Of a stretch of DNA of 64,000 bases, positions 1 to 64,000 are shown piece after piece. The notes below the pieces were generated by a model, which worked only from the letters and a program-made list of their open reading frames with translations, did no database searches and was not told the origin of the DNA. A program made the translations under genes and the position numbers. Source of the stretch: Candidatus Margulisiibacteriota bacterium (GTDB lineage: Bacteria > Margulisbacteria > WOR-1 > O2-12-FULL-45-9 > XYB2-FULL-48-7); NCBI GenBank assembly GCA_025453605.1, contig JALOPZ010000002.1, positions 132,631 to 196,630 on the forward strand. The letters are read 5' to 3'. The stretch's first letter is position 1. Every line of letters starts with the position of its first letter.

Positions 1-1
1 C

Positions 2-418
2 GAGCTGATGGAAGCTTATTCGCTCATTAAACAGGTCGTGAAAAATCTGCCGGATGGGCCGATCGCCGTCCGTGCCCCCCGCAAGATCCCGGCCGGCGAG
101 GCGCTCAGCCGCTACGAGGCGCCGCGCGGCGAGGATGTCCACTACGTCAAATCGAACGGGACCGAGAACCCGGAGCGGGTCAAAGTGCGCGCGCCGACAT
201 TAGCGAACACCCAGGCGATCGCCAAGATGCTGGAAGACCGCTATCTGGCCGACCTGCCGATCGTGGTCGCGGCGATCGACCCGTGCTTCTCCTGCACCGA
301 TCGGGCGATCGAGGTCGAGGGACGAGGGTTGATGTCGTGGGAAAAGCTGCGCCGCTACAGTATCGACTGGTACCGGGCGCAGGGAGTGGATTTTAGGAAT
401 GTTAAGCGCGTTATTTAA
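2..418 (+). CDS. Group 4 energy-converting [NiFe]-hydrogenase large subunit, C-terminal fragment (EchE/HycE/NuoD-like); 5' end lies outside the window
   Basis: C-terminal DPCFSCTDR motif (DPCxxCxxR Ni-binding motif of NiFe large subunits). The ORF runs from the window edge. Confidence 0.7.
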   Translation, partial: ELMEAYSLIKQVVKNLPDGPIAVRAPRKIPAGEALSRYEAPRGEDVHYVKSNGTENPERVKVRAPTLANTQAIAKMLEDRYLADLPIVVAAIDPCFSCTDRAIEVEGRGLMSWEKLRRYSIDWYRAQGVDFRNVKRVI

Positions 419-1337
419 TATCCTGATCTTTCCGGGCCTGTTTTTTCTGTCGTTCCTCGGGACGACGGCGGAATATATCGACCGGAAACTGTACGCCCGG
501 TTCCAGAACCGGGTCGGCCCGCCGTGGTTCCAGCCGGTCGCCGACCTGATCAAGCTCTTTGCCAAAAGCGAAGTGATCCCTGAAGAGGCCGATCCGGTGA
601 TGTTTCGGGTCGTGCCGCTGGTCGCCCTGGCGGCCACGGTCACCGCTTTTCTCTACATCCCGATCTGGGGGACCGAGGCACTTTACTATTTCAAGGGCGA
701 CCTGATCGTCATCATCTACCTGCTGACCCTGCCGACCTTTACCTTTTTCCTCGGCGGCTGGTATTCGCGCTCGCTCTATGCCACGATCGGCGCGATCCGC
801 TCGGTGACGCAGCTCTTTGCCTACGAGATCCCGCTGCTGCTCGCTGTGCTGGCGCCGGCGCTCCTGGCCAACACCTGGTCGCTGTCGGAGATGACCGAGT
901 ATTATACGGTCCATCCCTGGTACTGGCTTTTTAATCTGGTCGGTTTCGGCGTCGCGCTGATCGCTCTGCTCGGCAAGCTGGAACGGGTGCCGTTCGACAG
1001 CCCCGAAGCGGAGACCGAGATCGTCGCCGGCAGCTTTACCGAGTACAGCGGCCGGTTCCTCGGTTGGTTCCGCTGGGCGATCGATGTGGAGGCGGTGGTC
1101 GGCGCTTCGCTCCTGGCGGCGGTTTTTCTCCCCTTTGGCCTCAGCCTTTGGCCCCCGTTGGTCTTTGGTCTGTACCTCCTGAAGATCCTGTTCATCCTCT
1201 GTCTGCTGACCCTGGCCCGGACCGTCATGGCCCGCCTGCGGATCGATCAGATGATCGACTTTTGCTGGCGGATCCTGGCCCCGGTCGCTTTTTTCCAGCT
1301 GATCTTTGACCTGATCATTAAGGAGCTGATCCTCTGA
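399..1337 (+). CDS. Hydrogenase membrane subunit, NuoH/HycD/EchB family
   Basis: Polytopic membrane protein with an RFQNRVGPP motif typical of the NuoH/HycD family. Its start overlaps the large-subunit gene. Confidence 0.7.
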   Translation: MLSALFNILIFPGLFFLSFLGTTAEYIDRKLYARFQNRVGPPWFQPVADLIKLFAKSEVIPEEADPVMFRVVPLVALAATVTAFLYIPIWGTEALYYFKGDLIVIIYLLTLPTFTFFLGGWYSRSLYATIGAIRSVTQLFAYEIPLLLAVLAPALLANTWSLSEMTEYYTVHPWYWLFNLVGFGVALIALLGKLERVPFDSPEAETEIVAGSFTEYSGRFLGWFRWAIDVEAVVGASLLAAVFLPFGLSLWPPLVFGLYLLKILFILCLLTLARTVMARLRIDQMIDFCWRILAPVAFFQLIFDLIIKELIL

Positions 1338-1738
1338 TGGCCAAGAAATTCTTTATTCGCCCCGGCGCGATGATCGCCCTGGTGCTCAAAACCTTGTTCC
1401 AGAAGCCGGCGACGGTCGATTACCCGAACAAGCCGCTGCCGATGCCGGAGCATTTTCGGGGCAAACTCGATTTTATGCCTGAGAAGTGTATCGGCTGCCT
1501 GCTCTGCATGAAGGATTGCCCGACCGATGCGATCGAGATCAAGAAGCTCGGCGACAAGAAGTTCGAGATGGATATCGACCTGGGGAAGTGCATCTACTGC
1601 GGCCAGTGCGTTGACTCTTGCTTGAAAAAAGCGCTGGCGATCACCCCGAACTTCGAACTGGCCCAGTTCTCCCACGACAAACTGAGGGTCGTTTTTAATG
1701 CCGCTGGATCTCCGGACGGAACTGACCAAAAGGCTTGA
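1337..1738 (+). CDS. 2x[4Fe-4S] ferredoxin-type hydrogenase subunit (NuoI/EchF-like)
   Basis: Two CxxCxxCxxxCP motifs (CIGCLLCMKDCP and CIYCGQCVDSC). The gene is translationally coupled to the preceding gene. Confidence 0.7.
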   Translation: MAKKFFIRPGAMIALVLKTLFQKPATVDYPNKPLPMPEHFRGKLDFMPEKCIGCLLCMKDCPTDAIEIKKLGDKKFEMDIDLGKCIYCGQCVDSCLKKALAITPNFELAQFSHDKLRVVFNAAGSPDGTDQKA

Positions 1739-2177
1739 CGGGGCAGGGCACATTGTCCTGCTGGCGGTCGGCTCCGAGCTGCGCGGCGACGACGCGGCCG
1801 GCCTGCTGGTCGCCGCCGAGCTGAAGAACTTGCCGCAACTGACCGTTTTGATCGGCGGGACCGCGCCGGAAAATCTGACCGGCCAGATCAAGAAGCTAAA
1901 ACCGTCGCACCTCATAATCGTTGACGCGGCTGAACTCAAGGAAGCCACTGGTACGGTCCGGCTGGTGGAATTAGAGGAGATCGGCGGTTTTTCCTTTTCG
2001 ACCCACGCGCTGCCGCTTAAAGTGATGATCGATTTTATCCTGCAGGACCACCACTGCGCGGTCTTGATCGTGGCCATTCAGCCAAAAGACACCACATTCG
2101 GGGCGCCGGTCGACCCGGCCGTTAGCCGGGCCGCCGCGCAGGTAGCGGCCGATCTAACCGCTGCTATTTCTTCTTAG
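1698..2177 (+). CDS. Hydrogenase maturation endopeptidase (HycI/HyaD family)
   Basis: GDDAAG motif (GDDGxG of hydrogenase maturation proteases), ~160 aa, directly downstream of the hydrogenase structural genes. Confidence 0.65.
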   Translation: MPLDLRTELTKRLDGAGHIVLLAVGSELRGDDAAGLLVAAELKNLPQLTVLIGGTAPENLTGQIKKLKPSHLIIVDAAELKEATGTVRLVELEEIGGFSFSTHALPLKVMIDFILQDHHCAVLIVAIQPKDTTFGAPVDPAVSRAAAQVAADLTAAISS

Positions 2178-2418
2178 CTTTCGGCTCTTGGTCCCGTTCG
2201 ACGGAGATCGTGCATTCGGTCACGAGCGCGGCGACCGCGCCGATGGCGGCCAGGACCGGGGCGAGCAGGGCCCCAACCACGCCGAAAGTCAGCGGGAACG
2301 ACATCAGGTCCTTGCCGTCCTTGTCCTTGATCGTGATCTTGCGGACGTTCCCTTCCTTGATGATCTCCTTGACCTTGGACAGCAGCAGCTCACCGTTAAC
2401 CTTAAATTCTTCAGTCAT
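2164..2418 (-). CDS. DUF4342-family small protein
   Basis: 84 aa. The KEIIKEGNVRKITIKDKDGK...VGALLAPVLAAIGAVAALVTECTI pattern matches the DUF4342 signature. Confidence 0.5.
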   Translation of the reverse strand: MTEEFKVNGELLLSKVKEIIKEGNVRKITIKDKDGKDLMSFPLTFGVVGALLAPVLAAIGAVAALVTECTISVERDQEPKAKKK

Positions 2419-2467
2419 TGCGCACCTCCGGCATCATTATAGTATACTTACCGGCGGAGGTGTAGCG

Positions 2468-2713
2468 ATGAATATTTTGGATCTGGTCTCGATCGGTCTG
2501 GAAGCGGTCGCGGTGGTGATCTGCCTGTTGATCGCCACGCAAAAAAATAAAAGCTGGGCCTGGTTCCTGGCGTTGACGTTCGCGATCTATGTCGGCTATG
2601 ACCTGGCCCGATATTTTGGCTGGCAGGCGGTCCCGATCCTGTTATACGTCGGGTTCCTGATCGCTTCGCTCTCCGCCGTCTGGGCGGTCTGGCAGATCTA
2701 TCGGAGCAGCTAG
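2468..2713 (+). CDS. Small membrane protein (81 aa, 2 TM), hypothetical
   Basis: An internal ATG at 2468 is preceded by GGAGG. The product has two hydrophobic helices. The longer track ORF upstream has no plausible start context. Confidence 0.35.
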   Translation: MNILDLVSIGLEAVAVVICLLIATQKNKSWAWFLALTFAIYVGYDLARYFGWQAVPILLYVGFLIASLSAVWAVWQIYRSS

Positions 2714-3351
2714 GCTTTTTGTTCGCGCCGGCGTTTGGTCCGCCAGCTGATCGCGGACATGATCAGCGGGATCAGCAGGAAGAGATTGGCGCTGTGCCGG
2801 GGAAAGACCAGCGCGCCGGCCATCGCCAGCAGGGCAATGGCCGGGATCGTCATGCTGGCCAGGAGCGAAGCGTTGATAAAGTCCTCTTCCAGCGGCTGTT
2901 CGGTAAAGCTTTTCCCCTTGACCGCGTACGCCCAGTTGAGCAAAAAGAAAAGACCGATCAGGAAAATGTTACCGGCAAAGAATAGTTCGGCCAGCATTTG
3001 ACCCTCAAAGTCCCCCTCCAGCGACGCCGAAAACGGGATCAGCACGATCGCGGCGAGCAGGCCGATGTTGATCCAGAGCAAGGTCTTGTCTGACCGCTTG
3101 ATGTGGTGGAATTGCTGGTTATGGATCACCCAGAAAACGGCCAGCAGCACAAAGCTGAGCAGAAAATTAAAAAAACGGGGGACCTGGCCGAAGAGCAGGG
3201 CGGAGAGCGGCGTGCCCGAGGCGACAGCCGCGTCGGGGAACTGCAGGTCAAGGACCAGGAGCGTCATCGCAAAGGCGAAGATCCCGTCCGACAGCGCCTC
3301 GATCCGGTTGGTCGACAGGTGATGGTGATGCTCAGCCTGTATTTTTGTCAT
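2710..3351 (-). CDS. TMEM175/DUF1211-family putative K+ channel
   Basis: RIEALSDGIFAFAMTLLVLD signature in TM1, repeated in a 6-TM architecture. Confidence 0.6.
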   Translation of the reverse strand: MTKIQAEHHHHLSTNRIEALSDGIFAFAMTLLVLDLQFPDAAVASGTPLSALLFGQVPRFFNFLLSFVLLAVFWVIHNQQFHHIKRSDKTLLWINIGLLAAIVLIPFSASLEGDFEGQMLAELFFAGNIFLIGLFFLLNWAYAVKGKSFTEQPLEEDFINASLLASMTIPAIALLAMAGALVFPRHSANLFLLIPLIMSAISWRTKRRREQKA

Positions 3352-3393
3352 GGCTATATTATAATCCCGCGGCCGAAGGGCGACAACCGGTGA

Positions 3394-4074
3394 TCACAGT
3401 CGAACCGGCCGGCCGACGGAAAAGATCACCCCTTCGGAGCGGATCGACTCGGTGATCACGTAGCTGCCGTAACCGATCTGCCAGGAGAGGGGGAATTCAG
3501 ATGAGGCCATGTCCTCCTCCAGGCCGGCGTAAAGCCGAAAACCGAGCCCCCCCAAACGGCCTTCCGTGCCGAAAATGTTCAAGGCTAAACCAGCCCCGCA
3601 GTACGGGGTCCGGTCCCAAGCCGAGCGCTCGCGGAAATTGAGCCGCGCCCCCAGATCGAGCGGGACGGAAAAAAAACCGTGAGCGTTAAGTCCGTTGCCG
3701 ATCAGCAACCCGGTCCCGACCAGATATTCCAGCGCATCTTCGGCCAACCCGAGCTGCCGGCCCCACTGTTGCGGGTCACGAATGATCAGGTCGCCGGTCG
3801 CTCCCAGCAGCCCGAACAAGCCTTGCTGCCCTTGCCGGTTGAGAAGATAAAACCCGTTGACCCGGCCGGCGGCTGCCAGCTTGAACAAGCCTTTTTCTTT
3901 TTGATAGACGGGGTATTCGGCTGTCGGCGCTGCCGGGGCCGGCTCGACGATCGCTGATTCCGCATCCGGCGGCACGAGCGGGGTGGTTTGCGGTTGGAAA
4001 TCGAGGGTGGGGGCGGCCGCCCAGACGGCGGACGCCATAATAATCTGACAACAGATGATCGCGCTCTTTTTCAT
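3394..4074 (-). CDS. Secreted hypothetical protein (Gly-rich, beta-rich, possible outer-membrane protein)
   Basis: Signal peptide begins at MKKSAII (start trimmed to 4074). Transcribed divergently from the 4113 gene. Confidence 0.45.
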   Translation of the reverse strand: MKKSAIICCQIIMASAVWAAAPTLDFQPQTTPLVPPDAESAIVEPAPAAPTAEYPVYQKEKGLFKLAAAGRVNGFYLLNRQGQQGLFGLLGATGDLIIRDPQQWGRQLGLAEDALEYLVGTGLLIGNGLNAHGFFSVPLDLGARLNFRERSAWDRTPYCGAGLALNIFGTEGRLGGLGFRLYAGLEEDMASSEFPLSWQIGYGSYVITESIRSEGVIFSVGRPVRL

Positions 4075-4112
4075 CACCGGCAAGAATATCAGTTTTAGGG
4101 TAAAATACAAGG

Positions 4113-6938
4113 GTGATGAATAGGAAGCTGATCTGGCTGGCCTTGATCGCCATTTTACTTTGCCCGGCGGCCGCGGCGGAAATTGAACTGCCGAGCCTGC
4201 GGGCGATCAATGCGACCAACTGGGGAAAGTACTTCAACGAGCTGATGGTCGAACCCGATCCGAGCCGGGGTGAAGTGTTCCTCCTGCCGGCCGATGCTCA
4301 TCTTTTATATCAGGTATTGCCAAAAGGAGTGCCCCTGACGGTCAAATCTTACCGGCCAACGGCCGGTGATCCCTCCTTTCAGCCGGAAAACATCCCCTTG
4401 CTGGCGAGACAGGTTTCCACCCCGGACGATCTGGCCAGATGCCGGCAAATATTGATCAACGCTTCGGCCGAGGCAGTGATCTACCCGGGCCTGAAACGGC
4501 TCTTCCTCCTGGTTGACGGGGTGCCTTACGCCCAGGTAGCGGTGGCGGCCGGGCTGGAGGAGCCATTCCTGCCGCCGGGCGAGAATTTCCTGGCCCGGCC
4601 CGCTCCGGCGGGCAACTATCGGCTCAGCGAGAAGAGCGACCATTATTTAAGCGGAACTTATTATGACCGATCCGTTATCCCCTTTGGGGCGTGGTTGCGG
4701 CCGATCAAAGGGATCTGGTCTTATGAGAAAGGCGGATATTGGTTCCGGGTGCCGGCCGCGGTGGCTGATGATCTGCAAGCCGTTCCCGCCCGCCGCCGCT
4801 TCCGTTATTACGACGCGAATCTGGATAACGACGGACGGCTGCTCGCTGCCCGCTGGGGCAACAATGAATTCGGGCGTTACGCGCTCTTCTGGACAGCCCG
4901 CGGCGGGCTCGGATACCCTTACTGCGCTTACGCGCCGGACAACGCGGTCTACGACCAGGTAATGCTGACCAAATGCCTGGTGCAGCTGCTGACGGCGCCG
5001 GGGAGCGATGATTTGGGCGACCGCCTGGCGGCTAATACTGATCTCCGCCGCTGGCAGGCGCTCGCCGGCTATCTGGCCGCCGGCGGGACCGTCCTTTCTT
5101 CAGCCGAAGAAGAGGGAGTCAGATTATTAAGTGAAAATATTCTTCCCCGGGAGAGCGAGGCGCGGCAGCGCGCGCTGGGTCAGTATTACCAGGCCGAGCG
5201 GAAAACGCTAGCTTATCGACGCCGGGTCAAATGGCTGGAGAAGGTCAGCCGCGAATGGCAATTCCTCCGCCAGCTGCGTGAGCAGCTTCGCGCCGATTTC
5301 GACCGGCTGGGTATTTATGCTCTGCAGAACAGGGAGAACATCCTGGAAAACTGGTTAACCGAACGGCTGGAGTGCCGTTTGGTCAGTCCGCCGACTGGCG
5401 CCAAGTATCTGCTGCCGCCGACCTTCAATGCCTTTTTCCGGCCCCAGACCAAGCCGTCGCTCTTTGACGTTCGCGAACGGGCGGTGATGAAGGAGCTGAT
5501 CAGGCGGGCGGTCAGCGGCGAGGTCGGCGGTTTGGCGCTCCGTTCGGTCGTTGCGCTTAACAGTTATAATTTCGGCCGGATCCTGAACGATATCCTGGGC
5601 GATCTGTACAAGAGCCACGGCTGCATTCACGTTTCGCCGCGCAATAGCTATTTTCTTTATGAACTGATCCCGCCCGGGGCGGCGCTGGTCGTCCACCCGT
5701 ACAGTGCAGTGATCAGCGCCGAAACGCTGGCGGCTGTCCCCCCATTTGCCGACCTGATCAATCACCAGGATGATCTGGAGCGGCTTAAACCGGAGTTCGC
5801 CGATCCCAAGGCGGTCCGGCTCGACGTCTACCCGAGCTCCGGCAGCTGGCTCATCAGCCTCAAGGGTAAACCGCTGTCGACGATCTTTGTGAAGGGTGGC
5901 GGCCAGAAAGTGATGAGAATGATGCAGGGGCGGGATGATAAGGGGCGGCCCATTTTTGAAAAAGCGCTCGCTTATCCGACCTCGCCGGGGCGTTTCCGGA
6001 TCCTCAAGCGGACCCGGGATTACGTCTCCAAGCTCTACTACGACCAGACGATCGTTCCGCAGGGTGGCGAGATCGTCCGCCAGGGCGACGGTTGGCAGTT
6101 TACGGACGCGGCGGGAAAACGGCGGCCTTTGCCCAAGCCGCTGGCCGCCGACCTGAATAGCCCGGAAGAAGCCCGGGAATACAGATTTTTCGATCCCCGG
6201 ACCAATGCCAGCGGCGAAGTGGTCAGTATTCGCTGGGGGAGCCATCCATTCGGGACTTACGCTCTGCAGTCGACCAAAGACGGTAAAACACCCTGGCCGG
6301 AGCTGATTCATTCGTCCGGCGACCTGATCATGGAAGAACGGCAGCTGATCGATGATCTGATCCTGATCATGTCCGCTCCCTACGACGAGCTTGATCATTG
6401 TCTGGAGAACAGCGGTGATTTCCAGACCTACAAGACCTGCTACGAACTGGCCAGCGGGACCGGCTCGGGCGAGTCACTCGGCGACCTGGTCAGAGGGAGT
6501 TATAAGCTCCACTACGGGAAACCGTTGACTGCCGGCGAAGAGGCGACTCTGGACCCCGACATGATCGCTGCCTGCCGGTATGATCGGGGCGAAAAACTGA
6601 CTACATCTGAGGAGGCGGCGCTGATCACCGCGGGAGTGGCGGTCAGAAAACAGGGAAAACTGAAAGTCGACCGGCCGAAACTGGCCGGACTGGTCTACGA
6701 TAATTACCAATTCGCGGTGGCGATCGAGAAATACGCTCATCATTATGCGACCGTTCGGCGCTACTGGCCGGAGCTGGCGCAACTGCGCCAGGCGCTCCTG
6801 CTCGATTTTAACGACCTGGTGATCAAAGACCCCCTCATCTTCCAGTCATTCATTCGTGAATTGATGCTGGCGCGGACCCGGCTGGAGCAATTAACGCCCG
6901 ATCAGGCGCTGCGGGAGCTGGCCCGTTTAACCGACTGA
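4113..6938 (+). CDS. Large secreted protein (941 aa) containing an L,D-transpeptidase (YkuD) catalytic domain
   Basis: N-terminal signal peptide. YKSHGCIHVSPRNSYFLYELIPPGAALVV matches the SHGC(I/V) active-site motif of L,D-transpeptidases. A TSPGRFRI motif lies further along the protein. Confidence 0.6.
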   Translation: MMNRKLIWLALIAILLCPAAAAEIELPSLRAINATNWGKYFNELMVEPDPSRGEVFLLPADAHLLYQVLPKGVPLTVKSYRPTAGDPSFQPENIPLLARQVSTPDDLARCRQILINASAEAVIYPGLKRLFLLVDGVPYAQVAVAAGLEEPFLPPGENFLARPAPAGNYRLSEKSDHYLSGTYYDRSVIPFGAWLRPIKGIWSYEKGGYWFRVPAAVADDLQAVPARRRFRYYDANLDNDGRLLAARWGNNEFGRYALFWTARGGLGYPYCAYAPDNAVYDQVMLTKCLVQLLTAPGSDDLGDRLAANTDLRRWQALAGYLAAGGTVLSSAEEEGVRLLSENILPRESEARQRALGQYYQAERKTLAYRRRVKWLEKVSREWQFLRQLREQLRADFDRLGIYALQNRENILENWLTERLECRLVSPPTGAKYLLPPTFNAFFRPQTKPSLFDVRERAVMKELIRRAVSGEVGGLALRSVVALNSYNFGRILNDILGDLYKSHGCIHVSPRNSYFLYELIPPGAALVVHPYSAVISAETLAAVPPFADLINHQDDLERLKPEFADPKAVRLDVYPSSGSWLISLKGKPLSTIFVKGGGQKVMRMMQGRDDKGRPIFEKALAYPTSPGRFRILKRTRDYVSKLYYDQTIVPQGGEIVRQGDGWQFTDAAGKRRPLPKPLAADLNSPEEAREYRFFDPRTNASGEVVSIRWGSHPFGTYALQSTKDGKTPWPELIHSSGDLIMEERQLIDDLILIMSAPYDELDHCLENSGDFQTYKTCYELASGTGSGESLGDLVRGSYKLHYGKPLTAGEEATLDPDMIAACRYDRGEKLTTSEEAALITAGVAVRKQGKLKVDRPKLAGLVYDNYQFAVAIEKYAHHYATVRRYWPELAQLRQALLLDFNDLVIKDPLIFQSFIRELMLARTRLEQLTPDQALRELARLTD

Positions 6939-6960
6939 AACTGTGTTATAATAGCTGATC

Positions 6961-8175
6961 ATGCCACACACGAACTTTTTCGGCCTGGGGATCGCCCCGG
7001 GATTGCTGGATGTCCTGCAAAAGCTCAAATTTGTTACGCCGACGCCGATCCAGGCGAAGGCGATACCGACCGCGATCGAAGGGAAAGACCTGATCGGGGT
7101 TGCCCAGACCGGGACCGGCAAGACGCTCGCTTTCGGTGTCCCGATGATCCAGCGGTTAGCCGGTTTACGGGGCAAGGGTTTGGTTCTGGCCCCGACCAGG
7201 GAGTTGGCTTTGCAGATCGACGACGCGCTCCGCCCGTTCGTTAATTCCGCTAACATCCGGACAGCCGTCCTGATCGGCGGCGCTTCCATGCATTTACAGG
7301 TGCAAGCGCTCCGCCGCCAGCCGCGGATCATTGTGGCCACACCGGGCCGACTTAATGATCATCTTGAACAGCGGACGGTCAACCTTTCCGATGTTAATAT
7401 TCTGGTCCTGGACGAGGCCGACCGGATGCTGGACATGGGTTTTGCCCCGCAGATCTCCCGGATCGTCCGTCATATCCCGCCCGACCGGCAAACGCTCCTT
7501 TTTTCGGCGACCATGCCGAGTTCGATCATCAACCTGGCCCGCTCGTACATGAAGCTGCCGGTCCAGGTGGAAGTCGCGCCCGCCGGGACCGCGGCGGAGA
7601 ATGTCACCCAGGAGGTCTTCTTTATCCGCAAGGAAGACAAGCCCAAGCTCCTCGGCAAGATGCTGGAGCAGTACCGCGGCACTGTCCTGATCTTTTCCCG
7701 GACCAAGCGGGGCGCTTCGCGGATCGCCCGCGGTTTAAAGGGGATGGGCCATAACGCCGCCGAGATCCATTCCGACCGGTCGCTCGCCCAGCGCAAGGAA
7801 GCGCTGCAGGGGTTCAAAACCGGCAAGTACCGGATCCTGGTCGCGACCGATATCGCCGCCCGGGGGATCGATGTCACCGGGATCGAACTGGTGGTCAACT
7901 ACGACCTGCCCGATGACGCGGAAAATTATGTTCACCGGATCGGCCGAACCGGCCGGGCGGGGCAGGAGGGGCGGGCGGTTTCGTTCGCTACCCCGGAACA
8001 AAGCAGCGACGTTCGCAATATCGAAAAACTGATGCGGACCGCCCTGCCGGTCGCCAAGCATCCGGAACTGTCGGTGGAAGTGATGCAACCAAAACAGGCG
8101 CCCCCGACGATCGGGACGCACTGGCGCCAGCGGGGACTGAGCTCTTACGGCGCGCGCCACCGGCGCCGGCGCTGA
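6961..8175 (+). CDS. DEAD-box ATP-dependent RNA helicase
   Basis: Helicase motifs AQTGTGKT (Walker A), PTRELA, DEAD (VLDEADRMLDMGF), SAT and HRIGRTGRAG, plus an Arg-rich C-terminal tail. Confidence 0.85.
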   Translation: MPHTNFFGLGIAPGLLDVLQKLKFVTPTPIQAKAIPTAIEGKDLIGVAQTGTGKTLAFGVPMIQRLAGLRGKGLVLAPTRELALQIDDALRPFVNSANIRTAVLIGGASMHLQVQALRRQPRIIVATPGRLNDHLEQRTVNLSDVNILVLDEADRMLDMGFAPQISRIVRHIPPDRQTLLFSATMPSSIINLARSYMKLPVQVEVAPAGTAAENVTQEVFFIRKEDKPKLLGKMLEQYRGTVLIFSRTKRGASRIARGLKGMGHNAAEIHSDRSLAQRKEALQGFKTGKYRILVATDIAARGIDVTGIELVVNYDLPDDAENYVHRIGRTGRAGQEGRAVSFATPEQSSDVRNIEKLMRTALPVAKHPELSVEVMQPKQAPPTIGTHWRQRGLSSYGARHRRRR

Positions 8176-8181
8176 CAACTG

Positions 8182-9120
8182 ATGCGGCTCCGCCCGATCG
8201 CTTTTTTTCTGGCTCTTTTGTTGCTCGCGCCCGCCTGGTCCAAACAACCGCCTGAGTTCGATCCTGAGTCGCTGCCGGAGATCGCCGCGCAGAAATTCGA
8301 CGGTCGGGACCTCCAGATCGTCAAAACGCTGGCCAAGAACGCTGTTTATACCCGGTACCTGATCAGTTACCGGAGCGGCCAGCTAAAGATCTCCGGCATC
8401 ATGAACGTGCCGGCCGGGCCAGGCCCGTTCCCGGTCGTTATCACCAACCACGGCTACATCTCGCCGCGGATCTACACCGTCGGACGCGGCCTGAAACGAG
8501 AACAGGATTACCTGGCCCGGCGCGGGTTTGTCGTTATCCATCCCGACTACCGGAACCATGGCCTGTCGGATAAGGACCCGGAAAGCGAGAACGGCTTGCG
8601 CCTGGGTTATGTTGAGGATGTGATCAACGCTGTTCTGGCGGTCAAACAAAGTGATTATCAATTTCTGGACAAGGAAAAGATCGGTATGATGGGCCATTCG
8701 CTCGGCGGCGGGATCTGCCTTAACATCATGACGACCAAGCCGGACCTGATCAAAGCCTTTGTCCTCTACGCGCCGGTCAGTGCCGATTACATTGATAATT
8801 TCAATCGTTGGGGGCGGAGTAACCGGGAAACAGCCGAAAGTTTGCTCGCCAAATACGGTTCGCCGGAACCGACCGCTGCTTTTTGGCACAACATGTCTGC
8901 GATCAACTATCTGGACAGGGTGGCTGTGCCGGTCCAGCTGCACCACGGGACCAGGGATGAATCGTGTTATATTGAGTGGTCAGACCGGCTGGCGGCCGCG
9001 CTGAAAGCCAAAGGGAAGAACGTTGCCTATTACCGCTATCCGGGCGAACGCCACGAATTCGGCCCGCAGTGGACGCAGTTCATGGCCCGGACGGCCAAAT
9101 ATTTTCACGATCTGCTATAA
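8182..9120 (+). CDS. Secreted alpha/beta hydrolase (S9 prolyl-oligopeptidase / dienelactone hydrolase family)
   Basis: Signal peptide, GHSLGG nucleophile elbow, downstream Asp/His residues. Confidence 0.6.
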   Translation: MRLRPIAFFLALLLLAPAWSKQPPEFDPESLPEIAAQKFDGRDLQIVKTLAKNAVYTRYLISYRSGQLKISGIMNVPAGPGPFPVVITNHGYISPRIYTVGRGLKREQDYLARRGFVVIHPDYRNHGLSDKDPESENGLRLGYVEDVINAVLAVKQSDYQFLDKEKIGMMGHSLGGGICLNIMTTKPDLIKAFVLYAPVSADYIDNFNRWGRSNRETAESLLAKYGSPEPTAAFWHNMSAINYLDRVAVPVQLHHGTRDESCYIEWSDRLAAALKAKGKNVAYYRYPGERHEFGPQWTQFMARTAKYFHDLL

Positions 9121-9153
9121 TAGCAAATCAACGAATGAGAAGGGGGCTGAAAA

Positions 9154-9321
9154 ATGATCGCAGAAAGAAGTGAGTTCAAAGGGAAGCCGACGCTGGTCCT
9201 GAAACGGGGCGAGGATGAGAAATATCCGTTCTCCTTCGGCTTGATGAAAGCCAAGATGATCCTGGAGCACCTCGAGGACATTAAAAAGTTCGTCGCGGAG
9301 AACGATAAAGCGGCCGCTTAA
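9154..9321 (+). CDS. Small ORF (55 aa), hypothetical; absent from the ORF track because it is <60 aa
   Basis: ATG preceded by GAGAAGGGGG. The ORF exactly fills the gap between the flanking genes and its stop overlaps the end of the 9318 gene. Confidence 0.25.
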   Translation: MIAERSEFKGKPTLVLKRGEDEKYPFSFGLMKAKMILEHLEDIKKFVAENDKAAA

Positions 9322-10115
9322 CGGCCGACCGAATTGATCCGCAAGCCCTGGCCCCAGTCGTCGAACCAGAGCAGGCCTTTGCCGATCATGTAGCCGCGCT
9401 GGTCGGCATAGATATCCTCGGGCTGCTGTTCCAGGACAGCGCTCTTGACCGCCGGCGAAAAGATCTCGCGATAGCGCCGGAGAAACTCCGGCCGCGATTT
9501 GATCTTGCCGGTCTTTTTTCCGCTCTTCAGGTCGAGAGGATAGTGGGCCAGGTCGGCCAGGGCTTGACGGTCGTCCCAGCGGATCAATTCTTTCAGCTTG
9601 GCCAAAAATACCGTTGCTTCGCTCCGGACATAAAGTTCCAGCACTCCCCGTTCATTGAATTGTCGCCGGGGATTAGTCAGCGCGAAGCGGTCGATCGTTA
9701 CCCCGTTCTCCAGCGTGAAACCAGCCTGGCCGGCGCGGTAAAGATCGAGGCTGGGGTTATCTGCCCATTCGAGCGTATAATGGTATGCGTCGGCTACTTT
9801 ACCGCGGTTATCGACCTTGACTACCAGGATGTCGTGAAAGCGATGCTTGCCCGCCTCCGAAGATTCCCCCTGATATTCCGTCCGGAACTTATAAAGCGTG
9901 TATTGACCGCCGGTGATCGGCAGATCGCCGAGCTGGTAAGTGCCGCCCGGAGGATAAGGGGTGGGGATCTTGTCGATGTTCCGGAGCATCAGGTAGTCAA
10001 AGTCGGCGTTCTGGACCGAGTCGACGAATTTATAGGTCTTGAGCGGGCGGTTATCCGCGCAGCCGGTCAACAGCAAAGCGGCCAGGACCGGGGTGATCAG
10101 AAACGCCCGGGTCAT
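9318..10115 (-). CDS. Lipoprotein, hypothetical
   Basis: Signal peptide with lipobox LLTGC. The start is set at MTRAF, giving a 4-nt ATGA overlap with the upstream gene. Confidence 0.5.
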   Translation of the reverse strand: MTRAFLITPVLAALLLTGCADNRPLKTYKFVDSVQNADFDYLMLRNIDKIPTPYPPGGTYQLGDLPITGGQYTLYKFRTEYQGESSEAGKHRFHDILVVKVDNRGKVADAYHYTLEWADNPSLDLYRAGQAGFTLENGVTIDRFALTNPRRQFNERGVLELYVRSEATVFLAKLKELIRWDDRQALADLAHYPLDLKSGKKTGKIKSRPEFLRRYREIFSPAVKSAVLEQQPEDIYADQRGYMIGKGLLWFDDWGQGLRINSVGR

Positions 10116-10906
10116 TGCGGCGTCGCTACGACCAGCCGCCAGATTGTCCCGTGCAGGCCGACGGTTGCCCATTCAGCCTCCTTGGTAACGGTTCGGCCGG
10201 ACTGCCGGTATTCGTATGAGCCGCGGCCGCTCGCTTCGGCAGTAACCCGCCGGGCAAAGACGATCAGCGAGGGGAAGGCGGCATAACCGGCGTCGCTGAA
10301 GGTCATTTTGCCGACCTGTAAAATATCCTTGTCATAAATTACTTCGCCATTGAGTTGGAGCGCAACAGCCTCGAACGTCCCGGTCCCGGTCAGGTCAGCG
10401 ACCGCTTTACGGACCAGCGCGTCCGGTTGGATCAAGAGAGTGGTGAAACCGCTGATCTTGCCGCCGGGGGAGACAATTGGATAACCGAGCGCGACCGCCT
10501 GGAATCCTTCCACCGCTTTAAACATGCCGCTTAAGGTTGGCTGGCCAGTTCGCTTCAGGGTCTGGTATAGCGCCTGATCGGTCACGCTTTGACCGGGCCC
10601 GGCGGGGTATCGGGCGGCCGGTTCAACCGCCAGCAGGATCCCGTCAGGGCTGATAGTGGAGGCGACGATCGCTGAACCGACCTGCTCGTGCAGGTCAAGC
10701 AGGATCTGTCGGGCAGCCGGACCCTGCCGGTCGGTTGCCGCTAGGTCAATGGCCGCCTGCCGAAGGAGCCGCTCCATATTGTCCAGCTCCGCCTGGACTT
10801 TTGGCTGCAGCTGGGCGACCGAGGGCGGTTGCGGGGCTGAACCCATCGCCAGACCGGCAGTCGCCAGCGCCAGGACCAGTAATAAGGTGGCTATTGCTTG
10901 TTTCAT
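10112..10906 (-). CDS. Secreted periplasmic protein, hypothetical
   Basis: Signal peptide AGLAMGS. Translationally coupled with the lipoprotein gene. Confidence 0.5.
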   Translation of the reverse strand: MKQAIATLLLVLALATAGLAMGSAPQPPSVAQLQPKVQAELDNMERLLRQAAIDLAATDRQGPAARQILLDLHEQVGSAIVASTISPDGILLAVEPAARYPAGPGQSVTDQALYQTLKRTGQPTLSGMFKAVEGFQAVALGYPIVSPGGKISGFTTLLIQPDALVRKAVADLTGTGTFEAVALQLNGEVIYDKDILQVGKMTFSDAGYAAFPSLIVFARRVTAEASGRGSYEYRQSGRTVTKEAEWATVGLHGTIWRLVVATPQ

Positions 10907-10958
10907 TTTTGCCTCCCGCCGGGCATTATACTATAATCAGGGCCGGGAGGTAATCAAG

Positions 10959-11435
10959 ATGTGGCTTTTTTCTTTTGGCTTAGCAATCATTCTGGCGTTG
11001 GGCAATATCGCTTTTTCCCGGCAACCGCGGACGCTGAAGAATATTCTTGGCATCTTCGCTCTCTATCTGCTGGTCATTGATATCGGTTTAGGCGGACTGA
11101 TCGGCGCTTACATGCATACCGCCCGCGCCGACTACACCGCTCAAATGATCGGCTGGGCCCCAGGCAGTCCATTTCAATACGAAGTAGCGATGATGAACCT
11201 GGGGATCGGCGTTCTTGGCGTCCTTTGTCTGTTTTTTCGTCGGGAATTCTGGCTGGCGGCGGCGCTCAATGTACTGATCGTTTACTGGGGCTGCGGCTTC
11301 GGTCATCTGCGGGAAGTCACGCTCAAGGCCAACGTCGCCCCCTGGAATGCCGGCCCCGGCATAATGTTCGGCGACTTTGTCCTGCCGGCCCTGGTCCTGG
11401 CCCTGGTCGTGGTCCACGCTCGGCTGAAGGGATAA
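10959..11435 (+). CDS. Integral membrane protein, hypothetical (158 aa)
   Basis: ATG at 10959 is preceded by GGGAGG. Four hydrophobic helices. The longer track ORF is antisense overlap only. Confidence 0.45.
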   Translation: MWLFSFGLAIILALGNIAFSRQPRTLKNILGIFALYLLVIDIGLGGLIGAYMHTARADYTAQMIGWAPGSPFQYEVAMMNLGIGVLGVLCLFFRREFWLAAALNVLIVYWGCGFGHLREVTLKANVAPWNAGPGIMFGDFVLPALVLALVVVHARLKG

Positions 11436-11439
11436 AAAT

Positions 11440-11595
11440 CTAATCGAGGAACAGGATCAAACCACCATGGATCGTTGCCGCGGTGACGGCGGCAATGGCC
11501 AGCGCCTTGTGGAGCGAAAGTTTTGCTCTGAGCAGGCCGGAGAGAACGGTCGTTAACACCAGGGCGTAAGTGATTATCCCGAGTATTTTAAACAT
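11440..11595 (-). CDS. Small two-TM peptide (51 aa), hypothetical; not in the ORF track
   Basis: Minus-strand ATG sits 3 nt after the stop of the upstream gene, preceded by AAGGTGG. The product is MFKILGIITYALVLTTVLSGLL... Confidence 0.3.
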   Translation of the reverse strand: MFKILGIITYALVLTTVLSGLLRAKLSLHKALAIAAVTAATIHGGLILFLD

Positions 11596-11597
11596 TA

Positions 11598-12149
11598 TTA
11601 TCTAACCACCTTAAAGATGAAGAGCGTTTTTTTAGCCGGCAGATCGTACAGTTCCATGCAGGTTCCCAGCTTCAACTTACGGGTTTCCATCGCCTTGTTC
11701 AATTCCGGGTATGCCTTCATCGGTCCGATCATATAGGAGAAATTATTTTTGATCGGGAACTCGGTGACCAGGCATTTGGTTTTCGGCCAGACCTTGAGCC
11801 TGAATTTCCTGGCCAGCATTCTGGCTTTACCGAGATCTTGCGGCTCCAGGACGCAGCCGATCTCACTGCGGGACTTATCCCAGGCGGTTTCTTTGGGGCT
11901 GGTCAGGTAAATGCCAAAGCCTTTGGTGGTCATGACCCCCTCCTGCGTACAGCCATCATAGACTCGCTGGATAACTCTACCGGTATCGGAGTAGGGGCCA
12001 ACGTATTCCTCGTAAACCAGGGTGTAAGGGCCGATCTCCCGTTCGGTCACCGTGAGTTTAGTGAATACACCCATATAAACCAGCCAGACGACAATGACCA
12101 GGGCAAGAGCGAGGATGGCGATCAGGAGCCACTTTAAGAATTTAAGCAT
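11598..12149 (-). CDS. Membrane-anchored protein, possible GyrI-like/effector-binding domain
   Basis: Start trimmed to MLKFLKWLL (N-terminal TM). The C-terminal domain resembles the GyrI-like fold only weakly. Confidence 0.35.
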   Translation of the reverse strand: MLKFLKWLLIAILALALVIVVWLVYMGVFTKLTVTEREIGPYTLVYEEYVGPYSDTGRVIQRVYDGCTQEGVMTTKGFGIYLTSPKETAWDKSRSEIGCVLEPQDLGKARMLARKFRLKVWPKTKCLVTEFPIKNNFSYMIGPMKAYPELNKAMETRKLKLGTCMELYDLPAKKTLFIFKVVR

Positions 12150-12331
12150 ATCAGCCTCCTTAGTAGCCAGGATTATAATCCTGGCTACTATATATGTAAA
12201 GCGAAAAAAACATCTTGACAAGTCGAGGCCTAATGGTAAGATACCCTTGTGGCTCGTGTAAGTTAAAGGAAGCCATCTGTAATCGATGCAGATGGTCATT
12301 CCGATTTTATGAACTGAAGGAGGTGATATTC

Positions 12332-13126
12332 ATGAAAAAAATGTTCGTTTATTTCTTAGTCGTGGCGTTTGTTCTGTCCATCGCCGGCGCAGTGTTCGGC
12401 CGCACCTTGGAAGAAGAGAGAGATGCGGTCCGGGCTTACCTGAAGGTGGTTGATGCTAAGATCATCAAGTACCGGAAGGCCGGCAACAAGGCCAAGATGG
12501 TCGTCCTGCAGAAAGAAAAGCAGGCTACCCTGGCCCGGTGGAACAAGCTGAAAGCGTCGATGGAAAGTGCTGCTCCGGCAGTCACTCCTCCTCCGCCGCC
12601 GCCAGTCGCCCCGGCCCCAGCTCCGGCCGTTTCTGCGGCTCCGAGTGGAGGGTTGTTCGGGATGGGGATCAATACCTGCTTGACCGGTGCTTATATTAAC
12701 ACCGGCAAAGGTTCGATCTCCGGTTCCGTTGGTGCGATGGCCAGCATTGTCCTGGACGACTTCGTAGGGCTCGGCCCGATGGTTGGTCTCGGCGCTAAGT
12801 CGATCAACTACACCGTCGGTCTCGGTGGTTTCTACGGAGGTGGAGGCTTAAAGGCTATCCCGGTTCGCGCCGGCGGTATTATCAATTTACCGGCGGAGTG
12901 GATGGGTGGTCTCGAGTCTTATCTCGCGGGCGGTCTCAATTACGTCGCCTACGGGAACGGCCAGAAGGCTGGTAAGATCGGTGGCGATGCCGCTGTTGGC
13001 TTCAAAGCTGATCTCGGGTTAGGCCTCGGGAAGACCGGCTTCGAGCTCGGTTATTCCGTCGTTAGGTCTGACACTGTCAGCGCAAAGGGTCTCTCCTTGG
13101 CTGTCAGCCAACCGATCGTTTTATAA
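12332..13126 (+). CDS. Secreted protein with Pro-rich linker and Gly-rich beta domain (possible OM beta-barrel)
   Basis: AAGGAGG RBS 8 nt upstream of the ATG at 12332. Signal peptide, a PPPPPPVAPAPAPA linker, and alternating Gly/hydrophobic beta strands. Confidence 0.5.
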   Translation: MKKMFVYFLVVAFVLSIAGAVFGRTLEEERDAVRAYLKVVDAKIIKYRKAGNKAKMVVLQKEKQATLARWNKLKASMESAAPAVTPPPPPPVAPAPAPAVSAAPSGGLFGMGINTCLTGAYINTGKGSISGSVGAMASIVLDDFVGLGPMVGLGAKSINYTVGLGGFYGGGGLKAIPVRAGGIINLPAEWMGGLESYLAGGLNYVAYGNGQKAGKIGGDAAVGFKADLGLGLGKTGFELGYSVVRSDTVSAKGLSLAVSQPIVL

Positions 13127-13168
13127 AGAGCAGGGACCCATTCCTTTTTAAAGAGAACTTGGATACTT

Positions 13169-13198
13169 TAGAGAGGGGGGTCCCTCTCTTTTTTTCTT
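13169..13198 (+). terminator. Rho-independent terminator
   Basis: AGAGAGGGG-GGT-CCCCTCTCT hairpin followed by TTTTTTTCTT. Confidence 0.55.
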
Positions 13199-13305
13199 AA
13201 TTCTTAATCCTTAATTCTTGCCTCGCATCACGCGAAATTATCCGACCGGACGGAAGTTTTCTGACTGGGCCTGCAAAATCTGCTGACCGGTGCTATAATA
13301 GCGCC

Positions 13306-13920
13306 ATGAAACGCCTAATCATTGGTTCGCTCCTGGCCGTGCTCCTGCTGACCGTTGCCGCCCACGCCGCCCGCTCCAAAGATTTCTTTTTCAGCGCCGC
13401 GCTCCTCCAGTCGCTCTACCAGTACGAAAAAGGCCGGGAACTGATCGCTTCTTTTGATGACGCCAAAGGATTGGAATACCAGGTCAAGCTGCTGAACAAG
13501 GGGATGGCCGAATGGCGTCAGGGTCGGGAGATCATCAAGCCTTATCTGGAAGCGGTCGATCCGAACTACCAGTCGATCGCCACTACGGTCGACAACGGTT
13601 TGGACCTCTTCCTTGATCACGGTGAAAAAACGGTCTATGCGCTGGAACGGACGATTAGAGGGGAAATGCTCAGTGAAGAGGAGATGCAGGCCCAGGGCGG
13701 GGACCAGGAAGACGCCGAGGACCAAGCCTACACGGCGATCGGCAACGCGGTTGCCGGCTACGCTCCGACCGGGCTCTCCAAACAGGAACGCGGCATCCTC
13801 CTTTTCCGGATCGATCTCTTGTTCGGCCGTTCGTTGCGGCAGTATCGCCAGGACCAGACCAAGGTCAACGAGATCGTCGCCGGCATCGCCAAATTCGAGA
13901 AGTCACTGAAGGAGCGTTGA
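13306..13920 (+). CDS. Secreted hypothetical protein
   Basis: Signal peptide LLTVAAHAA. No recognised motif. Confidence 0.45.
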   Translation: MKRLIIGSLLAVLLLTVAAHAARSKDFFFSAALLQSLYQYEKGRELIASFDDAKGLEYQVKLLNKGMAEWRQGREIIKPYLEAVDPNYQSIATTVDNGLDLFLDHGEKTVYALERTIRGEMLSEEEMQAQGGDQEDAEDQAYTAIGNAVAGYAPTGLSKQERGILLFRIDLLFGRSLRQYRQDQTKVNEIVAGIAKFEKSLKER

Positions 13921-14324
13921 TGATCGGCCCGGAAAAACAGCAGGCGCTGGCGGTAAAACTAAAAGCGCTCGGTGTTGACCGGCGCGACGTGGTGGAAAAG
14001 TTCGTCCGCGGCGGCGGGCCGGGCGGCCAGCACGTCAATAAGGTCGCGACCGCCGTCCATTTACGGCACCTGCCGACCGGGCTCGAGGTAAAGATGGGAC
14101 AGGAACGGTCGCAAGCGCTCAACCGGTTCCTCGCCTGGCGACTGCTGGCTGAAAAGATCGAGGCGCGGCTGCTGGGGATCAGAAGCGCGCGGCGCCGGGC
14201 GATCGAAAAGATCAGACGGCAGAAAAGAAAACGGTCCAAACGGGCCAGGGAAAAGATGCTGCAGGACAAGAAGCACGTGGGCGCCAAGAAAATAATGCGC
14301 CGGAGTCCGGTCGATGCTGATTAA
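13917..14324 (+). CDS. arfB: Alternative ribosome-rescue factor ArfB (peptidyl-tRNA hydrolase, GGQ family)
   Basis: GGQHVNK motif, ~135 aa, basic KR-rich C-terminal tail, ATGA overlap with the upstream gene. Confidence 0.7.
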   Translation: MMIGPEKQQALAVKLKALGVDRRDVVEKFVRGGGPGGQHVNKVATAVHLRHLPTGLEVKMGQERSQALNRFLAWRLLAEKIEARLLGIRSARRRAIEKIRRQKRKRSKRAREKMLQDKKHVGAKKIMRRSPVDAD

Positions 14325-15540
14325 GCTGGCCTGGCGTAATATCTTTCGGCACTTTACCAGGACTTTTCTCACTTTCCTGGCGATCGCTCTCGGTCTGGCC
14401 CTGCTGATCCTGATCGATTCTCTTCTCACCGGCGTTGACCGCGATTCATTCGACAAGATCATCAGCTACGAGACCGGTCATATTAAGATATTGAACCCGC
14501 GCTATCTAGCCGACGAAGAGAACCTCCCGCTCGATAAAGCGATCGACAAACCGGCGGCGCTCATCGCTCAGCTCAGCCGCGACCCGGCAGTGGCCGGGAT
14601 TACCTCGCGGATCAATTTCCGCCTCATGCTCTCGGACGGCCGGGACCAGTATCCGGCGGTCGGCATCGCAGCCGATCCGGTTGCCGACCAGTCCGTTTTT
14701 AAGCTCAGCCAGGCGGTGGTTAAGGGCGAGTTCCTGGCCGGCCTGTCGGAAGAGGCGATGCTGGTAGGCGAAGTGCTGGCCAAAGACTTCGGGGTTGAGG
14801 TTGGTGACTACTTAACCCTCTTGACGCGGACGAAGTACGACACTTATCAAGCTCTCGACCTGCAGGTCAAGGGGATATTGCGGACCGATGACAACAAGAT
14901 CGATTACGCCGCGGTGGTCATCCCGCTCGCCCTGGCGCAGGCCGCCCTGGATATGGGGTCGGGGGTCACGGAGATCGATCTTAAACTAAAGGAGCCGGAG
15001 CAGGTCGCGGCGGTCCAGGCGCGCCTGGCGCGGGAATTGCCCGGTGTTGAGGTCGCCGCCTGGCAAAAGCTGGCGGCCGACGTAGTGGCGGTCGCCCGCG
15101 CGAAACGGGGCGGGACTTCGTTCGTTCTCTTCAGTGTTTTTATCGTCGCCCTGATCGGCATCAGTAACACGATCCTCCTGGCGGCCTTTGAGCGTACCCG
15201 TGAGATCGGGATGATGGCGGCGCTGGGGATGAAGCGAGGCGAGATCGTCAAGCTTTTTATCCTGGAAGGGGCGATGATCGGCTTACTGGGGAGCGTTACC
15301 GGCTGTCTCCTCGGTTTCCTGATCAATATCCCGCTGGTCAACCAGGGGATCGATTTCGGCTACGTGATGCGCGATGTCGGTGATATCGGTTACCGGCAGA
15401 CGGCGGTGATGCGCGGCGTCTGGAACCCGGCCATGATCGTCACCGCTTTTCTGGCCGGGATCGCCATCTCGGCCATGACGAGCGTTTATCCGGCGCGCGT
15501 CGCGGCCAGGCTGGAGCCGACGGAAGCGTTGAGGAAGTAG
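14314..15540 (+). CDS. ABC transporter permease, FtsX/LolC/LolE family (paralog A)
   Basis: N-terminal TM, large periplasmic domain, C-terminal FtsX 3-TM bundle ending ...ARLEPTEALRK, the same ending as paralog B. Confidence 0.75.
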   Translation: MLIKLAWRNIFRHFTRTFLTFLAIALGLALLILIDSLLTGVDRDSFDKIISYETGHIKILNPRYLADEENLPLDKAIDKPAALIAQLSRDPAVAGITSRINFRLMLSDGRDQYPAVGIAADPVADQSVFKLSQAVVKGEFLAGLSEEAMLVGEVLAKDFGVEVGDYLTLLTRTKYDTYQALDLQVKGILRTDDNKIDYAAVVIPLALAQAALDMGSGVTEIDLKLKEPEQVAAVQARLARELPGVEVAAWQKLAADVVAVARAKRGGTSFVLFSVFIVALIGISNTILLAAFERTREIGMMAALGMKRGEIVKLFILEGAMIGLLGSVTGCLLGFLINIPLVNQGIDFGYVMRDVGDIGYRQTAVMRGVWNPAMIVTAFLAGIAISAMTSVYPARVAARLEPTEALRK

Positions 15541-15636
15541 CCCTCACCCCGGGGAGGAGACAGCCCTCACCCGGTTTGAGGTTTGTGTTTAGTTGATCGT
15601 TAACGACCCTCTCCCAGGGGGAGAGGGTAAGGAGAA
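15541..15636. repeat. GC-rich palindromic repeat block (CCCTCACCC units plus the CCCTCTCCCAGGGGGAGAGGG palindrome) fused to the RBS of the next gene
   Basis: The same units recur at 16129-16300, 16766-16844 and 17175-17269. Confidence 0.7.
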
Positions 15637-15642
15637 ATGCGT

Positions 15643-16128
15643 ATGGAAATTGCTCAAACATTGGTTAAAGCCGCTTATCAAAGCCTCGGCTACTTTATTA
15701 TCGAAGGGATCAAGGTTGGTTTAAAAGAAATAGACTTGTTGGCTATTAAACCTGAAAAAGGGAACGTTGTTGCTGAGCGATTGCATGTCGAAGTTCAAAT
15801 AGGTGTTAGCCCAATAGGCCCGCTAAGAGAAAGAGGGGCGTTGGGGAAAGCAATGAAGGATCCGATGTCGGCAGCAAAAGCTTATATTAACAAGAAATAT
15901 AATGATATAAAAATCGTAGCTAAGATAAAAGAATATTATGGTAATAATGAATATCAAAAAGTACTTGTTTTTGGTCAACTAAAAAAGCCAGAACAGCTCG
16001 AGGTTTTTCACAAGATGGGAATTAGAGCAATTTCTGTGTCCGACCTAATCAAAGACGCAATGGCGTCAAGTCCAACACACGAATTAAAAAGAAGTATTGG
16101 GGTGTTTCGTATAATTATGAAGGTCTGA
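15643..16128 (+). CDS. Small low-GC hypothetical protein, possibly PD-(D/E)xK-like nuclease fold
   Basis: The second ATG has correct spacing to the TAAGGAG RBS. GYFIIEG ... EIDLLAIKPEKG ... HVEVQIG resembles the E..D..ExK arrangement of Hjc/NucS-type nucleases (Q in place of K). AT-rich codon usage contrasts with the window. Confidence 0.4.
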   Translation: MEIAQTLVKAAYQSLGYFIIEGIKVGLKEIDLLAIKPEKGNVVAERLHVEVQIGVSPIGPLRERGALGKAMKDPMSAAKAYINKKYNDIKIVAKIKEYYGNNEYQKVLVFGQLKKPEQLEVFHKMGIRAISVSDLIKDAMASSPTHELKRSIGVFRIIMKV

Positions 16129-16300
16129 TCCTTGCCCCTCGCCCTCTGGGAGAGGGGCCGTTGAGAAAAACTGATCGATTGCGATAATCTGGGGTGAGGG
16201 TTGCACAGCAGCCTCCGAAGCCCTCACCCGGTTGGTCGATAGGAAAAGTTGATCGTTTACGACCCTCTCCCAGAGGGAGAGGGTAAAATAAGGGGGATTT
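16129..16300. repeat. GC-rich palindromic repeat block (GCCCCTCGCCCTCTGGGAGAGGGGC hairpin; GGGTGAGGG/CCCTCACCC inverted pair; CCCTCTCCCAGAGGGAGAGGG palindrome plus RBS)
   Basis: Direct sequence comparison with the other blocks. Confidence 0.7.
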
Positions 16301-16765
16301 ATGGGAAATGACTATAGAAGATTAGCACATGAATATGCATGGAATTGGTTTAGCTATCATTCAAATCAACGTTTGACCGCATTTCATTTCTATTTAATTA
16401 TATTTGGTGCTTTAGTCTTTGGTTATTCTCAGTCATTAGAAAAGAATCCATGGGTTGCATTAATTATTGCATTATTTGGCGTTTTCGTTTCATATGTATT
16501 TGTTTTGATAGACGTTAGGAATGAGGAGCTTGTTCAGTATGGTAGGAAAGCATTAGATAAAACGGAAAAAATGATAAAAATGGATATTAGAAATAATGAC
16601 AAACATAGGAAATCTTTTAACGAAGTTATAAAGGATGAGCAATTTGCCTTAGGATTATCTAAGGACCAAATTAGGCATAGATCACTTCTAAGAAATGTTG
16701 AGAAACTAGCAATAGTTATATTTCTGTCTGGGGCGGGCTTTTCGCTGTTTAAACTTATTAAATGA
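16301..16765 (+). CDS. Small low-GC membrane protein (154 aa; two N-terminal TM helices plus a C-terminal hydrophobic helix)
   Basis: AAGGGGG RBS with 6-nt spacing. About 33% GC by eye. No recognised motif. Confidence 0.45.
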   Translation: MGNDYRRLAHEYAWNWFSYHSNQRLTAFHFYLIIFGALVFGYSQSLEKNPWVALIIALFGVFVSYVFVLIDVRNEELVQYGRKALDKTEKMIKMDIRNNDKHRKSFNEVIKDEQFALGLSKDQIRHRSLLRNVEKLAIVIFLSGAGFSLFKLIK

Positions 16766-16844
16766 CTGCTTGCCCCTCGCCCTCTGGGAGAGGGGCAGTG
16801 AACGAGGAGAAAAGGTTAACGATGACATGGGGTGAGGGCTTCTA
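16766..16844. repeat. GC-rich palindromic repeat block (GCCCCTCGCCCTCTGGGAGAGGGGC plus GGGGTGAGGGC)
   Basis: Identical to the hairpin that follows the 16128 stop. Confidence 0.7.
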
Positions 16845-17270
16845 ATGCGAATGACAGAACGAAAACGTGACTTTGCCCGTCAACTTCGGCAGGACCAGAC
16901 GGCGGCAGAGGAGAAGGCCTGGTCTTTGCTGAGGAATAATCAGATTGGAGGCCTTAAGTTCCGTCGCCAGCATGTGGTCGAGGGCTTTGTGGTTGATTTC
17001 TATTGCCCGCGACTGAAGCTGGCGATCGAGCTCGACGGCGGCGTCCATGATCGTAAGATGAATAAGGATTATGATGAGCTGCGGCAGATAGAATTGGAAT
17101 CGAAAGGAGTCGCTGTCCTTCGGTTTAGGAATGAACAAGTAATGCAAGATGAGAAAATAATCGAAAAGAAAATACTCGCCCTCGCCCCCTGGGAGAGGGC
17201 TGTTAAACGAAAACTAATGAAAAACGAAAACCGGGTGAGGGCTGTTCCTGTCCCCGGGGGTGAGGGCTAA
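16845..17270 (+). CDS. DUF559 endonuclease-domain protein (Vsr/restriction-endonuclease-like)
   Basis: ARQLRQDQTAAEEKAWSLLRN..GGLKFRRQH...DFYCP..KLAIELDGGVH...VLRFRNEQV matches the DUF559 consensus. The C-terminal 30 aa are encoded by repeat units. The stop TAA overlaps the ATG of the next gene. Confidence 0.6.
   Translation: MRMTERKRDFARQLRQDQTAAEEKAWSLLRNNQIGGLKFRRQHVVEGFVVDFYCPRLKLAIELDGGVHDRKMNKDYDELRQIELESKGVAVLRFRNEQVMQDEKIIEKKILALAPWERAVKRKLMKNENRVRAVPVPGGEG
17175..17269. repeat. GC-rich palindromic repeat block lying inside the 3' end of the DUF559 ORF
   Basis: CTCGCCCTCGCCCCCTGGGAGAGGGC, CCGGGTGAGGGCT and GGGGGTGAGGGC units. Confidence 0.65.
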
Positions 17271-18502
17271 TGCTCCGCCTCGCGCTAAGGAATGTCTTCC
17301 GCAACAAGCGCCGGTCGTTCCTGACCGGGCTGTCGATCGCGGTGGCGGTGATGATCGCCGTCTACCTCTGGTCGCTGGTCAGCGGCATCCTCGACGACAT
17401 GTTCGACAACATGGTCCGGCTCAACAACGGCCACGTCCGCGTCCTCAACAAGAATTACGTCAAGCGCGAACGGATGATGCCGCTGGGAGAAAATATCCCC
17501 GATTACCGGGCGATCAGCCAGGCGGCGCAAGACGCGCCCAATGTCACTCTGGCGGTCGGGCGGATCAAATTCGGCATCCTCCTGGAAAATCAGGACAAAA
17601 GCAAACCGGTCTTTGCCAACGGGATCGTTCCCGAAACGGAAAGCCGGATCTCCCACCTTGACCAGAAGATCGTCGAGGGCCGGCTGATCCAGGCGGGGGA
17701 GGCGGAGATGAACATCGGCGTCAACCTGGCGCGCGACCTCGACCTTAAAGTCGGCGACACCCTGACAGTGCTGACCCAGACCGCTTACGGCTCCGTTGCC
17801 GCCCTGAATCTGAAAATTGTCGGCATCTTCAGCTTTGGCGTACAGAGCATCGATAAGTCGACCGTCTACATCCCGCTGGATAAAACGCAGCAACTGCTCG
17901 ATCTGGATAACCGGGTGACCGAGATCTTCGTCTTTATCAGGGAGATGAATCGGTCGCGGCCAGCCGCCAGGGAGATCCAGGCCATTTTGGACCGGGATTT
18001 CCCCGGACAGTATTTGGCCAGAGCCTGGCAGGATGAGGGGATAATATATTTCTACATGACCTGGGCGAGATACGCGTACGCTTTTCTCTATTTTCTGGTC
18101 CTCTTCCTCTCCAGCTTCACGATCCTTAACACGATGTTCATGTCGGTCCTGGAACGGACGCACGAGATCGGGATGATGAAAGCGCTCGGGATGAAGGACC
18201 GGCAGGTGATGTGGGTGATCGTGCTGGAGGCGCTGCTGATCGGCGGGATCGCCAGCGTGATCGGCGCGGCCTGGGGCGCCGGTATCGCCTATTATTTGGC
18301 TACTGTCGGGATCGATTTCACCAAGACCTTTGACCAGATGGGGCGGATCAACCTGCCGATCTCCTACGTTTACCGGGCAATTTTCAGCTGGGGGATAATT
18401 TCCTTCGGCTTGGGCATGGGGATTTTGTTCTCGGCATTGGCGGCGGTGCCGCCCGCCCTGCGCGCGGCGCGGCTGGAGCCGACCGAGGCCTTGAGGGAGT
18501 AG
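17270..18502 (+). CDS. ABC transporter permease, FtsX/LolC/LolE family (paralog B)
   Basis: Same architecture as 14314..15540, with a conserved C-terminus ...ARLEPTEALRE. Confidence 0.75.
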   Translation: MLRLALRNVFRNKRRSFLTGLSIAVAVMIAVYLWSLVSGILDDMFDNMVRLNNGHVRVLNKNYVKRERMMPLGENIPDYRAISQAAQDAPNVTLAVGRIKFGILLENQDKSKPVFANGIVPETESRISHLDQKIVEGRLIQAGEAEMNIGVNLARDLDLKVGDTLTVLTQTAYGSVAALNLKIVGIFSFGVQSIDKSTVYIPLDKTQQLLDLDNRVTEIFVFIREMNRSRPAAREIQAILDRDFPGQYLARAWQDEGIIYFYMTWARYAYAFLYFLVLFLSSFTILNTMFMSVLERTHEIGMMKALGMKDRQVMWVIVLEALLIGGIASVIGAAWGAGIAYYLATVGIDFTKTFDQMGRINLPISYVYRAIFSWGIISFGLGMGILFSALAAVPPALRAARLEPTEALRE

Positions 18503-18511
18503 GAGGTAAAC

Positions 18512-19198
18512 ATGGCGCTCGTTAAAATGGAGAACGCGGTCAAGAATTATAAGGTGGGCAAGGTAGAGGTCCCGGCTTTGCGGGGGATAACACTGTCAAT
18601 CGAAAAGGGGGACTTTGCAGCGATCGCCGGGCCGTCGGGCTCCGGTAAGACGACGATGCTCAACCTTTTTGGTTGTCTGGACAAACCGACCGGCGGCAAA
18701 GTGTACATTGAGGAACACGATATCATCACCCTTAAGCCCGACCAACTGGCCGATGTCCGTAACCAGCACATCGGCTTCATCTTCCAGAGCTTCAACCTGA
18801 TCCCGGTCTTGACCGCGTTCGAAAACGTCGAGTTCCCGCTCATCCTGCTCAAAAAACACGGGCCGGGGACGCGGCGGAAAAAAGTCCTGGAGATGCTGGC
18901 GGCGGTCGGGATCGCCGATCTGGCCAACCGCTTGCCCGGCGAGATGAGCGGTGGCCAGCAGCAGCGGGTCGCCATCGCCCGGGCGCTGGTCAAACAGCCG
19001 GATTATGTCCTGGCCGATGAGCCGACAGCCAACATCGATACCAAGACCGGGCACGAGATACTCGAGCTGATGCGGTCGATGAACGAAAAGTTGGGAACAA
19101 CTTTTATCTTTTCCACGCACGACCCAAAGGTCATGGAGATGGCCCGGCGATTGATCACCGTGCGCGACGGTCTGGTCGAGAGCGACGTGCGGCGATGA
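18512..19198 (+). CDS. ABC transporter ATP-binding protein (LolD/MacB-type)
   Basis: Walker A GPSGSGKTT, signature [15 protein letters not shown], Walker B VLADEPT. Confidence 0.85.
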   Translation: MALVKMENAVKNYKVGKVEVPALRGITLSIEKGDFAAIAGPSGSGKTTMLNLFGCLDKPTGGKVYIEEHDIITLKPDQLADVRNQHIGFIFQSFNLIPVLTAFENVEFPLILLKKHGPGTRRKKVLEMLAAVGIADLANRLPGEMSGGQQQRVAIARALVKQPDYVLADEPTANIDTKTGHEILELMRSMNEKLGTTFIFSTHDPKVMEMARRLITVRDGLVESDVRR

Positions 19199-19932
19199 AA
19201 AGGGACTGGCTGGCGCTAATTCTGCTCGGGGGACTGGGAATGGGGGCTTGGGGGATCACCGGGGAACAAATAATCAGGCAGGTCGACTCCAACATGACCT
19301 TTACGACCGCACGCAGCGAATCCAGAATGGTCATCCATGTCGACCAGGAGGTCAGGGAGAAGACCATGCGTTCGTACAGCCGCGGTCAGGAGGCCAGTTA
19401 TTCGGAATTCTTGACGCCGGCGCGCGACCAGGGGGTCAAGTACCTCAAGATCAAAGATAACATGTGGATGTACCTGCCGTCGGTCGACAAGATCATCAAG
19501 ATCTCCGGTGCCATGCTCCGCCAATCGATGATGGGCTCGGACTTCAGTTACGAGGATGCGCTGGAAAGCACAAGGCTGCTGGAAAAGTACGCGGCCACCC
19601 TGGCCGGCGAAGAGACGCTCGGCGGACGCGTCTGCTATATTATCGACCTGACCGCTAAAGTAAAGGAAGTCACTTACTTCAAGCGCCGGGTCTGGATCGA
19701 CAAGGAGCGTTTTATCCCGTTGCGCGAAGAGCTGTTTGCCCTGTCGGGGAAGAAGCTGAAGGAGATGACGCTGGGCGAGGTCAAACGGTTCGGCCGCCGC
19801 TACTATCCGACCTATCTGACGATGCGCAATCTCCTGCGGGCCAATTCCCGGACCGAGCTGTTCACTACCAGGATCGAGTTTGATATCGCGGTCGATCCGA
19901 AAGTCTTTACCCAGGGCAATTTAACCAAATGA
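19195..19932 (+). CDS. Outer-membrane lipoprotein-sorting protein family (LolA-like)
   Basis: Signal peptide, ~245 aa. Sequence pattern typical of the LolA-like/outer-membrane-lipoprotein-sorting family. ATGA overlap with the ATPase gene. Confidence 0.5.
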   Translation: MKRDWLALILLGGLGMGAWGITGEQIIRQVDSNMTFTTARSESRMVIHVDQEVREKTMRSYSRGQEASYSEFLTPARDQGVKYLKIKDNMWMYLPSVDKIIKISGAMLRQSMMGSDFSYEDALESTRLLEKYAATLAGEETLGGRVCYIIDLTAKVKEVTYFKRRVWIDKERFIPLREELFALSGKKLKEMTLGEVKRFGRRYYPTYLTMRNLLRANSRTELFTTRIEFDIAVDPKVFTQGNLTK

Positions 19933-21011
19933 GGCTTGGACTTTGTTTGTCTCTTGTCTTTTGTCTCTTGGTCATTCAGGCCTCTGCGCTCAGCCTTGGC
20001 GGATCATACGAGAATGACCTCCTGACCCTGCTGCAGAAGGACGGCACTGTTGGGCTGGGTGACCTGAACCGATTACGGCTTAAGTTCGATCATGACTTTT
20101 GCGACCGCCTGACCGTTCACCTGGAACCACGGTACTACGGTTTGCTCAAATCACGGGAGATAGCGATCGCCGGGGCGACCGATCTCGACCAATTGGTTTG
20201 GGACCGGCTGTACGCTAAGTATCGGGCGGAAAACTGGTCGCTGACCGCCGGCAAGCAGCGGATCGCCTGGGGGACAGGATCCATTTGGAACCCGGTCGAT
20301 ATTTTCAACCCGCTGGTCCTCTCCTTTGCTGTCCGCGATGACGACAAGACCAATGTTGAAGCGCTCCGCTGGGAGCTGCCGCTTGGTGAGGCTGGTGGGA
20401 TCGATGCGTTCGTGGTTACCGGGCAACCGTGGGCAGAAACGGGGCGAGGGATAAGAGTGAGGGGGAATACTGGGATGTTTGACCTGGCCTTGAGCTATGT
20501 TGACCAGGGGACGCTCGGCCGGCAGGTCGGTTTCGATCTGGCCGGGGATATCATCAAGGATGTCGGGGTCAGGGGCGAGCTGGCGATCAAGGCCGGTCCA
20601 GATCATAACGGCTATGTGATGCAGGCTGTAGCGGGGGGCGATTATACTCTGGAAAACGGGATTGGGCTGAACGCGGAATATTATTTTAACGGCTTAGGCA
20701 GCCGCAACAGCGGCAGTTATAACTGGGGAACGGCCGAATCGGTCGGGATGGATTACCTTTATTTGAGCGGCAATAAGATCATCGATGAGATCACCACGGT
20801 CACCGTCTCGCTGTTGACCAACCTCGACGACCAGAGCTATCTGATCTACCCGCAGTATTCCCGCAATGTCGGCCAGAACCTTGATCTGTATGTCGAAGGG
20901 ATGTGGCTCGGCGGGCCGGACGGTTCGGAATTTGTCCCCCCGTCCTCAGCTGACCCGCTCGGCTTCGGCGGGAGCAAGATGGCGCTGGCCAGGCTGGTTT
21001 ATTCGTTCTGA
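19929..21011 (+). CDS. Secreted putative outer-membrane protein, hypothetical
   Basis: Signal peptide, aromatic-rich beta-strand pattern, C-terminal ...LVYSF. Coupled to the LolA-like gene. Confidence 0.45.
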   Translation: MRLGLCLSLVFCLLVIQASALSLGGSYENDLLTLLQKDGTVGLGDLNRLRLKFDHDFCDRLTVHLEPRYYGLLKSREIAIAGATDLDQLVWDRLYAKYRAENWSLTAGKQRIAWGTGSIWNPVDIFNPLVLSFAVRDDDKTNVEALRWELPLGEAGGIDAFVVTGQPWAETGRGIRVRGNTGMFDLALSYVDQGTLGRQVGFDLAGDIIKDVGVRGELAIKAGPDHNGYVMQAVAGGDYTLENGIGLNAEYYFNGLGSRNSGSYNWGTAESVGMDYLYLSGNKIIDEITTVTVSLLTNLDDQSYLIYPQYSRNVGQNLDLYVEGMWLGGPDGSEFVPPSSADPLGFGGSKMALARLVYSF

Positions 21012-21085
21012 TTGCATTCGAGCGCGGAATAAGAGTAAAATACGGTGGGTCCGGTTGGTAACCGGAGGAATATCCTGATGGTCGG

Positions 21086-21129
21086 GCCGCCATCTGCGGG
21101 TGCATTGTAGATGGCGGCTTTTATTTATT
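21086..21129 (+). terminator. Rho-independent terminator
   Basis: GCCGCCATCT...AGATGGCGGC stem followed by TTTTATTTATT. Confidence 0.55.
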
Positions 21130-21148
21130 GATCGGGGGGACGCGATAA

Positions 21149-22618
21149 ATGAACTGGACCAGGGAAAACCTTAAACAACTTATTGTTGACAAGATGAACG
21201 GCTCCCTGCTGGTGGTAGCGTCCAATCGCGAGCCCTACATTCATAACAGCGGCGCCGAAGGGATCAGTTGTATCGTCCCGGCCAGTGGTTTGACAATGGC
21301 CCTTGATCCGGTGCTGCAGGCCTGCGGCGGTGTTTGGGTCGCTCACGGCAGTGGTGATGCTGATCGCGAGGTCGTGGACGAAAAGAACCGGGTCATGGTC
21401 CCACCCGATGATCCCAAATATACTCTGCGGCGTCTCTGGCTCAATAAGACGGAAGAAACCGGGTATTACTACGGCTTCTCCAACGAAACGCTCTGGCCGC
21501 TGTGCCATATTGTTTACAATAAACCAAAATTCGAAGAAGCCGACTGGCTGCATTACAAGTCGGTCAATGAGAAGTTCGCTAAGACCATCCTGGACGAAGT
21601 TGGTGACCAAAAGGCATTTGTTTTCATTCAGGACTATCACTTGACCCTGGTGCCGAAATTACTGCGCGAGGCTAACCCGAACATCAAAACGGCGCTCTTC
21701 TGGCATATTCCCTGGCCCAACCCGGAAGCCTTCCGGATCAATCCCTGGAAAGAGGAGATCCTGCAGGGGATGCTGGGCGCCGACCTGCTCGGTTTTCACA
21801 TCCAGTATCATGTCGATAATTTTCTGAATACCGTTGACCAGACCCTTGAAGTCAGGGTCGACAAAATCGGCTCCTCGGTCGTCGCCGGCGGCCGGGAAAC
21901 GCTCGTGCGGCCGTTCCCGATCAGCATCGATTACGAGCAGATCAGCCGGATCGCCGCCAGCGTCGAAACCGAAAAAGTCATGGCCAGGCTCAGAAAGGAG
22001 TTCGGGGTCAAGTCACAGCTGATCGGCGTCGGGACCGACCGGCTTGATTACACCAAAGGGATACCGGAGCGGATGATCGCCGTCGATAAGTTCCTGGAGA
22101 AATATCCGGAATATATCGGTAAGTTCACTTTCGTCCAGGCCGGGGTCCTGAGCCGGATCCATATCCAGCGCTACAAGGACCTTAACGACGAGATCAATTC
22201 CCTGGTGGAGCGGATCAACTGGAAGTACGCGACCGACCACTGGAAACCGATCGTCCTGGTCCGGCGGCACTTTTCGCCTCAGGAGCTGATCGCCCTGTAC
22301 CGCCTGGCTGACTTGGCGGTGGTTTCTTCCCTGCATGACGGCATGAACCTGGTCGCCAAAGAATTCGTGGCGGCGGCCGAGGCTGGTAAGGGAGTATTGC
22401 TGCTTTCTCGTTTTACCGGGGCGGCCCGCGAATTGACCGAATCGCTGCTGATCAATCCTTACGCGCCCGACGCGTTCGGCGAGGCGATCCGGGCCGCGTT
22501 GGCCATGTCGCCTGACGAAAAAAACAAACGCCTGCAAAAAATGAAGGAACTAGTGGCCGAGAACAATATTTACAAATGGGCCGGGAAGATAATCCAGGCC
22601 TTACTCCGGTTATCGTGA
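21149..22618 (+). CDS. otsA: Alpha,alpha-trehalose-phosphate synthase (GT20)
   Basis: GT20 pattern YYYGFSNETLWPLCH, FVFIQDYHLTLVPKLLRE, and the C-terminal nucleotide-sugar binding region. Confidence 0.85.
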   Translation: MNWTRENLKQLIVDKMNGSLLVVASNREPYIHNSGAEGISCIVPASGLTMALDPVLQACGGVWVAHGSGDADREVVDEKNRVMVPPDDPKYTLRRLWLNKTEETGYYYGFSNETLWPLCHIVYNKPKFEEADWLHYKSVNEKFAKTILDEVGDQKAFVFIQDYHLTLVPKLLREANPNIKTALFWHIPWPNPEAFRINPWKEEILQGMLGADLLGFHIQYHVDNFLNTVDQTLEVRVDKIGSSVVAGGRETLVRPFPISIDYEQISRIAASVETEKVMARLRKEFGVKSQLIGVGTDRLDYTKGIPERMIAVDKFLEKYPEYIGKFTFVQAGVLSRIHIQRYKDLNDEINSLVERINWKYATDHWKPIVLVRRHFSPQELIALYRLADLAVVSSLHDGMNLVAKEFVAAAEAGKGVLLLSRFTGAARELTESLLINPYAPDAFGEAIRAALAMSPDEKNKRLQKMKELVAENNIYKWAGKIIQALLRLS

Positions 22619-23331
22619 AGACGGCGCTTTTTTTGGATTATGACGGGACACTGACGCCGATCGTGGATCATCCGGACCGGGCCAGACTTGGCGCGGTCCG
22701 AAAAAGATTCCTGCGGACCCTGGCCCAAAGGCCGGTGGTGAAGATCGCGATCGTCAGCGGACGCAGCCTGGCCTCGGTCAGAAAGCAGGTTGGCTTGCCC
22801 GGACTGATCTATATCGGCAACCACGGCTTAGAGATCATGCTCGGTAAGCGCCGGGTCGTTGTGCCGGCCGCCAGGCGTTTTGCCAAAACAGTGCGGGAGC
22901 TGAAAACCGTTCTGCACCGGGGGTTACCGTTCCCGGGTGTATTGATCGAGGATAAGGGATACACGATCAGTGTGCATTATCGTAAGGTCCACCGCCGGCA
23001 CTTAAAATCGTTCCGCCAGGCTTTTTTCCGGGCGATCGCTCCCTGGCGCAAGCGGATCAGGGTGACTGCCGGCAAAAAAGTGCTGGAATTAAGGCCGCCG
23101 GGCCTTTGGGGCAAGGGGCGGGCGGTAAAATGGTTATTGCGCCAACCGCAATTAAGAGGTTATCAGCCGGTTTATATCGGTGATGACCGGACCGATGAGG
23201 ACGCCTTTCGGGCTTTGCGCCAGCGCGGTCTGACCTTGCGCGTCGGCCTGACCAGCGCGACCGCCGCGCAAAAATGTTTGCCCGGTATCAGCGGGGTCTA
23301 CCGATATCTGGAGAGGTACCGGCAGCCATGA
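22576..23331 (+). CDS. otsB: Trehalose-6-phosphate phosphatase (HAD family)
   Basis: FLDYDGTLTPIV HAD motif I and GDDRTDEDAF motif IV. An alternative GTG start at 22613 would give a GTGA overlap with the otsA stop. Confidence 0.75.
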   Translation: MGREDNPGLTPVIVKTALFLDYDGTLTPIVDHPDRARLGAVRKRFLRTLAQRPVVKIAIVSGRSLASVRKQVGLPGLIYIGNHGLEIMLGKRRVVVPAARRFAKTVRELKTVLHRGLPFPGVLIEDKGYTISVHYRKVHRRHLKSFRQAFFRAIAPWRKRIRVTAGKKVLELRPPGLWGKGRAVKWLLRQPQLRGYQPVYIGDDRTDEDAFRALRQRGLTLRVGLTSATAAQKCLPGISGVYRYLERYRQP

Positions 23332-24023
23332 GAGCCGCCGTCCCCTTTATCTTTTATACATCCTCCCAGCTGGTGGAGATCACCGGCCGCCAGGCGACTG
23401 ATCTGGTAGAGCTGGTCGCCGCCCTTAAAGAACTGGATCTTTCAGTCGTCTTTTATCATGTCCACCACGCCTTCCGCGAGCATCAATTCGCGCCGGGAGT
23501 GTACACCAACGATTTTGCCCATTGGGTCGGCCGGGAGCTGGGAGAAGCGGTGCTGGCTGAGAAACTGGCTAATCTCAATATCAAGGAATATGTTGAGCTG
23601 AGCGCTTTGCGCGACGCGCTGGTCGCGATCATCGAATCCTATCTTAAGCTGGGGGGAGAGCTGCGTCACGCCGCGGCTGGCCGGGGTTTTTATTTCTGCA
23701 AGAACATCGGAGTGATCCAGCCGACCCGCTACGTGGCCTGGGACCTCGATGAATTTTGCTCCTTGCTCCACTTGGTCGGGCTCCGGTCACTCTTTTTTCA
23801 TTTTTTTGAGGCCCGGCTCAGGTTGAACCGCCAGAGCAACGATTTTTCCGACTGGATCAAACAGCAGTTCGGTAACGAGCGGCTGGCCAGGCGGATCGAA
23901 GCGCTTGATCCCTATATTTACACGATGGACGAGCTCAGGGACCAGATCGTGGCGCTGATCTGTGGCGGGCGGACCCAGCCGAACTGGTTTGATAAGGTCA
24001 AGATATGGCTAAGCCTAAAATAG
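23328..24023 (+). CDS. Conserved hypothetical protein co-transcribed with otsAB and treT
   Basis: Start set at MRAAVPF, giving an ATGA overlap with otsB. The 3' end overlaps the treT start by 19 nt. Confidence 0.45.
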   Translation: MRAAVPFIFYTSSQLVEITGRQATDLVELVAALKELDLSVVFYHVHHAFREHQFAPGVYTNDFAHWVGRELGEAVLAEKLANLNIKEYVELSALRDALVAIIESYLKLGGELRHAAAGRGFYFCKNIGVIQPTRYVAWDLDEFCSLLHLVGLRSLFFHFFEARLRLNRQSNDFSDWIKQQFGNERLARRIEALDPYIYTMDELRDQIVALICGGRTQPNWFDKVKIWLSLK

Positions 24024-25237
24024 AAGAATATGCCCGGGTCATCCGGTCGCAGAATTTTGACGAGATCATGATGCTGGCGGATAAGCTGGCCGGCAAACGG
24101 GTCAAAATGGTCAATGCCACGGCGGTCGGCGGCGGTGTCGCCGAGATCCTAACCCGCGTCGTGCCGCTTTACAACCAGCTTGGCCTCAAGGTCAAGTGGG
24201 AAGTGATCAAAGGGACCGGCGCCTTTTTCGCGGTCACCAAGAATTTCCATAACGCCCTGCACGGCAGCAAGGTGGAGATCGGGGAAAAGGATTTTGCCGT
24301 TTTCAACGAAGCGACCGAAGCCAATTTGGCCGAAATGGATTTTACCGGTGACGATTACGTGATCGTCCATGATCCGCAACCGGCCGGCTTGATCGCGGCC
24401 AAAGAGAAGAGCCAGGCCAAATGGGCCTGGCGTTGCCATATTGACACCGCCCATCCGCAGGCCGACGTCTGGAATTTTCTCCGTCAGCTGATCGTCAAGT
24501 ACGATGCCTCGATCTTCTCGACCCCTTGGTTCGCTCGGGACCTGCCGCACCCGCAGTATTTCATCTATCCGGCGATCGATCCGCTGTCCGAAAAGAACCG
24601 TAATCTATCCCGCCATGAGATCGACACGGTCCTGAATAAATACCAGATCGACCGCAACCGGCCGCTGGTTGTCCAAGTTTCCCGTTTTGACCGGCTCAAG
24701 GACCCGCTCGGGGTGATCGAGACCTACCGCCTGGTCAAGAAGCAAGTTGATTGCCAGCTGGTGCTGGCAGGCGGCGCCGCGGCCGACGACCCGGAAGGGG
24801 TCCAGGTCCTGAACGAAGTGACGGAGGCGGCCAAAGGCGACCCTGACATCCATATTTTAGCGTTGCCGCCGTTCGCCGATCTGGAGGTTAACGCCCTGCA
24901 GCGAGCGGCGACCGTTGTTTTGCAGAAATCACTGCGCGAAGGCTTTGGTTTGACCGTCACGGAAGCGCTCTGGAAAGGTAAGCCGGTGGTCGCTTCCGCC
25001 GTTGGCGGCATCACGCTTCAGGTCATCCACAATTTTACCGGTTTGCTGGTCCACTCGGTCGAGGGGGCGGCATATCAGATCCGCTATCTGATCGGCAATC
25101 CGCAGGTAGCGAAGAAACTGGGTGAATACGGACGGGAGCATGTCCGGGAGAAGTTCCTGATAACCAGAAAATTACGGAATTATTTGCTGTTGTTCATTGC
25201 CCTGGACCATCCCGGGCAAGACATTATTAAACTGTGA
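24005..25237 (+). CDS. treT: Trehalose glycosyltransferring synthase TreT (GT4)
   Basis: VNATAVGGGVAEIL..VPL......W.VI.G...FFAVTKNFHNALHG and VHDPQPAGLIA match the archaeal/Thermotogae TreT N-terminal signature. Length is 410 aa. Confidence 0.7.
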   Translation: MAKPKIEEYARVIRSQNFDEIMMLADKLAGKRVKMVNATAVGGGVAEILTRVVPLYNQLGLKVKWEVIKGTGAFFAVTKNFHNALHGSKVEIGEKDFAVFNEATEANLAEMDFTGDDYVIVHDPQPAGLIAAKEKSQAKWAWRCHIDTAHPQADVWNFLRQLIVKYDASIFSTPWFARDLPHPQYFIYPAIDPLSEKNRNLSRHEIDTVLNKYQIDRNRPLVVQVSRFDRLKDPLGVIETYRLVKKQVDCQLVLAGGAAADDPEGVQVLNEVTEAAKGDPDIHILALPPFADLEVNALQRAATVVLQKSLREGFGLTVTEALWKGKPVVASAVGGITLQVIHNFTGLLVHSVEGAAYQIRYLIGNPQVAKKLGEYGREHVREKFLITRKLRNYLLLFIALDHPGQDIIKL

Positions 25238-25295
25238 TCAGCGTCCTTACTGGTTCAAGGAACTTTTTATCTCCCGCGCTTGTCCAATATAAGGT

Positions 25296-25799
25296 ATGCC
25301 GCTAGCGATGGACATCCAGGAATTTGACCGGGTCTACAACGATCATAAGGAGCTGGTCTGGCGCCTGGTCACCAGGTATGTGGCCGGGCAGCAGGACCGG
25401 GAGGACCTTTTTCAGGAAGTTTTCCTTAAAATCCACCAGGCTTTGCCGAAGTTCCGCGGCGAATCTGCCCTGGAGACCTGGCTTTACCGGATCACGGTCA
25501 ATACGGCGATCAATTATGTAAAAAAACAGCAAAGATACCGGCTGTTCCACCAATTATTGGCCGGCTTAAGGTTCGAAGAGGCAATTCCGACCTCTGATGT
25601 TGAGGCGACCAATCTGCTCAAGCCATTGGAAAAGCTCAATCCCAGGCAACGAACGGTCCTCCTGCTGGCTGATGTGGAGGAGCGGAAGCTAGAAGAGATC
25701 GGGGCCATGTTACGCCTCCCGGTTGGCACGGTTAAATCGAACCTCAGCCGGGCGCGGGAGATCATCAAAAAGGAGTTGAAGAGAAATGGCGGATTATAA
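25296..25799 (+). CDS. ECF-type RNA polymerase sigma-70 factor
   Basis: Region 2 (DLFQEVFLKIHQALPKF, ETWLYRITVNTAINY) and a region 4 HTH. Confidence 0.8.
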   Translation: MPLAMDIQEFDRVYNDHKELVWRLVTRYVAGQQDREDLFQEVFLKIHQALPKFRGESALETWLYRITVNTAINYVKKQQRYRLFHQLLAGLRFEEAIPTSDVEATNLLKPLEKLNPRQRTVLLLADVEERKLEEIGAMLRLPVGTVKSNLSRAREIIKKELKRNGGL

Positions 25800-26061
25800 C
25801 GGTTACGTTAGCGGGCTGAAAAAGAGCATTGCCGGACCGGACTACGATCGTTTATATCGGGTCATTCAAACTAAAGCAGTCCCCAGGCCGGTCTGGCCGA
25901 CTGCTTTATCGCTGGCCGGTGCGCTGGCCGTTTGCCTGATCGGTTTTGCCCTCAATTATGATTTCGAGCCGGGCGCCAATTCCGAAACGGTTGCCAGCTA
26001 TTTAAACGAGGGGACGGCTATCAACGGCAATGAACTAATGAGTTACGTTTTTCAGGAGTAA
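25786..26061 (+). CDS. Putative anti-sigma factor (single-TM small protein)
   Basis: Overlaps the end of the sigma gene. Cytoplasmic N-terminus, one TM, short periplasmic tail. Confidence 0.4.
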   Translation: MADYNGYVSGLKKSIAGPDYDRLYRVIQTKAVPRPVWPTALSLAGALAVCLIGFALNYDFEPGANSETVASYLNEGTAINGNELMSYVFQE

Positions 26062-26122
26062 GGGAACCTTTTGCGCTGAGCGCTTGTCTAAATCATTGTC
26101 CGGTCCATTAAGGAGGGGAAAA

Positions 26123-26560
26123 ATGAGTAAAACAGTTAAAGTACTCGCTCTGTTGATGATTGTCTGGCTGATCGGTAGTTCGGCTTATGCGGCGCCGTGG
26201 TGGGGCGGTCGGGAGAGGCAGAAAGATCCCGGTAAGCAACTTGCCCGGCGGCTGAAATTGACCCCCGCGCAGCAGGAGCAATTCAAGTCCGCCAGGGAAA
26301 AACTGGAGAAAGAGAATAAGCCGCTGTTCGATAAGATCAAGGAGCGGTCAGAGAAGCTCCGGACCGAAATGGGAAAAGACCAGCCGGACCAGCGGGCAAT
26401 TGAGCAGAGCATCAAGGAGATCAACGGCTGGCGGACCGAGATCGAGCTCAAACGGGTCAACTCGCTCCTGGCGCTCAAGGCAAGCCTGACCCCGGAACAG
26501 CGCCAGGAATATCTAAAAATGATGCAGCCCAAAAGATTTGGTCGCGGTTCGCGAAAGTGA
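26123..26560 (+). CDS. Periplasmic Spy/CpxP-family (LTxxQ) stress protein
   Basis: AGGAGG RBS, signal peptide, two LTxxQ motifs (LTPAQQEQF, LTPEQRQEY). Confidence 0.55.
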   Translation: MSKTVKVLALLMIVWLIGSSAYAAPWWGGRERQKDPGKQLARRLKLTPAQQEQFKSAREKLEKENKPLFDKIKERSEKLRTEMGKDQPDQRAIEQSIKEINGWRTEIELKRVNSLLALKASLTPEQRQEYLKMMQPKRFGRGSRK

Positions 26561-26574
26561 TAGAATAGATTAAG

Positions 26575-27807
26575 ATGTCCTGGCAGAGAACACTGACGAT
26601 CGTCTGGTCGATCATTGCGCTGACGGTATCAGCCTCTGCGCTGACCTGGCCGGAGGCGCTAGAGTTGGCCAAGCGGAACAACCCCGAGCTGCAAAGCGCC
26701 CGCAAGCAGACCGAAGCGGCGCAATGGAGCCTCTACCGGAGCTATTCGTCGTTCCTGCCGCAACTGTCGGCCAGCGCTTCGACCGGCCAGTCAACTTCCG
26801 GCACGCCGGCCGCCACGGCCAACAGCTCGTCTTACGGTTTAAGCGTTTCCCAAACACTTTTCTCCGGGCTGGACAACTACTACAGCGCCTGGTCGGCCCG
26901 GACCGATCTTGATTATTACCGGGCGGCGCTGTTGAAAGCGGAAGCCGATGTCTATTATTCTCTCCGGCAGGCCTTTGTCGACCTGTCGGTCGCCGGCGAA
27001 AATCTTACTCTCTACAAACAGATCCTCGACCGCCGCCGGAACAACAGCGACCTGATCGGCCTCCGCTATGACAGCGGGCGCGAAGACAAAGGGGCGCTCC
27101 TTAGGACCCAGGCTGATCAGGCTGATGCGGCGGCCTCCGTTGCCGCGGCGGAACGGGCGCTCGCTTTGGCCAGGCTGAAGCTTTCCCAGCTTATTTCCAC
27201 TGAGGTTGATAAAGCGGAGGGCGAGTTGGCGGCCGGAACGGTTGCTGCGCCTGATTACGGAAAATTTTTGGCCGTTGCGCCGGCTCACATTATGAAGGTT
27301 AAACAGCTGGAGAAGGCGGACATTGCGCTCCGGCAAACGGTTGGCGGGTTCCTGCCGTCAGTTTCCCTGAGCGGTTCGTACCGGAAAAACGGCTCCGACT
27401 GGCCGCCGCAGAGCGACAGTAACAGCTGGTCGCTCAGTCTGTCGTATTCACTCTTCCCCGGCGGCGCTAACATCATTGATCGGGCGATCTACGCGGCGCA
27501 ATACGACCAGGCCAAGCAGGATTATCAGCAAGCCAGCAACGATCTCCGCTACGGACTGCAGTCGGCTTACCAGGCCTTTTTGGACGCGCTGGAGGCCGAA
27601 AAGACCGCCCGGCTCTCGCTCGACGCCGCGTCGCTGCGGGCGGAGATCGCCCGGACCAAATACATTAACGGCCTGACCACTTATGACGAGTGGGACCGGA
27701 TCGAGAACGATTACATCTCCGCCCAGCGCAACCTGCTTAGCCGGAAAAGATCCGCTTTATATGCTGAAGCCGCGTGGTTCAACTCATACGGAGGTTACGT
27801 TAAATGA
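26575..27807 (+). CDS. TolC-family outer-membrane efflux protein
   Basis: Signal peptide. Tandem OEP repeats carrying the LxxAxxNNPxL (ALELAKRNNPELQ) hallmark. Confidence 0.8.
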   Translation: MSWQRTLTIVWSIIALTVSASALTWPEALELAKRNNPELQSARKQTEAAQWSLYRSYSSFLPQLSASASTGQSTSGTPAATANSSSYGLSVSQTLFSGLDNYYSAWSARTDLDYYRAALLKAEADVYYSLRQAFVDLSVAGENLTLYKQILDRRRNNSDLIGLRYDSGREDKGALLRTQADQADAAASVAAAERALALARLKLSQLISTEVDKAEGELAAGTVAAPDYGKFLAVAPAHIMKVKQLEKADIALRQTVGGFLPSVSLSGSYRKNGSDWPPQSDSNSWSLSLSYSLFPGGANIIDRAIYAAQYDQAKQDYQQASNDLRYGLQSAYQAFLDALEAEKTARLSLDAASLRAEIARTKYINGLTTYDEWDRIENDYISAQRNLLSRKRSALYAEAAWFNSYGGYVK

Positions 27808-27905
27808 AAACAAGTAACGAGATACGGGTAACGGGTAACGGGAATGGCTGCGCTTGGCTGTCTCGCTCAATTCTTCTCATTACCCGTTACTCGTTACTCT
27901 ATTCA
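27804..27905 (+). repeat. ~100-bp repeat encoding the N-terminus of macA; an inverted copy lies at 31405-31513
   Basis: Reverse complement of 31405-31513 is ~85% identical over the first ~100 nt. Internal inverted repeat GGGTAACGGGTAACGGG / CCCGTTACTCGTTAC. Confidence 0.7.
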
Positions 27906-28820
27906 TTGCTGATCTTACTGTTAACCTCCTGTGCGCCGAAAAAGGAGATCCCGTTGGAGCTGGTCAGCGTGACCAGGGGGAACATTGAATCCAGCATCCC
28001 GGCGACCGGGACAGTGATGCCGCGCAACCGGCTGGAGATCAAGCCGCCGGTCTCGGGCCGGATCGAACAGGTGTTGGTAGCCGAAGGCGAGGCGGTTCGC
28101 AAAGGTCAGATCATCGCGCTGATGAGCTCGCTCGACCGGGCGACCCTGATCGACGCGGCGCGGGCCAAAGGGGAAGAAGAGGTCAGGCGCTGGGAAGAGA
28201 TGTACAAACCGACCCCGGTCATCGCCCCGATCAACGGTTTTATCATCCAGCGGAGCGTGGAACCAGGCCAAACCTTGACCAGCAACGACGTCGTCCTGGT
28301 GATGGCGGATAAACTGATCGTTAAAGCGCAGATCGACGAGACCGATATCGGCCGGATCAAGCTGGGGCAGGGGGTATCCATTGTCCTGGACGCTTACCCC
28401 AAGGACGAGGTCAACGGCCGCGTCGAACACATCGCCTACGAATCGAAGGTCGTCAGTAACGTGACGGTCTACGAAGTGGATGTCATCCCTCTCACCGTCC
28501 CCGACTTTTTCCGGGCGGGGATGAGCGCGACCGTCAACTTTTCGCAAAATGCGCGGCAGGATGTGCTGGTTGTCCCGCTTAAGGCGATCAAGAAGCGCGG
28601 TAAATCGGTTTATGTCTGGAAACCGAACGCCGATAATAAGACTGCCCAGGCGGTGCAGATCGAGACCGGCCTGGAAAACGGTGACAACCTTGAGGTCCTG
28701 TCCGGTTTGACCGAAGGCGAGAAAGTGGTCGTGCCGACCAAGGAGATGATCGAAAAACTGGCCAACCGCCGCGGAGGGCCGCCGAATTTTAATCCGTTCG
28801 GCAGCCAGCGCAGCCGCTGA
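27804..28820 (+). CDS. Efflux periplasmic adaptor subunit (HlyD/MacA family) lipoprotein
   Basis: Lipobox LLTSC, a biotinyl/lipoyl-like hairpin and a beta-barrel domain. ATGA overlap with tolC. Confidence 0.8.
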   Translation: MKTSNEIRVTGNGNGCAWLSRSILLITRYSLLYSLLILLLTSCAPKKEIPLELVSVTRGNIESSIPATGTVMPRNRLEIKPPVSGRIEQVLVAEGEAVRKGQIIALMSSLDRATLIDAARAKGEEEVRRWEEMYKPTPVIAPINGFIIQRSVEPGQTLTSNDVVLVMADKLIVKAQIDETDIGRIKLGQGVSIVLDAYPKDEVNGRVEHIAYESKVVSNVTVYEVDVIPLTVPDFFRAGMSATVNFSQNARQDVLVVPLKAIKKRGKSVYVWKPNADNKTAQAVQIETGLENGDNLEVLSGLTEGEKVVVPTKEMIEKLANRRGGPPNFNPFGSQRSR

Positions 28821-30778
28821 TGAGCCTGATCGAACTCAAAGGGCTCTGTAAAACCTATTACATCGGCGGCAAGATCCCCGTTTATGCCCTGCGCGATGTT
28901 TCGTTGACGATCGAGCCGGGCGAGTTTGTCGCGATCATGGGCCCGTCCGGTTCCGGCAAATCGACTCTGCTGGCGGTGCTCGGCCTGCTCGACCGGCCCG
29001 ATTGCGGCGAATACAAGATCCTGGGCAAAGAAGTCTCCCGCTTATCGGAACGGGAAACATCCCGCCTGCGTAACCATCTGCTCGGTTTTGTCTTTCAGGC
29101 TTTTAATCTCTTGCCCCGGCTCGATATCGTCACCAACACCATGCTCCCTTTTGTTTACGACGACGGCGTGACCGAGGCAAATCGCCAGGCGGCCAAAGAG
29201 CTGTTAACCAGGGTCGGGTTGGGCGATCGGCTCCGCCACCGGCCGAATGAGCTGTCGGGCGGGCAGCAGCAGCGGGTCGCTTTAGCCCGCGCGCTGGCCA
29301 ACAAGCCGCTGGTGATCATGGCCGACGAGCCGACCGGCAACCTCGATTCCAAGTCTGCCCAGGAGATCATCAACCTTTTCAAAGAGATCAATCAGCAGGG
29401 GAAGACGATCATCATGGTGACGCACGAGCCGAATCTGGCCAATGAAGCCAGCCGGCGGATCACCCTGTCGGACGGCCGGATCGTGGGCGACGAGCGGCTG
29501 CGCGCCACGGCGGCCGGGACGGTCAACATGCCGGCCCTCAAACCGCGCAATTTCAATCTCTTCTCGCTCAGCCGGCTCCTCGATTATTTTCGCGAAGCTT
29601 ATCTCTCTTTGCTGACCAATAAATTGCGATCGTTCCTCTCGATCCTGGGTGTCGTGATCGGGGTTGGGGCGGTCATCGCCATGCTGGCGATCGGCACCGG
29701 CGCCCAGCGGCAGGTCGAAAAGTCGCTTTCCGCTCTGGGAACGAATTTATTGTCCGTCCGGACCTCTTTCCGTCAGGGCGGGATCTCGCTCGGCTCAGAT
29801 TCCGTCACTCGCTTTAACCTCGAGGACCTGAAAGCGTTGCAGCAGCTTGACGGGGTCAAATATGTTGTCCCTTACGTTCAAGGCCGGGGCCAGGCCGTTT
29901 ACGCTAACCGGAACTGGAGCACCAGTATCAACGGGACCAGTGTCGATTATCAGTATGTACGGGACGCGATCCCGACCCAGGGTCGGTTTTTTACCCGGAG
30001 CGAAGAGCACCTGCGCGCTAAGGTTGCCGTGCTTGGCAAGCAGGTGGCGGACCAGCTTTTTCCAGATACCGATCCGCTTAATAAATGGATCAAGATCAAC
30101 CGGGTCAATTTTCAGGTGGTCGGTGTTCTGCCGGAAAAGGGTGGGAGCGGTTTTATGAATCCTGACGACCAGATCTTTGTCCCGCTGTCGACCGCCATGC
30201 ACCGGTTGCTCGGCCGCGACTACATCAATAATTTTGATGTCCAGGCGGAAAGCGCCGACTATCTGACCGGTTTGGCCGATGAGATCGGCCCGCTGCTGGT
30301 CAAATTACACCGGCTGCCGGCCGCTCAGGCCGACGGTTTTGATGTCCGCAACATGGCCGATATCCAGAAGGCGGCGGCCGAAACGGTCCAGACTTTCTCT
30401 TTTCTGCTTGGCGCGATCGCCGCCGTCAGCTTGCTGGTCGGCGGGATCGGGATCATGAATATCATGCTCGTGATGGTAATGGAGCGGACGCACGAGATCG
30501 GCCTGCGTAAAGCGCTCGGCGCCGAGGACCGCGATATCCTGACCCAGTTCCTGGTCGAGGCGGTGCTGATCTGCGTTCTGGGCGGATCGATCGGGGTCGG
30601 GATCGGCGGGATCATCTCTTTCTCGATCGGGGCGGTTGCCGGCTGGTCGGTCGTGATCACCCTCGAATCTGTTCTGCTGGCTTTTGTCTTTTCCGTTGTA
30701 GTCGGCGTGGTCTTCGGCCTCTGGCCGGCCAGAAGGGCGGCCCGGCTCCTGCCGATCGAAGCGTTAAGGTACGAGTAA
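28820..30778 (+). CDS. MacB-type fused ABC ATPase/permease
   Basis: N-terminal ABC domain ([24 protein letters not shown]), then a TM, a periplasmic domain and a C-terminal FtsX bundle. 652 aa. Confidence 0.85.
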
Positions 30779-31513
30779 CCCGCAGCGGACGATGATCAGG
30801 GGAAGCGCCCCCTCTGTTTCGAGCCGAAATATTTGGCAGACGAGCCGGTCCTGGCGGTAGCTCTCCATTGCTTCGGTACAATTATCCTCATCACGCTTAA
30901 AACCGAGCGCCAGCAGGCCGGCGGCCGGATCGATCTCGGCGGTTGCACTGGCCGTCAATTCAAAACCTTTGATCTCCGCCTGGTCGCCGCCGGGGAGGCG
31001 CCAGCTAAAGTCGAGCGTGACCGGGCCGGTGAATTCCAGTCCGCTCCTCTTGCGGAGAAAGCGGAAGAGGGGGTTGCAGCGCCGGCTCCGCTCGCTTCCC
31101 CGCAGGAGGACCTTGATCCCATCCTGATAAAAACTCAGCTCGTTGCCGCGCAGCAGCAGCGAAGGGGATTCGGAGGTTGTGTTCTGGTCGACGTACAGGA
31201 CTAATTTGTTCTGATCGATCAGGTAGGTCCCCGATTGGTACGGTCGACCGTCCTGGGAAGTATTGAAATAGTAGCTGCCGCCGCTCCCGGCGGAGAAATA
31301 ATAGTCGAGCTGTTCCGGACCGGAGACGGTCCGCCATTCACCCAGGATCTCGTCCTCGGACGGGAGATGTCCAACCTGACCGGAACAACCGGCCAGCAGA
31401 CAGGCTGTAAAAGCAACGAGTAACGAGTAACGAGTAATGAGAAGGGATGAGCGAGAGAGGCTTGTTTGATTATTCCCGTTACCCGTTACCCGTATCCCGT
31501 TACTTGTTACCAT
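30764..31513 (-). CDS. Lipoprotein, hypothetical; its N-terminus is encoded by the inverted repeat copy
   Basis: MVTSNGIRVTGNGN...LLITRYSLL...LLAGC lipobox. The start ATG overlaps the pepO stop (ATGGTAA). Confidence 0.5.
   Translation of the reverse strand: MVTSNGIRVTGNGNNQTSLSRSSLLITRYSLLVAFTACLLAGCSGQVGHLPSEDEILGEWRTVSGPEQLDYYFSAGSGGSYYFNTSQDGRPYQSGTYLIDQNKLVLYVDQNTTSESPSLLLRGNELSFYQDGIKVLLRGSERSRRCNPLFRFLRKRSGLEFTGPVTLDFSWRLPGGDQAEIKGFELTASATAEIDPAAGLLALGFKRDEDNCTEAMESYRQDRLVCQIFRLETEGALPLIIVRCGLLVP
31405..31513 (-). repeat. Inverted copy of the 27804-27905 repeat
   Basis: See 27804-27905. Confidence 0.7.
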
Positions 31514-33390
31514 ATCTTTACCGTCAGGGGCTCCGACTTGGGTAACAAACCAAAGGCTAATCGGAACTCAGGCATGTTGGCGATCGCGCCGTTGACCCGG
31601 TATTGCGGCGGCGAGTGGGGATCGATCTTCTGCAGGAGCGCCTGGTATTCGGGCCGCTGGCGGGTTTTCCAGACCTGGGCGTGGCCGAAAAAGAACCGTT
31701 CGCTCTGGGTCAGCCCGTCGATCAAACCGGGGTTGTGCCGCTTGAGCCGCTGCTGCAAGGCGTCAAAAGCGACCAGTAATCCGCCCAGGTCGGCGATGTT
31801 CTCGCCCAAAGTCAGCCGGCCGTTCAGGTGCTTGTTCCCCAGGACCGTATAACCGGCGTACTGCCGGACCAGCGGGCGAGTCCGCTGCCGGAAATGCCGG
31901 TCATCTTCTCTGGTCCACCAGTCCCGCAGATTGCCATGATGGTCGTACTTGCGCCCCTGATCGTCGAAACCGTGGGTCAATTCGTGGGCGATAACGTGGC
32001 CGACCGCGCCGTAGTTGACCGCGTCGTCGGCGTTGGGATCGAACATCGGTGGCTGCAGGATGCCGGCCGGGAAGACTATCTCGTTATTGGGTGGATTGTA
32101 ATAAGCGTTGACGATCTGGGGCGGCAGGAGCCATTTTTGCTTGTCGACCGGCCGGCCGATCTCCCGCAGGTCCTTGCGGGCCTGGAATTCCCGGGCGCGC
32201 CACATATTGGCCAGAAAAGAGTCGGCAGCGACCCGCAGCCGGCCGTAATTCTCCCATTTGGCAGGGTAGCCGATCTTGATCGTGACCCGGTGCAGTTTTT
32301 TCAACGCTTCGCGCTTAGTCCGCGGGCTCATCCAATCCAACCGGGTGATCCGCCGGCCGAGCGCGGTGATCAACTCACTGACCATTTCGGTCATTTTTCT
32401 CTTGGCACGCGGCGAGAAATAACGGTGGACATAAAGCTTGCCAAGCTCATCCCCGAGCGAGCTGTTGATCGCATCGATCACTCGTTTCCAGCGTGGAGAC
32501 GGTCGTTTTAAGCCGAGCAGCCGGCGCTGGTAGAAGCCAAAGTAGAGCGCGTAGCTCCGGGTTGACCAGTATGGCGCGGCCGCGTTAAGCAGCTGCCAGT
32601 GCAGATAGGTTTTAATTTCTTCCAGTTTAGTCCGCCTGATCAGCCGGTCCAGGGAGCGGAAAAAATCGGGCTGGGCAACATTCAATATCTTGAAAGGCGG
32701 GGCACCCAGCTCCGTCCAGTAAGTGGTCCAGTCGAATGAAGGGCAAAGCCTGATCAGGCGGCTGACCGGCAGCTTATGGGTTGTTTGGTGGGGATCACGC
32801 TGGATCTCTTTCTTCATGGTTTTCCTGGCCAGGGTTGTCTCCAGTCTAAGGACAATATTGGCTTTTGCCAGACCGTTACGCTCACCGGCCAGAGTGAAGA
32901 GGGCGGCCGCGTAGCTTAAGAAGCTTTGGCGCAGTGCGGCGGACGACTTTTCCAGATAATATTCACGGTCGGGGAGGGAGAGGCCGCTCTGAACAAGGTC
33001 CGCGATCTTGCGCCGGCTGTTGTCCGGATCGGTCATCGCTCCAAAACCGAAGAACGGATCGGCACCGCGCAGCTGGAGCCGGGCAACAGCCCGGGCTAGG
33101 TCACGAAGCGACTTGATCTGTGTCAGGGCGGCTAATTCGTTCCGTAAAGCGGGCAGGCCGGACCGGCCGGACATGGCGGTCCGGTAAAACAGGTCGAGTT
33201 TGCCGCGGCTGCGCCGTAACAGGCGATGCAGGATCCGGTAGTTCTGCTCACCCTGCTCGACAAAATAATTCCAGGCGGGCTTATCCGGCGGGATGAACTT
33301 GCGTTTCAGCCAGCGGCCGTAAGCGTACCGGTAGAAATCTTCGGCCGGATCGACTTGCCGGTCGATCCAGCGCAGATCGAGCGCTTTCAT
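31507..33390 (-). CDS. pepO: M13-family zinc metalloendopeptidase (PepO/neprilysin-like)
   Basis: HELTHGFDDQG (HExxH), GENIADLGG (ENxADxGG), 627 aa. Confidence 0.85.
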   Translation of the reverse strand: MKALDLRWIDRQVDPAEDFYRYAYGRWLKRKFIPPDKPAWNYFVEQGEQNYRILHRLLRRSRGKLDLFYRTAMSGRSGLPALRNELAALTQIKSLRDLARAVARLQLRGADPFFGFGAMTDPDNSRRKIADLVQSGLSLPDREYYLEKSSAALRQSFLSYAAALFTLAGERNGLAKANIVLRLETTLARKTMKKEIQRDPHQTTHKLPVSRLIRLCPSFDWTTYWTELGAPPFKILNVAQPDFFRSLDRLIRRTKLEEIKTYLHWQLLNAAAPYWSTRSYALYFGFYQRRLLGLKRPSPRWKRVIDAINSSLGDELGKLYVHRYFSPRAKRKMTEMVSELITALGRRITRLDWMSPRTKREALKKLHRVTIKIGYPAKWENYGRLRVAADSFLANMWRAREFQARKDLREIGRPVDKQKWLLPPQIVNAYYNPPNNEIVFPAGILQPPMFDPNADDAVNYGAVGHVIAHELTHGFDDQGRKYDHHGNLRDWWTREDDRHFRQRTRPLVRQYAGYTVLGNKHLNGRLTLGENIADLGGLLVAFDALQQRLKRHNPGLIDGLTQSERFFFGHAQVWKTRQRPEYQALLQKIDPHSPPQYRVNGAIANMPEFRLAFGLLPKSEPLTVKIW

Positions 33391-33426
33391 CGTGCTTGAT
33401 TATAGCAGAAATATGGTAGAATACCG

Positions 33427-33726
33427 TTGGTTGACGAACTCCATCAGACTGAAGGGGGAACAAAAATGCCGATCGTATTGAAAGCGTTAGTGTTGCTGGG
33501 TGGATTGACCGGTTTGCTGTCCGGAATGGCGATGCTCCTGCTGTTTGAGCGGTTCATGGCCTTTAATGATTACCTTAACAAGAATATTTTCCGGAACAAG
33601 AACTACGACTGGCATCAGTATGGTTGGGAGCGCTATCTCTTCACGATGAGCTACCTGACGGCGGTTTTCCTGATTGGGGCCGGCTGTTATCTGCTCTACG
33701 TGTTTTCGCAGTACTTCCCGTATTGA
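33427..33726 (+). CDS. Small membrane protein, hypothetical
   Basis: Two TM helices. No motif. Confidence 0.35.
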   Translation: MVDELHQTEGGTKMPIVLKALVLLGGLTGLLSGMAMLLLFERFMAFNDYLNKNIFRNKNYDWHQYGWERYLFTMSYLTAVFLIGAGCYLLYVFSQYFPY

Positions 33727-33738
33727 CAGGCGCGCCGG

Positions 33739-34365
33739 TCAGCGATAGGTGGTTAGTTTCCTGACCCCCAGCTTGGCGTAAGGGACGTAGTTCCAGGCGA
33801 TCAGTCGGTCAGGCCCGGTTACCGGCCGCGCTTTTTTTACCCCGGTCCGCGGTTTTGGCTTAACTTTGGTTTCCGTCAGCACGGCCACTTTATGACCGGT
33901 CAATTCGCTTTCCGGCAGGCCGGCGATCATGTCCATGGTAAAATTCAGGCTCCGCTGGTAACGGTCGAATGGCGGCACCGCTTTGTAGACCACGATCAGG
34001 TCCATCAGGTTTTTCGTTTTTCGAAACTTACGGTACCACTTTTTTTCCGCGATCGTGGCGATAGTGAACTCGATGTTGTGCTTGATCGAGCGGAAACGGG
34101 CGCCGCCGTTGCTGATCCCGGTAAAGTTGGAGCTCCGCTTCGGACAATGCTTTCCCCAGGTGCTTTCCGCGCCGGCCAGCGCCACGTAGAGGCGGTAGTC
34201 CAGTTTATACCGGTCCGACTGTTTGACTATCTCCTGGCCGTAACCGCGCAGCGGACTGGTCGGGCAGTACCGCTCCAGGAACCGTTCGATCCGGTCCGGC
34301 CGCAGATCTCTGGCCTGAGCCAGCGTCGCGGTCAGCAGCAGGACGATCAGAATTCTATATATCAT
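33739..34365 (-). CDS. Secreted glucosaminidase-domain protein (FlgJ/AcmA-like muramidase domain)
   Basis: Start trimmed to the signal peptide MIYRILIVLLL. LYVALAGAESTWG resembles the AQAALESGWG motif of mannosyl-glycoprotein endo-beta-N-acetylglucosaminidase domains. Confidence 0.45.
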   Translation of the reverse strand: MIYRILIVLLLTATLAQARDLRPDRIERFLERYCPTSPLRGYGQEIVKQSDRYKLDYRLYVALAGAESTWGKHCPKRSSNFTGISNGGARFRSIKHNIEFTIATIAEKKWYRKFRKTKNLMDLIVVYKAVPPFDRYQRSLNFTMDMIAGLPESELTGHKVAVLTETKVKPKPRTGVKKARPVTGPDRLIAWNYVPYAKLGVRKLTTYR

Positions 34366-34405
34366 ACTGACTGAGTATCGACGACTACCGACGGCGATTT
34401 CACGA

Positions 34406-34984
34406 TCAGGCCAAGGTGCTGAAACTGGAAGCATCCCAGTTTTGCGGGTCGAATTTGGGGTATTCCGGCAGCCGGCCGGCGACCAGGCCGTCGATCATCT
34501 CGGCCAGCCGGTCGAGCTGTTGGGCGGAGGCTCCCTGGGCCAGTTGCGGTTTGCCGGTCCGGATATCGATCACTGTTGCCCCCAGGTCGCTGACGATCTT
34601 GATGTCTTCCGGATAGAGGCGGTCTCCTTCAACCCGCCAGGCGAACAGTTCCGGATTGTAACGGTCTTTCAGACCGACAATGAAGAGATATTTTTGACGG
34701 TGAGACAGATCCTGAGCGGAGGGGACAGGGATGCCGCCGGGGTGAGTGTGGTAGACGCCAAGGAATTCGAGCTGGTGCTTGACCAGAAAACGGAAAGCCA
34801 GATCGAGGTCGTCGCTGGTCAGCGCAAAGGTTTGGGTCCGGTCGCCGAGGTTCTTATTGGGGATCGGCAGAACACCGAGGATCGTCTCCCCGTGCCCGCC
34901 GAGGAAACCGCCGGTCTCCTGCGGAAAACAGGCCTGCGCCTGCTTCATGATAATGTTGTATTGTCGCTCAGTGATCTTGAACAT
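34406..34984 (-). CDS. JAMM/MPN+ (JAB) metalloprotease-domain protein with a C-terminal extension
   Basis: E...HTHPGGIPVPSAQD is a complete JAMM motif (E-x(n)-H-x-H-x7-S-x2-D). Start set at MFKITERQ. Confidence 0.6.
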   Translation of the reverse strand: MFKITERQYNIIMKQAQACFPQETGGFLGGHGETILGVLPIPNKNLGDRTQTFALTSDDLDLAFRFLVKHQLEFLGVYHTHPGGIPVPSAQDLSHRQKYLFIVGLKDRYNPELFAWRVEGDRLYPEDIKIVSDLGATVIDIRTGKPQLAQGASAQQLDRLAEMIDGLVAGRLPEYPKFDPQNWDASSFSTLA

Positions 34985-35009
34985 ATTGCCGCTCCGCTGG
35001 TCCGAAGCA

Positions 35010-35038
35010 TTGAAATCGATTATAACATATATTATAAT
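35010..35038 (+). promoter_or_regulatory. Sigma-70-type promoter for hppA (TTGAAA-17-TATAAT)
   Basis: Consensus hexamers with 17-nt spacing in the AT-rich divergent intergenic region. Confidence 0.4.
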
Positions 35039-35058
35039 ATCACCTGTTTGCAAATCAG

Positions 35059-37077
35059 TTGATCGAAAGGGGTAATTCAATGTTGGGTTATATTTCCTGG
35101 TCCCTGCTCGCTGGGCTTCTTGGTGTTCTGTTCGCGGTTTATCTGTTCCGGAAGATCATGCAGGTCCCGGCCGGTACGGAGAAAATGAAGGAGATCGCCG
35201 GGCTGATCAATGAGGGGGCGATGGCGTACCTTAACCGGCAATACCGGGTCGTTTTGCTCTTTATTCTCTTCATCTTTTTAGTCCTGACCTTCCTGATCAA
35301 CATCTATGTGGCGCTGGCCTATGTTTTTGGCGGCCTTTGTTCGATGCTGGCCGGTTATATTGGGATGAACGCCGCTACCCGGGCGAATGTCCGGACCGCC
35401 AACGCGGCAGCCGGCAAGGACCAGGCCAAAGCGCTCGGCGTGGCTTTTTCCGGCGGGGCGATCATGGGGATGGCGGTCGCTTCGATCGGTGTTCTCGGTT
35501 TAGGCCTGATCTTTTTCCTGGTCAAAGGAGTGGCGCTTAAGGCGGCGGTGGTCGGCGGTTACTCGATGGGGGCTTCCTCGATCGCGTTGTTTGCCCGGGT
35601 CGGCGGCGGTATTTACACCAAATCGGCCGATGTCGGCGCCGATCTGGTCGGTAAGATCGAAGCGGGTATTCCGGAAGACGATCCGCGCAATCCGGCGGTC
35701 ATTGCCGACAATGTCGGCGACAACGTCGGAGATGTAGCCGGGATGGGGGCCGACCTCTTCGAATCGTATGTCGGGGCGGTCGTCGCGACTGTGGCCCTCG
35801 GCGCCTTGATGCTCAGCGCTCCGTTCCAGTGGATGATCCTGCCGATCCTCTTGATCGCCGCCGGCACGGTCGCTTCGATCGTCGGCGTGCTGTTCATTCA
35901 AGTGGTGCAGGGGATCAATCCGCAGGCGGCGCTCCGCTACGCGACCTATGTCGCGCAGGGGCTGTTCATTATCGCTGCTTTTCTCCTGACTAAAATGGTT
36001 ATCGGTAATATCAGTGTCTTCTGGGCGATCCTCTCCGGCATTTTGGCCGGGATGGCGATCGGGATCATTTCCGAGTTCTTTACGTCAGGAAAGATCTTAA
36101 AAGAGATCGCCGAGGCGTGCAAAACCGGCCCGGCGACCAATATCATCGCCGGTCTGGCGATCGGGATGAAGAGCACGATCTTCCCGATCCTCTCGATCTG
36201 CGCGGCGATCTGGGTCTCTTACCAGTTCGGCGGGCTTTACGGTATCGCTATTTCCGCGGTCGGCATGCTTGGCACGACCGGGATCATCATGGCGGTCGAC
36301 GCCTACGGGCCGATCGCCGATAATGCCGGCGGGATCGCGACGATGTCCGGCCTGCCGGGCGAGGTGCGCCAGATCACCGATACGCTCGATTCGCTCGGTA
36401 ATACGACGGCCGCGATCGGCAAGGGCTTTGCCATCGGTTCGGCCGCTTTAACCGCCTTGGCCCTGTTCGTTGCCTATACCCAGGCGGTCGGCATCAAATC
36501 GATCGATATTTTAAAAGCCGATGTGGTGATCGGGCTCTTTATCGGCGGGCTGATCCCCTTTGCCTACGTCTCAATGACGATGCAGGCGGTCGGCCGAGCG
36601 GCCTTCAAGATGGTGGAAGAGGTCCGGCGCCAGTTCCGGGAGATCAAAGGTTTGATGGAGGGGAAGGCTAAACCGGAGATCAAAAAATGTGTTGATATCG
36701 CGACCAGCGCGGCGCTGCACGAGATGGTCGTCCCCGGTATTTCCGCCGTTGTTATCCCGGTCGTGGTCGGGGTCGTGCTGGGCGGTGAAGCGCTCGGCGG
36801 CTTGCTGGCCGGGTCCCTCTGTGTTGGCGTGCCGATGGCGATCATGCTGGCCAACGCCGGCGCGGTTTGGGATAACGGTAAAAAGCTGATCGAAGAGGGT
36901 TACGCGGGCGGGAAGGGGACGCCGGTCCATGCCGCCGCGGTCGTTGGCGACACTGTCGGCGATCCGTTCAAGGATACCAGCGGTCCGGCAATGAACATCC
37001 TCCTGAAACTGATGTCGATCGTTTCCCTGGTCCTGGGCCCGGCGATCGTCCAGTTCCATCACATTCTGTTCAAGTAA
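35059..37077 (+). CDS. hppA: Membrane-bound proton/sodium-translocating pyrophosphatase
   Basis: Conserved motifs [37 protein letters not shown] and [21 protein letters not shown]. An alternative start lies at 35080. Confidence 0.9.
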
Positions 37078-37097
37078 TAAGCGGTAAGCATTAAGTG

Positions 37098-37129
37098 AAA
37101 AGGGGAGCCTACGCGGCTCCCCTTTTTTA
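37098..37129 (+). terminator. Rho-independent terminator of hppA
   Basis: AGGGGAGCC-TACGC-GGCTCCCCT hairpin followed by TTTTTT. Confidence 0.65.
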
Positions 37130-37204
37130 TGTTATTATTAAGACGACTGTTTTGCGCCTATAGCCCCTCGACTGAGCTCGGGGCTATAGAGTCGCACGGA
37201 GCTT

Positions 37205-37278
37205 GCGCCTATAGCTCAGCTGGATAGAGTACTTCCCTGCGAAGGAAGGGGTCGGGCGTTCGAATCGCCCTAGGCGCA
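37205..37278 (+). tRNA. tRNA-Arg (anticodon read as GCG)
   Basis: Cloverleaf by hand: acceptor GCGCCTA/TAGGCGC; D-arm GCTC-AGCTGGATA-GAGT; anticodon arm CTTCC-CTGCGAA-GGAAG; T-arm GGGCG-TTCGAAT-CGCCC. Confidence 0.65.
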
Positions 37279-37283
37279 TTTTT

Positions 37284-37370
37284 GGAGAGGTGTCCGAGTG
37301 GTTGAAGGAACACGCCTGGAAAGCGTGTTTACGGGAAACCGTAACGAGAGTTCGAATCTCTCCCTCTCCG
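37284..37370 (+). tRNA. tRNA-Ser (GGA), long variable arm
   Basis: Acceptor GGAGAGG/CCTCTCC, anticodon loop CTGGAAA, variable arm TTTACGGGAAACCGTAA, T-loop TTCGAAT. Confidence 0.75.
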
Positions 37371-37379
37371 TTCTTTCAT

Positions 37380-37466
37380 GGAGGAGTGGCCGAGTGGTTG
37401 AAGGCGGACGCCTCGAAAGCGTCTTTACCAGCAATGGTAACGGGGGTTCGAATCCTCCCTCCTCCG
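37380..37466 (+). tRNA. tRNA-Ser (CGA), long variable arm
   Basis: Acceptor GGAGGAG/CTCCTCC, anticodon loop CTCGAAA, variable arm, T-loop TTCGAAT. Confidence 0.75.
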
Positions 37467-37467
37467 A

Positions 37468-38358
37468 TTGGCTAATATTATGATCAAGTTCGGGCCAGAA
37501 GGCTGGATCGCCAGGATTTCCGAAGAGTTCACCTTTGAGAACGTTATCAAGGTGGGGCGGGCGATCGCTGTTTATCTTTTAAGCCGCGAGCAGGGTGACA
37601 AACCTTTTCTGGTCAGCTATGACACCCGTTTCCAGGCTGAGCGCTTTGCTTTGGAGATCGTCAAGGTGTTGGAAGCGGCCGGGATCAACGTCCTCCTGAC
37701 CGAACGCGATACCCCGACACCGATCGTCGCCTGGGAGACGGTCGATAAACGGGCGGCCGGCGCGGTTATGGTCACCGCCGGCTCGCACGGCGCTCAGTTT
37801 AGCGGTCTTAAATTTATTAAACCGGGCGGCGCGGTCTGCCTGACCGATTGCGTTCGGGAGATCGAAACTTATCTGTTCCTCGAGCGGTCCGGCAGCGGCG
37901 GCGTGAACCTACCCCACGATAAACTGCTCAGATATCAGGCGGCTGCCAGTCAGATCGGGCGAGTGGCCAGAGGAAAAGTCGAGCGTTTTGAGCCGCGGGA
38001 ACGTTATTTTGGTTACCTCTCTGCCCAGGTCAGCCAGGCGCGGAGCAGGCCGTTGATCGTAGTTGATCCGCAGTTCGGGTCTGCCCGCGGTTATGTCGAT
38101 CTTTTTCTGCAGCGCCTTGGCTGCCGGGTGGAGGAGCGGCACGGCCACCGTGATGTTCTCTTCGGCGGGCGAGAACCGGGTCTGACGGAACAACATCTGG
38201 CCGAGCTCAAAGCGAAGGTCCTGGAGCGGAAAGCCGACTGTGGCTTAGCCTTTAACAGCGACGCGAGCGCCTACGCGCTGATCGACCGCTCGGGCGGTTT
38301 TCACGCCGGAGCGGAGGCGGTGGATCCGATCCTGGCCGCGCTCCGTGCTATAATGTAG
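37468..38358 (+). CDS. Short phosphoglucomutase/phosphomannomutase-like protein (domains I-II only, variant active-site loop)
   Basis: KFGPEGWIARI resembles the FGTDGIRG N-terminal motif. VMVTAGSHGAQFSGLK resembles the TASHNPxxxNGxK phosphoserine loop. Only 296 aa. Confidence 0.4.
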   Translation: MANIMIKFGPEGWIARISEEFTFENVIKVGRAIAVYLLSREQGDKPFLVSYDTRFQAERFALEIVKVLEAAGINVLLTERDTPTPIVAWETVDKRAAGAVMVTAGSHGAQFSGLKFIKPGGAVCLTDCVREIETYLFLERSGSGGVNLPHDKLLRYQAAASQIGRVARGKVERFEPRERYFGYLSAQVSQARSRPLIVVDPQFGSARGYVDLFLQRLGCRVEERHGHRDVLFGGREPGLTEQHLAELKAKVLERKADCGLAFNSDASAYALIDRSGGFHAGAEAVDPILAALRAIM

Positions 38359-38367
38359 TAACGGGAG

Positions 38368-38928
38368 ATGATCACAATGGCAAAAAAACTTAAGGCTGAT
38401 CCTAACGTTAAGGTAGTGATGGATGAAGTGGAGATGAACCGGGTCCTGCGCCGGATCGCCCACCAGATCATTGAGACCAATAAAGGGATCGAGGGCTTAT
38501 TGCTGGTCGGCGTGATGCAGCGGGGCGTGCCGCTGGCCAAGCGGTTGGCCGAGATGATCGAGCAGCAGGAAGGGAAAAGGGTCCCGGTCGGTAAACTGGA
38601 TGTTTCTCTTTACCGCGACGATCTCAACAGCAAGGGGAAGTATGTCGAGGTCCGCAAATCGGATATTCCGTTCAAGATCGACGGCAAGGTCGTGGTCCTG
38701 GTCGACGACGTTATTTTTGCCGGCCGGACGACTCGCGCGGCGCTTGACGGCCTTAAAGATTACGGCCGGGCCGCCAAAGTCCAGTTAGCCTGTCTGGTCG
38801 ACCGCGGCCACCGCGAATTGCCGATCCACCCCGATTTTACCGGTAAGGTCCTGCCGACCGCCAAAAAGGAAGAGGTCCGGGTCGAAGTGATGGAGATCGA
38901 CGGGCTTGACCGGGTCGTCATCAAGTAG
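38368..38928 (+). CDS. pyrR: Pyrimidine operon regulator / uracil phosphoribosyltransferase PyrR
   Basis: PRTase motif VVLVDDVIFAGRTTRAALDGL, ~180 aa. Confidence 0.85.
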   Translation: MITMAKKLKADPNVKVVMDEVEMNRVLRRIAHQIIETNKGIEGLLLVGVMQRGVPLAKRLAEMIEQQEGKRVPVGKLDVSLYRDDLNSKGKYVEVRKSDIPFKIDGKVVVLVDDVIFAGRTTRAALDGLKDYGRAAKVQLACLVDRGHRELPIHPDFTGKVLPTAKKEEVRVEVMEIDGLDRVVIK

Positions 38929-38939
38929 TTCATTCCGGG

Positions 38940-39767
38940 CTATCTTAGGAAGATCGTAAACTGATTTGGCCTGGGATTGACTGCCGCTTGGCGGGAGGAG
39001 AGTGCGGCCTGTTCGTGTTCCCGCAATTTTACCGCGTAATCCTGTTGGGTCCCGACCAGTGGATGGAGTTGCTGCGCCAGCAGCTGACGACCGATCAGAT
39101 CGATCTCCACATAACGGGTGCGGCTGGACTGCTTTAGGGCCGGCACAAAGCTTCCTGCCGTTTCACTCCCCAGCAAATCGTTGTGCCGCAGGCCGCTGTA
39201 ACTGGCGACTTTTTGACCATCGGCCAATATCCTGCCGATCGCTTTGGCCAGGCTTTGCCCGAATAGCTTGACGTTCCTGGGCCAGGGCTTGTTTACTTTT
39301 AATTCTGCCTGGTTCTCCGGTTGATAATATTCCTGGCTGGTCGGTCCCCCGGGATGGATAGTGATCCCTAGGCGGCGGCAGGTCGCCAGCAGTTCCCGGA
39401 AACCGCGATGCTCCGGCATGGCCGCGTAGGCGAACAGGCGGGGCGCCTGTTTTTGGTCGAGCGTGATGCGGGCTTCGCGGTAAGCGGCCAGCTCGTGCCT
39501 GACTTCCTGGTCGCTGAGCAGGAACTCCAGGACCAGGTGGCGGAAACCGCGCCGCCGCAACAGGGGGACAACTTCCCTGGTGAATTGTTCCAGGGTGGAG
39601 CGATCAGCCTTGCCGTCGTGATGGATCTCGCCAAAACCGACGACTGTCGGCGCGGTCCGGGAGAGGATCTTACTGACCAGGCAGCCAAGAGTGTTGGCCT
39701 GGCTGGCGATACAAGGTTGATCGGCGGTCGGCACCCCTGGAGACAGTTGAGCGGAACTGGTGATCAT
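38940..39767 (-). CDS. Hypothetical protein, possibly ChaN/Tiki-superfamily
   Basis: VVGFGEIHHDGKADR resembles the GExHDNxxxH N-terminal motif of ChaN-like proteins. Weak. Confidence 0.35.
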   Translation of the reverse strand: MITSSAQLSPGVPTADQPCIASQANTLGCLVSKILSRTAPTVVGFGEIHHDGKADRSTLEQFTREVVPLLRRRGFRHLVLEFLLSDQEVRHELAAYREARITLDQKQAPRLFAYAAMPEHRGFRELLATCRRLGITIHPGGPTSQEYYQPENQAELKVNKPWPRNVKLFGQSLAKAIGRILADGQKVASYSGLRHNDLLGSETAGSFVPALKQSSRTRYVEIDLIGRQLLAQQLHPLVGTQQDYAVKLREHEQAALSSRQAAVNPRPNQFTIFLR

Positions 39768-39893
39768 TGTCCCTCCTGCAGCTTGATAAACCGGTCAATT
39801 AATTATCCGGTCCTGCGGGGGGGAATTTCAGTAAAAAAAGCCCCCTTCCGGAGAAGGGGGCTGCTGGTCCTGGTTCAGGGACGAGTGCGCTGG

Positions 39894-40547
39894 TTAGTAC
39901 AGTTCGGGGAAATTCTCTTTCATTGACTGGCCGATCTGATCGAGATATTTATCCACCGTTCTATCCAATTCCTTGAGGAGTTTCTCTCTCTCAGTCGGCT
40001 TAGCCGGTTGCGACGGGGTCGCCGTGGCATTAGTGACCGGTTCCTCTTTTGTCCCGAGATCTATCTTTCCGCCAGTGTCCCCGGCCAGCTTGGCATAGGC
40101 ACCATCTAGCTCCGGGGTCGGTAAGGGCGATCTAAGGTCGGCCAATTTAACAGCCGGGCCGTCTTTGGTCAATTTGGCTAACGCGTTTTCGGCCGCCGCC
40201 GCACCATCATTCAGTTCTTGCCGTTCGCCGGTCCGGATATTAGCGGCGGTCTCTTCCGCAACGGCTAAGCTACTGTGAACGAAAGCATCTACCGGCAAGC
40301 CGGGCGTCATCTCCGGCCAGGCTTGGGCGAGTGAGCCGCCCAGCGCGTCTTTCATCGCGCCGACCAAATCATTGATCTCCTTTAGTGTGCTGGCTTTGTC
40401 GTTTTTTGGCGCCTGCTGTTCTGTCTGACCGGCAGTTTTTCTGTTCGTTTTGGGCTTTTGGGCAGTGACCTTTAACGGGGCAAAATTCATCTCAACCATT
40501 TGTCTGTACCTCCTGCGTATTTCGGGTATCTCAATTTTCCTTGACAT
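39894..40547 (-). CDS. Hypothetical Ala/Lys-rich protein
   Basis: ORF with low-complexity composition. No motif. Confidence 0.4.
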   Translation of the reverse strand: MSRKIEIPEIRRRYRQMVEMNFAPLKVTAQKPKTNRKTAGQTEQQAPKNDKASTLKEINDLVGAMKDALGGSLAQAWPEMTPGLPVDAFVHSSLAVAEETAANIRTGERQELNDGAAAAENALAKLTKDGPAVKLADLRSPLPTPELDGAYAKLAGDTGGKIDLGTKEEPVTNATATPSQPAKPTEREKLLKELDRTVDKYLDQIGQSMKENFPELY

Positions 40548-40583
40548 TTTACTATCGGAACGGTGGCTGTATAACTTGCATTA

Positions 40584-43511
40584 ATGTGTAGTATAATCTG
40601 CTCTATGGAAAGCGGGGAGTTGTTAGCTGGGCTGAATAGTCAGCAAAAGCTTGCTGTTATGCAAAAAAACGGCCCTTTGCTGGTCATCGCCGGCGCCGGG
40701 ACAGGGAAAACTTCGGTGATCACCCGCCGGATCGCCTGGCTGGTTGCGCAGAAAATCGCAAAACCATGCGAAATATTAGCGCTAACCTTTACCGATAAAG
40801 CGGCCGATGAGATGGAGGCGCGAGTCGATCTCCTGCTCCCCTACGGCTATATAGATGTGGCAATTGCCACGTTCCACGCTTTTGGCGACCGGGTCCTGCG
40901 CGACCACGCGCTGGAGCTTGGCTTGCGGCCTGATTACAAAGTTCTCTCCCAAGCCGACCAGCAGATCTTTTTCCGCGAGCATCTGTTTGAGTTCCCGCTC
41001 AAGCGCTACAAGTCCCTGGGCGATCCGACCAAGCATGTCCAGGCGCTGCTGGGGGTGATCTCCCGGGCCCGGGACGAGGATGTTAGTCCGGAGAAATACC
41101 TGGTCTGGGCGAAGAAACAGACCGGCGACCCGCAACAGCTCGAGATCGCCAGGGTTTACAAGAAATATCAGGCGCTGAAAATTAAGCACGGTCTGATCGA
41201 TTTTGGCGATCAGGTCGCTTACGCGCTCCAGCTCAGCCGGCAGAATAAGGGAGTATTGCGGGAGCTGCAAAAACGTTACAAGTATATTTTGGTCGACGAA
41301 TTCCAGGACACCAATTATGCCCAGTTCGCTTTGTTGAAATTGCTGGCCGGAAAACAGGCGAACATCACCGTGGTCGGGGACGACGACCAGTCGATCTATA
41401 AATTCCGCGGCGCGGCGATCTCCAATATCCTCGGCTTTGAAAAAACATATCCGCGCTGCCGAAAAGTCGTTCTGACGCAGAACTATCGTTCCACTCAGTT
41501 GATCCTTGATACCGCCCACCGGTTGATCAGGCACAACGATCCGGAACGGCTGGAGATCAAAGCGAAGATCGATAAACAGCTGGTCGCGGCCAGCGGTGAG
41601 GTTGGCCGGCGGGTGGAGCAGCAGCATTTTGACCGGGTGACTTCCGAAGCGGATTGGGTCGCGAGGCTGATCAAGGTGAAGGTCGAGGCGAAAGAATATC
41701 GCTATCAGGACTTTGCCATCTTGGTCCGCGCCAATGCCGATGCCGAACCGTTCCGGCAGGCGCTGAACCTGCTACAGATACCGCACCAGTTTTCGGGGGG
41801 TGGGGGATTGTATGGATTGCCGGAGATCAAGCTGGTCGTCTCTTTTCTCCGCTCGCTTGGCGACCTGACCGATTCGGCCGCCCTTTTCAGCCTGGCGTTG
41901 ACCGAACCTTACGGCCTGCAGGCGCTGGAGCTCCAGAAGATCAGCGCTTATGCCAACCGGCGCAATCTGACCCTTCATCACGTCTTTGCCCACCTTGACG
42001 AGTTCGATATCCTGGCGGACATCAAACCGGAGAGCAGAGCGACGGTCAGGCAGATCATGAGCGATATCGCCTATTACCTGGAATTTGCCAAAAGCCGGAC
42101 GACCGGCGAGGTCCTCTATCAGTTCTTGAAAAAAAGCGGTTACCTGGCCGGTTTGACCGCCGCCCAAACCCCCGATAATGAGCGCCGGATCAGGAATATC
42201 GCCCGTTTCTTCGAGCGGGCCAGGGAGTTTAATCAGCTGGCGCAGAACGACCGGGTCGCCGAGTTCGTTAAATATCTCGACTTGCTCAAGGAGGCCGGCG
42301 ACGACCCGGAGTCGGCTCAGCCCGATTTTGATGCCGAGGCGGTCAATGTCATGACCATTCATAAGGCCAAGGGGCTGGAGTTTCCGGTCGTTTTTTTGGT
42401 CGCCCTGGTCAACGAAAAGTTCCCGGTCCGCAGCCGCAAAGCGCCGATCGAGCTGCCGCTGGCGCTGGTTAAGGAAGAGGTCCCGGCCGGCGACCAGCAC
42501 TTAAGCGAAGAACGCCGCCTCTTTTACGTCGGCCTGACCAGAGCAAAGCAGGAGCTTTACCTGACCTCGGCGGTCGATTACGGCGGCAAGAGAGACCGCA
42601 AAATTTCTCAATTCGTCCTGGAGGCGCTTGACCTTCCCAAAGTTGACCGGAAACTGCTGAAAAAGCCGGCGCTCGACCAGATCGAGCTGTTCGCGCCGGC
42701 CGAGCCGGCCATTCCGGCTGAACGGCCGCGGTCGGCCGCCGAGATCATTGCGCTGTCGCCTTACCAGATCGAAGATTATCTGACCTGTCCGCTTAAGTAT
42801 AAATATGTCCACCTGCTCCGGGTACCGCTCTTGCCGAACCAGGCGATCATTTACGGTAAAGCGCTCCATCAGGCGGTCCAGGCGTACTTCACCGCGAAAA
42901 AGGGCCGGCGCCGGTTCACCCTCAAGAACTTGCTCGAGACGTTCGCCCATCACTGGTCGCCGGAAGGCTTTATCTCCCGCGCGCACGAGGAGCAGCGCTT
43001 CGCGGCCGGCCAAGCAGCCCTGCGCCGCTTTTATCGGACAGAAAAGAGCCGGGGCCGGCAGCCGCTCTACATCGAACACGAGTTTACCCTGCTTGAGCGG
43101 CAGGTCCAGATCAAGGGGCGGATCGACCTGGTCGAAGAGCTAAAAGTAAAAAGCCTGCCTGCCGGACAGGCAGGTAAAAAGTCAAAAGTAATAATCGTTG
43201 ATTTTAAATCGTCGGAAGTCACCGACCAGAAAAAAGCGGACAGCAAGGTGCGGGAGAGTCTGCAGCTCGACATTTACGCGCTCGCCTGGCAGCAGCTGAC
43301 CGGTAAACTGCCGGACGCCCTGGAACTGTATTTTCTCGACTCCGGGCTGGTCGGGTCGCTCGCGCCGAGCGCGCAGGACAGCGTTAAGACCTGGACTAAG
43401 ATCGCCCGGGTAGCCGACGGTATCCGCGTTGGCGACTACCGGGCAACTCCCGATAAACGTAAATGTGGCTACTGCGCCTACAGCGAGATCTGTCCGAGTT
43501 CAGCGGTTTAG
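40584..43511 (+). CDS. UvrD/PcrA-family helicase fused to a C-terminal RecB-like (Cas4-type) nuclease with a Cys cluster
   Basis: Walker A AGAGTGKTSVITRRIAWL, helicase motifs (VDEFQDTN, TIHKAKGLEFPVVF). C-terminal CPLKYKY ... DFKSSEV ... CGYCAYSEICP. Confidence 0.8.
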   Translation: MCSIICSMESGELLAGLNSQQKLAVMQKNGPLLVIAGAGTGKTSVITRRIAWLVAQKIAKPCEILALTFTDKAADEMEARVDLLLPYGYIDVAIATFHAFGDRVLRDHALELGLRPDYKVLSQADQQIFFREHLFEFPLKRYKSLGDPTKHVQALLGVISRARDEDVSPEKYLVWAKKQTGDPQQLEIARVYKKYQALKIKHGLIDFGDQVAYALQLSRQNKGVLRELQKRYKYILVDEFQDTNYAQFALLKLLAGKQANITVVGDDDQSIYKFRGAAISNILGFEKTYPRCRKVVLTQNYRSTQLILDTAHRLIRHNDPERLEIKAKIDKQLVAASGEVGRRVEQQHFDRVTSEADWVARLIKVKVEAKEYRYQDFAILVRANADAEPFRQALNLLQIPHQFSGGGGLYGLPEIKLVVSFLRSLGDLTDSAALFSLALTEPYGLQALELQKISAYANRRNLTLHHVFAHLDEFDILADIKPESRATVRQIMSDIAYYLEFAKSRTTGEVLYQFLKKSGYLAGLTAAQTPDNERRIRNIARFFERAREFNQLAQNDRVAEFVKYLDLLKEAGDDPESAQPDFDAEAVNVMTIHKAKGLEFPVVFLVALVNEKFPVRSRKAPIELPLALVKEEVPAGDQHLSEERRLFYVGLTRAKQELYLTSAVDYGGKRDRKISQFVLEALDLPKVDRKLLKKPALDQIELFAPAEPAIPAERPRSAAEIIALSPYQIEDYLTCPLKYKYVHLLRVPLLPNQAIIYGKALHQAVQAYFTAKKGRRRFTLKNLLETFAHHWSPEGFISRAHEEQRFAAGQAALRRFYRTEKSRGRQPLYIEHEFTLLERQVQIKGRIDLVEELKVKSLPAGQAGKKSKVIIVDFKSSEVTDQKKADSKVRESLQLDIYALAWQQLTGKLPDALELYFLDSGLVGSLAPSAQDSVKTWTKIARVADGIRVGDYRATPDKRKCGYCAYSEICPSSAV

Positions 43512-44010
43512 CTATTTCGCATAAGATATATTCTGTCGAATAGTCTGCGGCGCATGGGGGCTTTGCCCCCACAGCGATTTTGGTTGAACGTTATCCTTTT
43601 CGTTTTCTTTTCTCCCCCACCTACTTTCTTTTTCCAGAAAAGAAAGTAGGCAAAGAAAGCTGGCATAAGGGGTAAACCCCTTATGTATCCCCACGCGCCA
43701 AACTCGGCCGAATAGAGCTTCACTTTGTTCGCTCTATCGGCCTCAAACAGTGGCGCTGATAAGGAAGGGGACGGGAATCCGGAATTGAATAGATGTCAGG
43801 CGATTTCGCTTTACCTTGAAACCCTTGCGGATAACCGCGCTGGTCGGCGCTCCTCGTTTGACTCAGGGAGCGCGCAGCCGCGGAATTGCGAAATCGCTTG
43901 ACCTCTCTTTTGTTACTTTTCTCTGTGTCAAGACAGAGAAAAGTAAGAAGAAAAAAAGGAAATAGAGTTTAATGGAAGTAAGCAGAATATATCTTATCCG
44001 ACATTGAATG

Positions 44011-44019
44011 TGATAGAAT
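44011..44019 (+). promoter_or_regulatory. Extended -10 promoter element (TGATAGAAT) upstream of rmuC
   Basis: Matches the TGnTATAAT pattern, 30 nt upstream of the AGGAGG RBS. Confidence 0.3.
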
Positions 44020-44049
44020 TGCAAAAAAGATCGATCAGGAGGTAATTGG

Positions 44050-45123
44050 ATGGAAATCGTGATCGTTGTTCTGCTGCTGGTGATCACAGGCTTACTGGTC
44101 TTTTTCCTTACCCGCGGACCAAAGTCCGGCGGAACGGACAAGATCATGATGGATATTATCGAGAATTTGCGGCGGGAGGTCGCCGATTCGACGACCAGGA
44201 ACCGGCAGGAGATCCAGGCGAACCTGACGCAACTGAGCGATAAGCTGTCGGCCGGGCTGGTTGAATCGTCGCAGACGATCCAGCGGCAGTTCCAGCAGAG
44301 CGCCGGGATCATCAAAGACGTCACCGAACGGCTGACCAAACTGGATGAGACGAATAAACAGGTCCTCGACTTTTCCACTCAACTGCAAAGCCTGGAAAAC
44401 GTGCTGCGCAATCCCAAGCACCGCGCGGTTTTAAGCGAATACTGGCTGGAGACGCTGCTCGGCAACGTCTTGGCGCCCAACCAGTACAAGATGCAGTATA
44501 AGTTCAAGGACGGCGACATCGTTGATGCGGCGATAATGTACCGCGACAAGATCATCCCGATCGATGCTAAATTCTCCCTGGAGAAATACAACCGGATCAT
44601 GGCCGAGACCAACGAGGTCCAGCGCAAGGTGCTGGAAAAAGAGTTCAAGCAGGACCTCAAGGACCGGATCGACGAAACCGCCAAATATATCCGGCCGACG
44701 GAAGATACGACCGATTTCGCTTTTATGTTCATCGGCGCGGAAGGGATCTATTATAACCTGCTGATCTACAAGGTCGGCAGCGTCGAGATCTCGGCCCAGG
44801 ACCTGATCGAGTACGCGTTCAAGAAGCACGTGATCATCGTTTCGCCGACCTCGTTCTTCGCTTATCTGGAGACCGTTCTGCACGGCCTCAAGGCGCTGCA
44901 GATGGAGGATAACGTCAAGGAGATCATTAAGAAGGTCGGCGAACTCTCCAAGCACCTGAACAACTACGACTCTTTCATGCAGAAGCTGGGGAACAGCCTG
45001 GGGACCTCGGTCAACCAGTACAATCAGGCGTATAAAGAGTTCGCCAAGATCGATAAGGATGTGGCTAAGCTGACCGCCGGCGAAGCGGGCGGCCAGATCG
45101 AGCCCAAATTATTGTCGTCATGA
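44050..45123 (+). CDS. rmuC: DNA recombination protein RmuC
   Basis: N-terminal TM, long coiled coil, C-terminal RmuC nuclease-like domain (FMFIGAEGIYYNL...VIIVSPTSFFAYL). Confidence 0.8.
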   Translation: MEIVIVVLLLVITGLLVFFLTRGPKSGGTDKIMMDIIENLRREVADSTTRNRQEIQANLTQLSDKLSAGLVESSQTIQRQFQQSAGIIKDVTERLTKLDETNKQVLDFSTQLQSLENVLRNPKHRAVLSEYWLETLLGNVLAPNQYKMQYKFKDGDIVDAAIMYRDKIIPIDAKFSLEKYNRIMAETNEVQRKVLEKEFKQDLKDRIDETAKYIRPTEDTTDFAFMFIGAEGIYYNLLIYKVGSVEISAQDLIEYAFKKHVIIVSPTSFFAYLETVLHGLKALQMEDNVKEIIKKVGELSKHLNNYDSFMQKLGNSLGTSVNQYNQAYKEFAKIDKDVAKLTAGEAGGQIEPKLLSS

Positions 45124-45458
45124 GCCCGGACAATATCACCTTCGACGAATTCCGAAAACTGGACCTGCGGGTCGCGCAGATCAGAGCGGTCGAGGAGATC
45201 GCCGGCGCCGATAAGCTCTATAAACTGCAGATCGACCTGGGGAGCGAGCAGCGGGAGCTGGTGGCGGGGATAAAACTGCATTACCGGCCGGACGAGCTGA
45301 TCGGCCGAAAGATAATCGTGCTGGCCAATCTTGAACCGCGCGCGATCCGCGGCGTCACTTCGCACGGCATGCTGCTGGCGGCCGCGAACGAGGATAAAAG
45401 CGCGGTCGTTTTATTGACGGTGGAAAAGGATCTGCCGGTGGGAGCGAAAGTCTCATAA
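45120..45458 (+). CDS. csaA: tRNA-binding (EMAP/CsaA-type) domain protein
   Basis: FRKLDLRVAQI...KLYKLQIDLG...RKIIVLANLEPRAIRGVTSHGMLLAA is a typical Myf/CsaA OB-fold domain. Confidence 0.75.
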   Translation: MSPDNITFDEFRKLDLRVAQIRAVEEIAGADKLYKLQIDLGSEQRELVAGIKLHYRPDELIGRKIIVLANLEPRAIRGVTSHGMLLAAANEDKSAVVLLTVEKDLPVGAKVS

Positions 45459-45464
45459 TTCCGG

Positions 45465-45492
45465 TTGACAATCCCCCCCTTTAAGCTATAAT
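45465..45492 (+). promoter_or_regulatory. Sigma-70-type promoter (TTGACA-16-TATAAT) immediately upstream of flgF
   Basis: Perfect hexamers. The -10 ends 9 nt before the flgF ATG, implying a leaderless or near-leaderless transcript. Confidence 0.45.
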
Positions 45493-45501
45493 TTTTTCAG
45501 C

Positions 45502-46239
45502 ATGACCGACCGAATTTTGGAGATCGGAAGCGCCGGGCTGGAATCCACTGACCAGCAGGTCAAAAAACTGATGGACAACCTGGTCAATGCTGAGGTCCCC
45601 GGCTACAAAAGATCGGAAGTAGTCGTTAAAGGTTTTCCCGCCGCGCTTGAATCCGCTTCCCAGAAGTTCCAGCCGGTCAAACCGCAGGCCGACACGACTT
45701 TTTACAGCGAGCTCCCCGGCGCCCTGATCAAGACCGGCGGCGCGCTTGACGTCGCTATCGGCTCGGCCGGTTACTTTGTGGTCTCCGGCCAATGGGGCGA
45801 AGGCTATACCCGGGATGGCCGCTTCAAGCTCGACAACGACGGCCGGTTGCTGACGGTGGCCGGCAACTACCCGGTCCAGGGAGAAATGGGGCCGATCATT
45901 GTTACTCCGGGGACCGTGGTTGAGATCAACCAGGAAGGCGACGTGCTGGTCGACCAGGTCAAGGTCGATCGATTGAAACTGGTCCAGCCGGAACAACCGG
46001 GCGGACTGGAGCAACTGAGCGGCAGTCTCTTTAAACGCCAGGACGGGACGGTCGTGATGCAGCCGATCGATAACCCGCGCGTGATCCAGGGTTATGTTGA
46101 GTCATCGAACGTCAATCCGGTCGATGCGATGATGCAGATGATCGTGCTGGAACGGCAATACAGCCTCAACGGCAAAGTTGTTTCCACGCGGGACGGTAAT
46201 TTGGGGCGGGCGATGGAGCTGGGCCGTCCCACCCAGTAG
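45502..46239 (+). CDS. flgF: Flagellar basal-body rod protein FlgF
   Basis: N-terminal DNLVNAEVPGYKR rod motif. C-terminal YVESSNVNPVDAMMQMIVLERQYSLNGKVV. Confidence 0.7.
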   Translation: MTDRILEIGSAGLESTDQQVKKLMDNLVNAEVPGYKRSEVVVKGFPAALESASQKFQPVKPQADTTFYSELPGALIKTGGALDVAIGSAGYFVVSGQWGEGYTRDGRFKLDNDGRLLTVAGNYPVQGEMGPIIVTPGTVVEINQEGDVLVDQVKVDRLKLVQPEQPGGLEQLSGSLFKRQDGTVVMQPIDNPRVIQGYVESSNVNPVDAMMQMIVLERQYSLNGKVVSTRDGNLGRAMELGRPTQ

Positions 46240-46253
46240 AGGAGGGTAAAACA

Positions 46254-47054
46254 ATGTTTCAACCGCTATATGTCGCGGCGACCGGTCTTTCGGCGATGCA
46301 GGATGAGATCCTGAACATCACCAACAACCTGGCTAACGCCAAGACCGTGGCCTTTAAAAAATCACGCGCCGAAATGGAAAGCCTTTTCTACGTGGAAAAG
46401 AGCTTCAAGGATACGCTATACGAAGCAATGTCCGGGACCGAAGCGCCGCCGGTCAACGTGGAGTACGGGACCGGTGTCCGCGTGGCCGCTACGCCGAAGG
46501 ACTTTGCCCAGGGGACGATCGAGATCACCAGTAACCCAACCGACCTGGCGATCCAGGGCGAAGGTTTCTTCCAGGTTCGAATGCCGGACGGCAGTTACGC
46601 TTACACCCGGGCCGGTAATTTCCACGTTGACAATGATAACAATCTGGTCGATCCGAACGGCCGGCTGCTGGCCGCCGCGATCACCTTGCCCGACAACACG
46701 ACCTCGATCGTTGTCCGTCAGGACGGAACGGTCCTGGCGGCGACCGAGGGGAGCACCTCGCTGAGCGAGGTCGGCCAGCTGGCCATTTCCCGGTTCACCA
46801 ATCCGGCCGGACTTAAATCGATCGGGCAAAATCTCTACGCCGCGACCCCGGCTTCCGGCGAACCGGTGACCGGTACGCCGAACCAGGACGGTTACGGCTC
46901 GGTTAACCAGTATTCGCTCGAGTCGAGCAACGTCGACGTTATTTCCGAAATGATGCGGATGGTCATGGTCCAGCGGGTTTTTGACACGGTCAGTAAAGCG
47001 GTGCAGAGCTACCAGGGGATGCTGAACACGCTGCAGCAGATGAAGCAGGGGTAA
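46254..47054 (+). CDS. flgG: Flagellar distal rod protein FlgG
   Basis: NNLANAKTVAFKKSRAEMESLFY at the N-terminus. C-terminal LESSNVDVISEMMRMVMVQRVFD. Confidence 0.8.
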   Translation: MFQPLYVAATGLSAMQDEILNITNNLANAKTVAFKKSRAEMESLFYVEKSFKDTLYEAMSGTEAPPVNVEYGTGVRVAATPKDFAQGTIEITSNPTDLAIQGEGFFQVRMPDGSYAYTRAGNFHVDNDNNLVDPNGRLLAAAITLPDNTTSIVVRQDGTVLAATEGSTSLSEVGQLAISRFTNPAGLKSIGQNLYAATPASGEPVTGTPNQDGYGSVNQYSLESSNVDVISEMMRMVMVQRVFDTVSKAVQSYQGMLNTLQQMKQG

Positions 47055-47097
47055 GGGGTAGAATATCAGGGTATCAGGATATCAGAAAATCAGAGAA

Positions 47098-47811
47098 ATG
47101 AATAAACTGCTTATCAGTTTGATGGTCGGGTTGATGATCGCCAGCGGCGCAGCCGCGCTGAGCGATCCCGAGCAGCGGGTCGGCGCGGTCCTCAAGGATT
47201 TTATCGTTGCCAGGTATCCCGCTTGGGATCGGGCGGAGATCGTCCTGACCTATAAACAGGCGGACAAGGTTTGGGCGGCGCTCCGCGAACTTCCCGACCA
47301 GGCGGCGATCAGTGTGTTGCCGGTGATGCCGGATTTTAAACCAGCCGGCAACGTGATCTTCCCCTTGTTGGTCACCGGTGAGACCGGCGACAGCAAATTC
47401 CTCCTGCGCACCCGGGTCGAGGTCATGAAGAACGTGGTGGCGGTGGCTCAACCGATCAGGCGAGGGACCGCGCTGACGGCCGAACTGTTGAAACTGGAGA
47501 AGCGCGACGTGGCGCTTCTGCCGCCGAAGTATTTTACCGAGACGGCGGGACTGGGCAGTTGGGAAGCCAGGATCGGGATCCCGGCTAACAGCACGCTTTT
47601 TGTCTGGATGATCGGCGCCCCGCCGCTGCTCAGACGCGGCAGCCAGGTCGACCTCCTGGTCAGCGCGCCCGGTTTGTTGGTCAAGGCGAAAGGCGAGGCG
47701 TTGGAAGACGGCCAGCCTGATCAGCTGATCAAGGTTAAACGCCTGGACTCCGGTAAGATCCTGGCGGCCAAGGTTAAAAGTACCAATGAAGTAGAGGTAA
47801 CTGTCGAATGA
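47098..47811 (+). CDS. flgA: Flagellar P-ring assembly chaperone FlgA
   Basis: Signal peptide, SAF domain (VAVAQPIRRGTALTAELL), C-terminal KVKRLDSGKILAAKVKS. Confidence 0.65.
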   Translation: MNKLLISLMVGLMIASGAAALSDPEQRVGAVLKDFIVARYPAWDRAEIVLTYKQADKVWAALRELPDQAAISVLPVMPDFKPAGNVIFPLLVTGETGDSKFLLRTRVEVMKNVVAVAQPIRRGTALTAELLKLEKRDVALLPPKYFTETAGLGSWEARIGIPANSTLFVWMIGAPPLLRRGSQVDLLVSAPGLLVKAKGEALEDGQPDQLIKVKRLDSGKILAAKVKSTNEVEVTVE

Positions 47812-48398
47812 ATAAAAAACTGCTGGCGCTCGGATCACTTTTACTGGCGTTGACGGTGTCGGCCGGCGCGGACTCGCTCTGGGGCGATAACAGCGCTTCG
47901 CCGTACTCGACCCAAAAAGGGTACAAGGTTGGCGATATCATCAACATCATCGTTTTGGAAAGCACCTCGGCCAAGAGCCTAGCCGGCAGTAAGTCTGACG
48001 TTAAAGATGACCTGAACGCCAAGTTGACCCACACGCTGGCCCGACTGGCGCCGGTGATCGGGACCAATACCCAGATCGCCGGGTCGGCCCAGAACAAGTA
48101 CATCGGCGACGCGTCGACCAACCGGGGGAACAATGTTTCCGCCCGGATCGCCGCCTGGGTGACGGAAGTCCTCCCCAACGGCAATCTGAACATCAAAGGT
48201 TTACACCGGGTCGAGGTTAACGATGAGCTGCAGGAGATCTCGATCACCGGGCAGATCCGGCCGAAGGATGTCAGCGGAGGGAACACGATCTATTCCTATC
48301 AGGTAGCTAACGCCGAACTGGCGGTCAAAGGGACGGGCGCGGTAGCCGACAGCAGTTCACCCGGCTGGCTGACCAGGATATTTAATTGGATCTTTTAG
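47808..48398 (+). CDS. flgH: Flagellar L-ring protein FlgH (no lipobox Cys)
   Basis: SLWGDNSASPYSTQKGYKVGDIINIIVLES is the FlgH signature. The mature protein has no cysteine. Confidence 0.8.
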   Translation: MNKKLLALGSLLLALTVSAGADSLWGDNSASPYSTQKGYKVGDIINIIVLESTSAKSLAGSKSDVKDDLNAKLTHTLARLAPVIGTNTQIAGSAQNKYIGDASTNRGNNVSARIAAWVTEVLPNGNLNIKGLHRVEVNDELQEISITGQIRPKDVSGGNTIYSYQVANAELAVKGTGAVADSSSPGWLTRIFNWIF

Positions 48399-48407
48399 GA
48401 GGACCTA

Positions 48408-49508
48408 GTGAAATTTAACAGGCTGATCGTCCTGGCCGCGATCCTGACCGTGCTGGCGACCGCCGCTACGGCAGCGATGCCGGCTTCGCGCGTCAAAGAC
48501 CTCGCTTCGGTCCTGGGCGCCAGGGAAAATCAGCTCCTCGGTTTCGGCCTGGTCGTCGGACTCAACAATACCGGCGACAAGACCCAGACCGGCTTCACTC
48601 AGCAGGCGCTGACTAACCTATTGTCGCGCATGGGCGTGGTCCCGCAGGTCGTCGATTTTAAGTCGCGCAATGTCGCCGCGGTCATGGTCACCGCCACTCT
48701 GCCGCCGTTCACCCCGGCCGGCCAGAAACTGGACGTGACCGTCTCGTCGGTCGGCGACGCGACCTCGCTGCAGGGGGGGACCTTGCTGATGACCCCGCTG
48801 CAGGGCGCGGACGACCAGGTTTACGCGGTAGCGCAGGGGAGCCTGGTGGTCGGCGTCGATCCCGCCTCGCCGAGCGTTCCTTACGCCCGGCAGCGGCAGG
48901 TCACGGTCGGCCGGATACCATCCGGGGCGCTGGTTGAAAAAGAAGTCCCGGTCACGCTGGCCGGCAAGGCCGGATTGTCGATCGTCCTCAACGAACCCGA
49001 TTTCACGACCGCCAATCGCCTGGTTAGCGCGATCCGCACGGCCGGGTTTGACGCCACCGCCCGCGACGCCGGCACGATCACGGTGCCGCTCTCCGGCGAG
49101 GACATTGTCACGATGATCGCCCGGATCGAAAATCTCAAGATCACCCCGGACACGGTCGCCAAGATCGTGATCAACGAACGGACCGGCACCGTGGTGATCG
49201 GCGAGAACGTAGTGCTGGCGCCGGTCGCCGTCTCTTACGGCGGGATCGACGTCTACATCGGCGGGATCGATCTTTATTCGGAGGGGACCAACTCCGAGAA
49301 CATCGAGGGGGAAACCCGCTACACCGCCCAGGGCAAAGCCCGGATGAAGAAGAAAGAGACCAAGCTGACCCTGGTCCCGGCGGCGCCGACCCTGGCGACG
49401 TTGGTCCGGGCGCTGAACACGATCGGCCTGTCGAACAAAGACCTGATCGCGATCCTGCAGGCGATGAAAAAAGCGGGCGCCATCAAGGCAGAGCTGGAGG
49501 TCATATGA
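48408..49508 (+). CDS. flgI: Flagellar P-ring protein FlgI
   Basis: Signal peptide. RVKDLASVLGARENQLLGFGLVVGLNNTGD is the FlgI N-terminal signature. Confidence 0.85.
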   Translation: MKFNRLIVLAAILTVLATAATAAMPASRVKDLASVLGARENQLLGFGLVVGLNNTGDKTQTGFTQQALTNLLSRMGVVPQVVDFKSRNVAAVMVTATLPPFTPAGQKLDVTVSSVGDATSLQGGTLLMTPLQGADDQVYAVAQGSLVVGVDPASPSVPYARQRQVTVGRIPSGALVEKEVPVTLAGKAGLSIVLNEPDFTTANRLVSAIRTAGFDATARDAGTITVPLSGEDIVTMIARIENLKITPDTVAKIVINERTGTVVIGENVVLAPVAVSYGGIDVYIGGIDLYSEGTNSENIEGETRYTAQGKARMKKKETKLTLVPAAPTLATLVRALNTIGLSNKDLIAILQAMKKAGAIKAELEVI

Positions 49509-49801
49509 TCGAGGCGGTCCAAACCGGTTTACCGGTCAGCGGCGCTCCCGTCGGAGCGACCGCGACCAGGCGGCAGCAGGCGGAAGTGGAGTTTATGACG
49601 ATCTTTTACAAGGAGATGCTCAAGCAGGTCTTCAAGACGCCGCGGTTAAGCGGTGAAGACGAGGAAGAAAGCGGTTTCAGCTCCGCGCTGACCGCGATGA
49701 ACTCCGACCTGCTGGCGGAAAAAATGGCGGAACAGATGGTTAAAAGCGCCCTGGCTAACCGGCAGTGGTCCGGTCTCGGCGCACCGGCGGTCGGCCAATG
49801 A
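49505..49801 (+). CDS. flgJ: Flagellar rod-binding protein (FlgJ N-terminal domain only)
   Basis: QQAEVEFMTIFYKEMLKQVFKT matches the rod-binding AxxFEaxFlxxMLKsM motif. 98 aa, no muramidase domain. Confidence 0.55.
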   Translation: MIEAVQTGLPVSGAPVGATATRRQQAEVEFMTIFYKEMLKQVFKTPRLSGEDEEESGFSSALTAMNSDLLAEKMAEQMVKSALANRQWSGLGAPAVGQ

Positions 49802-50538
49802 GCAAACCATCGGTCGCCAAACAGAAAAAATCGAGCGGGCCGGCCAGGGTGCTGATCCAGGGATCGGTCGAGGCGTACATGCCGCTGGTCCATTCGATCG
49901 CTTCGATGGTTTCGGGCAAAGGTTTGCCGCCGAACATCGAGTACGACGATCTGGTCTCCGACGGGACGGTCGGCCTGATGAAAGCCTGGGAGAATTTTGA
50001 CCCCAAACGGGGGGTCAAATTCGAGACCTACGCCTCCTACCGGATCCGCGGCGAGATGCTGGACGGTCTGAAGAATTACAGCCCGGTCCCGTACCGGGTC
50101 CAGGTGATGGTCCGCGATCTGGCCAAAAAAGGGGTCAAGTCGGTCATCAGCAAAAAAGAAGCGGCGGAAGAAGAGCTGCTGGAAAAGCGCGAGCTCTCCG
50201 AAGACGAGTTCAAGCAGGCGCTGAAACGGATCAAGAAGATCGTTTCGGCGTCGGCACTGATGTACCTGCTCTCCATCCAGGGGATGTCGGAGGCTGGCGT
50301 CGAGCCGCAGGTCTCCAATGAGGGGACGCCCGATTCCGAAGCGGATTTTGCCGAGCTTAAGGAGCGGATCCGCGGCGCGGTTTACGACCTGCCGCAGCAG
50401 CAGCGCCAGATCATCGAGCTCTTTTTCCATAAAGGGATCAATCAGAAGACGATCGCCGAGAAGCTGAGGCTGTCGCGGCCCAAGGTCTGCCGGGTGATCA
50501 GCAAAGCGATCGAAGCGCTGAAAAAGAAGGTAAAGTAA
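49798..50538 (+). CDS. fliA: Flagellar sigma factor FliA/sigma-28 family
   Basis: Sigma-70 region 2 (LVSDGTVGLMKAWENFD...FETYASYRIRGEMLD) and region 4 HTH (TIAEKLRLSRPKVCRVISKA). ATGA overlap with flgJ. Confidence 0.7.
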   Translation: MSKPSVAKQKKSSGPARVLIQGSVEAYMPLVHSIASMVSGKGLPPNIEYDDLVSDGTVGLMKAWENFDPKRGVKFETYASYRIRGEMLDGLKNYSPVPYRVQVMVRDLAKKGVKSVISKKEAAEEELLEKRELSEDEFKQALKRIKKIVSASALMYLLSIQGMSEAGVEPQVSNEGTPDSEADFAELKERIRGAVYDLPQQQRQIIELFFHKGINQKTIAEKLRLSRPKVCRVISKAIEALKKKVK

Positions 50539-50539
50539 A

Positions 50540-50848
50540 ATGGTCTTTTCGCCGGTCGAGATCTTTGACAGTTCTTTCGGCGGCCTGGAAAGAGCGATGC
50601 AGGTCGCGACCCAGAGACAGATGGTCATCGCGCAAAATATCGCCAACGCCAAAACGCCGGGTTACCGGGCGATGACCTTTGATGAACAGTTGATGAAAGC
50701 GGTGGAACGGGCCGAACGGCGCGATGTCGTCCTGGAGGACGAACTGTCGGCCCTGACCGAGAACTCGGTAAAGTATTCCGCGGTCACCAAGCTGATGACC
50801 GCCAAGCTCAATGTCCTGAAGACGATCGTCACGCAGGGAAGGAGATGA
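50540..50848 (+). CDS. flgB: Flagellar proximal rod protein FlgB
   Basis: QRQMVIAQNIANAKTPGYRA motif, ~100 aa. Confidence 0.75.
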   Translation: MVFSPVEIFDSSFGGLERAMQVATQRQMVIAQNIANAKTPGYRAMTFDEQLMKAVERAERRDVVLEDELSALTENSVKYSAVTKLMTAKLNVLKTIVTQGRR

Positions 50849-50854
50849 TGAGCG

Positions 50855-51301
50855 ATGGGCTTTGATGACGCGCTGGAAATAAGCGTTTCCGGGGTTGAGG
50901 CGCAGCGCCGGACCATGGAGCTGATCTCGTCTAACCTGGCGAACATCAGTACGACCCGCACCGCTTTTGGCGGTCCCTACCGGCGCAAGATCGCTGTTTT
51001 GGGCGAAAAACAGATCTCCTTTGATCAGGCCCTCGGTGAGGCGCAGTTGCGGCTGACCGGGACCGCGGGCGGGAACGGGGGCGTGGCGGTGCTGGACGTG
51101 GTCGAAGACAGTTCCCCTTTGCCCAAGGTCTACAATCCCGGCCACCCCGACGCCGACGAGAACGGCTACGTCCAAATGCCCAACGTCAATATGTCCAACG
51201 AAATGATCGACATGATCATGACTTCCCGGCTGTACGAAGCGAACATTACCGCGTTCAACGCGACCAAAAAAATGATGCAGGACACGCTGGCGATCCAGTA
51301 A
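50855..51301 (+). CDS. flgC: Flagellar proximal rod protein FlgC
   Basis: SNLANISTTRT ... YVQMPNVNMSNEMIDMIMTSRLYEANI. Confidence 0.8.
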   Translation: MGFDDALEISVSGVEAQRRTMELISSNLANISTTRTAFGGPYRRKIAVLGEKQISFDQALGEAQLRLTGTAGGNGGVAVLDVVEDSSPLPKVYNPGHPDADENGYVQMPNVNMSNEMIDMIMTSRLYEANITAFNATKKMMQDTLAIQ

Positions 51302-51325
51302 GTGTCCGACTGGAGGGGGTAAAAC

Positions 51326-51691
51326 ATGGTGCAGGGGATCGATCCGGTTTCCGCTAACCAGCGCCTGGCCCAGATACTGGGCGATGAGCCGTTAATGGCC
51401 CAGGCCGAATCGCCCGTGCAGATGGGACAGGGTGCGGGCGGTGTGACCCGGGCCGGTTTTACCGGCAATGCCTTTGACGACCTGCTCGGCAAAGCGATCG
51501 AATCGCTCGACGGGGTCAGCAAAACCGAGTTCCACGCCAATCAGGTGATCGACCAGTACATCAAGGGTAAGGCCGATCTCCAGGAGGTAATGGTCGCCCA
51601 GTCCAAAGCGACCATTATGGCCCAGCTGGCAGTGACGACGGTCAACGCGGCGGTCAACACCTTTAAAGAAATAACGCAGATGCAGATCTGA
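51326..51691 (+). CDS. fliE: Flagellar hook-basal body protein FliE
   Basis: C-terminal LQEVMVAQSKATIMAQLAVTTVNAAVNTFKEITQMQI. Confidence 0.7.
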   Translation: MVQGIDPVSANQRLAQILGDEPLMAQAESPVQMGQGAGGVTRAGFTGNAFDDLLGKAIESLDGVSKTEFHANQVIDQYIKGKADLQEVMVAQSKATIMAQLAVTTVNAAVNTFKEITQMQI

Positions 51692-51755
51692 TGGATAGCG
51701 GTAAGCTGTAGGTCGTAAGCGGTAAGTTGTAAGTTAAGAAAAGAAAGGGGACAAG

Positions 51756-53249
51756 ATGGCGGAACCAGCGGGCGGTTTTGATCTGCGCCGATTGATCTTG
51801 GTCGGCGGCGTGATGCTTGTGGTCCTCTTTTCCGTGCTCTTTTTCGTTTTTCGCAGCTGCGCTCCGGCCCTGAGCGAGTCGGCGGCGCGCAAGCCGGGGT
51901 ATACCGTGATCTATTCCAATCTCGACCTCAAGGACGCCGCCAACGTCATTGCCCGGCTCAAGGAGAGCAATCTCCCGTACGAGATCAGGGATGACGGCCG
52001 GGCGATCGCCGTCCCCAAAGAAAAAGCCGACCAGGCGCGCCTGAGCCTGGCGGAAAAGAACCTGCCGGTCGGCGGCTCGGTCGGCTGGGAGATCTTCAAC
52101 GAATCCAAACTGGGCGCTACCGATTTTGACCGCCGGATCCAGCTGATCAGAGCGATCTCCGGCGAACTGGCCCGGATGATCAGGCGGATCAACGGGGTTG
52201 AAGAAGCGACCGTCCAGGTCGTGATCCCCGAGACCAAACTGTTCGCGGCGACGACCGCCCCGGTGACCGCCGCGGTCATGCTCCGCCTGCGCCCCGGTTT
52301 TATGTTGGCGCCGGAAAAGATCAACGGCATCGTTCACCTGGTCGCCAGCAGCGTGGAAAATCTGCAATTGGAGAATGTCACCGTGGTCGATGACACCGGG
52401 CGGATCCTGACCGGGAAAATGGCGGCGCTGACCACCCGGCTGGCTGCCAGTCCGCCGCCGCCGGCCGAGCGTCCGGTTGAGATCAAAGAACCGGAGCCGT
52501 TGCCTCCATCGCCGGATGTGGTGATGAGGAGGCCGGTCGCGATCGCGACGGTGGAAGTGAGCAAAACGGCCAAGCCGGTAACCGTGGAAGCGGTGCTGAC
52601 CCGGCCGGCCACCCTGACCGCCACGGAGAAACTGAAGATCAAGATCCAGACTAAAAAAGAGCTGGAGCAGGAACTGGCCGGCAAAGCCCAGGAGCTGCTC
52701 AATCGCTTTTACCCGCTCAACAGCGTGATCGTTCGGGTCACGGCTGACTTTAAACCGGCTAAAGAGAACGAACTGCGCAATAAAGAGCTCCAGATCAAAA
52801 AGATCACGACGGTGATCCTGGTCGACAACCGGGTCGATTTTAATGCCAATCTGAAGCAGGCGACCTTCACGACCGTCGCCGCCGCGGTCAACTACCACAA
52901 AAAGCGGGGCGACCGGATCATCCTGCAGCGGGTTCCGTTCCATCTGGCGACCCCGCCGCTTAGCCAGGCGAAGGGCGTAACCGGGCAGGCTGTCCGCCAA
53001 CCCGGGCGGGCCCTCCAGCTCTGGGGGACACTGCTGACCGCGCAAAGGTTGATCGGCGCCGGGATCGCCTTTGTCCTGCTCGTCCTGGTCTTCTGGTTCT
53101 TTACCGGCCGGTCCAGGCGGCCGGAGCCGCTCGGCGCGCCCCCCGTTCAGGAGCGAGAGAATGTGTCCAAACTTGATCAGGTCAGGAACGCGGTCGTCCA
53201 GGACCCGGAGAAGATCGCGGCCCTGCTAAAAAAATGGTTGAGCGAATAA
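51756..53249 (+). CDS. fliF: Flagellar MS-ring protein FliF
   Basis: N-terminal TM, RBM domains (LDLKDAANVIARLKE..), proline-rich linker, C-terminal TM. Confidence 0.8.
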   Translation: MAEPAGGFDLRRLILVGGVMLVVLFSVLFFVFRSCAPALSESAARKPGYTVIYSNLDLKDAANVIARLKESNLPYEIRDDGRAIAVPKEKADQARLSLAEKNLPVGGSVGWEIFNESKLGATDFDRRIQLIRAISGELARMIRRINGVEEATVQVVIPETKLFAATTAPVTAAVMLRLRPGFMLAPEKINGIVHLVASSVENLQLENVTVVDDTGRILTGKMAALTTRLAASPPPPAERPVEIKEPEPLPPSPDVVMRRPVAIATVEVSKTAKPVTVEAVLTRPATLTATEKLKIKIQTKKELEQELAGKAQELLNRFYPLNSVIVRVTADFKPAKENELRNKELQIKKITTVILVDNRVDFNANLKQATFTTVAAAVNYHKKRGDRIILQRVPFHLATPPLSQAKGVTGQAVRQPGRALQLWGTLLTAQRLIGAGIAFVLLVLVFWFFTGRSRRPEPLGAPPVQERENVSKLDQVRNAVVQDPEKIAALLKKWLSE

Positions 53250-53250
53250 T

Positions 53251-53712
53251 ATGGCATTGACCGGACGAGAAAAAGCGACGATATTTCTTTCCCTCCTCGG
53301 GGCGGACGTTTCCGCCCGGGTGCTCCGTTATCTGCCGGATGAGCTGGCGGACGTGATCGCCGCCGGGATCAATCACCTGCCGACCCCTTCGCCGGATGCG
53401 CTGGCCGAAATAATGGCCGAATACAACAGTTTTTTGGCTTTACCACCGCCGATCGAAAGGACCGAACAGATCGTTTATGAAACGGCGCCAGCCGTCGCCC
53501 GCAAGAATTACGCGCCGCTCCTTTACGAGCGGCCGCAACTGGCCGCCTTTATTGTCTCTTTGCTGCCGGCCGATGAACGGGAAGCCGCCTTGCGCGCTTT
53601 TCCCAAGAACCGGGCGGCGATCGAAGAATTGCTCACCGCATTAAAAGAGAACGATCTGCAGCCCAAGATAGCGGAACGCCTGCGGCAGCAGTATGCCGGG
53701 ATCATCTTTTAA
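53251..53712 (+). CDS. FliG N-terminal-domain-only protein (truncated FliG homolog)
   Basis: LTGREKATIFLSLLGADVSARVLRYLPDELADVIAAGINHL matches the FliF-binding N-domain of FliG. The product is only 153 aa, and fliH starts 4 nt later. Confidence 0.55.
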   Translation: MALTGREKATIFLSLLGADVSARVLRYLPDELADVIAAGINHLPTPSPDALAEIMAEYNSFLALPPPIERTEQIVYETAPAVARKNYAPLLYERPQLAAFIVSLLPADEREAALRAFPKNRAAIEELLTALKENDLQPKIAERLRQQYAGIIF

Positions 53713-53715
53713 ATC

Positions 53716-54378
53716 ATGGGCCTGATCAAACGAGATCAGCTGCAGGATACGGGCGAGGTCCTGATCGAAAAACCGAATGAAACCGTGACCCACCGCCCGG
53801 CGCCGCGATTGGTGATCGCCGCCGATGATCTTCCCCGGGCGCAGAACGAGGCGGAGCGGATCATCGAACAGGCGCAGCATGAAGCGGCCGCGCTGGGGCA
53901 GGAGGCCAAAGAAGCCGGCCGCCGGGAAGGTTTGGAGGAAGCGGCCGCGCGGGTCGATGAGGCGCTCTCCACTCTCAATCAAGCGGTCAAAGAACGCAAG
54001 CGGATCATCAAGGACGCCGAAGGGGAACTGCTCCGGCTCTCGCTCAAGATCGCCGAACAGATCATCCGCTCCGAGGTCTCGCTCCACCGCGACGTTTCGC
54101 TCAACATCGTTTCCGAAGCGATCAGCCGCGTCTCCGACCGGGAACAGATCATTGTTCGGGTGAACCGCGACGACGCCGAGTACCTCAAGCGCTACAAGGA
54201 CCGTTTGGCCGGAATGATGGACGGCGTTAAAAGTTTTTCGATCATCGAGGACGCCAACATCGAACCGGGCGGCTGCGTGATCGAGACCAACCTCGGTTTT
54301 ATCGACGCCAGGATCGCCACCAAGCTCCGCTCGATCGAAGAAGCCCTGCAAAAAGATTACAGCGAAGAAAACCGGTAA
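53716..54378 (+). CDS. fliH: Flagellar export/assembly protein FliH
   Basis: Coiled-coil N-terminus. C-terminal FliH/YscL domain (LRLSLKIAEQIIRSEV...IIVRVNRDDAEYL). Confidence 0.7.
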   Translation: MGLIKRDQLQDTGEVLIEKPNETVTHRPAPRLVIAADDLPRAQNEAERIIEQAQHEAAALGQEAKEAGRREGLEEAAARVDEALSTLNQAVKERKRIIKDAEGELLRLSLKIAEQIIRSEVSLHRDVSLNIVSEAISRVSDREQIIVRVNRDDAEYLKRYKDRLAGMMDGVKSFSIIEDANIEPGGCVIETNLGFIDARIATKLRSIEEALQKDYSEENR

Positions 54379-54379
54379 C

Positions 54380-55696
54380 ATGGACTACGCCATCGATTTT
54401 GAGAAATACCATAAAGCGGTCGACCGCGCGGAGCTGGTCCGGGTGATCGGCAAGGTCGTGCAGGTGGTCGGTTTGATCATCGAGGCGCAGGTCGGCGGAG
54501 TATCCGTCGGTGATCTCTGTTCGATCCGGCTGGAGAAAGAGGGGCGCGAGCAGTTCGCCGAGGTGGTCGGGTTCAAGGAAAGCCGGGTGCTGCTCATGCC
54601 GCTCGGTTCGACCGCCGGGATCGGTCCGGGCGCCCAGGTTACCGCCGTCGGCCATCCGCTCAAGGTCCGGGTCGGCCCCGACACGCTGGGCCGGGTGCTC
54701 GGCGGCCTGGGTGAACCGATCGACGGCAAGGGGCCGGTCCTGGGTGAGACCGACGCCCCGCTAGATGCCGATCCTCCCGATCCGGTTAAACGGCCGCGGG
54801 TGACCGATGTGATGCGCTGCGGCGTCCGGGCGATCGACGGGATGCTGACGGTCGGCAAGGGGCAGCGGATCGGGATCTTTGCCGGCTCCGGCGTCGGCAA
54901 GTCGACCCTGATGGGGATGATCGCCCGGAACGCGGAAGCGGACGTCAACGTCATCTGCCTGGTCGGTGAGCGCGGCCGCGAAGTGCGCGACTTTATCGAA
55001 GAATCGCTCGGCGAGGAGGGGCTAAAAAAGTCGGTGGTTGTGGTCGCCACCTCGGACCAGCCGCCGTTGATCCGGCTGAAGGCGGCGTTCGTCGCTACCG
55101 CCATCGCCGAATATTTTCGCAACAACCGGAAAAAAGTCATCCTGATGATGGATTCTGTCACCCGATTCGCCATGGCGCAGCGCGACATCGGCCTGGCCGC
55201 CGGCGAGCCGCCGACCACCAAGGGATATACCCCGTCGGTCTTTGCCCTGTTGCCGCGCCTGATGGAACGTTCGGGGACCTCCGAGAGCGCAAGTATCACC
55301 GCTTTTTACACGATCTTAGTTGAGGGGGATGATTTTAACGAGCCGATCGCCGATCACGCCCGCTCGATCCTTGACGGGCACATTGTCCTCTCCCGCGACC
55401 TGGCGGCGCGCAACCATTACCCGGCGATCGACGTCCCGCACAGCGTCAGCCGGATCATGACCAACCTGGTCTCGGACGAGCAAAAAGCGGCGGCCGGCAA
55501 GCTGCGTGAGGTTCTGGCGCGTTACGCGGAGGCGGAAGACCTGATCAATATCGGCGCTTACGTCAAGGGGAGCAACCCGAAGATCGATTACGCTCTCTCC
55601 AAGATCGATCAGGTCAATGAGTTCCTGAAACAGGGGACGTTCGAAAAGATCGAATTCGAAGAAACGGTCGAAAGATTGCTCAGTATCTTTAATTAA
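54380..55696 (+). CDS. fliI: Flagellum-specific ATPase FliI
   Basis: Walker A GSGVGKSTL, Walker B VILMMDSVTRFA, and the F1/T3SS ATPase fold. Confidence 0.9.
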   Translation: MDYAIDFEKYHKAVDRAELVRVIGKVVQVVGLIIEAQVGGVSVGDLCSIRLEKEGREQFAEVVGFKESRVLLMPLGSTAGIGPGAQVTAVGHPLKVRVGPDTLGRVLGGLGEPIDGKGPVLGETDAPLDADPPDPVKRPRVTDVMRCGVRAIDGMLTVGKGQRIGIFAGSGVGKSTLMGMIARNAEADVNVICLVGERGREVRDFIEESLGEEGLKKSVVVVATSDQPPLIRLKAAFVATAIAEYFRNNRKKVILMMDSVTRFAMAQRDIGLAAGEPPTTKGYTPSVFALLPRLMERSGTSESASITAFYTILVEGDDFNEPIADHARSILDGHIVLSRDLAARNHYPAIDVPHSVSRIMTNLVSDEQKAAAGKLREVLARYAEAEDLINIGAYVKGSNPKIDYALSKIDQVNEFLKQGTFEKIEFEETVERLLSIFN

Positions 55697-55701
55697 ATAC
55701 C

Positions 55702-56181
55702 ATGGCCAGAGCACCCAAGCCGGGCAAAAAATTCAAATACGATCTGACCGCGGTCCTCAAGGTCCGCGAGATCCGCGAGAAGAAGGAACAGGAAAAGTTC
55801 GCGGAGAAGAACCGCGAGTACCTGACGGAGAAGCAGCGGGAAGAGGCGATCGCCGCCGAAAAGCGGGGGAAGGAAGAGGAGCTGCGCGGGGTCTTTCGCC
55901 AGGGGCCGATCGCCAATTTCCACAAGGTTTTGCAGCGGCGGGCCCACCTGGACGTGCTCAAAGACGATCTGGCCGAGCAGGTCGATAAGGTGATCGAAGC
56001 GAGCAAGCGGCTGGAAGAGCAGCGAGCCAAACTGGTCGAAGCGGTCAAAGATAAGAAGATCATGGAAAAACACAAAGAAAAGAAGCTGGATGAATACAAT
56101 AAGCTGATGTCAGGGCTGGAAATGAAATTTATGGACGAGATCGCGACCCAGCGGTTTAAGCGCGGGAAAGAGCCTTCGTAA
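55702..56181 (+). CDS. fliJ: Flagellar export chaperone FliJ-like coiled-coil protein
   Basis: Position after fliI. Charged coiled coil with [14 protein letters not shown]... Confidence 0.5.
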
Positions 56182-56356
56182 CTTTACCCGCCTTCAGGCA
56201 TTTGGTACAGACGTATTCCTTCAGCTTTTTCCCCTTAACGAGGATCTGCACCTTCTGGAGATTGGGCAGCCAGCGGCGTTTGGTCTTCCGGTTGGAGTGG
56301 GAAACGCTGTTCCCGACCACCGGTTTTTTATCGCAAATAAAGCACTTTCGGCTCAT
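56156..56356 (-). CDS. rpmB: 50S ribosomal protein L28
   Basis: [34 protein letters not shown]. Start trimmed to MSRKC. The 3' end overlaps the fliJ 3' end by 26 nt. Confidence 0.85.
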
Positions 56357-58320
56357 AACCTTACTATGATAGAATATTTTGACTGCGATGTCAATTATCA
56401 AGCTGGAGACCCCCCTCCAGTATCTTAAGGGGGTCGGACCGAGGCTGGCGGCGATCTTTGCCAAGGTCGGCGTCCGGACGATCGAAGATCTTCTCTATTT
56501 TGTTCCCCGCGCTTACGAGGACCGCCGTAATCTCCTGCCGATCGTTAAGGTCCGGCCGAACGAGCTGGTCGTGGTCAAGGGGGATATCCTCAGGGTAGAG
56601 TCGCAGCGGACGCGGAGCCGCTTTTCTGTCCTCAAGGTTTACCTGAGCGACAAGACGGCAACCATTCAGGCGGTCTGGTTCAACCAGCCGTATCTGACCA
56701 AGCTCTTCCGCCGGGGGGTGCGGCTGATCGTCTCCGGCAAGGTCGAGTATTCCCAGTACGACGGGTTGCTGCAGCTGCAGGTCCGCGATTTTGAGATCGA
56801 TACCGGTGAAACCTTGCCGATCGTCCCCAAATATCACCTGACGGAAGGGCTCTACCCGAAGAAACTGCGGGCGGTCATTGCCAGCGCCCTGGCGCTCGGT
56901 CTGCCGCTTTTGACCGACGAAAAAATCCGCGCCGCGCTGCTTGCTCTGCACCAGCCCAAAGAGTTGACCGTGATCGAGCCGGCGCGGCAATATCTCGCTT
57001 ACGAAGAGCTCTTCCTCTTTCAACTCGGCATTCTCCTTAACCGCCAGCGCTACCATGAAGAACTGCAGGGGAAGGTCCTGGCGATCGCGGAGAGCGACCG
57101 GGCCGAATTTCAGGCCAGCCTTTCTTTTAAATATACCGCCGCCCAGCAGCGGGTGCTGGAAGAGATCGTCGTTGACCTGCGCTCCGGCCGCCCGATGAAC
57201 CGGCTGCTGCAGGGGGACGTCGGTTCCGGCAAAACGGTGATCGCCGCGGAGGCCGCTTATCTGACCGTCCGCAACGGTCTGCAGGCGATCGTCCTGGCCC
57301 CGACCGAGATTCTGGCTAACCAGCATTACAAAAAAATGACCGAACTGCTCAAGCCGCTGAAATGCCGCGTCGCGCTGCTGACCGCGGCCACTTCGTCGGA
57401 GGAGCAGCGGGCCAAAGTGTTCAAGGCTGACGTGATCGTCGGCACGCACGCCCTGCTGGAAGAGAACGTCAGGCTGCGCGAGCTGGGGCTGGTGGTGATC
57501 GATGAACAGCACCGCTTTGGCGTCCACCAGCGGGCGGCGCTGATCAAAAAAGGGAGCGCCCCGCATACGCTGGTGATGACGGCGACGCCGATCCCGCGCT
57601 CGCTCGCCCTGACGCTCTACGGCGACCTCGACCGCTCGGTGATCGACGAGCTGCCGCCCGGCCGGACGGCGATCAAAACTTACTACGTGCCGGAGAGCAA
57701 GCGAAGCGGCGCCAACGATTTTATCCGGCACAAGATCAGCGAAGGGCGGCAGGTCTTTGTTGTCTGCCCGCTCGTTGAAGAATCAAGCGAGCTCGACTTA
57801 AAGGCGGCCGAGGGGGAAGCGGAGCGGCTGCAAAAGCAGGTGTTCCCCGAGTTCCAGGTCGGCCTGATCCACGGCCGGCTTAAAAGCGACGAGAAAGAGG
57901 CGATCATGAAAGCCTTTCTCAAGAACAAGCTTCAGCTCCTGGTCTCGACCACGGTGATCGAAGTCGGGATCGATGTTCCCAACGCCACGGTGATGGTGAT
58001 CGAGCACGCCGAACGCTTTGGTCTGGCTCAGCTCCACCAGTTAAGAGGGCGGGTCGGCCGGGGCGGGCACGAGTCGTACTGTTTTTTGATCGGTAACCCG
58101 AAGACCGAGATCGCCAAAGCCCGGATCAAGGCGATGCTGGAGAGTACTGACGGTTTTAAGATTGCCGAAGAGGATCTCCGCCTGCGGGGGCCGGGCGAGA
58201 TGCTGGGGAGCCGCCAGTCCGGGTTGCCAGACTTCCGCGTCGCTGATATAATCAGGGACGAAAAGCTCCTGCAGACGGCGCGGGCCGCTGCCCGGGAACT
58301 GATCGAAAAAGAGCCGGAAA

Positions 58321-59351
<1,031 letters not shown>

Positions 59352-59353
59352 CC

Positions 59354-59770
59354 ATGGAGATACTGGGGATCCTTGATACGCTGGAATCGGTCATCATCGA
59401 CAGTCCGCGGCTGCCGTTCACCAAAAAGCTGGTCGTTGACGAGGACAAGGTGCTGAAGATCATCGACAAGCTGCGGACGGTCATCAGCAGCGGCGGTGAG
59501 TCGCCGCTGGGCCGGGGCGGCCGGCGGCTGAATGCGGCGGAGGAGACGACCGACAGTGCCGACAGCGAACGACGGCCGCAGCCGGAGAACAAAGCGGTCG
59601 AAGTGATCGAACAGGCGTACCAGATGGCGAAAGAGATCCGGGAAGGGGCCGACAAGTACGCCGATGAAGTGCTGGCCAACCTCGAGGCCACATCGGCCCG
59701 GATCTTACGGACGATCAAGGCGGGACGGGAGCGGCTGAGCAAGACCGTGCCGGCCAAGGCGGAAAAATGA
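59354..59770 (+). CDS. Conserved hypothetical protein
   Basis: ORF between coaD and rph with tight spacing. No motif recognised. Confidence 0.4.
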
Positions 59771-60483
59771 AACGGGCCGACAGCCGGACGCCGGCCCAGA
59801 TCAGAAAGACCAGGATCGTCCGGAATTACCTGAAATACCCGCACGGTTCTGTCCTGATCGAAATGGGCGATACCAAGGTGATCTGCACGGCGATCGTTCA
59901 GGAGGAAGTGCCCAGACACAAGCGCGGCTCCGGCTCGGGCTGGGTCACCGCCGAATACGCGATGCTTCCCGGCTCGTCCGCCCAGCGGATCCAGCGCGAA
60001 AAGAACCTGAAAGGGCGGACCGCCGAGATCCAGCGGCTGGTCGGCCGCTCGCTCCGCGCGGTCGTCGACCTGAACAAGCTGGGCGAGCGGACGATCATGC
60101 TCGATGCCGACGTCATCCAGGCCGACGGCGGGACCCGGACCGCCTCGATCACCGGCGCTTTTGTCGCCCTCTGCGACGCGGTCAACTGGCTCCGGGCGGA
60201 GGGGAAGATCGACGCCAACCCGATCAGGGAATACCTGGCGGCGGTCAGTGTTGGGGTGGTCAACGGCACGCCGGTCGTCGATCTACCATACGAGGAAGAC
60301 TCGCGGGCTGAAGTCGACATGAACGTGGTGATGACCGAGTCCGGCAAGCTGGTCGAAGTGCAGGGGACAGCCGAGGGCGAGCCTTTTTCACGTAAGACCC
60401 TCGACCAGTTGATCGAGCTGGCAAGCAAGGGGATCGAGCAGCTGATCGCGATCCAGAAGAAAGTGTTAAGAATTAAGGAGTAA
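59767..60483 (+). CDS. rph: Ribonuclease PH
   Basis: [15 protein letters not shown]...[16 protein letters not shown]. 238 aa. Confidence 0.9.
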
Positions 60484-60492
60484 GGGATAAGT

Positions 60493-61212
60493 ATGAAAGG
60501 AATTATTCTAGCCGGGGGGACGGGTTCGCGGCTTTATCCGCTGACCAAGGTGACGAATAAGCATCTGTTGCCGGTCGGCCGTAAACCGATGATCTATCAC
60601 CCGATCGGCAAGCTGACCGAGGCGGGGATCGAGGAGATACTAATCGTCACCGGGGTGGAACACATGGGCGATATCGTCACTCTGCTCGGGAGCGGCAAGG
60701 AGTTCAAATGCCGCTTTACCTACAAGGTCCAGGACGAAGCGGGGGGGATCGCTCAGGCGCTCGGTCTGGCGGAAAATTTCGTCGGCCAGGACAAAATGGT
60801 TATTATTCTGGGAGACAATATCTTTCAGGACAAGCTGACCCCGTTCGTTAAAAAATTCGACCAGCAGGCTAAAGGGGCCAAGGTGCTGGTCAAAGAAGTG
60901 AGTGACCCGCAGCGTTTTGGCGTGATCGAAATGCAGGGTGACAAAGTTATCTCCATCGAAGAGAAACCGAAACGGCCCAAGAGCGATCTGGCCGTGACCG
61001 GGGTTTATTTCTACGATCACGAGGTCTTCAAGATCGTCCGGAACCTGCGGCCGTCCGGCCGCGGAGAGCTGGAGATCACCGATGTCAACAACGCGTATCT
61101 GAAGCGCGGCGAGCTTACCTACGATATCCTGAGCGGCTGGTGGAGCGATGCCGGGACGTTTGAGTCGCTGGAAAAGGCGACCTTGCTGGCGGAGGGTCGG
61201 ATCAAACTATGA
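60493..61212 (+). CDS. rfbA: Glucose-1-phosphate thymidylyltransferase-like sugar nucleotidyltransferase (short form)
   Basis: MKGIILAGGTGSRLYPLTKVTNKHLLPVGRKPMIYHPI. Confidence 0.7.
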   Translation: MKGIILAGGTGSRLYPLTKVTNKHLLPVGRKPMIYHPIGKLTEAGIEEILIVTGVEHMGDIVTLLGSGKEFKCRFTYKVQDEAGGIAQALGLAENFVGQDKMVIILGDNIFQDKLTPFVKKFDQQAKGAKVLVKEVSDPQRFGVIEMQGDKVISIEEKPKRPKSDLAVTGVYFYDHEVFKIVRNLRPSGRGELEITDVNNAYLKRGELTYDILSGWWSDAGTFESLEKATLLAEGRIKL

Positions 61213-62219
61213 AGGTGATGGTGACCGGCGGCGCCGGTTTTATCGGCAGCAATTTTATCCGCCACATCCTCAAGGCTCATCCGGATTGGGAAGTGATCAA
61301 TTTCGATAAATTGACCTATGCCGGTAATCTGGAGAATCTGGCCGATCTGGCCAATGATCCGCGGTATTCCTTCGTGCAGGGGGATATTTGCGACCAACAG
61401 GCGGTCGAGGAAGCGATCGCCCGCGTCGGTTGCGGCGGGCTGGTCGTTAATTTCGCGGCCGAAACCCACGTGGACCGCTCGATCGTCTCCGCCGGCTCAT
61501 TCGTCCAGACCGATGTTTTTGGCACCTACAATCTGCTGGAAGCGGTCAAGAAATTCAATGTGGCACGCTACCTGCATATCTCGACCGACGAGGTCTACGG
61601 CAGCCGCGAGACCGGCTCGTTTACCGAAGAGTCCAACCTGGAGCCGAACTCACCGTACGCGGCCTCTAAAGCGGGGGGAGACCTGGTCGTCCGCTCTTAT
61701 TTCCAGACCTTTAAGCTGCCGGTGATCATTACCCGCTCGTCCAACAACTACGGTCCTTATCAGTATCCGGAAAAAGTGATGCCGTTATTCATCACCAACC
61801 TCCTCCAGGGAGAGAAAGTGCCGCTTTACGGCGACGGCAAGAACGTCCGTGATTGGCTGTACGTCGTTGATAACTGTGAAGCGCTCGACCTCGTGCTGCA
61901 AAAGGGGGAGGTTGGCGAAATTTACAATGTCGGCGGCGGCAACGAGCGCGAAAACATCGTGGTCACCAGGCAGATCCTCCTAGAGTTGGGGCTGGGCGAA
62001 GAGATGATCCAGCCGGTTAAGGATCGCCCCGGCCACGATCGCCGCTACTCGATCGACTGTGCCAAGGTGGCGAAACTCGGCTGGCGGCCGCGCACCAGGT
62101 TTGAGGATGGTTTAAAACAGACCGTGGCTTGGTACAAGAACAACCGCGACTGGTGGCTGAAGATCAAGGAGAAGTCGGCCGACTTCAAAAAGTTCTACGC
62201 CGACTGGTATAAAAGGTGA
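61209..62219 (+). CDS. rfbB: dTDP-glucose 4,6-dehydratase
   Basis: GGAGFIGSNF, YAASKAGGD (YxxxK), SDR extended family. ATGA overlap with rfbA. Confidence 0.85.
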   Translation: MKVMVTGGAGFIGSNFIRHILKAHPDWEVINFDKLTYAGNLENLADLANDPRYSFVQGDICDQQAVEEAIARVGCGGLVVNFAAETHVDRSIVSAGSFVQTDVFGTYNLLEAVKKFNVARYLHISTDEVYGSRETGSFTEESNLEPNSPYAASKAGGDLVVRSYFQTFKLPVIITRSSNNYGPYQYPEKVMPLFITNLLQGEKVPLYGDGKNVRDWLYVVDNCEALDLVLQKGEVGEIYNVGGGNERENIVVTRQILLELGLGEEMIQPVKDRPGHDRRYSIDCAKVAKLGWRPRTRFEDGLKQTVAWYKNNRDWWLKIKEKSADFKKFYADWYKR

Positions 62220-62239
62220 TGGCGACCTAAAGGTCGCCG

Positions 62240-63235
62240 CTACTGAGCCTGAACGGCCGTTATGGCCGTGATATTGACGATGTCGTCGACGCTGCAGCCC
62301 CGGGAGAGATCGTTGACCGCCTTGGCTTCCCCCTGTAATAAAGGACCGAACGCCTGCGCTCTGGCCAGCCGTTCGGTGATCTTGTAACCGATATTGCCGG
62401 CGTCGAGGTCAGGGAAGATCAGGATATTGGCTTGACCGGCGACCAGGCTTCCCGGTGCCTTGCGCTGGCCGATCGCCGGGATCAGCGCGGCGTCAAACTG
62501 CAGTTCGCCGTCGATCAGCAGTTCCGGCCGTTTGCTCTTGGCCAGTTTGGTGGCGGCGATGACCTTGTCCACGTCCGGATGGACAGCTGAGGTCTTGGTG
62601 GAGAAAGAGAGCATGGCGAGGCGCGGCTCGCTCCCCATCAGCTTGATGTACGACTCGGCGGTTTGCACGGCGATATCGGCCAGCTGTTCCGCGGTCGGGT
62701 TGGGGACAACGCCGCAGTCGGCGTAGAAGAGCACCCCGTCGTCGCCGAACTGCTTATCCCTGAGGACCATGACGAAAAAGCTGGAGATGATCGACTGGCC
62801 CGGCGCCTTGCCGATGCAGTCGATCGTCGCCCGCAGCGTATCGGCGGTGAAATGGGTCGCGCCGCTGACCATCCCGTCGGCCTCGCCCCGTTCGACCAGC
62901 ATGGCGCCGAAGTAGGGGTAGTCGCGGGTCAACAGGTGGCGGGCTTTCTCGATCGTCATCCCTTTGGCGGCGCGTTTCTCTTTGAGCAGTTGAACGTACT
63001 TGTCCAGGTTCGGGTGTTTGAGCGGATCGATGATCTGGCAGCCGGAGAGGTCGACATCGCCGGCTCCGGCGACCGCCTTCATTGCCGTTTCTGCGCCGAT
63101 CAGGACGACCCGGGCCAGCTTGGACTGGGTGATCAGTTCCGCGGCTTTCAGGACGCGGGCGTCTTCGGTCTCGGGGAGGACGATCGTTTTGCTGAGTTTC
63201 TTGGCCTTGGTCCAGGTTTCTTGTATAAAATCCAC
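62240..63235 (-). CDS. pta: Phosphate acetyltransferase (short form)
   Basis: The C-terminal region ...LSFSTKTS...VAGQANILIFPDLDAGNIGYKI is the Pta/PtaB signature. Confidence 0.8.
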   Translation of the reverse strand: MDFIQETWTKAKKLSKTIVLPETEDARVLKAAELITQSKLARVVLIGAETAMKAVAGAGDVDLSGCQIIDPLKHPNLDKYVQLLKEKRAAKGMTIEKARHLLTRDYPYFGAMLVERGEADGMVSGATHFTADTLRATIDCIGKAPGQSIISSFFVMVLRDKQFGDDGVLFYADCGVVPNPTAEQLADIAVQTAESYIKLMGSEPRLAMLSFSTKTSAVHPDVDKVIAATKLAKSKRPELLIDGELQFDAALIPAIGQRKAPGSLVAGQANILIFPDLDAGNIGYKITERLARAQAFGPLLQGEAKAVNDLSRGCSVDDIVNITAITAVQAQ

Positions 63236-63303
63236 TTTAATGTAACCCTCTCTCTAAATTATTTCCCTCGGGCTCATCTCTCTAATGGGAAAACGGAATT
63301 GAA

Positions 63304-64000
63304 TTATTTTACCACAAGCTCGTAGCGGCGGCTACCGAGCCCGAGCGATTCGGCGTAGGCGAGCTGAGCGCTCCAGTCAACCTCGGGGTAAAGAGCGCGG
63401 AAGATATCTTTGCCGGCCGCCCGGTTAACCAGGTCAGCCGCCGCCTGGTCGCTGGCGACCGGATCGGTCGTGACCAGGACACCGAGGTCGGGGACGATCG
63501 GCGGGTCGTTATGCGGATAACAGTCACAGGCCGGGGAGACAGCAGTGATAAAGGTGACATAGCCGGCCCTTTTTCCTTTGACCGCGCCGTCAGCGTATTC
63601 CACGATCCGCTCCTGGACCGAAGCGGACGACCCGAACCAACAGGCTTCCAGGGTCTGGTTGCGCCGGCAGGTTTTGCTCTCCGGGCAGCGCGGGCAGTCC
63701 TGATGCATTTTTAGTTTGCCCAAACGGGTGCCGCAGCCCATGCCGAGATTTTTGAGTGTCCCCCCGAAACCGGTCACCTCGTGCCCCTTGAAGTGGGTCA
63801 GGGCGATCAGCGTTCCGGTCCGGGCGATCGGGCCGCCCAGGTAGACTTGCCGGAAATGTTTCCTCTTGATCTCGACCGCGACCTGATCGCTCTCTTCCGG
63901 GATAACGGCATCGGCGCCGGCCCGCTCCAAAAAGTACCCGTGGTCGCGGGCGACATCAAGGTGGGTGCTGGTCTGCTGGCGCGGTCCGCGGTAGAGGGTA
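63304..64000 (-). CDS. DUF362-domain Fe-S protein; the N-terminus lies beyond the window end
   Basis: LTHFKGHEVTGFGGTLKNLGMGC matches the DUF362 THxxxGxxGxxKNLxG motif. Cys-rich C-terminus. Confidence 0.5.
   Translation of the reverse strand, partial: TLYRGPRQQTSTHLDVARDHGYFLERAGADAVIPEESDQVAVEIKRKHFRQVYLGGPIARTGTLIALTHFKGHEVTGFGGTLKNLGMGCGTRLGKLKMHQDCPRCPESKTCRRNQTLEACWFGSSASVQERIVEYADGAVKGKRAGYVTFITAVSPACDCYPHNDPPIVPDLGVLVTTDPVASDQAAADLVNRAAGKDIFRALYPEVDWSAQLAYAESLGLGSRRYELVVK

Follow-up and report, generated by a model that had tools for sequence, protein, structure and literature searches.

Insertion at a permease junction

Two LolCE-like FtsX permease genes in a metagenome-assembled genome (MAG) of a Margulisiibacteriota bacterium are separated at their stop/start junction by 1.73 kb of DNA (15541–17269) that encodes three small proteins. 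This raises the question of whether the three genes serve the transporter, form a functional system of their own, or belong to a mobile element. The window analysed is a 64-kb (64,000 nucleotide) stretch of this genome, and all positions refer to it (Table 1). Permeases A and B are 35% identical to each other, and genes for an ABC ATPase and a LolA_like protein follow downstream. The TAG stop codon of permease A (15538–15540) abuts the first base of the element, and at the opposite end the TAA stop codon of the third gene, DUF559, overlaps the permease B ATG (TAATG).

Comparison of the lolC/lolE junction in related genomes, a check proposed in the initial annotation, found loci L092–L095 without the island, and the window, L098 and L099 occupied. 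In the closest relative, L092 (DNA identity 80% for permease A and 85% for permease B), a DNA alignment places 18 nt opposite approximately 1.74 kb of the window. In three further relatives the two permease genes are 0–34 nt apart; this is the spacing in relatives whose permease B is 88, 77 and 75% identical. The stretch 15541–17269 is an insertion, and the original proposal of a horizontally acquired island placed exactly between the permease paralogs is supported. A one-off assembly error is ruled out because assemblies from two metagenome samples carry identical islands (100%). Among related genomes, both occupied and empty alleles of the site occur, as for a free-standing homing endonuclease gene.

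The three ORFs of the initial annotation are present at the coordinates it had given them. Their composition departs from that of the flanking genes, which have a GC3 of 0.77–0.83 in a window of overall GC 0.579. A windowed GC scan, likewise suggested at the outset, located 450-nt windows with GC below 0.42 only within the island across the entire 64 kb.

Table 1. Coordinates of the insertion, its modules and the flanking genes in the window.
Feature	Position	Strand	GC	GC3	Description or basis
Permease A	14314–15540	+			FtsX and MacB_PCD, LolCE-like; upstream flank, outside insertion; empty-site relatives
Left terminus	15541–15561	+			Outer a-box CCCTCACCC (15541–15549) and G-rich stretch GGGGAGGAGAC; inverted counterpart of 17244–17266
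Module L1	15562–15627	+			a-box AGCCCTCACCC, 34-nt spacer, palindrome CCCTCTCCC-AGG-GGGAGAGGG
ORF1	15637/15643–16128	+	0.38	0.34	Cargo 1
Module R1	16136–16202	+			Palindrome CCCTCGCCC-TCT-GGGAGAGGG, spacer, a-box GGGTGAGGG
Module L2	16219–16283	+			Predicted to fold with R1 as a hairpin in single-stranded DNA
ORF2	16301–16765	+	0.32	0.26	Cargo 2
Module R2	16774–16840	+			a-box ends 5 nt ahead of DUF559 start codon
DUF559 gene	16845–17270	+	0.51	0.56	
Module R3	17179–17243	+			Within 3' end of DUF559 ORF
Right terminus	17244–17269	+			C-rich stretch and outer a-box GGGTGAGGG (17258–17266), then directly permease B start
Permease B	17270–18502	+			FtsX and MacB_PCD; downstream flank, outside insertion

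The DUF559 gene and its homing endonuclease relatives

The assignment of the third gene to the Vsr-like DUF559 domain, already made in the initial annotation, is borne out by a match to PF04480 (E 1.5e-34; 118.6 bits against a cut-off of 20.6) covering profile positions 2–106 of 109. Among solved structures, the protein aligns with the endonuclease-like 3HRL (4e-16) and with 3R3P, the catalytic domain of the homing endonuclease I-Bth0305I (2e-5). Residues E62, D64 and H68 align with both structures, with the E-x-D-G-x-x-H (EDxHD) motif conserved, and are invariant with respect to the DUF559 protein of L004. The PADLOC 'HEase' and PHROG 'homing endonuclease' models are also matched, and among PADLOC models the matches are to generic nuclease models only. 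No relatives of this DUF559 clade, nor of ORF1, were found in IMG/VR. The DUF559 ORF runs on through module R3.

Modular repeats frame each gene

Modules consist of an a-box (AGCCCTCACCC), a spacer of approximately 34 nt and a 21-nt palindrome, CCCTCKCCC-NNN-GGGAGAGGG. The palindrome pattern has 11 matches over both strands at six sites (0.01 expected by chance) and GCCCTCACCC has six matches (0.2 expected), all falling within 15540–17267 and none elsewhere in the 64-kb window. That GC-rich palindromic repeats frame each gene, as the initial annotation noticed, is supported. The best inverted partner of L1 is R3 (~77% over 47 nt), and the L1 spacer is nearest to the L modules of L099 (74–76%). 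R1 and L2 are predicted to fold as a hairpin of ~150 nt in single-stranded DNA (dG -40.1, z -5.15), and a sigma70-like site lies inside R1 (16161–16188). The array follows the grammar L-(ORF-R)n, with one exception in the window, where L2 precedes ORF2. An asymmetric mismatch within the palindrome is conserved, and a compensated palindrome variant, CCTTCTCCC..GGGAGAAGG, exists. A terminator scan made no call on the 21-nt palindromes, its sole module match being a weak 5-bp stem within L1, and the right a-box is located 3–25 nt ahead of the next ATG in nearly all cases.

Modules and DUF559 genes are associated across phyla, with close relatives of the window's DUF559 gene enclosed by inverted modules in Margulisiibacteriota and beyond. 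In 150 loci encoding DUF559 relatives, the exact 9-mer box occurs at 1.87 per kb within 200 nt of the gene and at 0.046 per kb more than 1.5 kb away, an enrichment of approximately 40-fold, and it is present on both sides of the gene in 36 of the 150. L013, L014, L016, L017, L019, L036 and others carry the canonical arrangement of a-box, palindrome, DUF559, palindrome, a-box. ORF-less a-box, palindrome, a-box units or tandem module arrays adjoin DUF559 genes in L015, L101, L116, L165 and L172, and modules are repeated in tandem in L012 (R, six copies) and L099 (L, four copies). Across 18 junction pairs we found no consistent target-site duplication; a TA duplication could be read in the window alone, but the empty sites do not support it. 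Nor did the junctions reveal a common target sequence, the ...GAR GCN YTG AGG... codons of the FtsX gene upstream, at its 3' end, being the one shared feature.

Recurrence at other junctions with exchanged cargo

Elements of this build occur in several phyla where the two genes of a conserved pair meet, and we found no published description of them. Across two phyla, the FtsX/FtsX junctions of three or more non-orthologous ABC operons have this architecture. Lol-type junctions are occupied in the window, L098 and L099, and Mac-type junctions in L004, L012, L015, L017, L100 and L122, the Mac-type permeases being 21–28% identical to those of the window. A Spirochaetota operon is arranged ABC-FtsX-[DUF559]-FtsX-LolA_like (L047, L051), and the FtsX/FtsX junction of L097 possibly represents a further operon type. 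The pheS/pheT, carA/carB and Mur ligase/murB junctions are also occupied, and lodging between conserved host genes, as at all of these sites, is a feature of homing genes.

At FtsX junctions the cargo slot is either empty (L015, L017, L100) or contains one of four unrelated cargo families: an ORF1 homolog (L004), a DUF5677 protein (L012), an unknown family of ~225 aa (L097, L122) or a multi-TM protein (L099). Cargo differs at orthologous junctions, and every cargo has a GC of 0.30–0.39 and lies on the same strand as, and upstream of, DUF559. The DUF559 proteins of L012 (Mac-type) and L099 (Lol-type) are 75% identical, against 62–66% between L012 and orthologous Mac-type loci; this points to DUF559 similarity being incongruent with host locus, as read from pairwise identities over ~108 residues rather than a reconciled phylogeny. 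Copies within one MAG are diverged (58–76% identity) and so do not point to a recent burst. A single old insertion may be the ancestor of several FtsX-junction occurrences, and independent events would therefore be few, approximately 3–4.

The scope of the initial annotation was a single island; the DUF559 gene and repeats as an element core, recurring at like junctions in other operons and phyla, lie beyond it.

The cargo genes

ORF1 encodes a PD-(D/E)xK-fold nuclease-like protein with a predicted restriction-endonuclease-like alpha/beta core. Its homologs suggest that the real start is at 15643, giving 161 aa; the in-frame ATGCGT ahead of this position mimics the ATGCGWATG start of DUF559 genes. 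The homologs all retain D33 (EIDLLA) and E52, nearly all retain E4, and position 54 is Q instead of K. ExQ variants are known in active enzymes, for example BglII.

The initial annotation could place neither of the first two proteins in a described family; ORF2 can be placed, as it matches Pfam 8xMP (PF24838) with 32.5 bits against a cut-off of 30, residues 12–144 covering positions 6–130 of 136. There are 1423 representative clusters related to ORF2. A monomer model (pLDDT 95.4) predicts two long helices and a C-terminal helix, in agreement with the earlier description of ORF2 as a small helical membrane protein; no solved relative of the model was found.

A proposed homing-like selfish element and its alternatives

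We propose, with moderate confidence, that 15541–17269 is a composite homing-endonuclease-like selfish insertion with swappable cargo, neither part of the transporter nor a three-gene functional system. The core would be the predicted DUF559 endonuclease gene between inverted terminal modules, and the habitat would be the few bases between stop and start of tightly packed, conserved, co-directional gene pairs, here the paralogous FtsX permease genes of a Lol-like ABC operon. The space separating the DUF559 gene from the left module would serve as a cargo slot, filled in the window by two AT-rich cassettes that are independent of each other and each end in a module copy of their own. From the sequence we infer that mobility is nuclease-driven: DUF559 would cut or nick DNA, either at a junction still lacking the element or within the modules, after which recombinational repair would copy the element in by a homing-like process, with the modules serving as possible sites of cargo exchange. 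The modules may also keep the host operon working, both as hairpins without a T-run and by supplying a G-rich Shine-Dalgarno-like box just ahead of the next ATG, and the overlap of the DUF559 stop with the permease B start may assist in this. Homing needs no terminal inverted repeats, and thus homing alone leaves their role unexplained.

Part of this evidence could also be read with the repeats as the mobile unit. The modules would then be host repeats of the REP/BIME/REPIN kind that DUF559 maintains or spreads, with the AT-rich genes trapped by inter-repeat recombination; we consider this unlikely, and it overlaps the homing-like reading rather than excluding it. The element shares with REP/BIME and REPIN/RAYT systems a gene for a DNA-cutting enzyme (here predicted) between inverted palindromic repeats rich in GC, the existence of hairpin units lacking an ORF and of tandem clusters, and a location in short spacers inside operons. 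The hairpin folding of modules and the compensated palindrome variant also fit, as do similar repeats following E. coli ycjD, where a query that includes these repeats finds a median of 3 matching sites in each E. coli genome. However, the modules are confined to the island rather than dispersed in the 64-kb window and frame protein-coding cargo, the box is rare far from DUF559 genes, and the enzyme is a Vsr-like PD-(D/E)xK-superfamily nuclease, no HUH/Y1 (RAYT) transposase domain being present in the island or the 10 kb to each side of it. Far less probable is an integron-like array, in which the modules act as attC/attI-type sites where a site-specific recombinase inserts promoterless cassettes. 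Short, co-oriented, AT-rich cassettes each followed by an imperfect palindromic module, content that varies at a fixed site, the array grammar and the conserved palindrome asymmetry are all reminiscent of integrons, yet the genes called in the 10 kb to each side include no integrase (IntI or other) and no other recombinase, no attC core sites were recognised, the arrays are very short (0–2 cargo genes), and every array ends with the nuclease gene as its last 'cassette'.

The initial annotation had read ORF1 and ORF2 as a joint toxin, abortive-infection or other defence module in which a small nuclease and a membrane protein cooperate. An AT-rich, horizontally acquired island encoding a nuclease-fold protein and a small membrane protein is compatible with this, and a fixed site with changing cargo is reminiscent of a defence hotspot, but the proposal appears improbable given that the two genes are separate repeat-framed cassettes and were not found together anywhere else. 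In a co-occurrence check, the closest homolog of ORF1 (56% identity) adjoins DUF559 without ORF2, other ORF1 relatives being solitary genes amid housekeeping genes, and the closest homolog of ORF2 adjoins a DeoC aldolase; 8xMP relatives pair with or fuse to DeoC aldolase, not a nuclease. PADLOC 2.0 returned no matches for ORF1 or ORF2 even at E<=1, nor for the 8xMP fusion relatives, and among the other cargo proteins the sole match was non-significant (DrmMII, E 0.04, L097). IMG/VR likewise yielded no relatives of ORF1 or of this DUF559 clade. A role of the cargo in defence would be putative and is without database support. An accessory role for the three genes within the Lol-like transporter operon can scarcely be maintained. 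They are tightly packed and co-oriented with the operon, the last overlaps permease B, and DUF559 recurs between FtsX genes in two phyla; nevertheless the closest relatives lack all three genes, so that the empty sites already contradict this role, GC3 is 0.26–0.56 versus ~0.8 in the flanks, orthologous operons differ in cargo, and the same element occupies pheST, carAB and mur junctions.

Relation to known systems

Free-standing homing endonuclease genes lodge between conserved phage genes, with 'intronless homing' described in T4-like phages. The element resembles these genes in its position between conserved genes, its presence or absence at the same site in related genomes, and a similarity that does not appear to follow host locus (in the unreconciled identity matrix). 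It shares the nuclease catalytic fold and motif with the EDxHD homing endonuclease I-Bth0305I (3R3P, E 2e-5), and EDxHD/Vsr-like homing endonucleases are found in introns, in inteins and as free-standing genes (PMC3384342). In contrast, the element resides in bacterial chromosomes of several phyla and not in phages, introns or inteins, its protein comprises the catalytic domain only (~110 aa) without a long DNA-binding domain, and its gene is bracketed by conserved inverted modules and carries passenger cassettes. The terminal inverted repeats (AGCCCTCACCC / GGGTGAGGGCT) and short non-coding derivatives are similar to those of MITEs and small TIR transposons, from which the element differs by the lack of both a consistent target-site duplication and a known transposase family.

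DUF559 is a very large family of 'unknown function' that includes E. coli YcjD. If the homing-like reading is correct, a subset of this family acquires a concrete role, and an origin is provided for the GC-rich palindromic repeats coding for 'PSPxGRG/GEG' that recur in many genomes and often yield spurious ORFs. It would also reveal a route by which small accessory genes (nucleases, membrane proteins) enter the middle of essential operons without breaking them, and would serve as a warning for annotation, as AT-rich mini-genes between conserved gene pairs may not serve the surrounding pathway. A wider and more tentative possibility, which we hold with some doubt, is that module-bearing DUF559 genes encode the nuclease of an unrecognised cross-phylum selfish class. 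Such elements would home to conserved operon junctions with a preference for FtsX 3' ends, possess modular GC-rich inverted ends, and capture and exchange small AT-rich genes in an integron-like fashion, with the enterobacterial BoxC-type repeats as relics.

The E. coli ycjD locus is similar in that a DUF559 gene is located at the end of an ABC-transporter operon (the sapF-fabI spacer) and is followed by CCCTCACCCC..CCCTCTCCC-NNNNN-GGGCGAGGG and, further on, by CCCCTCGCCCC..GGGGAGAGGG..GGGTGAGGGG. It differs in having no cargo and in having modules only downstream of the gene. We take the GC-rich repeats of this spacer to belong, probably, to the 'BoxC' repeat family. BoxC is listed as a 56-bp repeat with 32 copies (PMC2267715).

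Insertion between two permease genes

The island (15541-17269) is an insertion between the genes for permease A and permease B. Empty sites were located by a permease B homolog search followed by contig look-ups. In four loci with permease B orthologs (88% identity in L092, 77% in L093 and L094, 75% in L095), permease A lies directly upstream of permease B with a gap of 0-34 nt. DNA alignment to L092 (80% identity for permease A, 85% for permease B) places ~1.74 kb of the window against 18 nt, and the reconstructed empty junction of the window reads ...GAGGAAGTAATG... A metagenome scan with permease B as single-protein query gave no matches. At the left edge of the insertion, the TAG of permease A abuts the first a-box (a repeat part described below), and on the right the stop codon of the DUF559 gene shares bases with the start codon of permease B (TAATG). 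A TA target-site duplication (AAG TA/GCCC...GGGC/TA ATG) was considered; it fits the window alone and finds no support in the empty sites or the other junctions.

The initial annotation had described three AT-rich ORFs between two FtsX permease genes, and their coordinates were recovered as noted, all three on the + strand. The compositional contrast with the GC-rich surroundings also held: across the 64 kb, 450-nt windows fall below a GC of 0.42 nowhere but in the island. GC and GC3 are 0.38 and 0.34 for ORF1, 0.32 and 0.26 for ORF2, and 0.51 and 0.56 for the DUF559 gene, compared with a GC3 of 0.77-0.83 in the genes flanking the island. The source of the contig is a Candidatus Margulisbacteria (Margulisiibacteriota) MAG, with 3300037461 and 3300037408 as source metagenomes, and the island region is identical between assemblies of two samples. 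The two permeases share 35% identity and are followed by an ABC ATPase and a LolA_like gene. A 135-aa RF-1-domain protein (ArfB-like peptidyl-tRNA hydrolase, 13917-14324) overlaps the permease A start, and trehalose synthesis genes (Pfam matches) lie downstream of the transporter operon.

Genes of the island and its flanks (window positions)
Feature	Position	Strand	Basis
Permease A, FtsX/MacB_PCD	14314-15540	+	upstream flank
ORF1	15637/15643-16128	+	ORF call
ORF2	16301-16765	+	ORF call
DUF559 gene	16845-17270	+	ORF call
Permease B, FtsX/MacB_PCD	17270-18502	+	downstream flank

Inverted repeat modules accompany the DUF559 gene

The DUF559 protein matches PF04480 (E 1.5e-34) and aligns to 3HRL (4e-16) and to 3R3P, the catalytic domain of the homing endonuclease I-Bth0305I (2e-5), with E62, D64 and H68 in place. 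The GC-rich palindromic repeats reported to frame the island genes proved real: the palindrome CCCTCNCCC-NNN-GGGAGAGGG has 11 matches against 0.01 expected and GCCCTCACCC has 6 against 0.2, all of them within the island in the 64-kb window. They form a ~66-nt module, present in five copies and composed of an a-box (AGCCCTCACCC), a ~34-nt spacer and a 21-nt palindrome. The island reads outer a-box; L1-ORF1-R1; L2-ORF2-R2; the DUF559 gene with R3 in its 3' end; outer a-box. L and R modules are mutual inverts relative to the a-box. Because the outermost inverted pair (15547-15627 and 17179-17258) is 76-77% complementary over ~85 nt, L1 and R3 are taken to delimit the complete element. As single-stranded DNA, R1 and L2 together fold into a hairpin of ~150 nt (dG -40.1 kcal/mol, z -5.15).

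The DUF559 alignment was scanned against genomes and metagenomes, and motifs and neighbours were then mapped. The closest relatives are framed as a-box, palindrome, gene, palindrome, a-box. Across 150 loci, the exact a-box is ~40x denser within 200 nt of the DUF559 gene than far away, and it is present on both sides in 36 of them; the modules are thus associated with this gene. No relatives of the window's DUF559 clade were found among IMG/VR viral contigs. There, the generic palindrome/a-box pattern retrieved nothing but GC-rich phage contigs that lack DUF559 and whose motif pairs look like chance. Two Spirochaetota contigs (L023, 3810-4997; L043, 4001-4871) hold two tandem DUF559 copies, in L023 with a 522-nt period and a-boxes between the copies.

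A terminator scan placed none on the 21-nt palindromes, its sole module match being a weak 5-bp stem in L1, and the right a-box lies, in nearly all cases, 3-25 nt upstream of the next ATG. For both reasons the modules appear to be built to spare the host operon. An Rfam search of the island gave sub-threshold chance matches only. Module R1, 5' of ORF2, contains a sigma70-like match (16161-16188; TTGAGA-16 nt-GATAAT, upstream TG, 10/12); by eye, the other R copies lack a good match, and R modules were rejected as promoter carriers. The notion that modules move with cargo was likewise discarded: spacer similarity, a weak indicator at a length of ~34 nt, suggests that modules group by host lineage instead. 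The same asymmetric G.A mismatch (CCCTCGCCC versus GGGAGAGGG) occurs in 17 of the 53 palindrome copies in the window and L004-L122, in every case in the a-box-distal arm, and six copies have the compensated change CCTTCTCCC..GGGAGAAGG. If the palindrome extrudes as a hairpin, a mismatch of this kind might matter to a nuclease of the Vsr-like, mismatch-recognising type.

The element recurs at non-orthologous junctions with variable cargo

Loci L004-L006 carry the closest ORF1 homolog found (56% identity), once more flanked by a pair of FtsX permease genes and accompanied by the same modules and a DUF559 gene (62% identity). The operon differs from that of the window (OEP-MFP-ABC-FtsX-[island]-FtsX), and its permeases share only 21-28% identity with the window permeases. 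Occupied junctions are thus found in non-orthologous operons, as well as outside FtsX genes.

Junctions occupied by the element
Junction	Loci
FtsX/FtsX, Lol-type operon	window, L098, L099
FtsX/FtsX, Mac-type operon	L004, L012, L015, L017, L100, L122
FtsX/FtsX, possibly further type	L097
FtsX/FtsX, Spirochaetota, ABC-FtsX-[DUF559]-FtsX-LolA_like, variant palindromes	L047, L051
pheS/pheT	L101
carA/carB	L036
Mur ligase/murB	L014

The stretch from the left module to the DUF559 gene, which we define as the cargo slot, varies in content. It is empty in L015, L017 and L100, and holds an ORF1 homolog in L004, a DUF5677 protein in L012, a member of an uncharacterised ~225-aa family in L097 and L122, and a multi-TM protein in L099. 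The cargo genes share one orientation, and every one of them is AT-rich (GC 0.30-0.39). DUF559 identity is 75% between L012 (Mac-type) and L099 (Lol-type), compared with 62-66% between L012 and orthologous Mac-type loci; for this short protein, similarity does not appear to follow the host locus. Independent insertion events are few. The FtsX 3' ends at the junctions share the codons ...GAR GCN YTG AGG..., beyond which no common target sequence was found.

Cargo genes

ORF1 gave no family match in database searches, and its family is rare (15 clusters among 5.8 billion proteins). Within it, D33 and E52 are invariant and E4 is nearly so, with Q54 where K is usual. Other relatives occur as lone GC-rich genes amid housekeeping genes, or on a contig with terminase genes; none were found in IMG/VR viral contigs. 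On the phage-like contig L007 (1892-6546), a GC-rich ORF1-family nuclease-like gene (44% identity), without modules, adjoins terminase and ParB-methylase genes. An in-frame ATGCGT precedes ORF1 (15637-15645), such that its start reads ATGCGTATG; ORF1 homologs begin at the second ATG. The resulting 'MRM' start (ATGCGWATG) is common to ORF1 and the DUF559 genes of the clade (window 16845-16853). The ATGCGT appears to be the remnant of a DUF559 start joined to the cargo, which hints at the cargo insertion point.

ORF2 belongs to Pfam 8xMP, a family with 1423 representative clusters. Its predicted fold is a helical hairpin plus a C-terminal helix (pLDDT 95.4), for which a search against the PDB gave no significant match and no solved relative. 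ORF2 relatives adjoin or fuse with a DeoC-family aldolase (DeoC/LacD-family in locus L096, 338-1595, and proteins P0139 and P0175), a conserved two-part arrangement without a PADLOC match. The proposal that ORF1 and ORF2 form a functional pair did not survive comparison, as they are not conserved together and their relatives sit in other contexts. PADLOC gave no significant match for any cargo protein; a defence or toxin role of individual cargo genes is possible, with no support found here.

Proposed mode of spread and known relatives

On balance, we consider the island to be probably a selfish element anchored by DUF559 and equipped with a cargo slot. In T4-like phages, homing endonuclease genes of the free-standing kind classically lie between conserved genes. 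EDxHD enzymes are established homing endonucleases, free-standing genes included (PMC3384342). The element's Vsr/EDxHD-type nuclease would drive its spread in a homing-like manner. EDxHD homing endonucleases and free-standing homing endonuclease genes are nearest to the element in mechanism. Simple homing does not account for the inverted modules, for their tandem amplification (R x6 in L012, L x4 in L099), for the ORF-less 'a-box, palindrome, a-box' units of L015, L101, L116 and L172, or for the array grammar L-(ORF-R)n. These features suggest a component of the REPIN or cassette kind, either in place of homing or as a complement to it. REP/RAYT systems are nearest in repeat architecture and integrons in cassette grammar, although no HUH transposase and no integrase was found within 10 kb on either side, and no module dispersal within the window. 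Literature searches on DUF559/COG2852, Vsr-like mobile elements and 8xMP yielded no account of an element that combines a DUF559 gene with inverted modules and cargo.

In E. coli, the DUF559 gene ycjD comes directly after sapF in the order sapF-ycjD-fabI, and repeats of the island-module type lie behind it. Modules of a-box and palindrome lie 3' of ycjD in E. coli 118UI (L181, 840-1080; sapF-ycjD-fabI) and 3' of the corresponding DUF559 gene in Pseudocitrobacter (L057, 4330-4375). The ycjD-side repeats are presumably those named BoxC in the spacer between sapF and fabI, and a query piece containing them has a median of 3 matching places per E. coli genome.

Follow-up and report, generated by a model that had tools for sequence, protein, structure and literature searches.

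A FliG without its torque domain in a conserved flagellar operon of Saganbacteria

In a 64,000-nt stretch of DNA from a Candidatus Margulisiibacteriota bacterium (hereafter, the window), the gene between fliF and fliH of a flagellar operon encodes a FliG of only 153 aa (short FliG; 53251..53712, + strand, ATG start) that consists of two ARM domains joined by a linker and has no C-terminal domain. Throughout a class-level clade, FliG has this short form and its gene lies in an invariant operon. In the flagellum, FliG is the one component to connect the MS ring with the switch, the stators and the activation of the export gate. We favor, with a probability of roughly 0.6, the interpretation that short FliG serves as the working FliG of a reduced flagellar apparatus that does not rotate and has been conserved throughout Saganbacteria/WOR-1, an uncultured lineage within Margulisbacteria.

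Domain anatomy of short FliG

Short FliG begins with MALTGREKATIFLSLLGADVSARVLRYLPDELADVI, as the original prediction had quoted, and matches Pfam FliG_N (PF14842) over residues 3-60 with 37.2 bits (cutoff 25, E 4.8e-9). The block of residues 1-63 (53251..53439, +) corresponds to FliG_N helices a1-a4 (ARM_N) and is the most conserved part of the protein; it matches FliG_N of PDB entry 5tdy by sequence (E 0.0014) as well as by fold (62 columns, rmsd 1.7 A). Residues 64-87 (53440..53511, +) form a Pro-rich, disordered linker of variable length that takes the place of FliG_N a5-a6 and most of Helix_NM (i.e., the stretch matching E. coli FliG ~65-105). In an AF2 model, linker residues 64-81 have pLDDT <50, and the linker is gapped and variable in alignments of close homologs and of full-length FliGs. 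The remaining residues, 88-153 (53512..53709, +), were assigned to the FliG middle domain (ARM_M) on the basis of profile matches, alignment and five predicted helices (pLDDT 85-91), and the protein stops where ARM_M ends, before Helix_MC.

Profile comparisons revealed that residues 3-149 align colinearly to residues 8-183 of a 336-aa FliG, and that residues 78-150 align to residues 112-187 of full-length FliG. Furthermore, the AF2 model shows two domains joined by the disordered linker, and a Foldseek search with this model recovered full FliG, the FliG_N of 5tdy and isolated FliG_M chains. Among the latter, 3soh_B, 4qrm and 4fq0 matched over 63-68 columns with rmsd 1.5-2.1 A, where the output does not specify the query domain that was matched. 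The Pfam FliG_M match of short FliG is located on the N block and not on residues 88-153, and residues 98-149 match MgtE_N (PF03448) weakly. The MgtE N-terminal domain shares the same ARM-like helical repeat; however, short FliG lacks the CBS and transmembrane parts of MgtE, and both its context and its best matches are flagellar. PF01706 (FliG_C) gave no match in short FliG, which is thus without FliG_N a5-a6, Helix_MC, ARM_C and the torque helix. These results demonstrate that short FliG consists of ARM_N helices a1-a4, a linker and ARM_M. They amend the original prediction, which had described a FliG reduced to its N-terminal FliF-binding domain: the N domain is indeed present, but only a1-a4 of it are kept, and the claim that the middle domain is missing does not survive the colinear alignments with full-length FliG. 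The absence of a C-terminal torque domain, by contrast, is borne out by the missing PF01706 match and by the six-frame search described below.

Residues E93-R94-P95-Q96 (53527..53538, +) are the counterpart of the canonical EHPQ within the EHPQR FliM-binding motif; they align to EHPQ of full-length FliGs and to EHPQ 125-128 of E. coli FliG (alignment and hhalign). The EHPQR motif is incomplete in short FliG, with H replaced by R and Leu at the counterpart of R160. E-R-P-Q is invariant among 45 close homologs; among distant short members, the Glu is the one position of the four that reaches >=90% conservation. This invariance would suit a surviving FliM_M-like partner. Across the protein, mean pairwise identity and pN/pS are 0.69 and 0.27 in the N block, 0.38 and 0.53 in the M block and 0.26 and 0.71 in the linker.

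The presumed partner of ARM_N is encoded immediately upstream. FliF, the MS-ring protein (51756..53249, +; 497 aa; Pfam YscJ_FliF E 1.8e-59), ends in a tail, DPEKIAALLKKWLSE (53202..53246, +), that is conserved in all related loci and is the presumed FliG_N-binding helix. Direct comparison revealed a match to the corresponding tail in E. coli, DPRVVALVIRQWINNDHE; a phmmer search of the tail against PDB gave no FliF match, the peptide being too short and divergent. By homology to the FliF_C:FliG_N complex 5TDY, short FliG probably binds this tail.

The original prediction placed a 153-aa ORF between fliF and fliH, and the ATG-started reading frame and the Pfam matches of both neighbors support this. 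Only 1 nt lies between the fliF stop and the short fliG start, and 3 nt lie between the short fliG stop and fliH, whose start is the 4th nt past the last stop base, in agreement with the claim that no room is left for a frameshifted remainder. A FliG_C HMM searched in six frames against the window and 38 related loci (±10 kb) found nothing (best E 0.097), while an N+M HMM made from the same six full-length FliGs recovered 39/39 short FliGs. This null result with its positive control, together with fliH abutting the stop, rules out a hidden remainder of fliG. Moreover, an identical ORF recurs on a second assembly record, and >200 homologs with 53-99% identity are all about 145-164 aa long. About 60 clusters of short proteins were recovered as well, and with the species-level genomes included the length class spans about 145-190 aa. 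Short FliG occurs in 32 species-level Margulisiibacteriota/Saganbacteria/WOR-1 genomes, in the same 15-gene operon and between fliF and fliH in the window and in related loci; these species carry 34 distinct intact short FliGs with identity as low as 38%. Short FliG is also encoded by the complete or near-complete genomes MEUD01000001.1 (1.67 Mb, 'curated complete') and JGI Ga0675942_0000004 (1.58 Mb). Sequencing or assembly error (i.e., an ordinary ~330-aa fliG artificially cut short by a frameshift or premature stop) is therefore refuted by the homolog lengths, the 32 species genomes and the FliG_C null. Consistent with this, no frameshift that would restore a full-length fliG came to light, and short fliG did not prove to be a decayed duplicate of a full-length gene. 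One related locus (L018) appeared to encode a 643-aa FliF-FliG fusion, which we rejected because its ORF runs through Ns (i.e., an assembly gap).

The flagellar operon and gene content of the lineage

Short fliG belongs to an operon of 15 genes in the order flgF-G-A-H-I, orf98, fliA, flgB-C, fliE-F, short fliG and fliH-I-J, all on the + strand. Gene order is identical in related loci, with gaps <=64 nt and no internal stops. A sigma-70-type promoter (45465..45492, +; TTGACA-16-TATAAT, 12/12 consensus match) located 10 nt upstream of the flgF start would, judging from its sequence, drive the operon. The first gene encodes a FlgF-like proximal rod protein (45502..46239; 245 aa; Pfam LlgE_F_G_D1 and Flg_bbr_C) whose best NCBIfam model is flgF TIGR02490 (153.9 bits, below the cutoff of 178.5) and not FlgE. 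It is followed by genes for the distal rod protein FlgG (46254..47054; 266 aa; NCBIfam TIGR02488 289.6 bits, above the cutoff of 252.75; also matched by Pfam), the P-ring assembly chaperone FlgA (47098..47811; Pfam ChapFlgA E 2.1e-25), the L-ring protein FlgH (47808..48398; Pfam FlgH E 1e-44) and the P-ring protein FlgI (48408..49508; Pfam FlgI E 6.4e-114). At the flgJ position, orf98 (49505..49801) encodes a small conserved protein that weakly resembles FlgJ-N (rod-binding-like) without a hydrolase domain; it has no Pfam match and a below-cutoff match to NCBIfam NF009349 (E 4.6e-4), and an ortholog is recognizable at the same position in most related loci. The next gene encodes a FliA-like sigma factor of the FliA/WhiG subfamily (49765..50538; Pfam Sigma70_r2/r4; NCBIfam TIGR02479 146 bits, below the cutoff of 189.6). 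The rod proteins FlgB (50540..50848; Pfam Flg_bb_rod) and FlgC (50855..51301; Pfam Flg_bb_rod and Flg_bbr_C) and FliE (51326..51691; Pfam FliE E 2.5e-13) precede FliF, and short fliG is followed by genes for FliH (53716..54378; Pfam FliH E 1.4e-21), the type III export ATPase FliI (54380..55696; Pfam ATP-synt_ab E 1.1e-90 and T3SS_ATPase_C) and, last in the operon, FliJ (55702..56181; Pfam FliJ E 5.2e-9). The FliH N terminus reads MGLIKR in the window and in one or more relatives. A convergent rpmB and then recG lie 3' of fliJ. Many related loci also carry a pair of genes for a FliK-like and an FlhB_C-only protein.

Searches around the operon for the remaining flagellar parts were negative. 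With E. coli queries, phmmer found no FliM, FliN, FliO, FliP, FliQ or FliR in the window and 42 loci, where FliE, FliF, FliH and FliI controls were positive. Neither motAB (by annotation) nor FlgK, FlgL, FliD or FliC were present in the window or its flanks, which also contained no secretin, SctD or needle genes, and no candidate secreted effector was found in the operon or flanks. The 10 kb beyond either window edge held no flagellar genes, and a search for a second flagellar locus through the context of FlhB_C-like homologs recovered only the same operon.

A published KEGG table (PMC6349859, Supplementary Data 2 and 4) covers 46 genomes, including 26 Saganbacteria that are relatives of the window's genome. 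FlhA, FlhB, FliO/P/Q/R, FliN, FliH, FliJ, FliF, FliE and FlgB/C/G/H/I/A are detected in the Saganbacteria, whereas FliG, FliM, FliK, FlgK, FlgL, FliD, FlgM and FlgN are undetected in the 26 genomes; CheC/D are absent, and MCP/CheW/CheB occur in few subgroups only (PMC6349859). The same models detect FliM, FlgK, FlgL, FliD, FlgM and FlgN in Riflemargulisbacteria and several Melainabacteria genomes, and the sister Riflemargulisbacteria have complete flagellar sets and are described as motile (PMC6349859). The flagellin row is blank for all 46 genomes, flagellated ones included, and is thus uninformative, and the table carries no MotA/MotB (PMC6349859). KEGG scores FliG as absent in all 26 Saganbacteria genomes and thus misses short FliG itself. 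The FliG absence call is therefore weak evidence, and the absence calls for FliM and others could hide reduced or divergent proteins. Most Saganbacteria receive a KEGG 'FlgE' call (PMC6349859). The 245-aa rod-like gene is unlikely to be the source of this call, as HO1-type genomes have the gene (L019) but no FlgE call and its best model is FlgF.

The original prediction had also raised the possibility of a separately encoded FliG-MC protein. This suggestion is not supported: with the M domain already contained in short FliG, a FliG_C on its own is all that another gene could supply, and FliG_C is missing within ±10 kb of 38 loci; the KEGG table, in which FliG is undetected in 26 genomes, adds weak evidence.

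A probable non-rotating apparatus and its alternatives

The interpretation that we favor can be laid out as a working model. A single sigma-70-driven operon would encode the MS ring, the rod, the P and L rings and the export ATPase complex, while the export gate (flhAB and fliOPQR) and fliN would be encoded elsewhere in the genomes. ARM_N (a1-a4) would dock 1:1 on the conserved C-terminal tail of FliF. On its flexible Pro-rich leash, ARM_M may then present its E-R-P-Q face to a cytoplasmic partner, for which FliN, FliH-FliI or a divergent FliM-like protein are candidates, and this contact would hold the sorting/ATPase platform beneath the MS ring and/or keep the rotor in a conformation permissive for type III export. 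In Salmonella, the protomers of the C ring touch one another through a5-a6 and FliG_CN, and the upper subring is built of FliG_CC (PMC11528121). The contacts by which FliG polymerizes into a ring (a5-a6, and ARM_C stacking on ARM_M) would thus be gone from short FliG. Because ARM_C and the charged torque helix are missing, MotA-type stators would have nothing to push, and with the torque helix and ring-polymerizing contacts missing, the assembled rod/ring structure would not rotate. The 'FlgE' calls and the FliK-like/FlhB_C-only pairs suggest that a hook may be built, presumably in some lineages. The resulting machine would be a non-rotating, trans-envelope rod/ring structure that most likely serves as a protein-export conduit. 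A non-rotating basal-body-like structure had been one alternative offered by the original prediction, and it fits the clade-wide short form, the invariant operon and a KEGG table without FliM, FlgK/L, FliD and FlgM/N. In B. subtilis, the FliG substitution Q132R in the central ARM bypasses the loss of FliM for hook export (PMC4526659), which by analogy would support a torque-independent role for ARM_M.

Other interpretations account for part of these observations. A rotary motility organelle could persist if a FliG_C module, stators, a FliM-like switch and filament genes are encoded elsewhere and are too divergent or short for KEGG (i.e., a split or re-wired rotor). False negatives are real, as KEGG missed short FliG, and the invariance of E-R-P-Q as counterpart of the FliM-binding motif, the presence of FliN, fliA and an 'FlgE' call, and the complete sets of the motile sister Riflemargulisbacteria are all compatible with rotation. 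We nevertheless regard it as unlikely: no frame within ±10 kb of 38 loci encodes FliG_C, and FliM, FlgK, FlgL, FliD, FlgM and FlgN are undetected in 26/26 genomes by models that find them in the sister lineage and in several Melainabacteria. Furthermore, chemotaxis genes are mostly missing, and short FliG has also lost a5-a6 and Helix_MC, the elements that join N, M and C when a rotor functions. To our knowledge, a functional split FliG has no precedent.

Slightly better odds, though still low, attach to an apparatus that does not rotate and is purely structural (an inner-to-outer-membrane anchor, spacer or envelope-stabilizing rivet) and that uses type III export only for its own assembly. 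Rod and L/P-ring genes with their chaperone dominate the operon, no candidate effector accompanies them, and the sigma-70 promoter looks constitutive. However, the full FliH/I/J ATPase complex, the specificity-switch pair (FliK-like and FlhB_C-only) present in most genomes, and fliA suggest regulated, ordered export beyond what a minimal rivet would need, and discussions of the closest analogue, in Buchnera, generally treat it as a transporter (PMC8109811). Far less probable is a decaying relic in which short fliG is a truncated pseudogene fragment with a chance ORF. The loss of the motor-defining domain and of many late flagellar genes might be read as decay, but the 34 distinct intact proteins from 32 species with their strongly constrained N block, the invariant and tightly spaced gene order without internal stops, and the consensus promoter argue against it. 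A 271-aa truncation found elsewhere is, by contrast, sporadic (two near-identical copies among full-length relatives).

Relation to known systems and significance

Canonical FliG (FliG_N, FliG_M and FliG_C; TIGR00207; e.g., E. coli b1939 and A. aeolicus 3HJL) shares with short FliG its position between fliF and fliH, a homologous N terminus (LTGxxKA...), E-x-P-Q in ARM_M and a FliF partner with a canonical C-terminal tail. It is ~330 aa long, however, compared with 153 aa, and has a5-a6, Helix_MC, ARM_C, the torque-helix subdomain, the H of EHPQ and R160, none of which short FliG retains. FliGs without FliG_CC also arise sporadically: P0271 (271 aa; locus L043) is likewise encoded intact between fliF and fliH and has the Pfam domains FliG_N and FliG_M but not FliG_C. 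Unlike short FliG, it retains an entire N domain, EHPQ and Helix_MC and extends into the beginning of ARM_C (it aligns to E. coli 3-229), and its truncation is shared by one close copy only (P0186, 89% identity), other relatives being full length. This truncation looks like a recent or isolated event and not a clade-wide form. P0416 (244 aa) similarly has no FliG_C match.

Buchnera aphidicola builds hook-basal bodies that are non-motile and were proposed to be protein transporters (PMC8109811). They have lost late filament-related genes but keep those for type III export and for the rod, the MS ring and the other rings, which points to a shift away from motility; Saganbacteria keep a similar set, with FlgK, FlgL and FliD undetected by KEGG. 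Buchnera, however, is an obligate endosymbiont with genome erosion that retains a full-size FliG (38 kDa), FliM and FliN (PMC8109811), whereas Saganbacteria have a trimmed FliG and no detected FliM, and this condition holds throughout a deep clade of environmental organisms. Those with short FliG were sampled from groundwater, sediments and the sea. Injectisomes are proposed to have arisen by exaptation of the flagellum, with loss of flagellum-specific genes while translocation was kept as the first step (PMC3459982). The injectisome (NF-T3SS) shares a type III export core and ATPase complex without motility-specific parts, and the Saganbacteria set fits that proposed first step. It differs in that the Saganbacteria cluster has FliE, FlgB/C/F/G, the L/P rings FlgH/FlgI, FlgA and FliG; the apparatus is a flagellar-lineage system and not a member of the NF-T3SS clade. 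In the literature that could be searched, we found no description of a C-domain-less FliG or of the partial flagellar set of Saganbacteria.

As a broader proposal, to which we give slightly less than even odds, a deep and apparently non-endosymbiotic lineage (Saganbacteria/WOR-1, possibly with marine Margulisbacteria) turned the flagellar basal body into a permanent type III machine that spans the envelope and does not rotate. Rod and L/P rings would form its conduit, FliG would act as a two-ARM tether between the MS ring and an export platform that lacks FliM, and the exaptation would be independent of, and structurally unlike, the origin of the injectisome.

Standard annotation misses short FliG: it scores 29.7 bits against NCBIfam TIGR00207 (cutoff 226.7; E. 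coli FliG control, 506.9), is overlooked by KEGG K02410 and is named 'hypothetical protein' at NCBI. Genome surveys therefore record 'no rotor' for these organisms, and caution is due when motility is predicted within the phylum. Short FliG together with FliF offers a minimal FliF-FliG unit for structural work. With the torque module and ring-polymerizing contacts removed and the FliF-binding and ARM_M modules long kept under selection, the assembly and export roles of FliG appear separated from its motor role. Should the apparatus prove to be dedicated to secretion or to the envelope, the 'flagellum minus motility' intermediate that has been postulated on the way to the injectisome would have a living representative, found in environmental MAGs and not in a decaying endosymbiont.

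A short fliG between fliF and fliH

Short fliG encodes 153 aa, from an ATG at 53251 to a TAA at 53710-53712. The end of fliF (51756-53249; Pfam YscJ_FliF, E 1.8e-59) lies one base upstream, and fliH (53716-54378; Pfam FliH, E 1.4e-21), fliI and fliJ follow after a 3-nt spacer. Position and size were thus as originally predicted, and 3 nt leave no space for the frameshifted remainder that the same prediction had excluded. A second assembly record (527,632 bp) also carries the 153-aa ORF. A search of 5.8 billion proteins returned 208 homologs, the best 120 listed of which are all 145-164 aa long and 53-99% identical, with named sources among these 120 being Candidatus Margulisbacteria, Saganbacteria or WOR-1. 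When a profile of 45 close homologs (alignment A1) was searched against 1.84 billion representative proteins, ~60 clusters of short proteins (50% identity) ranked ahead of the first full-length FliG (E ~5e-10). Scanning one genome per GTDB species revealed short fliG in 32 genomes labeled Margulisiibacteriota, Saganbacteria, WOR-1 or unclassified ('bacterium', 'uncultured bacterium'). Short FliG is neither an artefact nor a relic, and we regard the chance that a sequencing error created it as negligible. A 643-aa 'FliF-FliG fusion' ORF in L018, a related locus, was rejected as spurious; it reads across a run of Ns (~6010-6108) between fliF and short fliG, a trap for automatic annotation of that MAG.

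Short FliG retains ARM_N and ARM_M

The protein had been described as FliG reduced to its N-terminal FliF-binding domain, with no middle or C-terminal domain. FliG_N is indeed present, as Pfam FliG_N matches residues 3-60 (37.2 bits, curated cutoff 25) and PDB 5TDY FliG_N is also matched. In alignment A1, two blocks are conserved and the Pro-rich segment between them is variable: block 1 spans residues 1-65, and block 2 opens with an invariant E93-R94-P95-Q96. The A1 profile was colinear with full-length FliGs (~325-345 aa), query residues 3-149 aligning to residues 8-183 of a 336-aa FliG and block 2 alone (78-150) to residues 112-187 of full-length FliG. In a joint alignment with full-length FliGs, ERPQ fell beneath the canonical EHPQ and the short proteins ended exactly where ARM_M ends; hhalign against E. 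coli K-12 FliG likewise placed YERPQ (92-96) on DEHPQ (124-128). Short FliG has Leu in place of R160, the Arg of EHPQR. In the AlphaFold2 model (mean pLDDT 78), residues 5-62 form four helices and residues 88-147 another five (pLDDT 85-91), with disorder between them at 64-81 (pLDDT below 50). By fold comparison with Foldseek, short FliG matched complete FliG from cryo-EM structures of the C ring, the FliG_N of the FliF_C:FliG_N complex (62 columns, 1.7 A) and isolated FliG_M chains from complexes with FliM (63-68 columns, 1.5-2.1 A; the matched query domain is not shown in the output). Together, the alignments, model and Foldseek matches demonstrate that short FliG consists of ARM_N (a1-a4), a linker and ARM_M, so the middle domain is not missing. 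The predicted absence of a C-terminal domain was confirmed: the proteins stop at the end of ARM_M, and when the window and 38 loci were translated in six frames, a FliG_C HMM built from six full-length FliGs had no match (best E 0.097), while a control N+M HMM from the same six recovered 39/39 short FliGs.

Following the helix numbers assigned in the Salmonella C ring (PMC11528121), short FliG lacks a5-a6 of FliG_N, Helix_MC, FliG_CN (ARM_C) and FliG_CC. In that ring, a5-a6 pack on the neighboring FliG in the inner subring, FliG_CN stacks on FliG_M of the neighbor, and FliG_CC carries the torque helix and builds the upper subring (PMC11528121). Short FliG is homologous to canonical FliG but fails the defining features of the family, having no FliG_C and scoring 29.7 bits against TIGR00207 (cutoff 226.7; E. 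coli FliG, 506.9). Across 34 distinct short FliG sequences (149-186 aa), the N block had a mean identity of 0.69 (pN/pS 0.27), the M block 0.38 (0.53) and the linker 0.26 (0.71); with synonymous sites saturated, the pN/pS values are relative measures only. The FliF tail (..DPEKIAALLKKWLSE) is conserved across the clade and matches the E. coli FliF tail DPRVVALVIRQWINNDHE.

Operon and gene content

Short fliG belongs to a 15-gene operon (45502-56181, gaps of at most 64 nt) in the order flgF, flgG, flgA, flgH, flgI, orf98, fliA, flgB, flgC, fliE, fliF, short fliG, fliH, fliI and fliJ, which is essentially invariant across all related loci. Housekeeping genes flank it, with RmuC and a tRNA-binding protein on the upstream side and rpmB and recG on the downstream side. 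Immediately upstream of flgF, a promoter matches the sigma-70 consensus at 12/12 positions (TTGACA-16-TATAAT; 45465-45492), which suggests that transcription of the entire basal-body operon, its fliA-like sigma factor gene included, may start at a housekeeping-type promoter and not depend on a flagellar hierarchy. At the flgJ position between flgI and fliA, orf98 (49505-49801), with a recognizable ortholog in most related loci, shows weak similarity only to the FlgJ N-terminal rod-binding region (NF009349, E 4.6e-4) and has no peptidoglycan-hydrolase domain; since the two genes overlap by 37 nt when fliA is read from its predicted GTG, fliA may actually begin further downstream.

Most relatives carry two additional genes at the operon head (both within L004:596-2263): one of ~427 aa, weakly FliK-like (Pfam Flg_hook E 6e-4, below cutoff), and one encoding a stand-alone FlhB C-terminal domain of ~110-137 aa (Bac_export_2 E 5e-20; NCBIfam flhB_rel 92 bits, cutoff 117). 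This pair, found in L004, L014, L016, L017, L020, L022, L026, L028, L029, L032, L033, L035, L038 and L042 and absent from the window by tblastn, would be a candidate ruler/substrate-switch pair in a system without filament genes.

We found no other flagellar genes in the rest of the window or within 10 kb of either edge, and E. coli FliM/N/O/P/Q/R queries had no match in the window and 42 loci, with FliE/F/H/I controls positive. A published KEGG ortholog table of 46 genomes, 26 of them Saganbacteria, covers relatives of this genome rather than the genome itself (Supplementary Data 2 and 4, Matheus Carnevali et al. 2019, codes per its Methods; PMC6349859). Nearly all Saganbacteria there have FlhA, FlhB, FliO, FliP, FliQ, FliR, FliH, FliJ, FliF, FliE, FlgB, FlgC, FlgG, FlgH, FlgI, FlgA, FliA, FliN/FliY and the FlhB_C-like K04061, and most have a 'FlgE' call, the HO1/HO2 genomes excepted. 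FliG, FliM, FliK, FlgK, FlgL, FliD, FlgM and FlgN are scored '#N/A' throughout, apart from a single 'check_length' call for FlgL in RX6A; neither CheC nor CheD is present, and MCP, CheW and CheB are restricted to a few subgroups. For Riflemargulisbacteria and several Melainabacteria genomes of this table, the same models do find FliG, FliM, FlgK/L and FliD; FliC and FliS have no entry for any of the 46 genomes, and MotA/B are not tabulated. Because KEGG overlooked short FliG, it may overlook other reduced proteins. K04061 occurs in HO1-type genomes too, though the HO1-type operon (L019) has no pair upstream. Short FliG (~40-44% identity) is also encoded in marine Margulisiibacteriota, namely SAG AM-326-D04 (L030, where Fic and other unrelated genes follow fliJ) and two MAGs (L025, L037), and in marine Margulisbacteria AA1A and AG3B FliG is flagged 'check_length' and FliM is lacking (PMC6349859), so the reduced system may extend beyond Saganbacteria proper.

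Elsewhere, window 8-2177 and positions 2325-11779 of the JGI contig copy (L040) encode a membrane-bound group-4 [NiFe]-hydrogenase/complex-I-like module (NiFeSe_Hases/Complex1_49kDa, NADHdh, a 4Fe-4S protein, HycI protease). Mrp-type antiporter-like subunits precede it in the extended locus, and the module fits the hydrogen-based metabolism reported in these lineages. A 941-aa ORF (4113-6938) and a divergent 238-aa ORF (3394-4110), neither with a Pfam match, are both called as genes on that copy. A trehalose cluster (21149-25237: OtsA-like GT20, trehalose-phosphatase, DUF5752, TreT-like trehalose synthase) is followed by an ECF sigma factor and an LTXXQ/metal-resistance protein. Two MacB/FtsX-type ABC systems (14314-19932 and 26575-30778), one combining a pair of FtsX permeases with an ATPase and a LolA-like protein and the other a tripartite efflux set of TolC-like OEP, HlyD and fused MacB, are outer-membrane-related functions of a diderm envelope.

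A putative non-rotating export conduit

The conserved FliF tail and highly constrained ARM_N imply, by homology to 5TDY, that canonical 1:1 FliF_C:FliG_N docking would be kept. With both a5-a6 and ARM_C missing, the ring-polymerizing contacts of FliG are lost, and we thus propose that each short FliG acts on its own as a tethered adaptor and is not built into a rigid rotor ring. ARM_M, hanging from a flexible linker of variable length, probably binds a cytoplasmic partner, with FliN, FliH-FliI or a divergent FliM_M-like protein missed by KEGG as candidates. Short FliG may also keep the MS-ring/export-gate assembly export-competent; in B. subtilis, hook export can proceed without FliM when the central ARM of FliG carries a substitution (PMC4526659). 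Without FliG_C, MotA has no known way to apply torque (PMC11528121). The operon products would form an MS ring, rod and P/L rings spanning the envelope, with FliHIJ and a separately encoded gate to drive it. We consider a non-rotating export conduit most likely (probability roughly 0.6).

A non-rotating apparatus of purely structural function is unlikely. We find it quite improbable that the apparatus is still a rotary motor whose FliG_C, MotAB, FliM-like protein and filament genes escaped detection, a reading kept alive by the KEGG false negative for FliG and the invariant ERPQ. A decaying relic is very hard to credit, as conservation, intact operons and a consensus promoter all contradict it.

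The closest functional analogue of the conduit would be the non-motile hook-basal body of Buchnera, which however keeps full-size FliG, FliM and FliN (PMC8109811). Because the rod and L/P rings are kept and there is no secretin, the apparatus is not an NF-T3SS; in concept, it comes close to the stage of a 'flagellum minus motility genes' from which injectisomes are proposed to have arisen (PMC3459982). We found no paper describing the Saganbacteria short FliG form. A second type of truncation occurs in P0271, a complete 271-aa FliG from a separate locus (L043:10001-10816), where its gene lies downstream of a sigma-54 activator and is flanked by fliF and fliH. P0271 aligns to E. coli FliG 3-229, covering full N, M with EHPQ, Helix_MC and the start of ARM_C, and lacks only the FliG_CC torque subdomain. 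Its relatives (among them P0186, P0190 and P0416) are almost all full-length, the exceptions being one near-identical copy (P0186) and one other short match (P0416), so this truncation looks sporadic or recent, which underlines short FliG as a fixed, clade-wide state of Saganbacteria.
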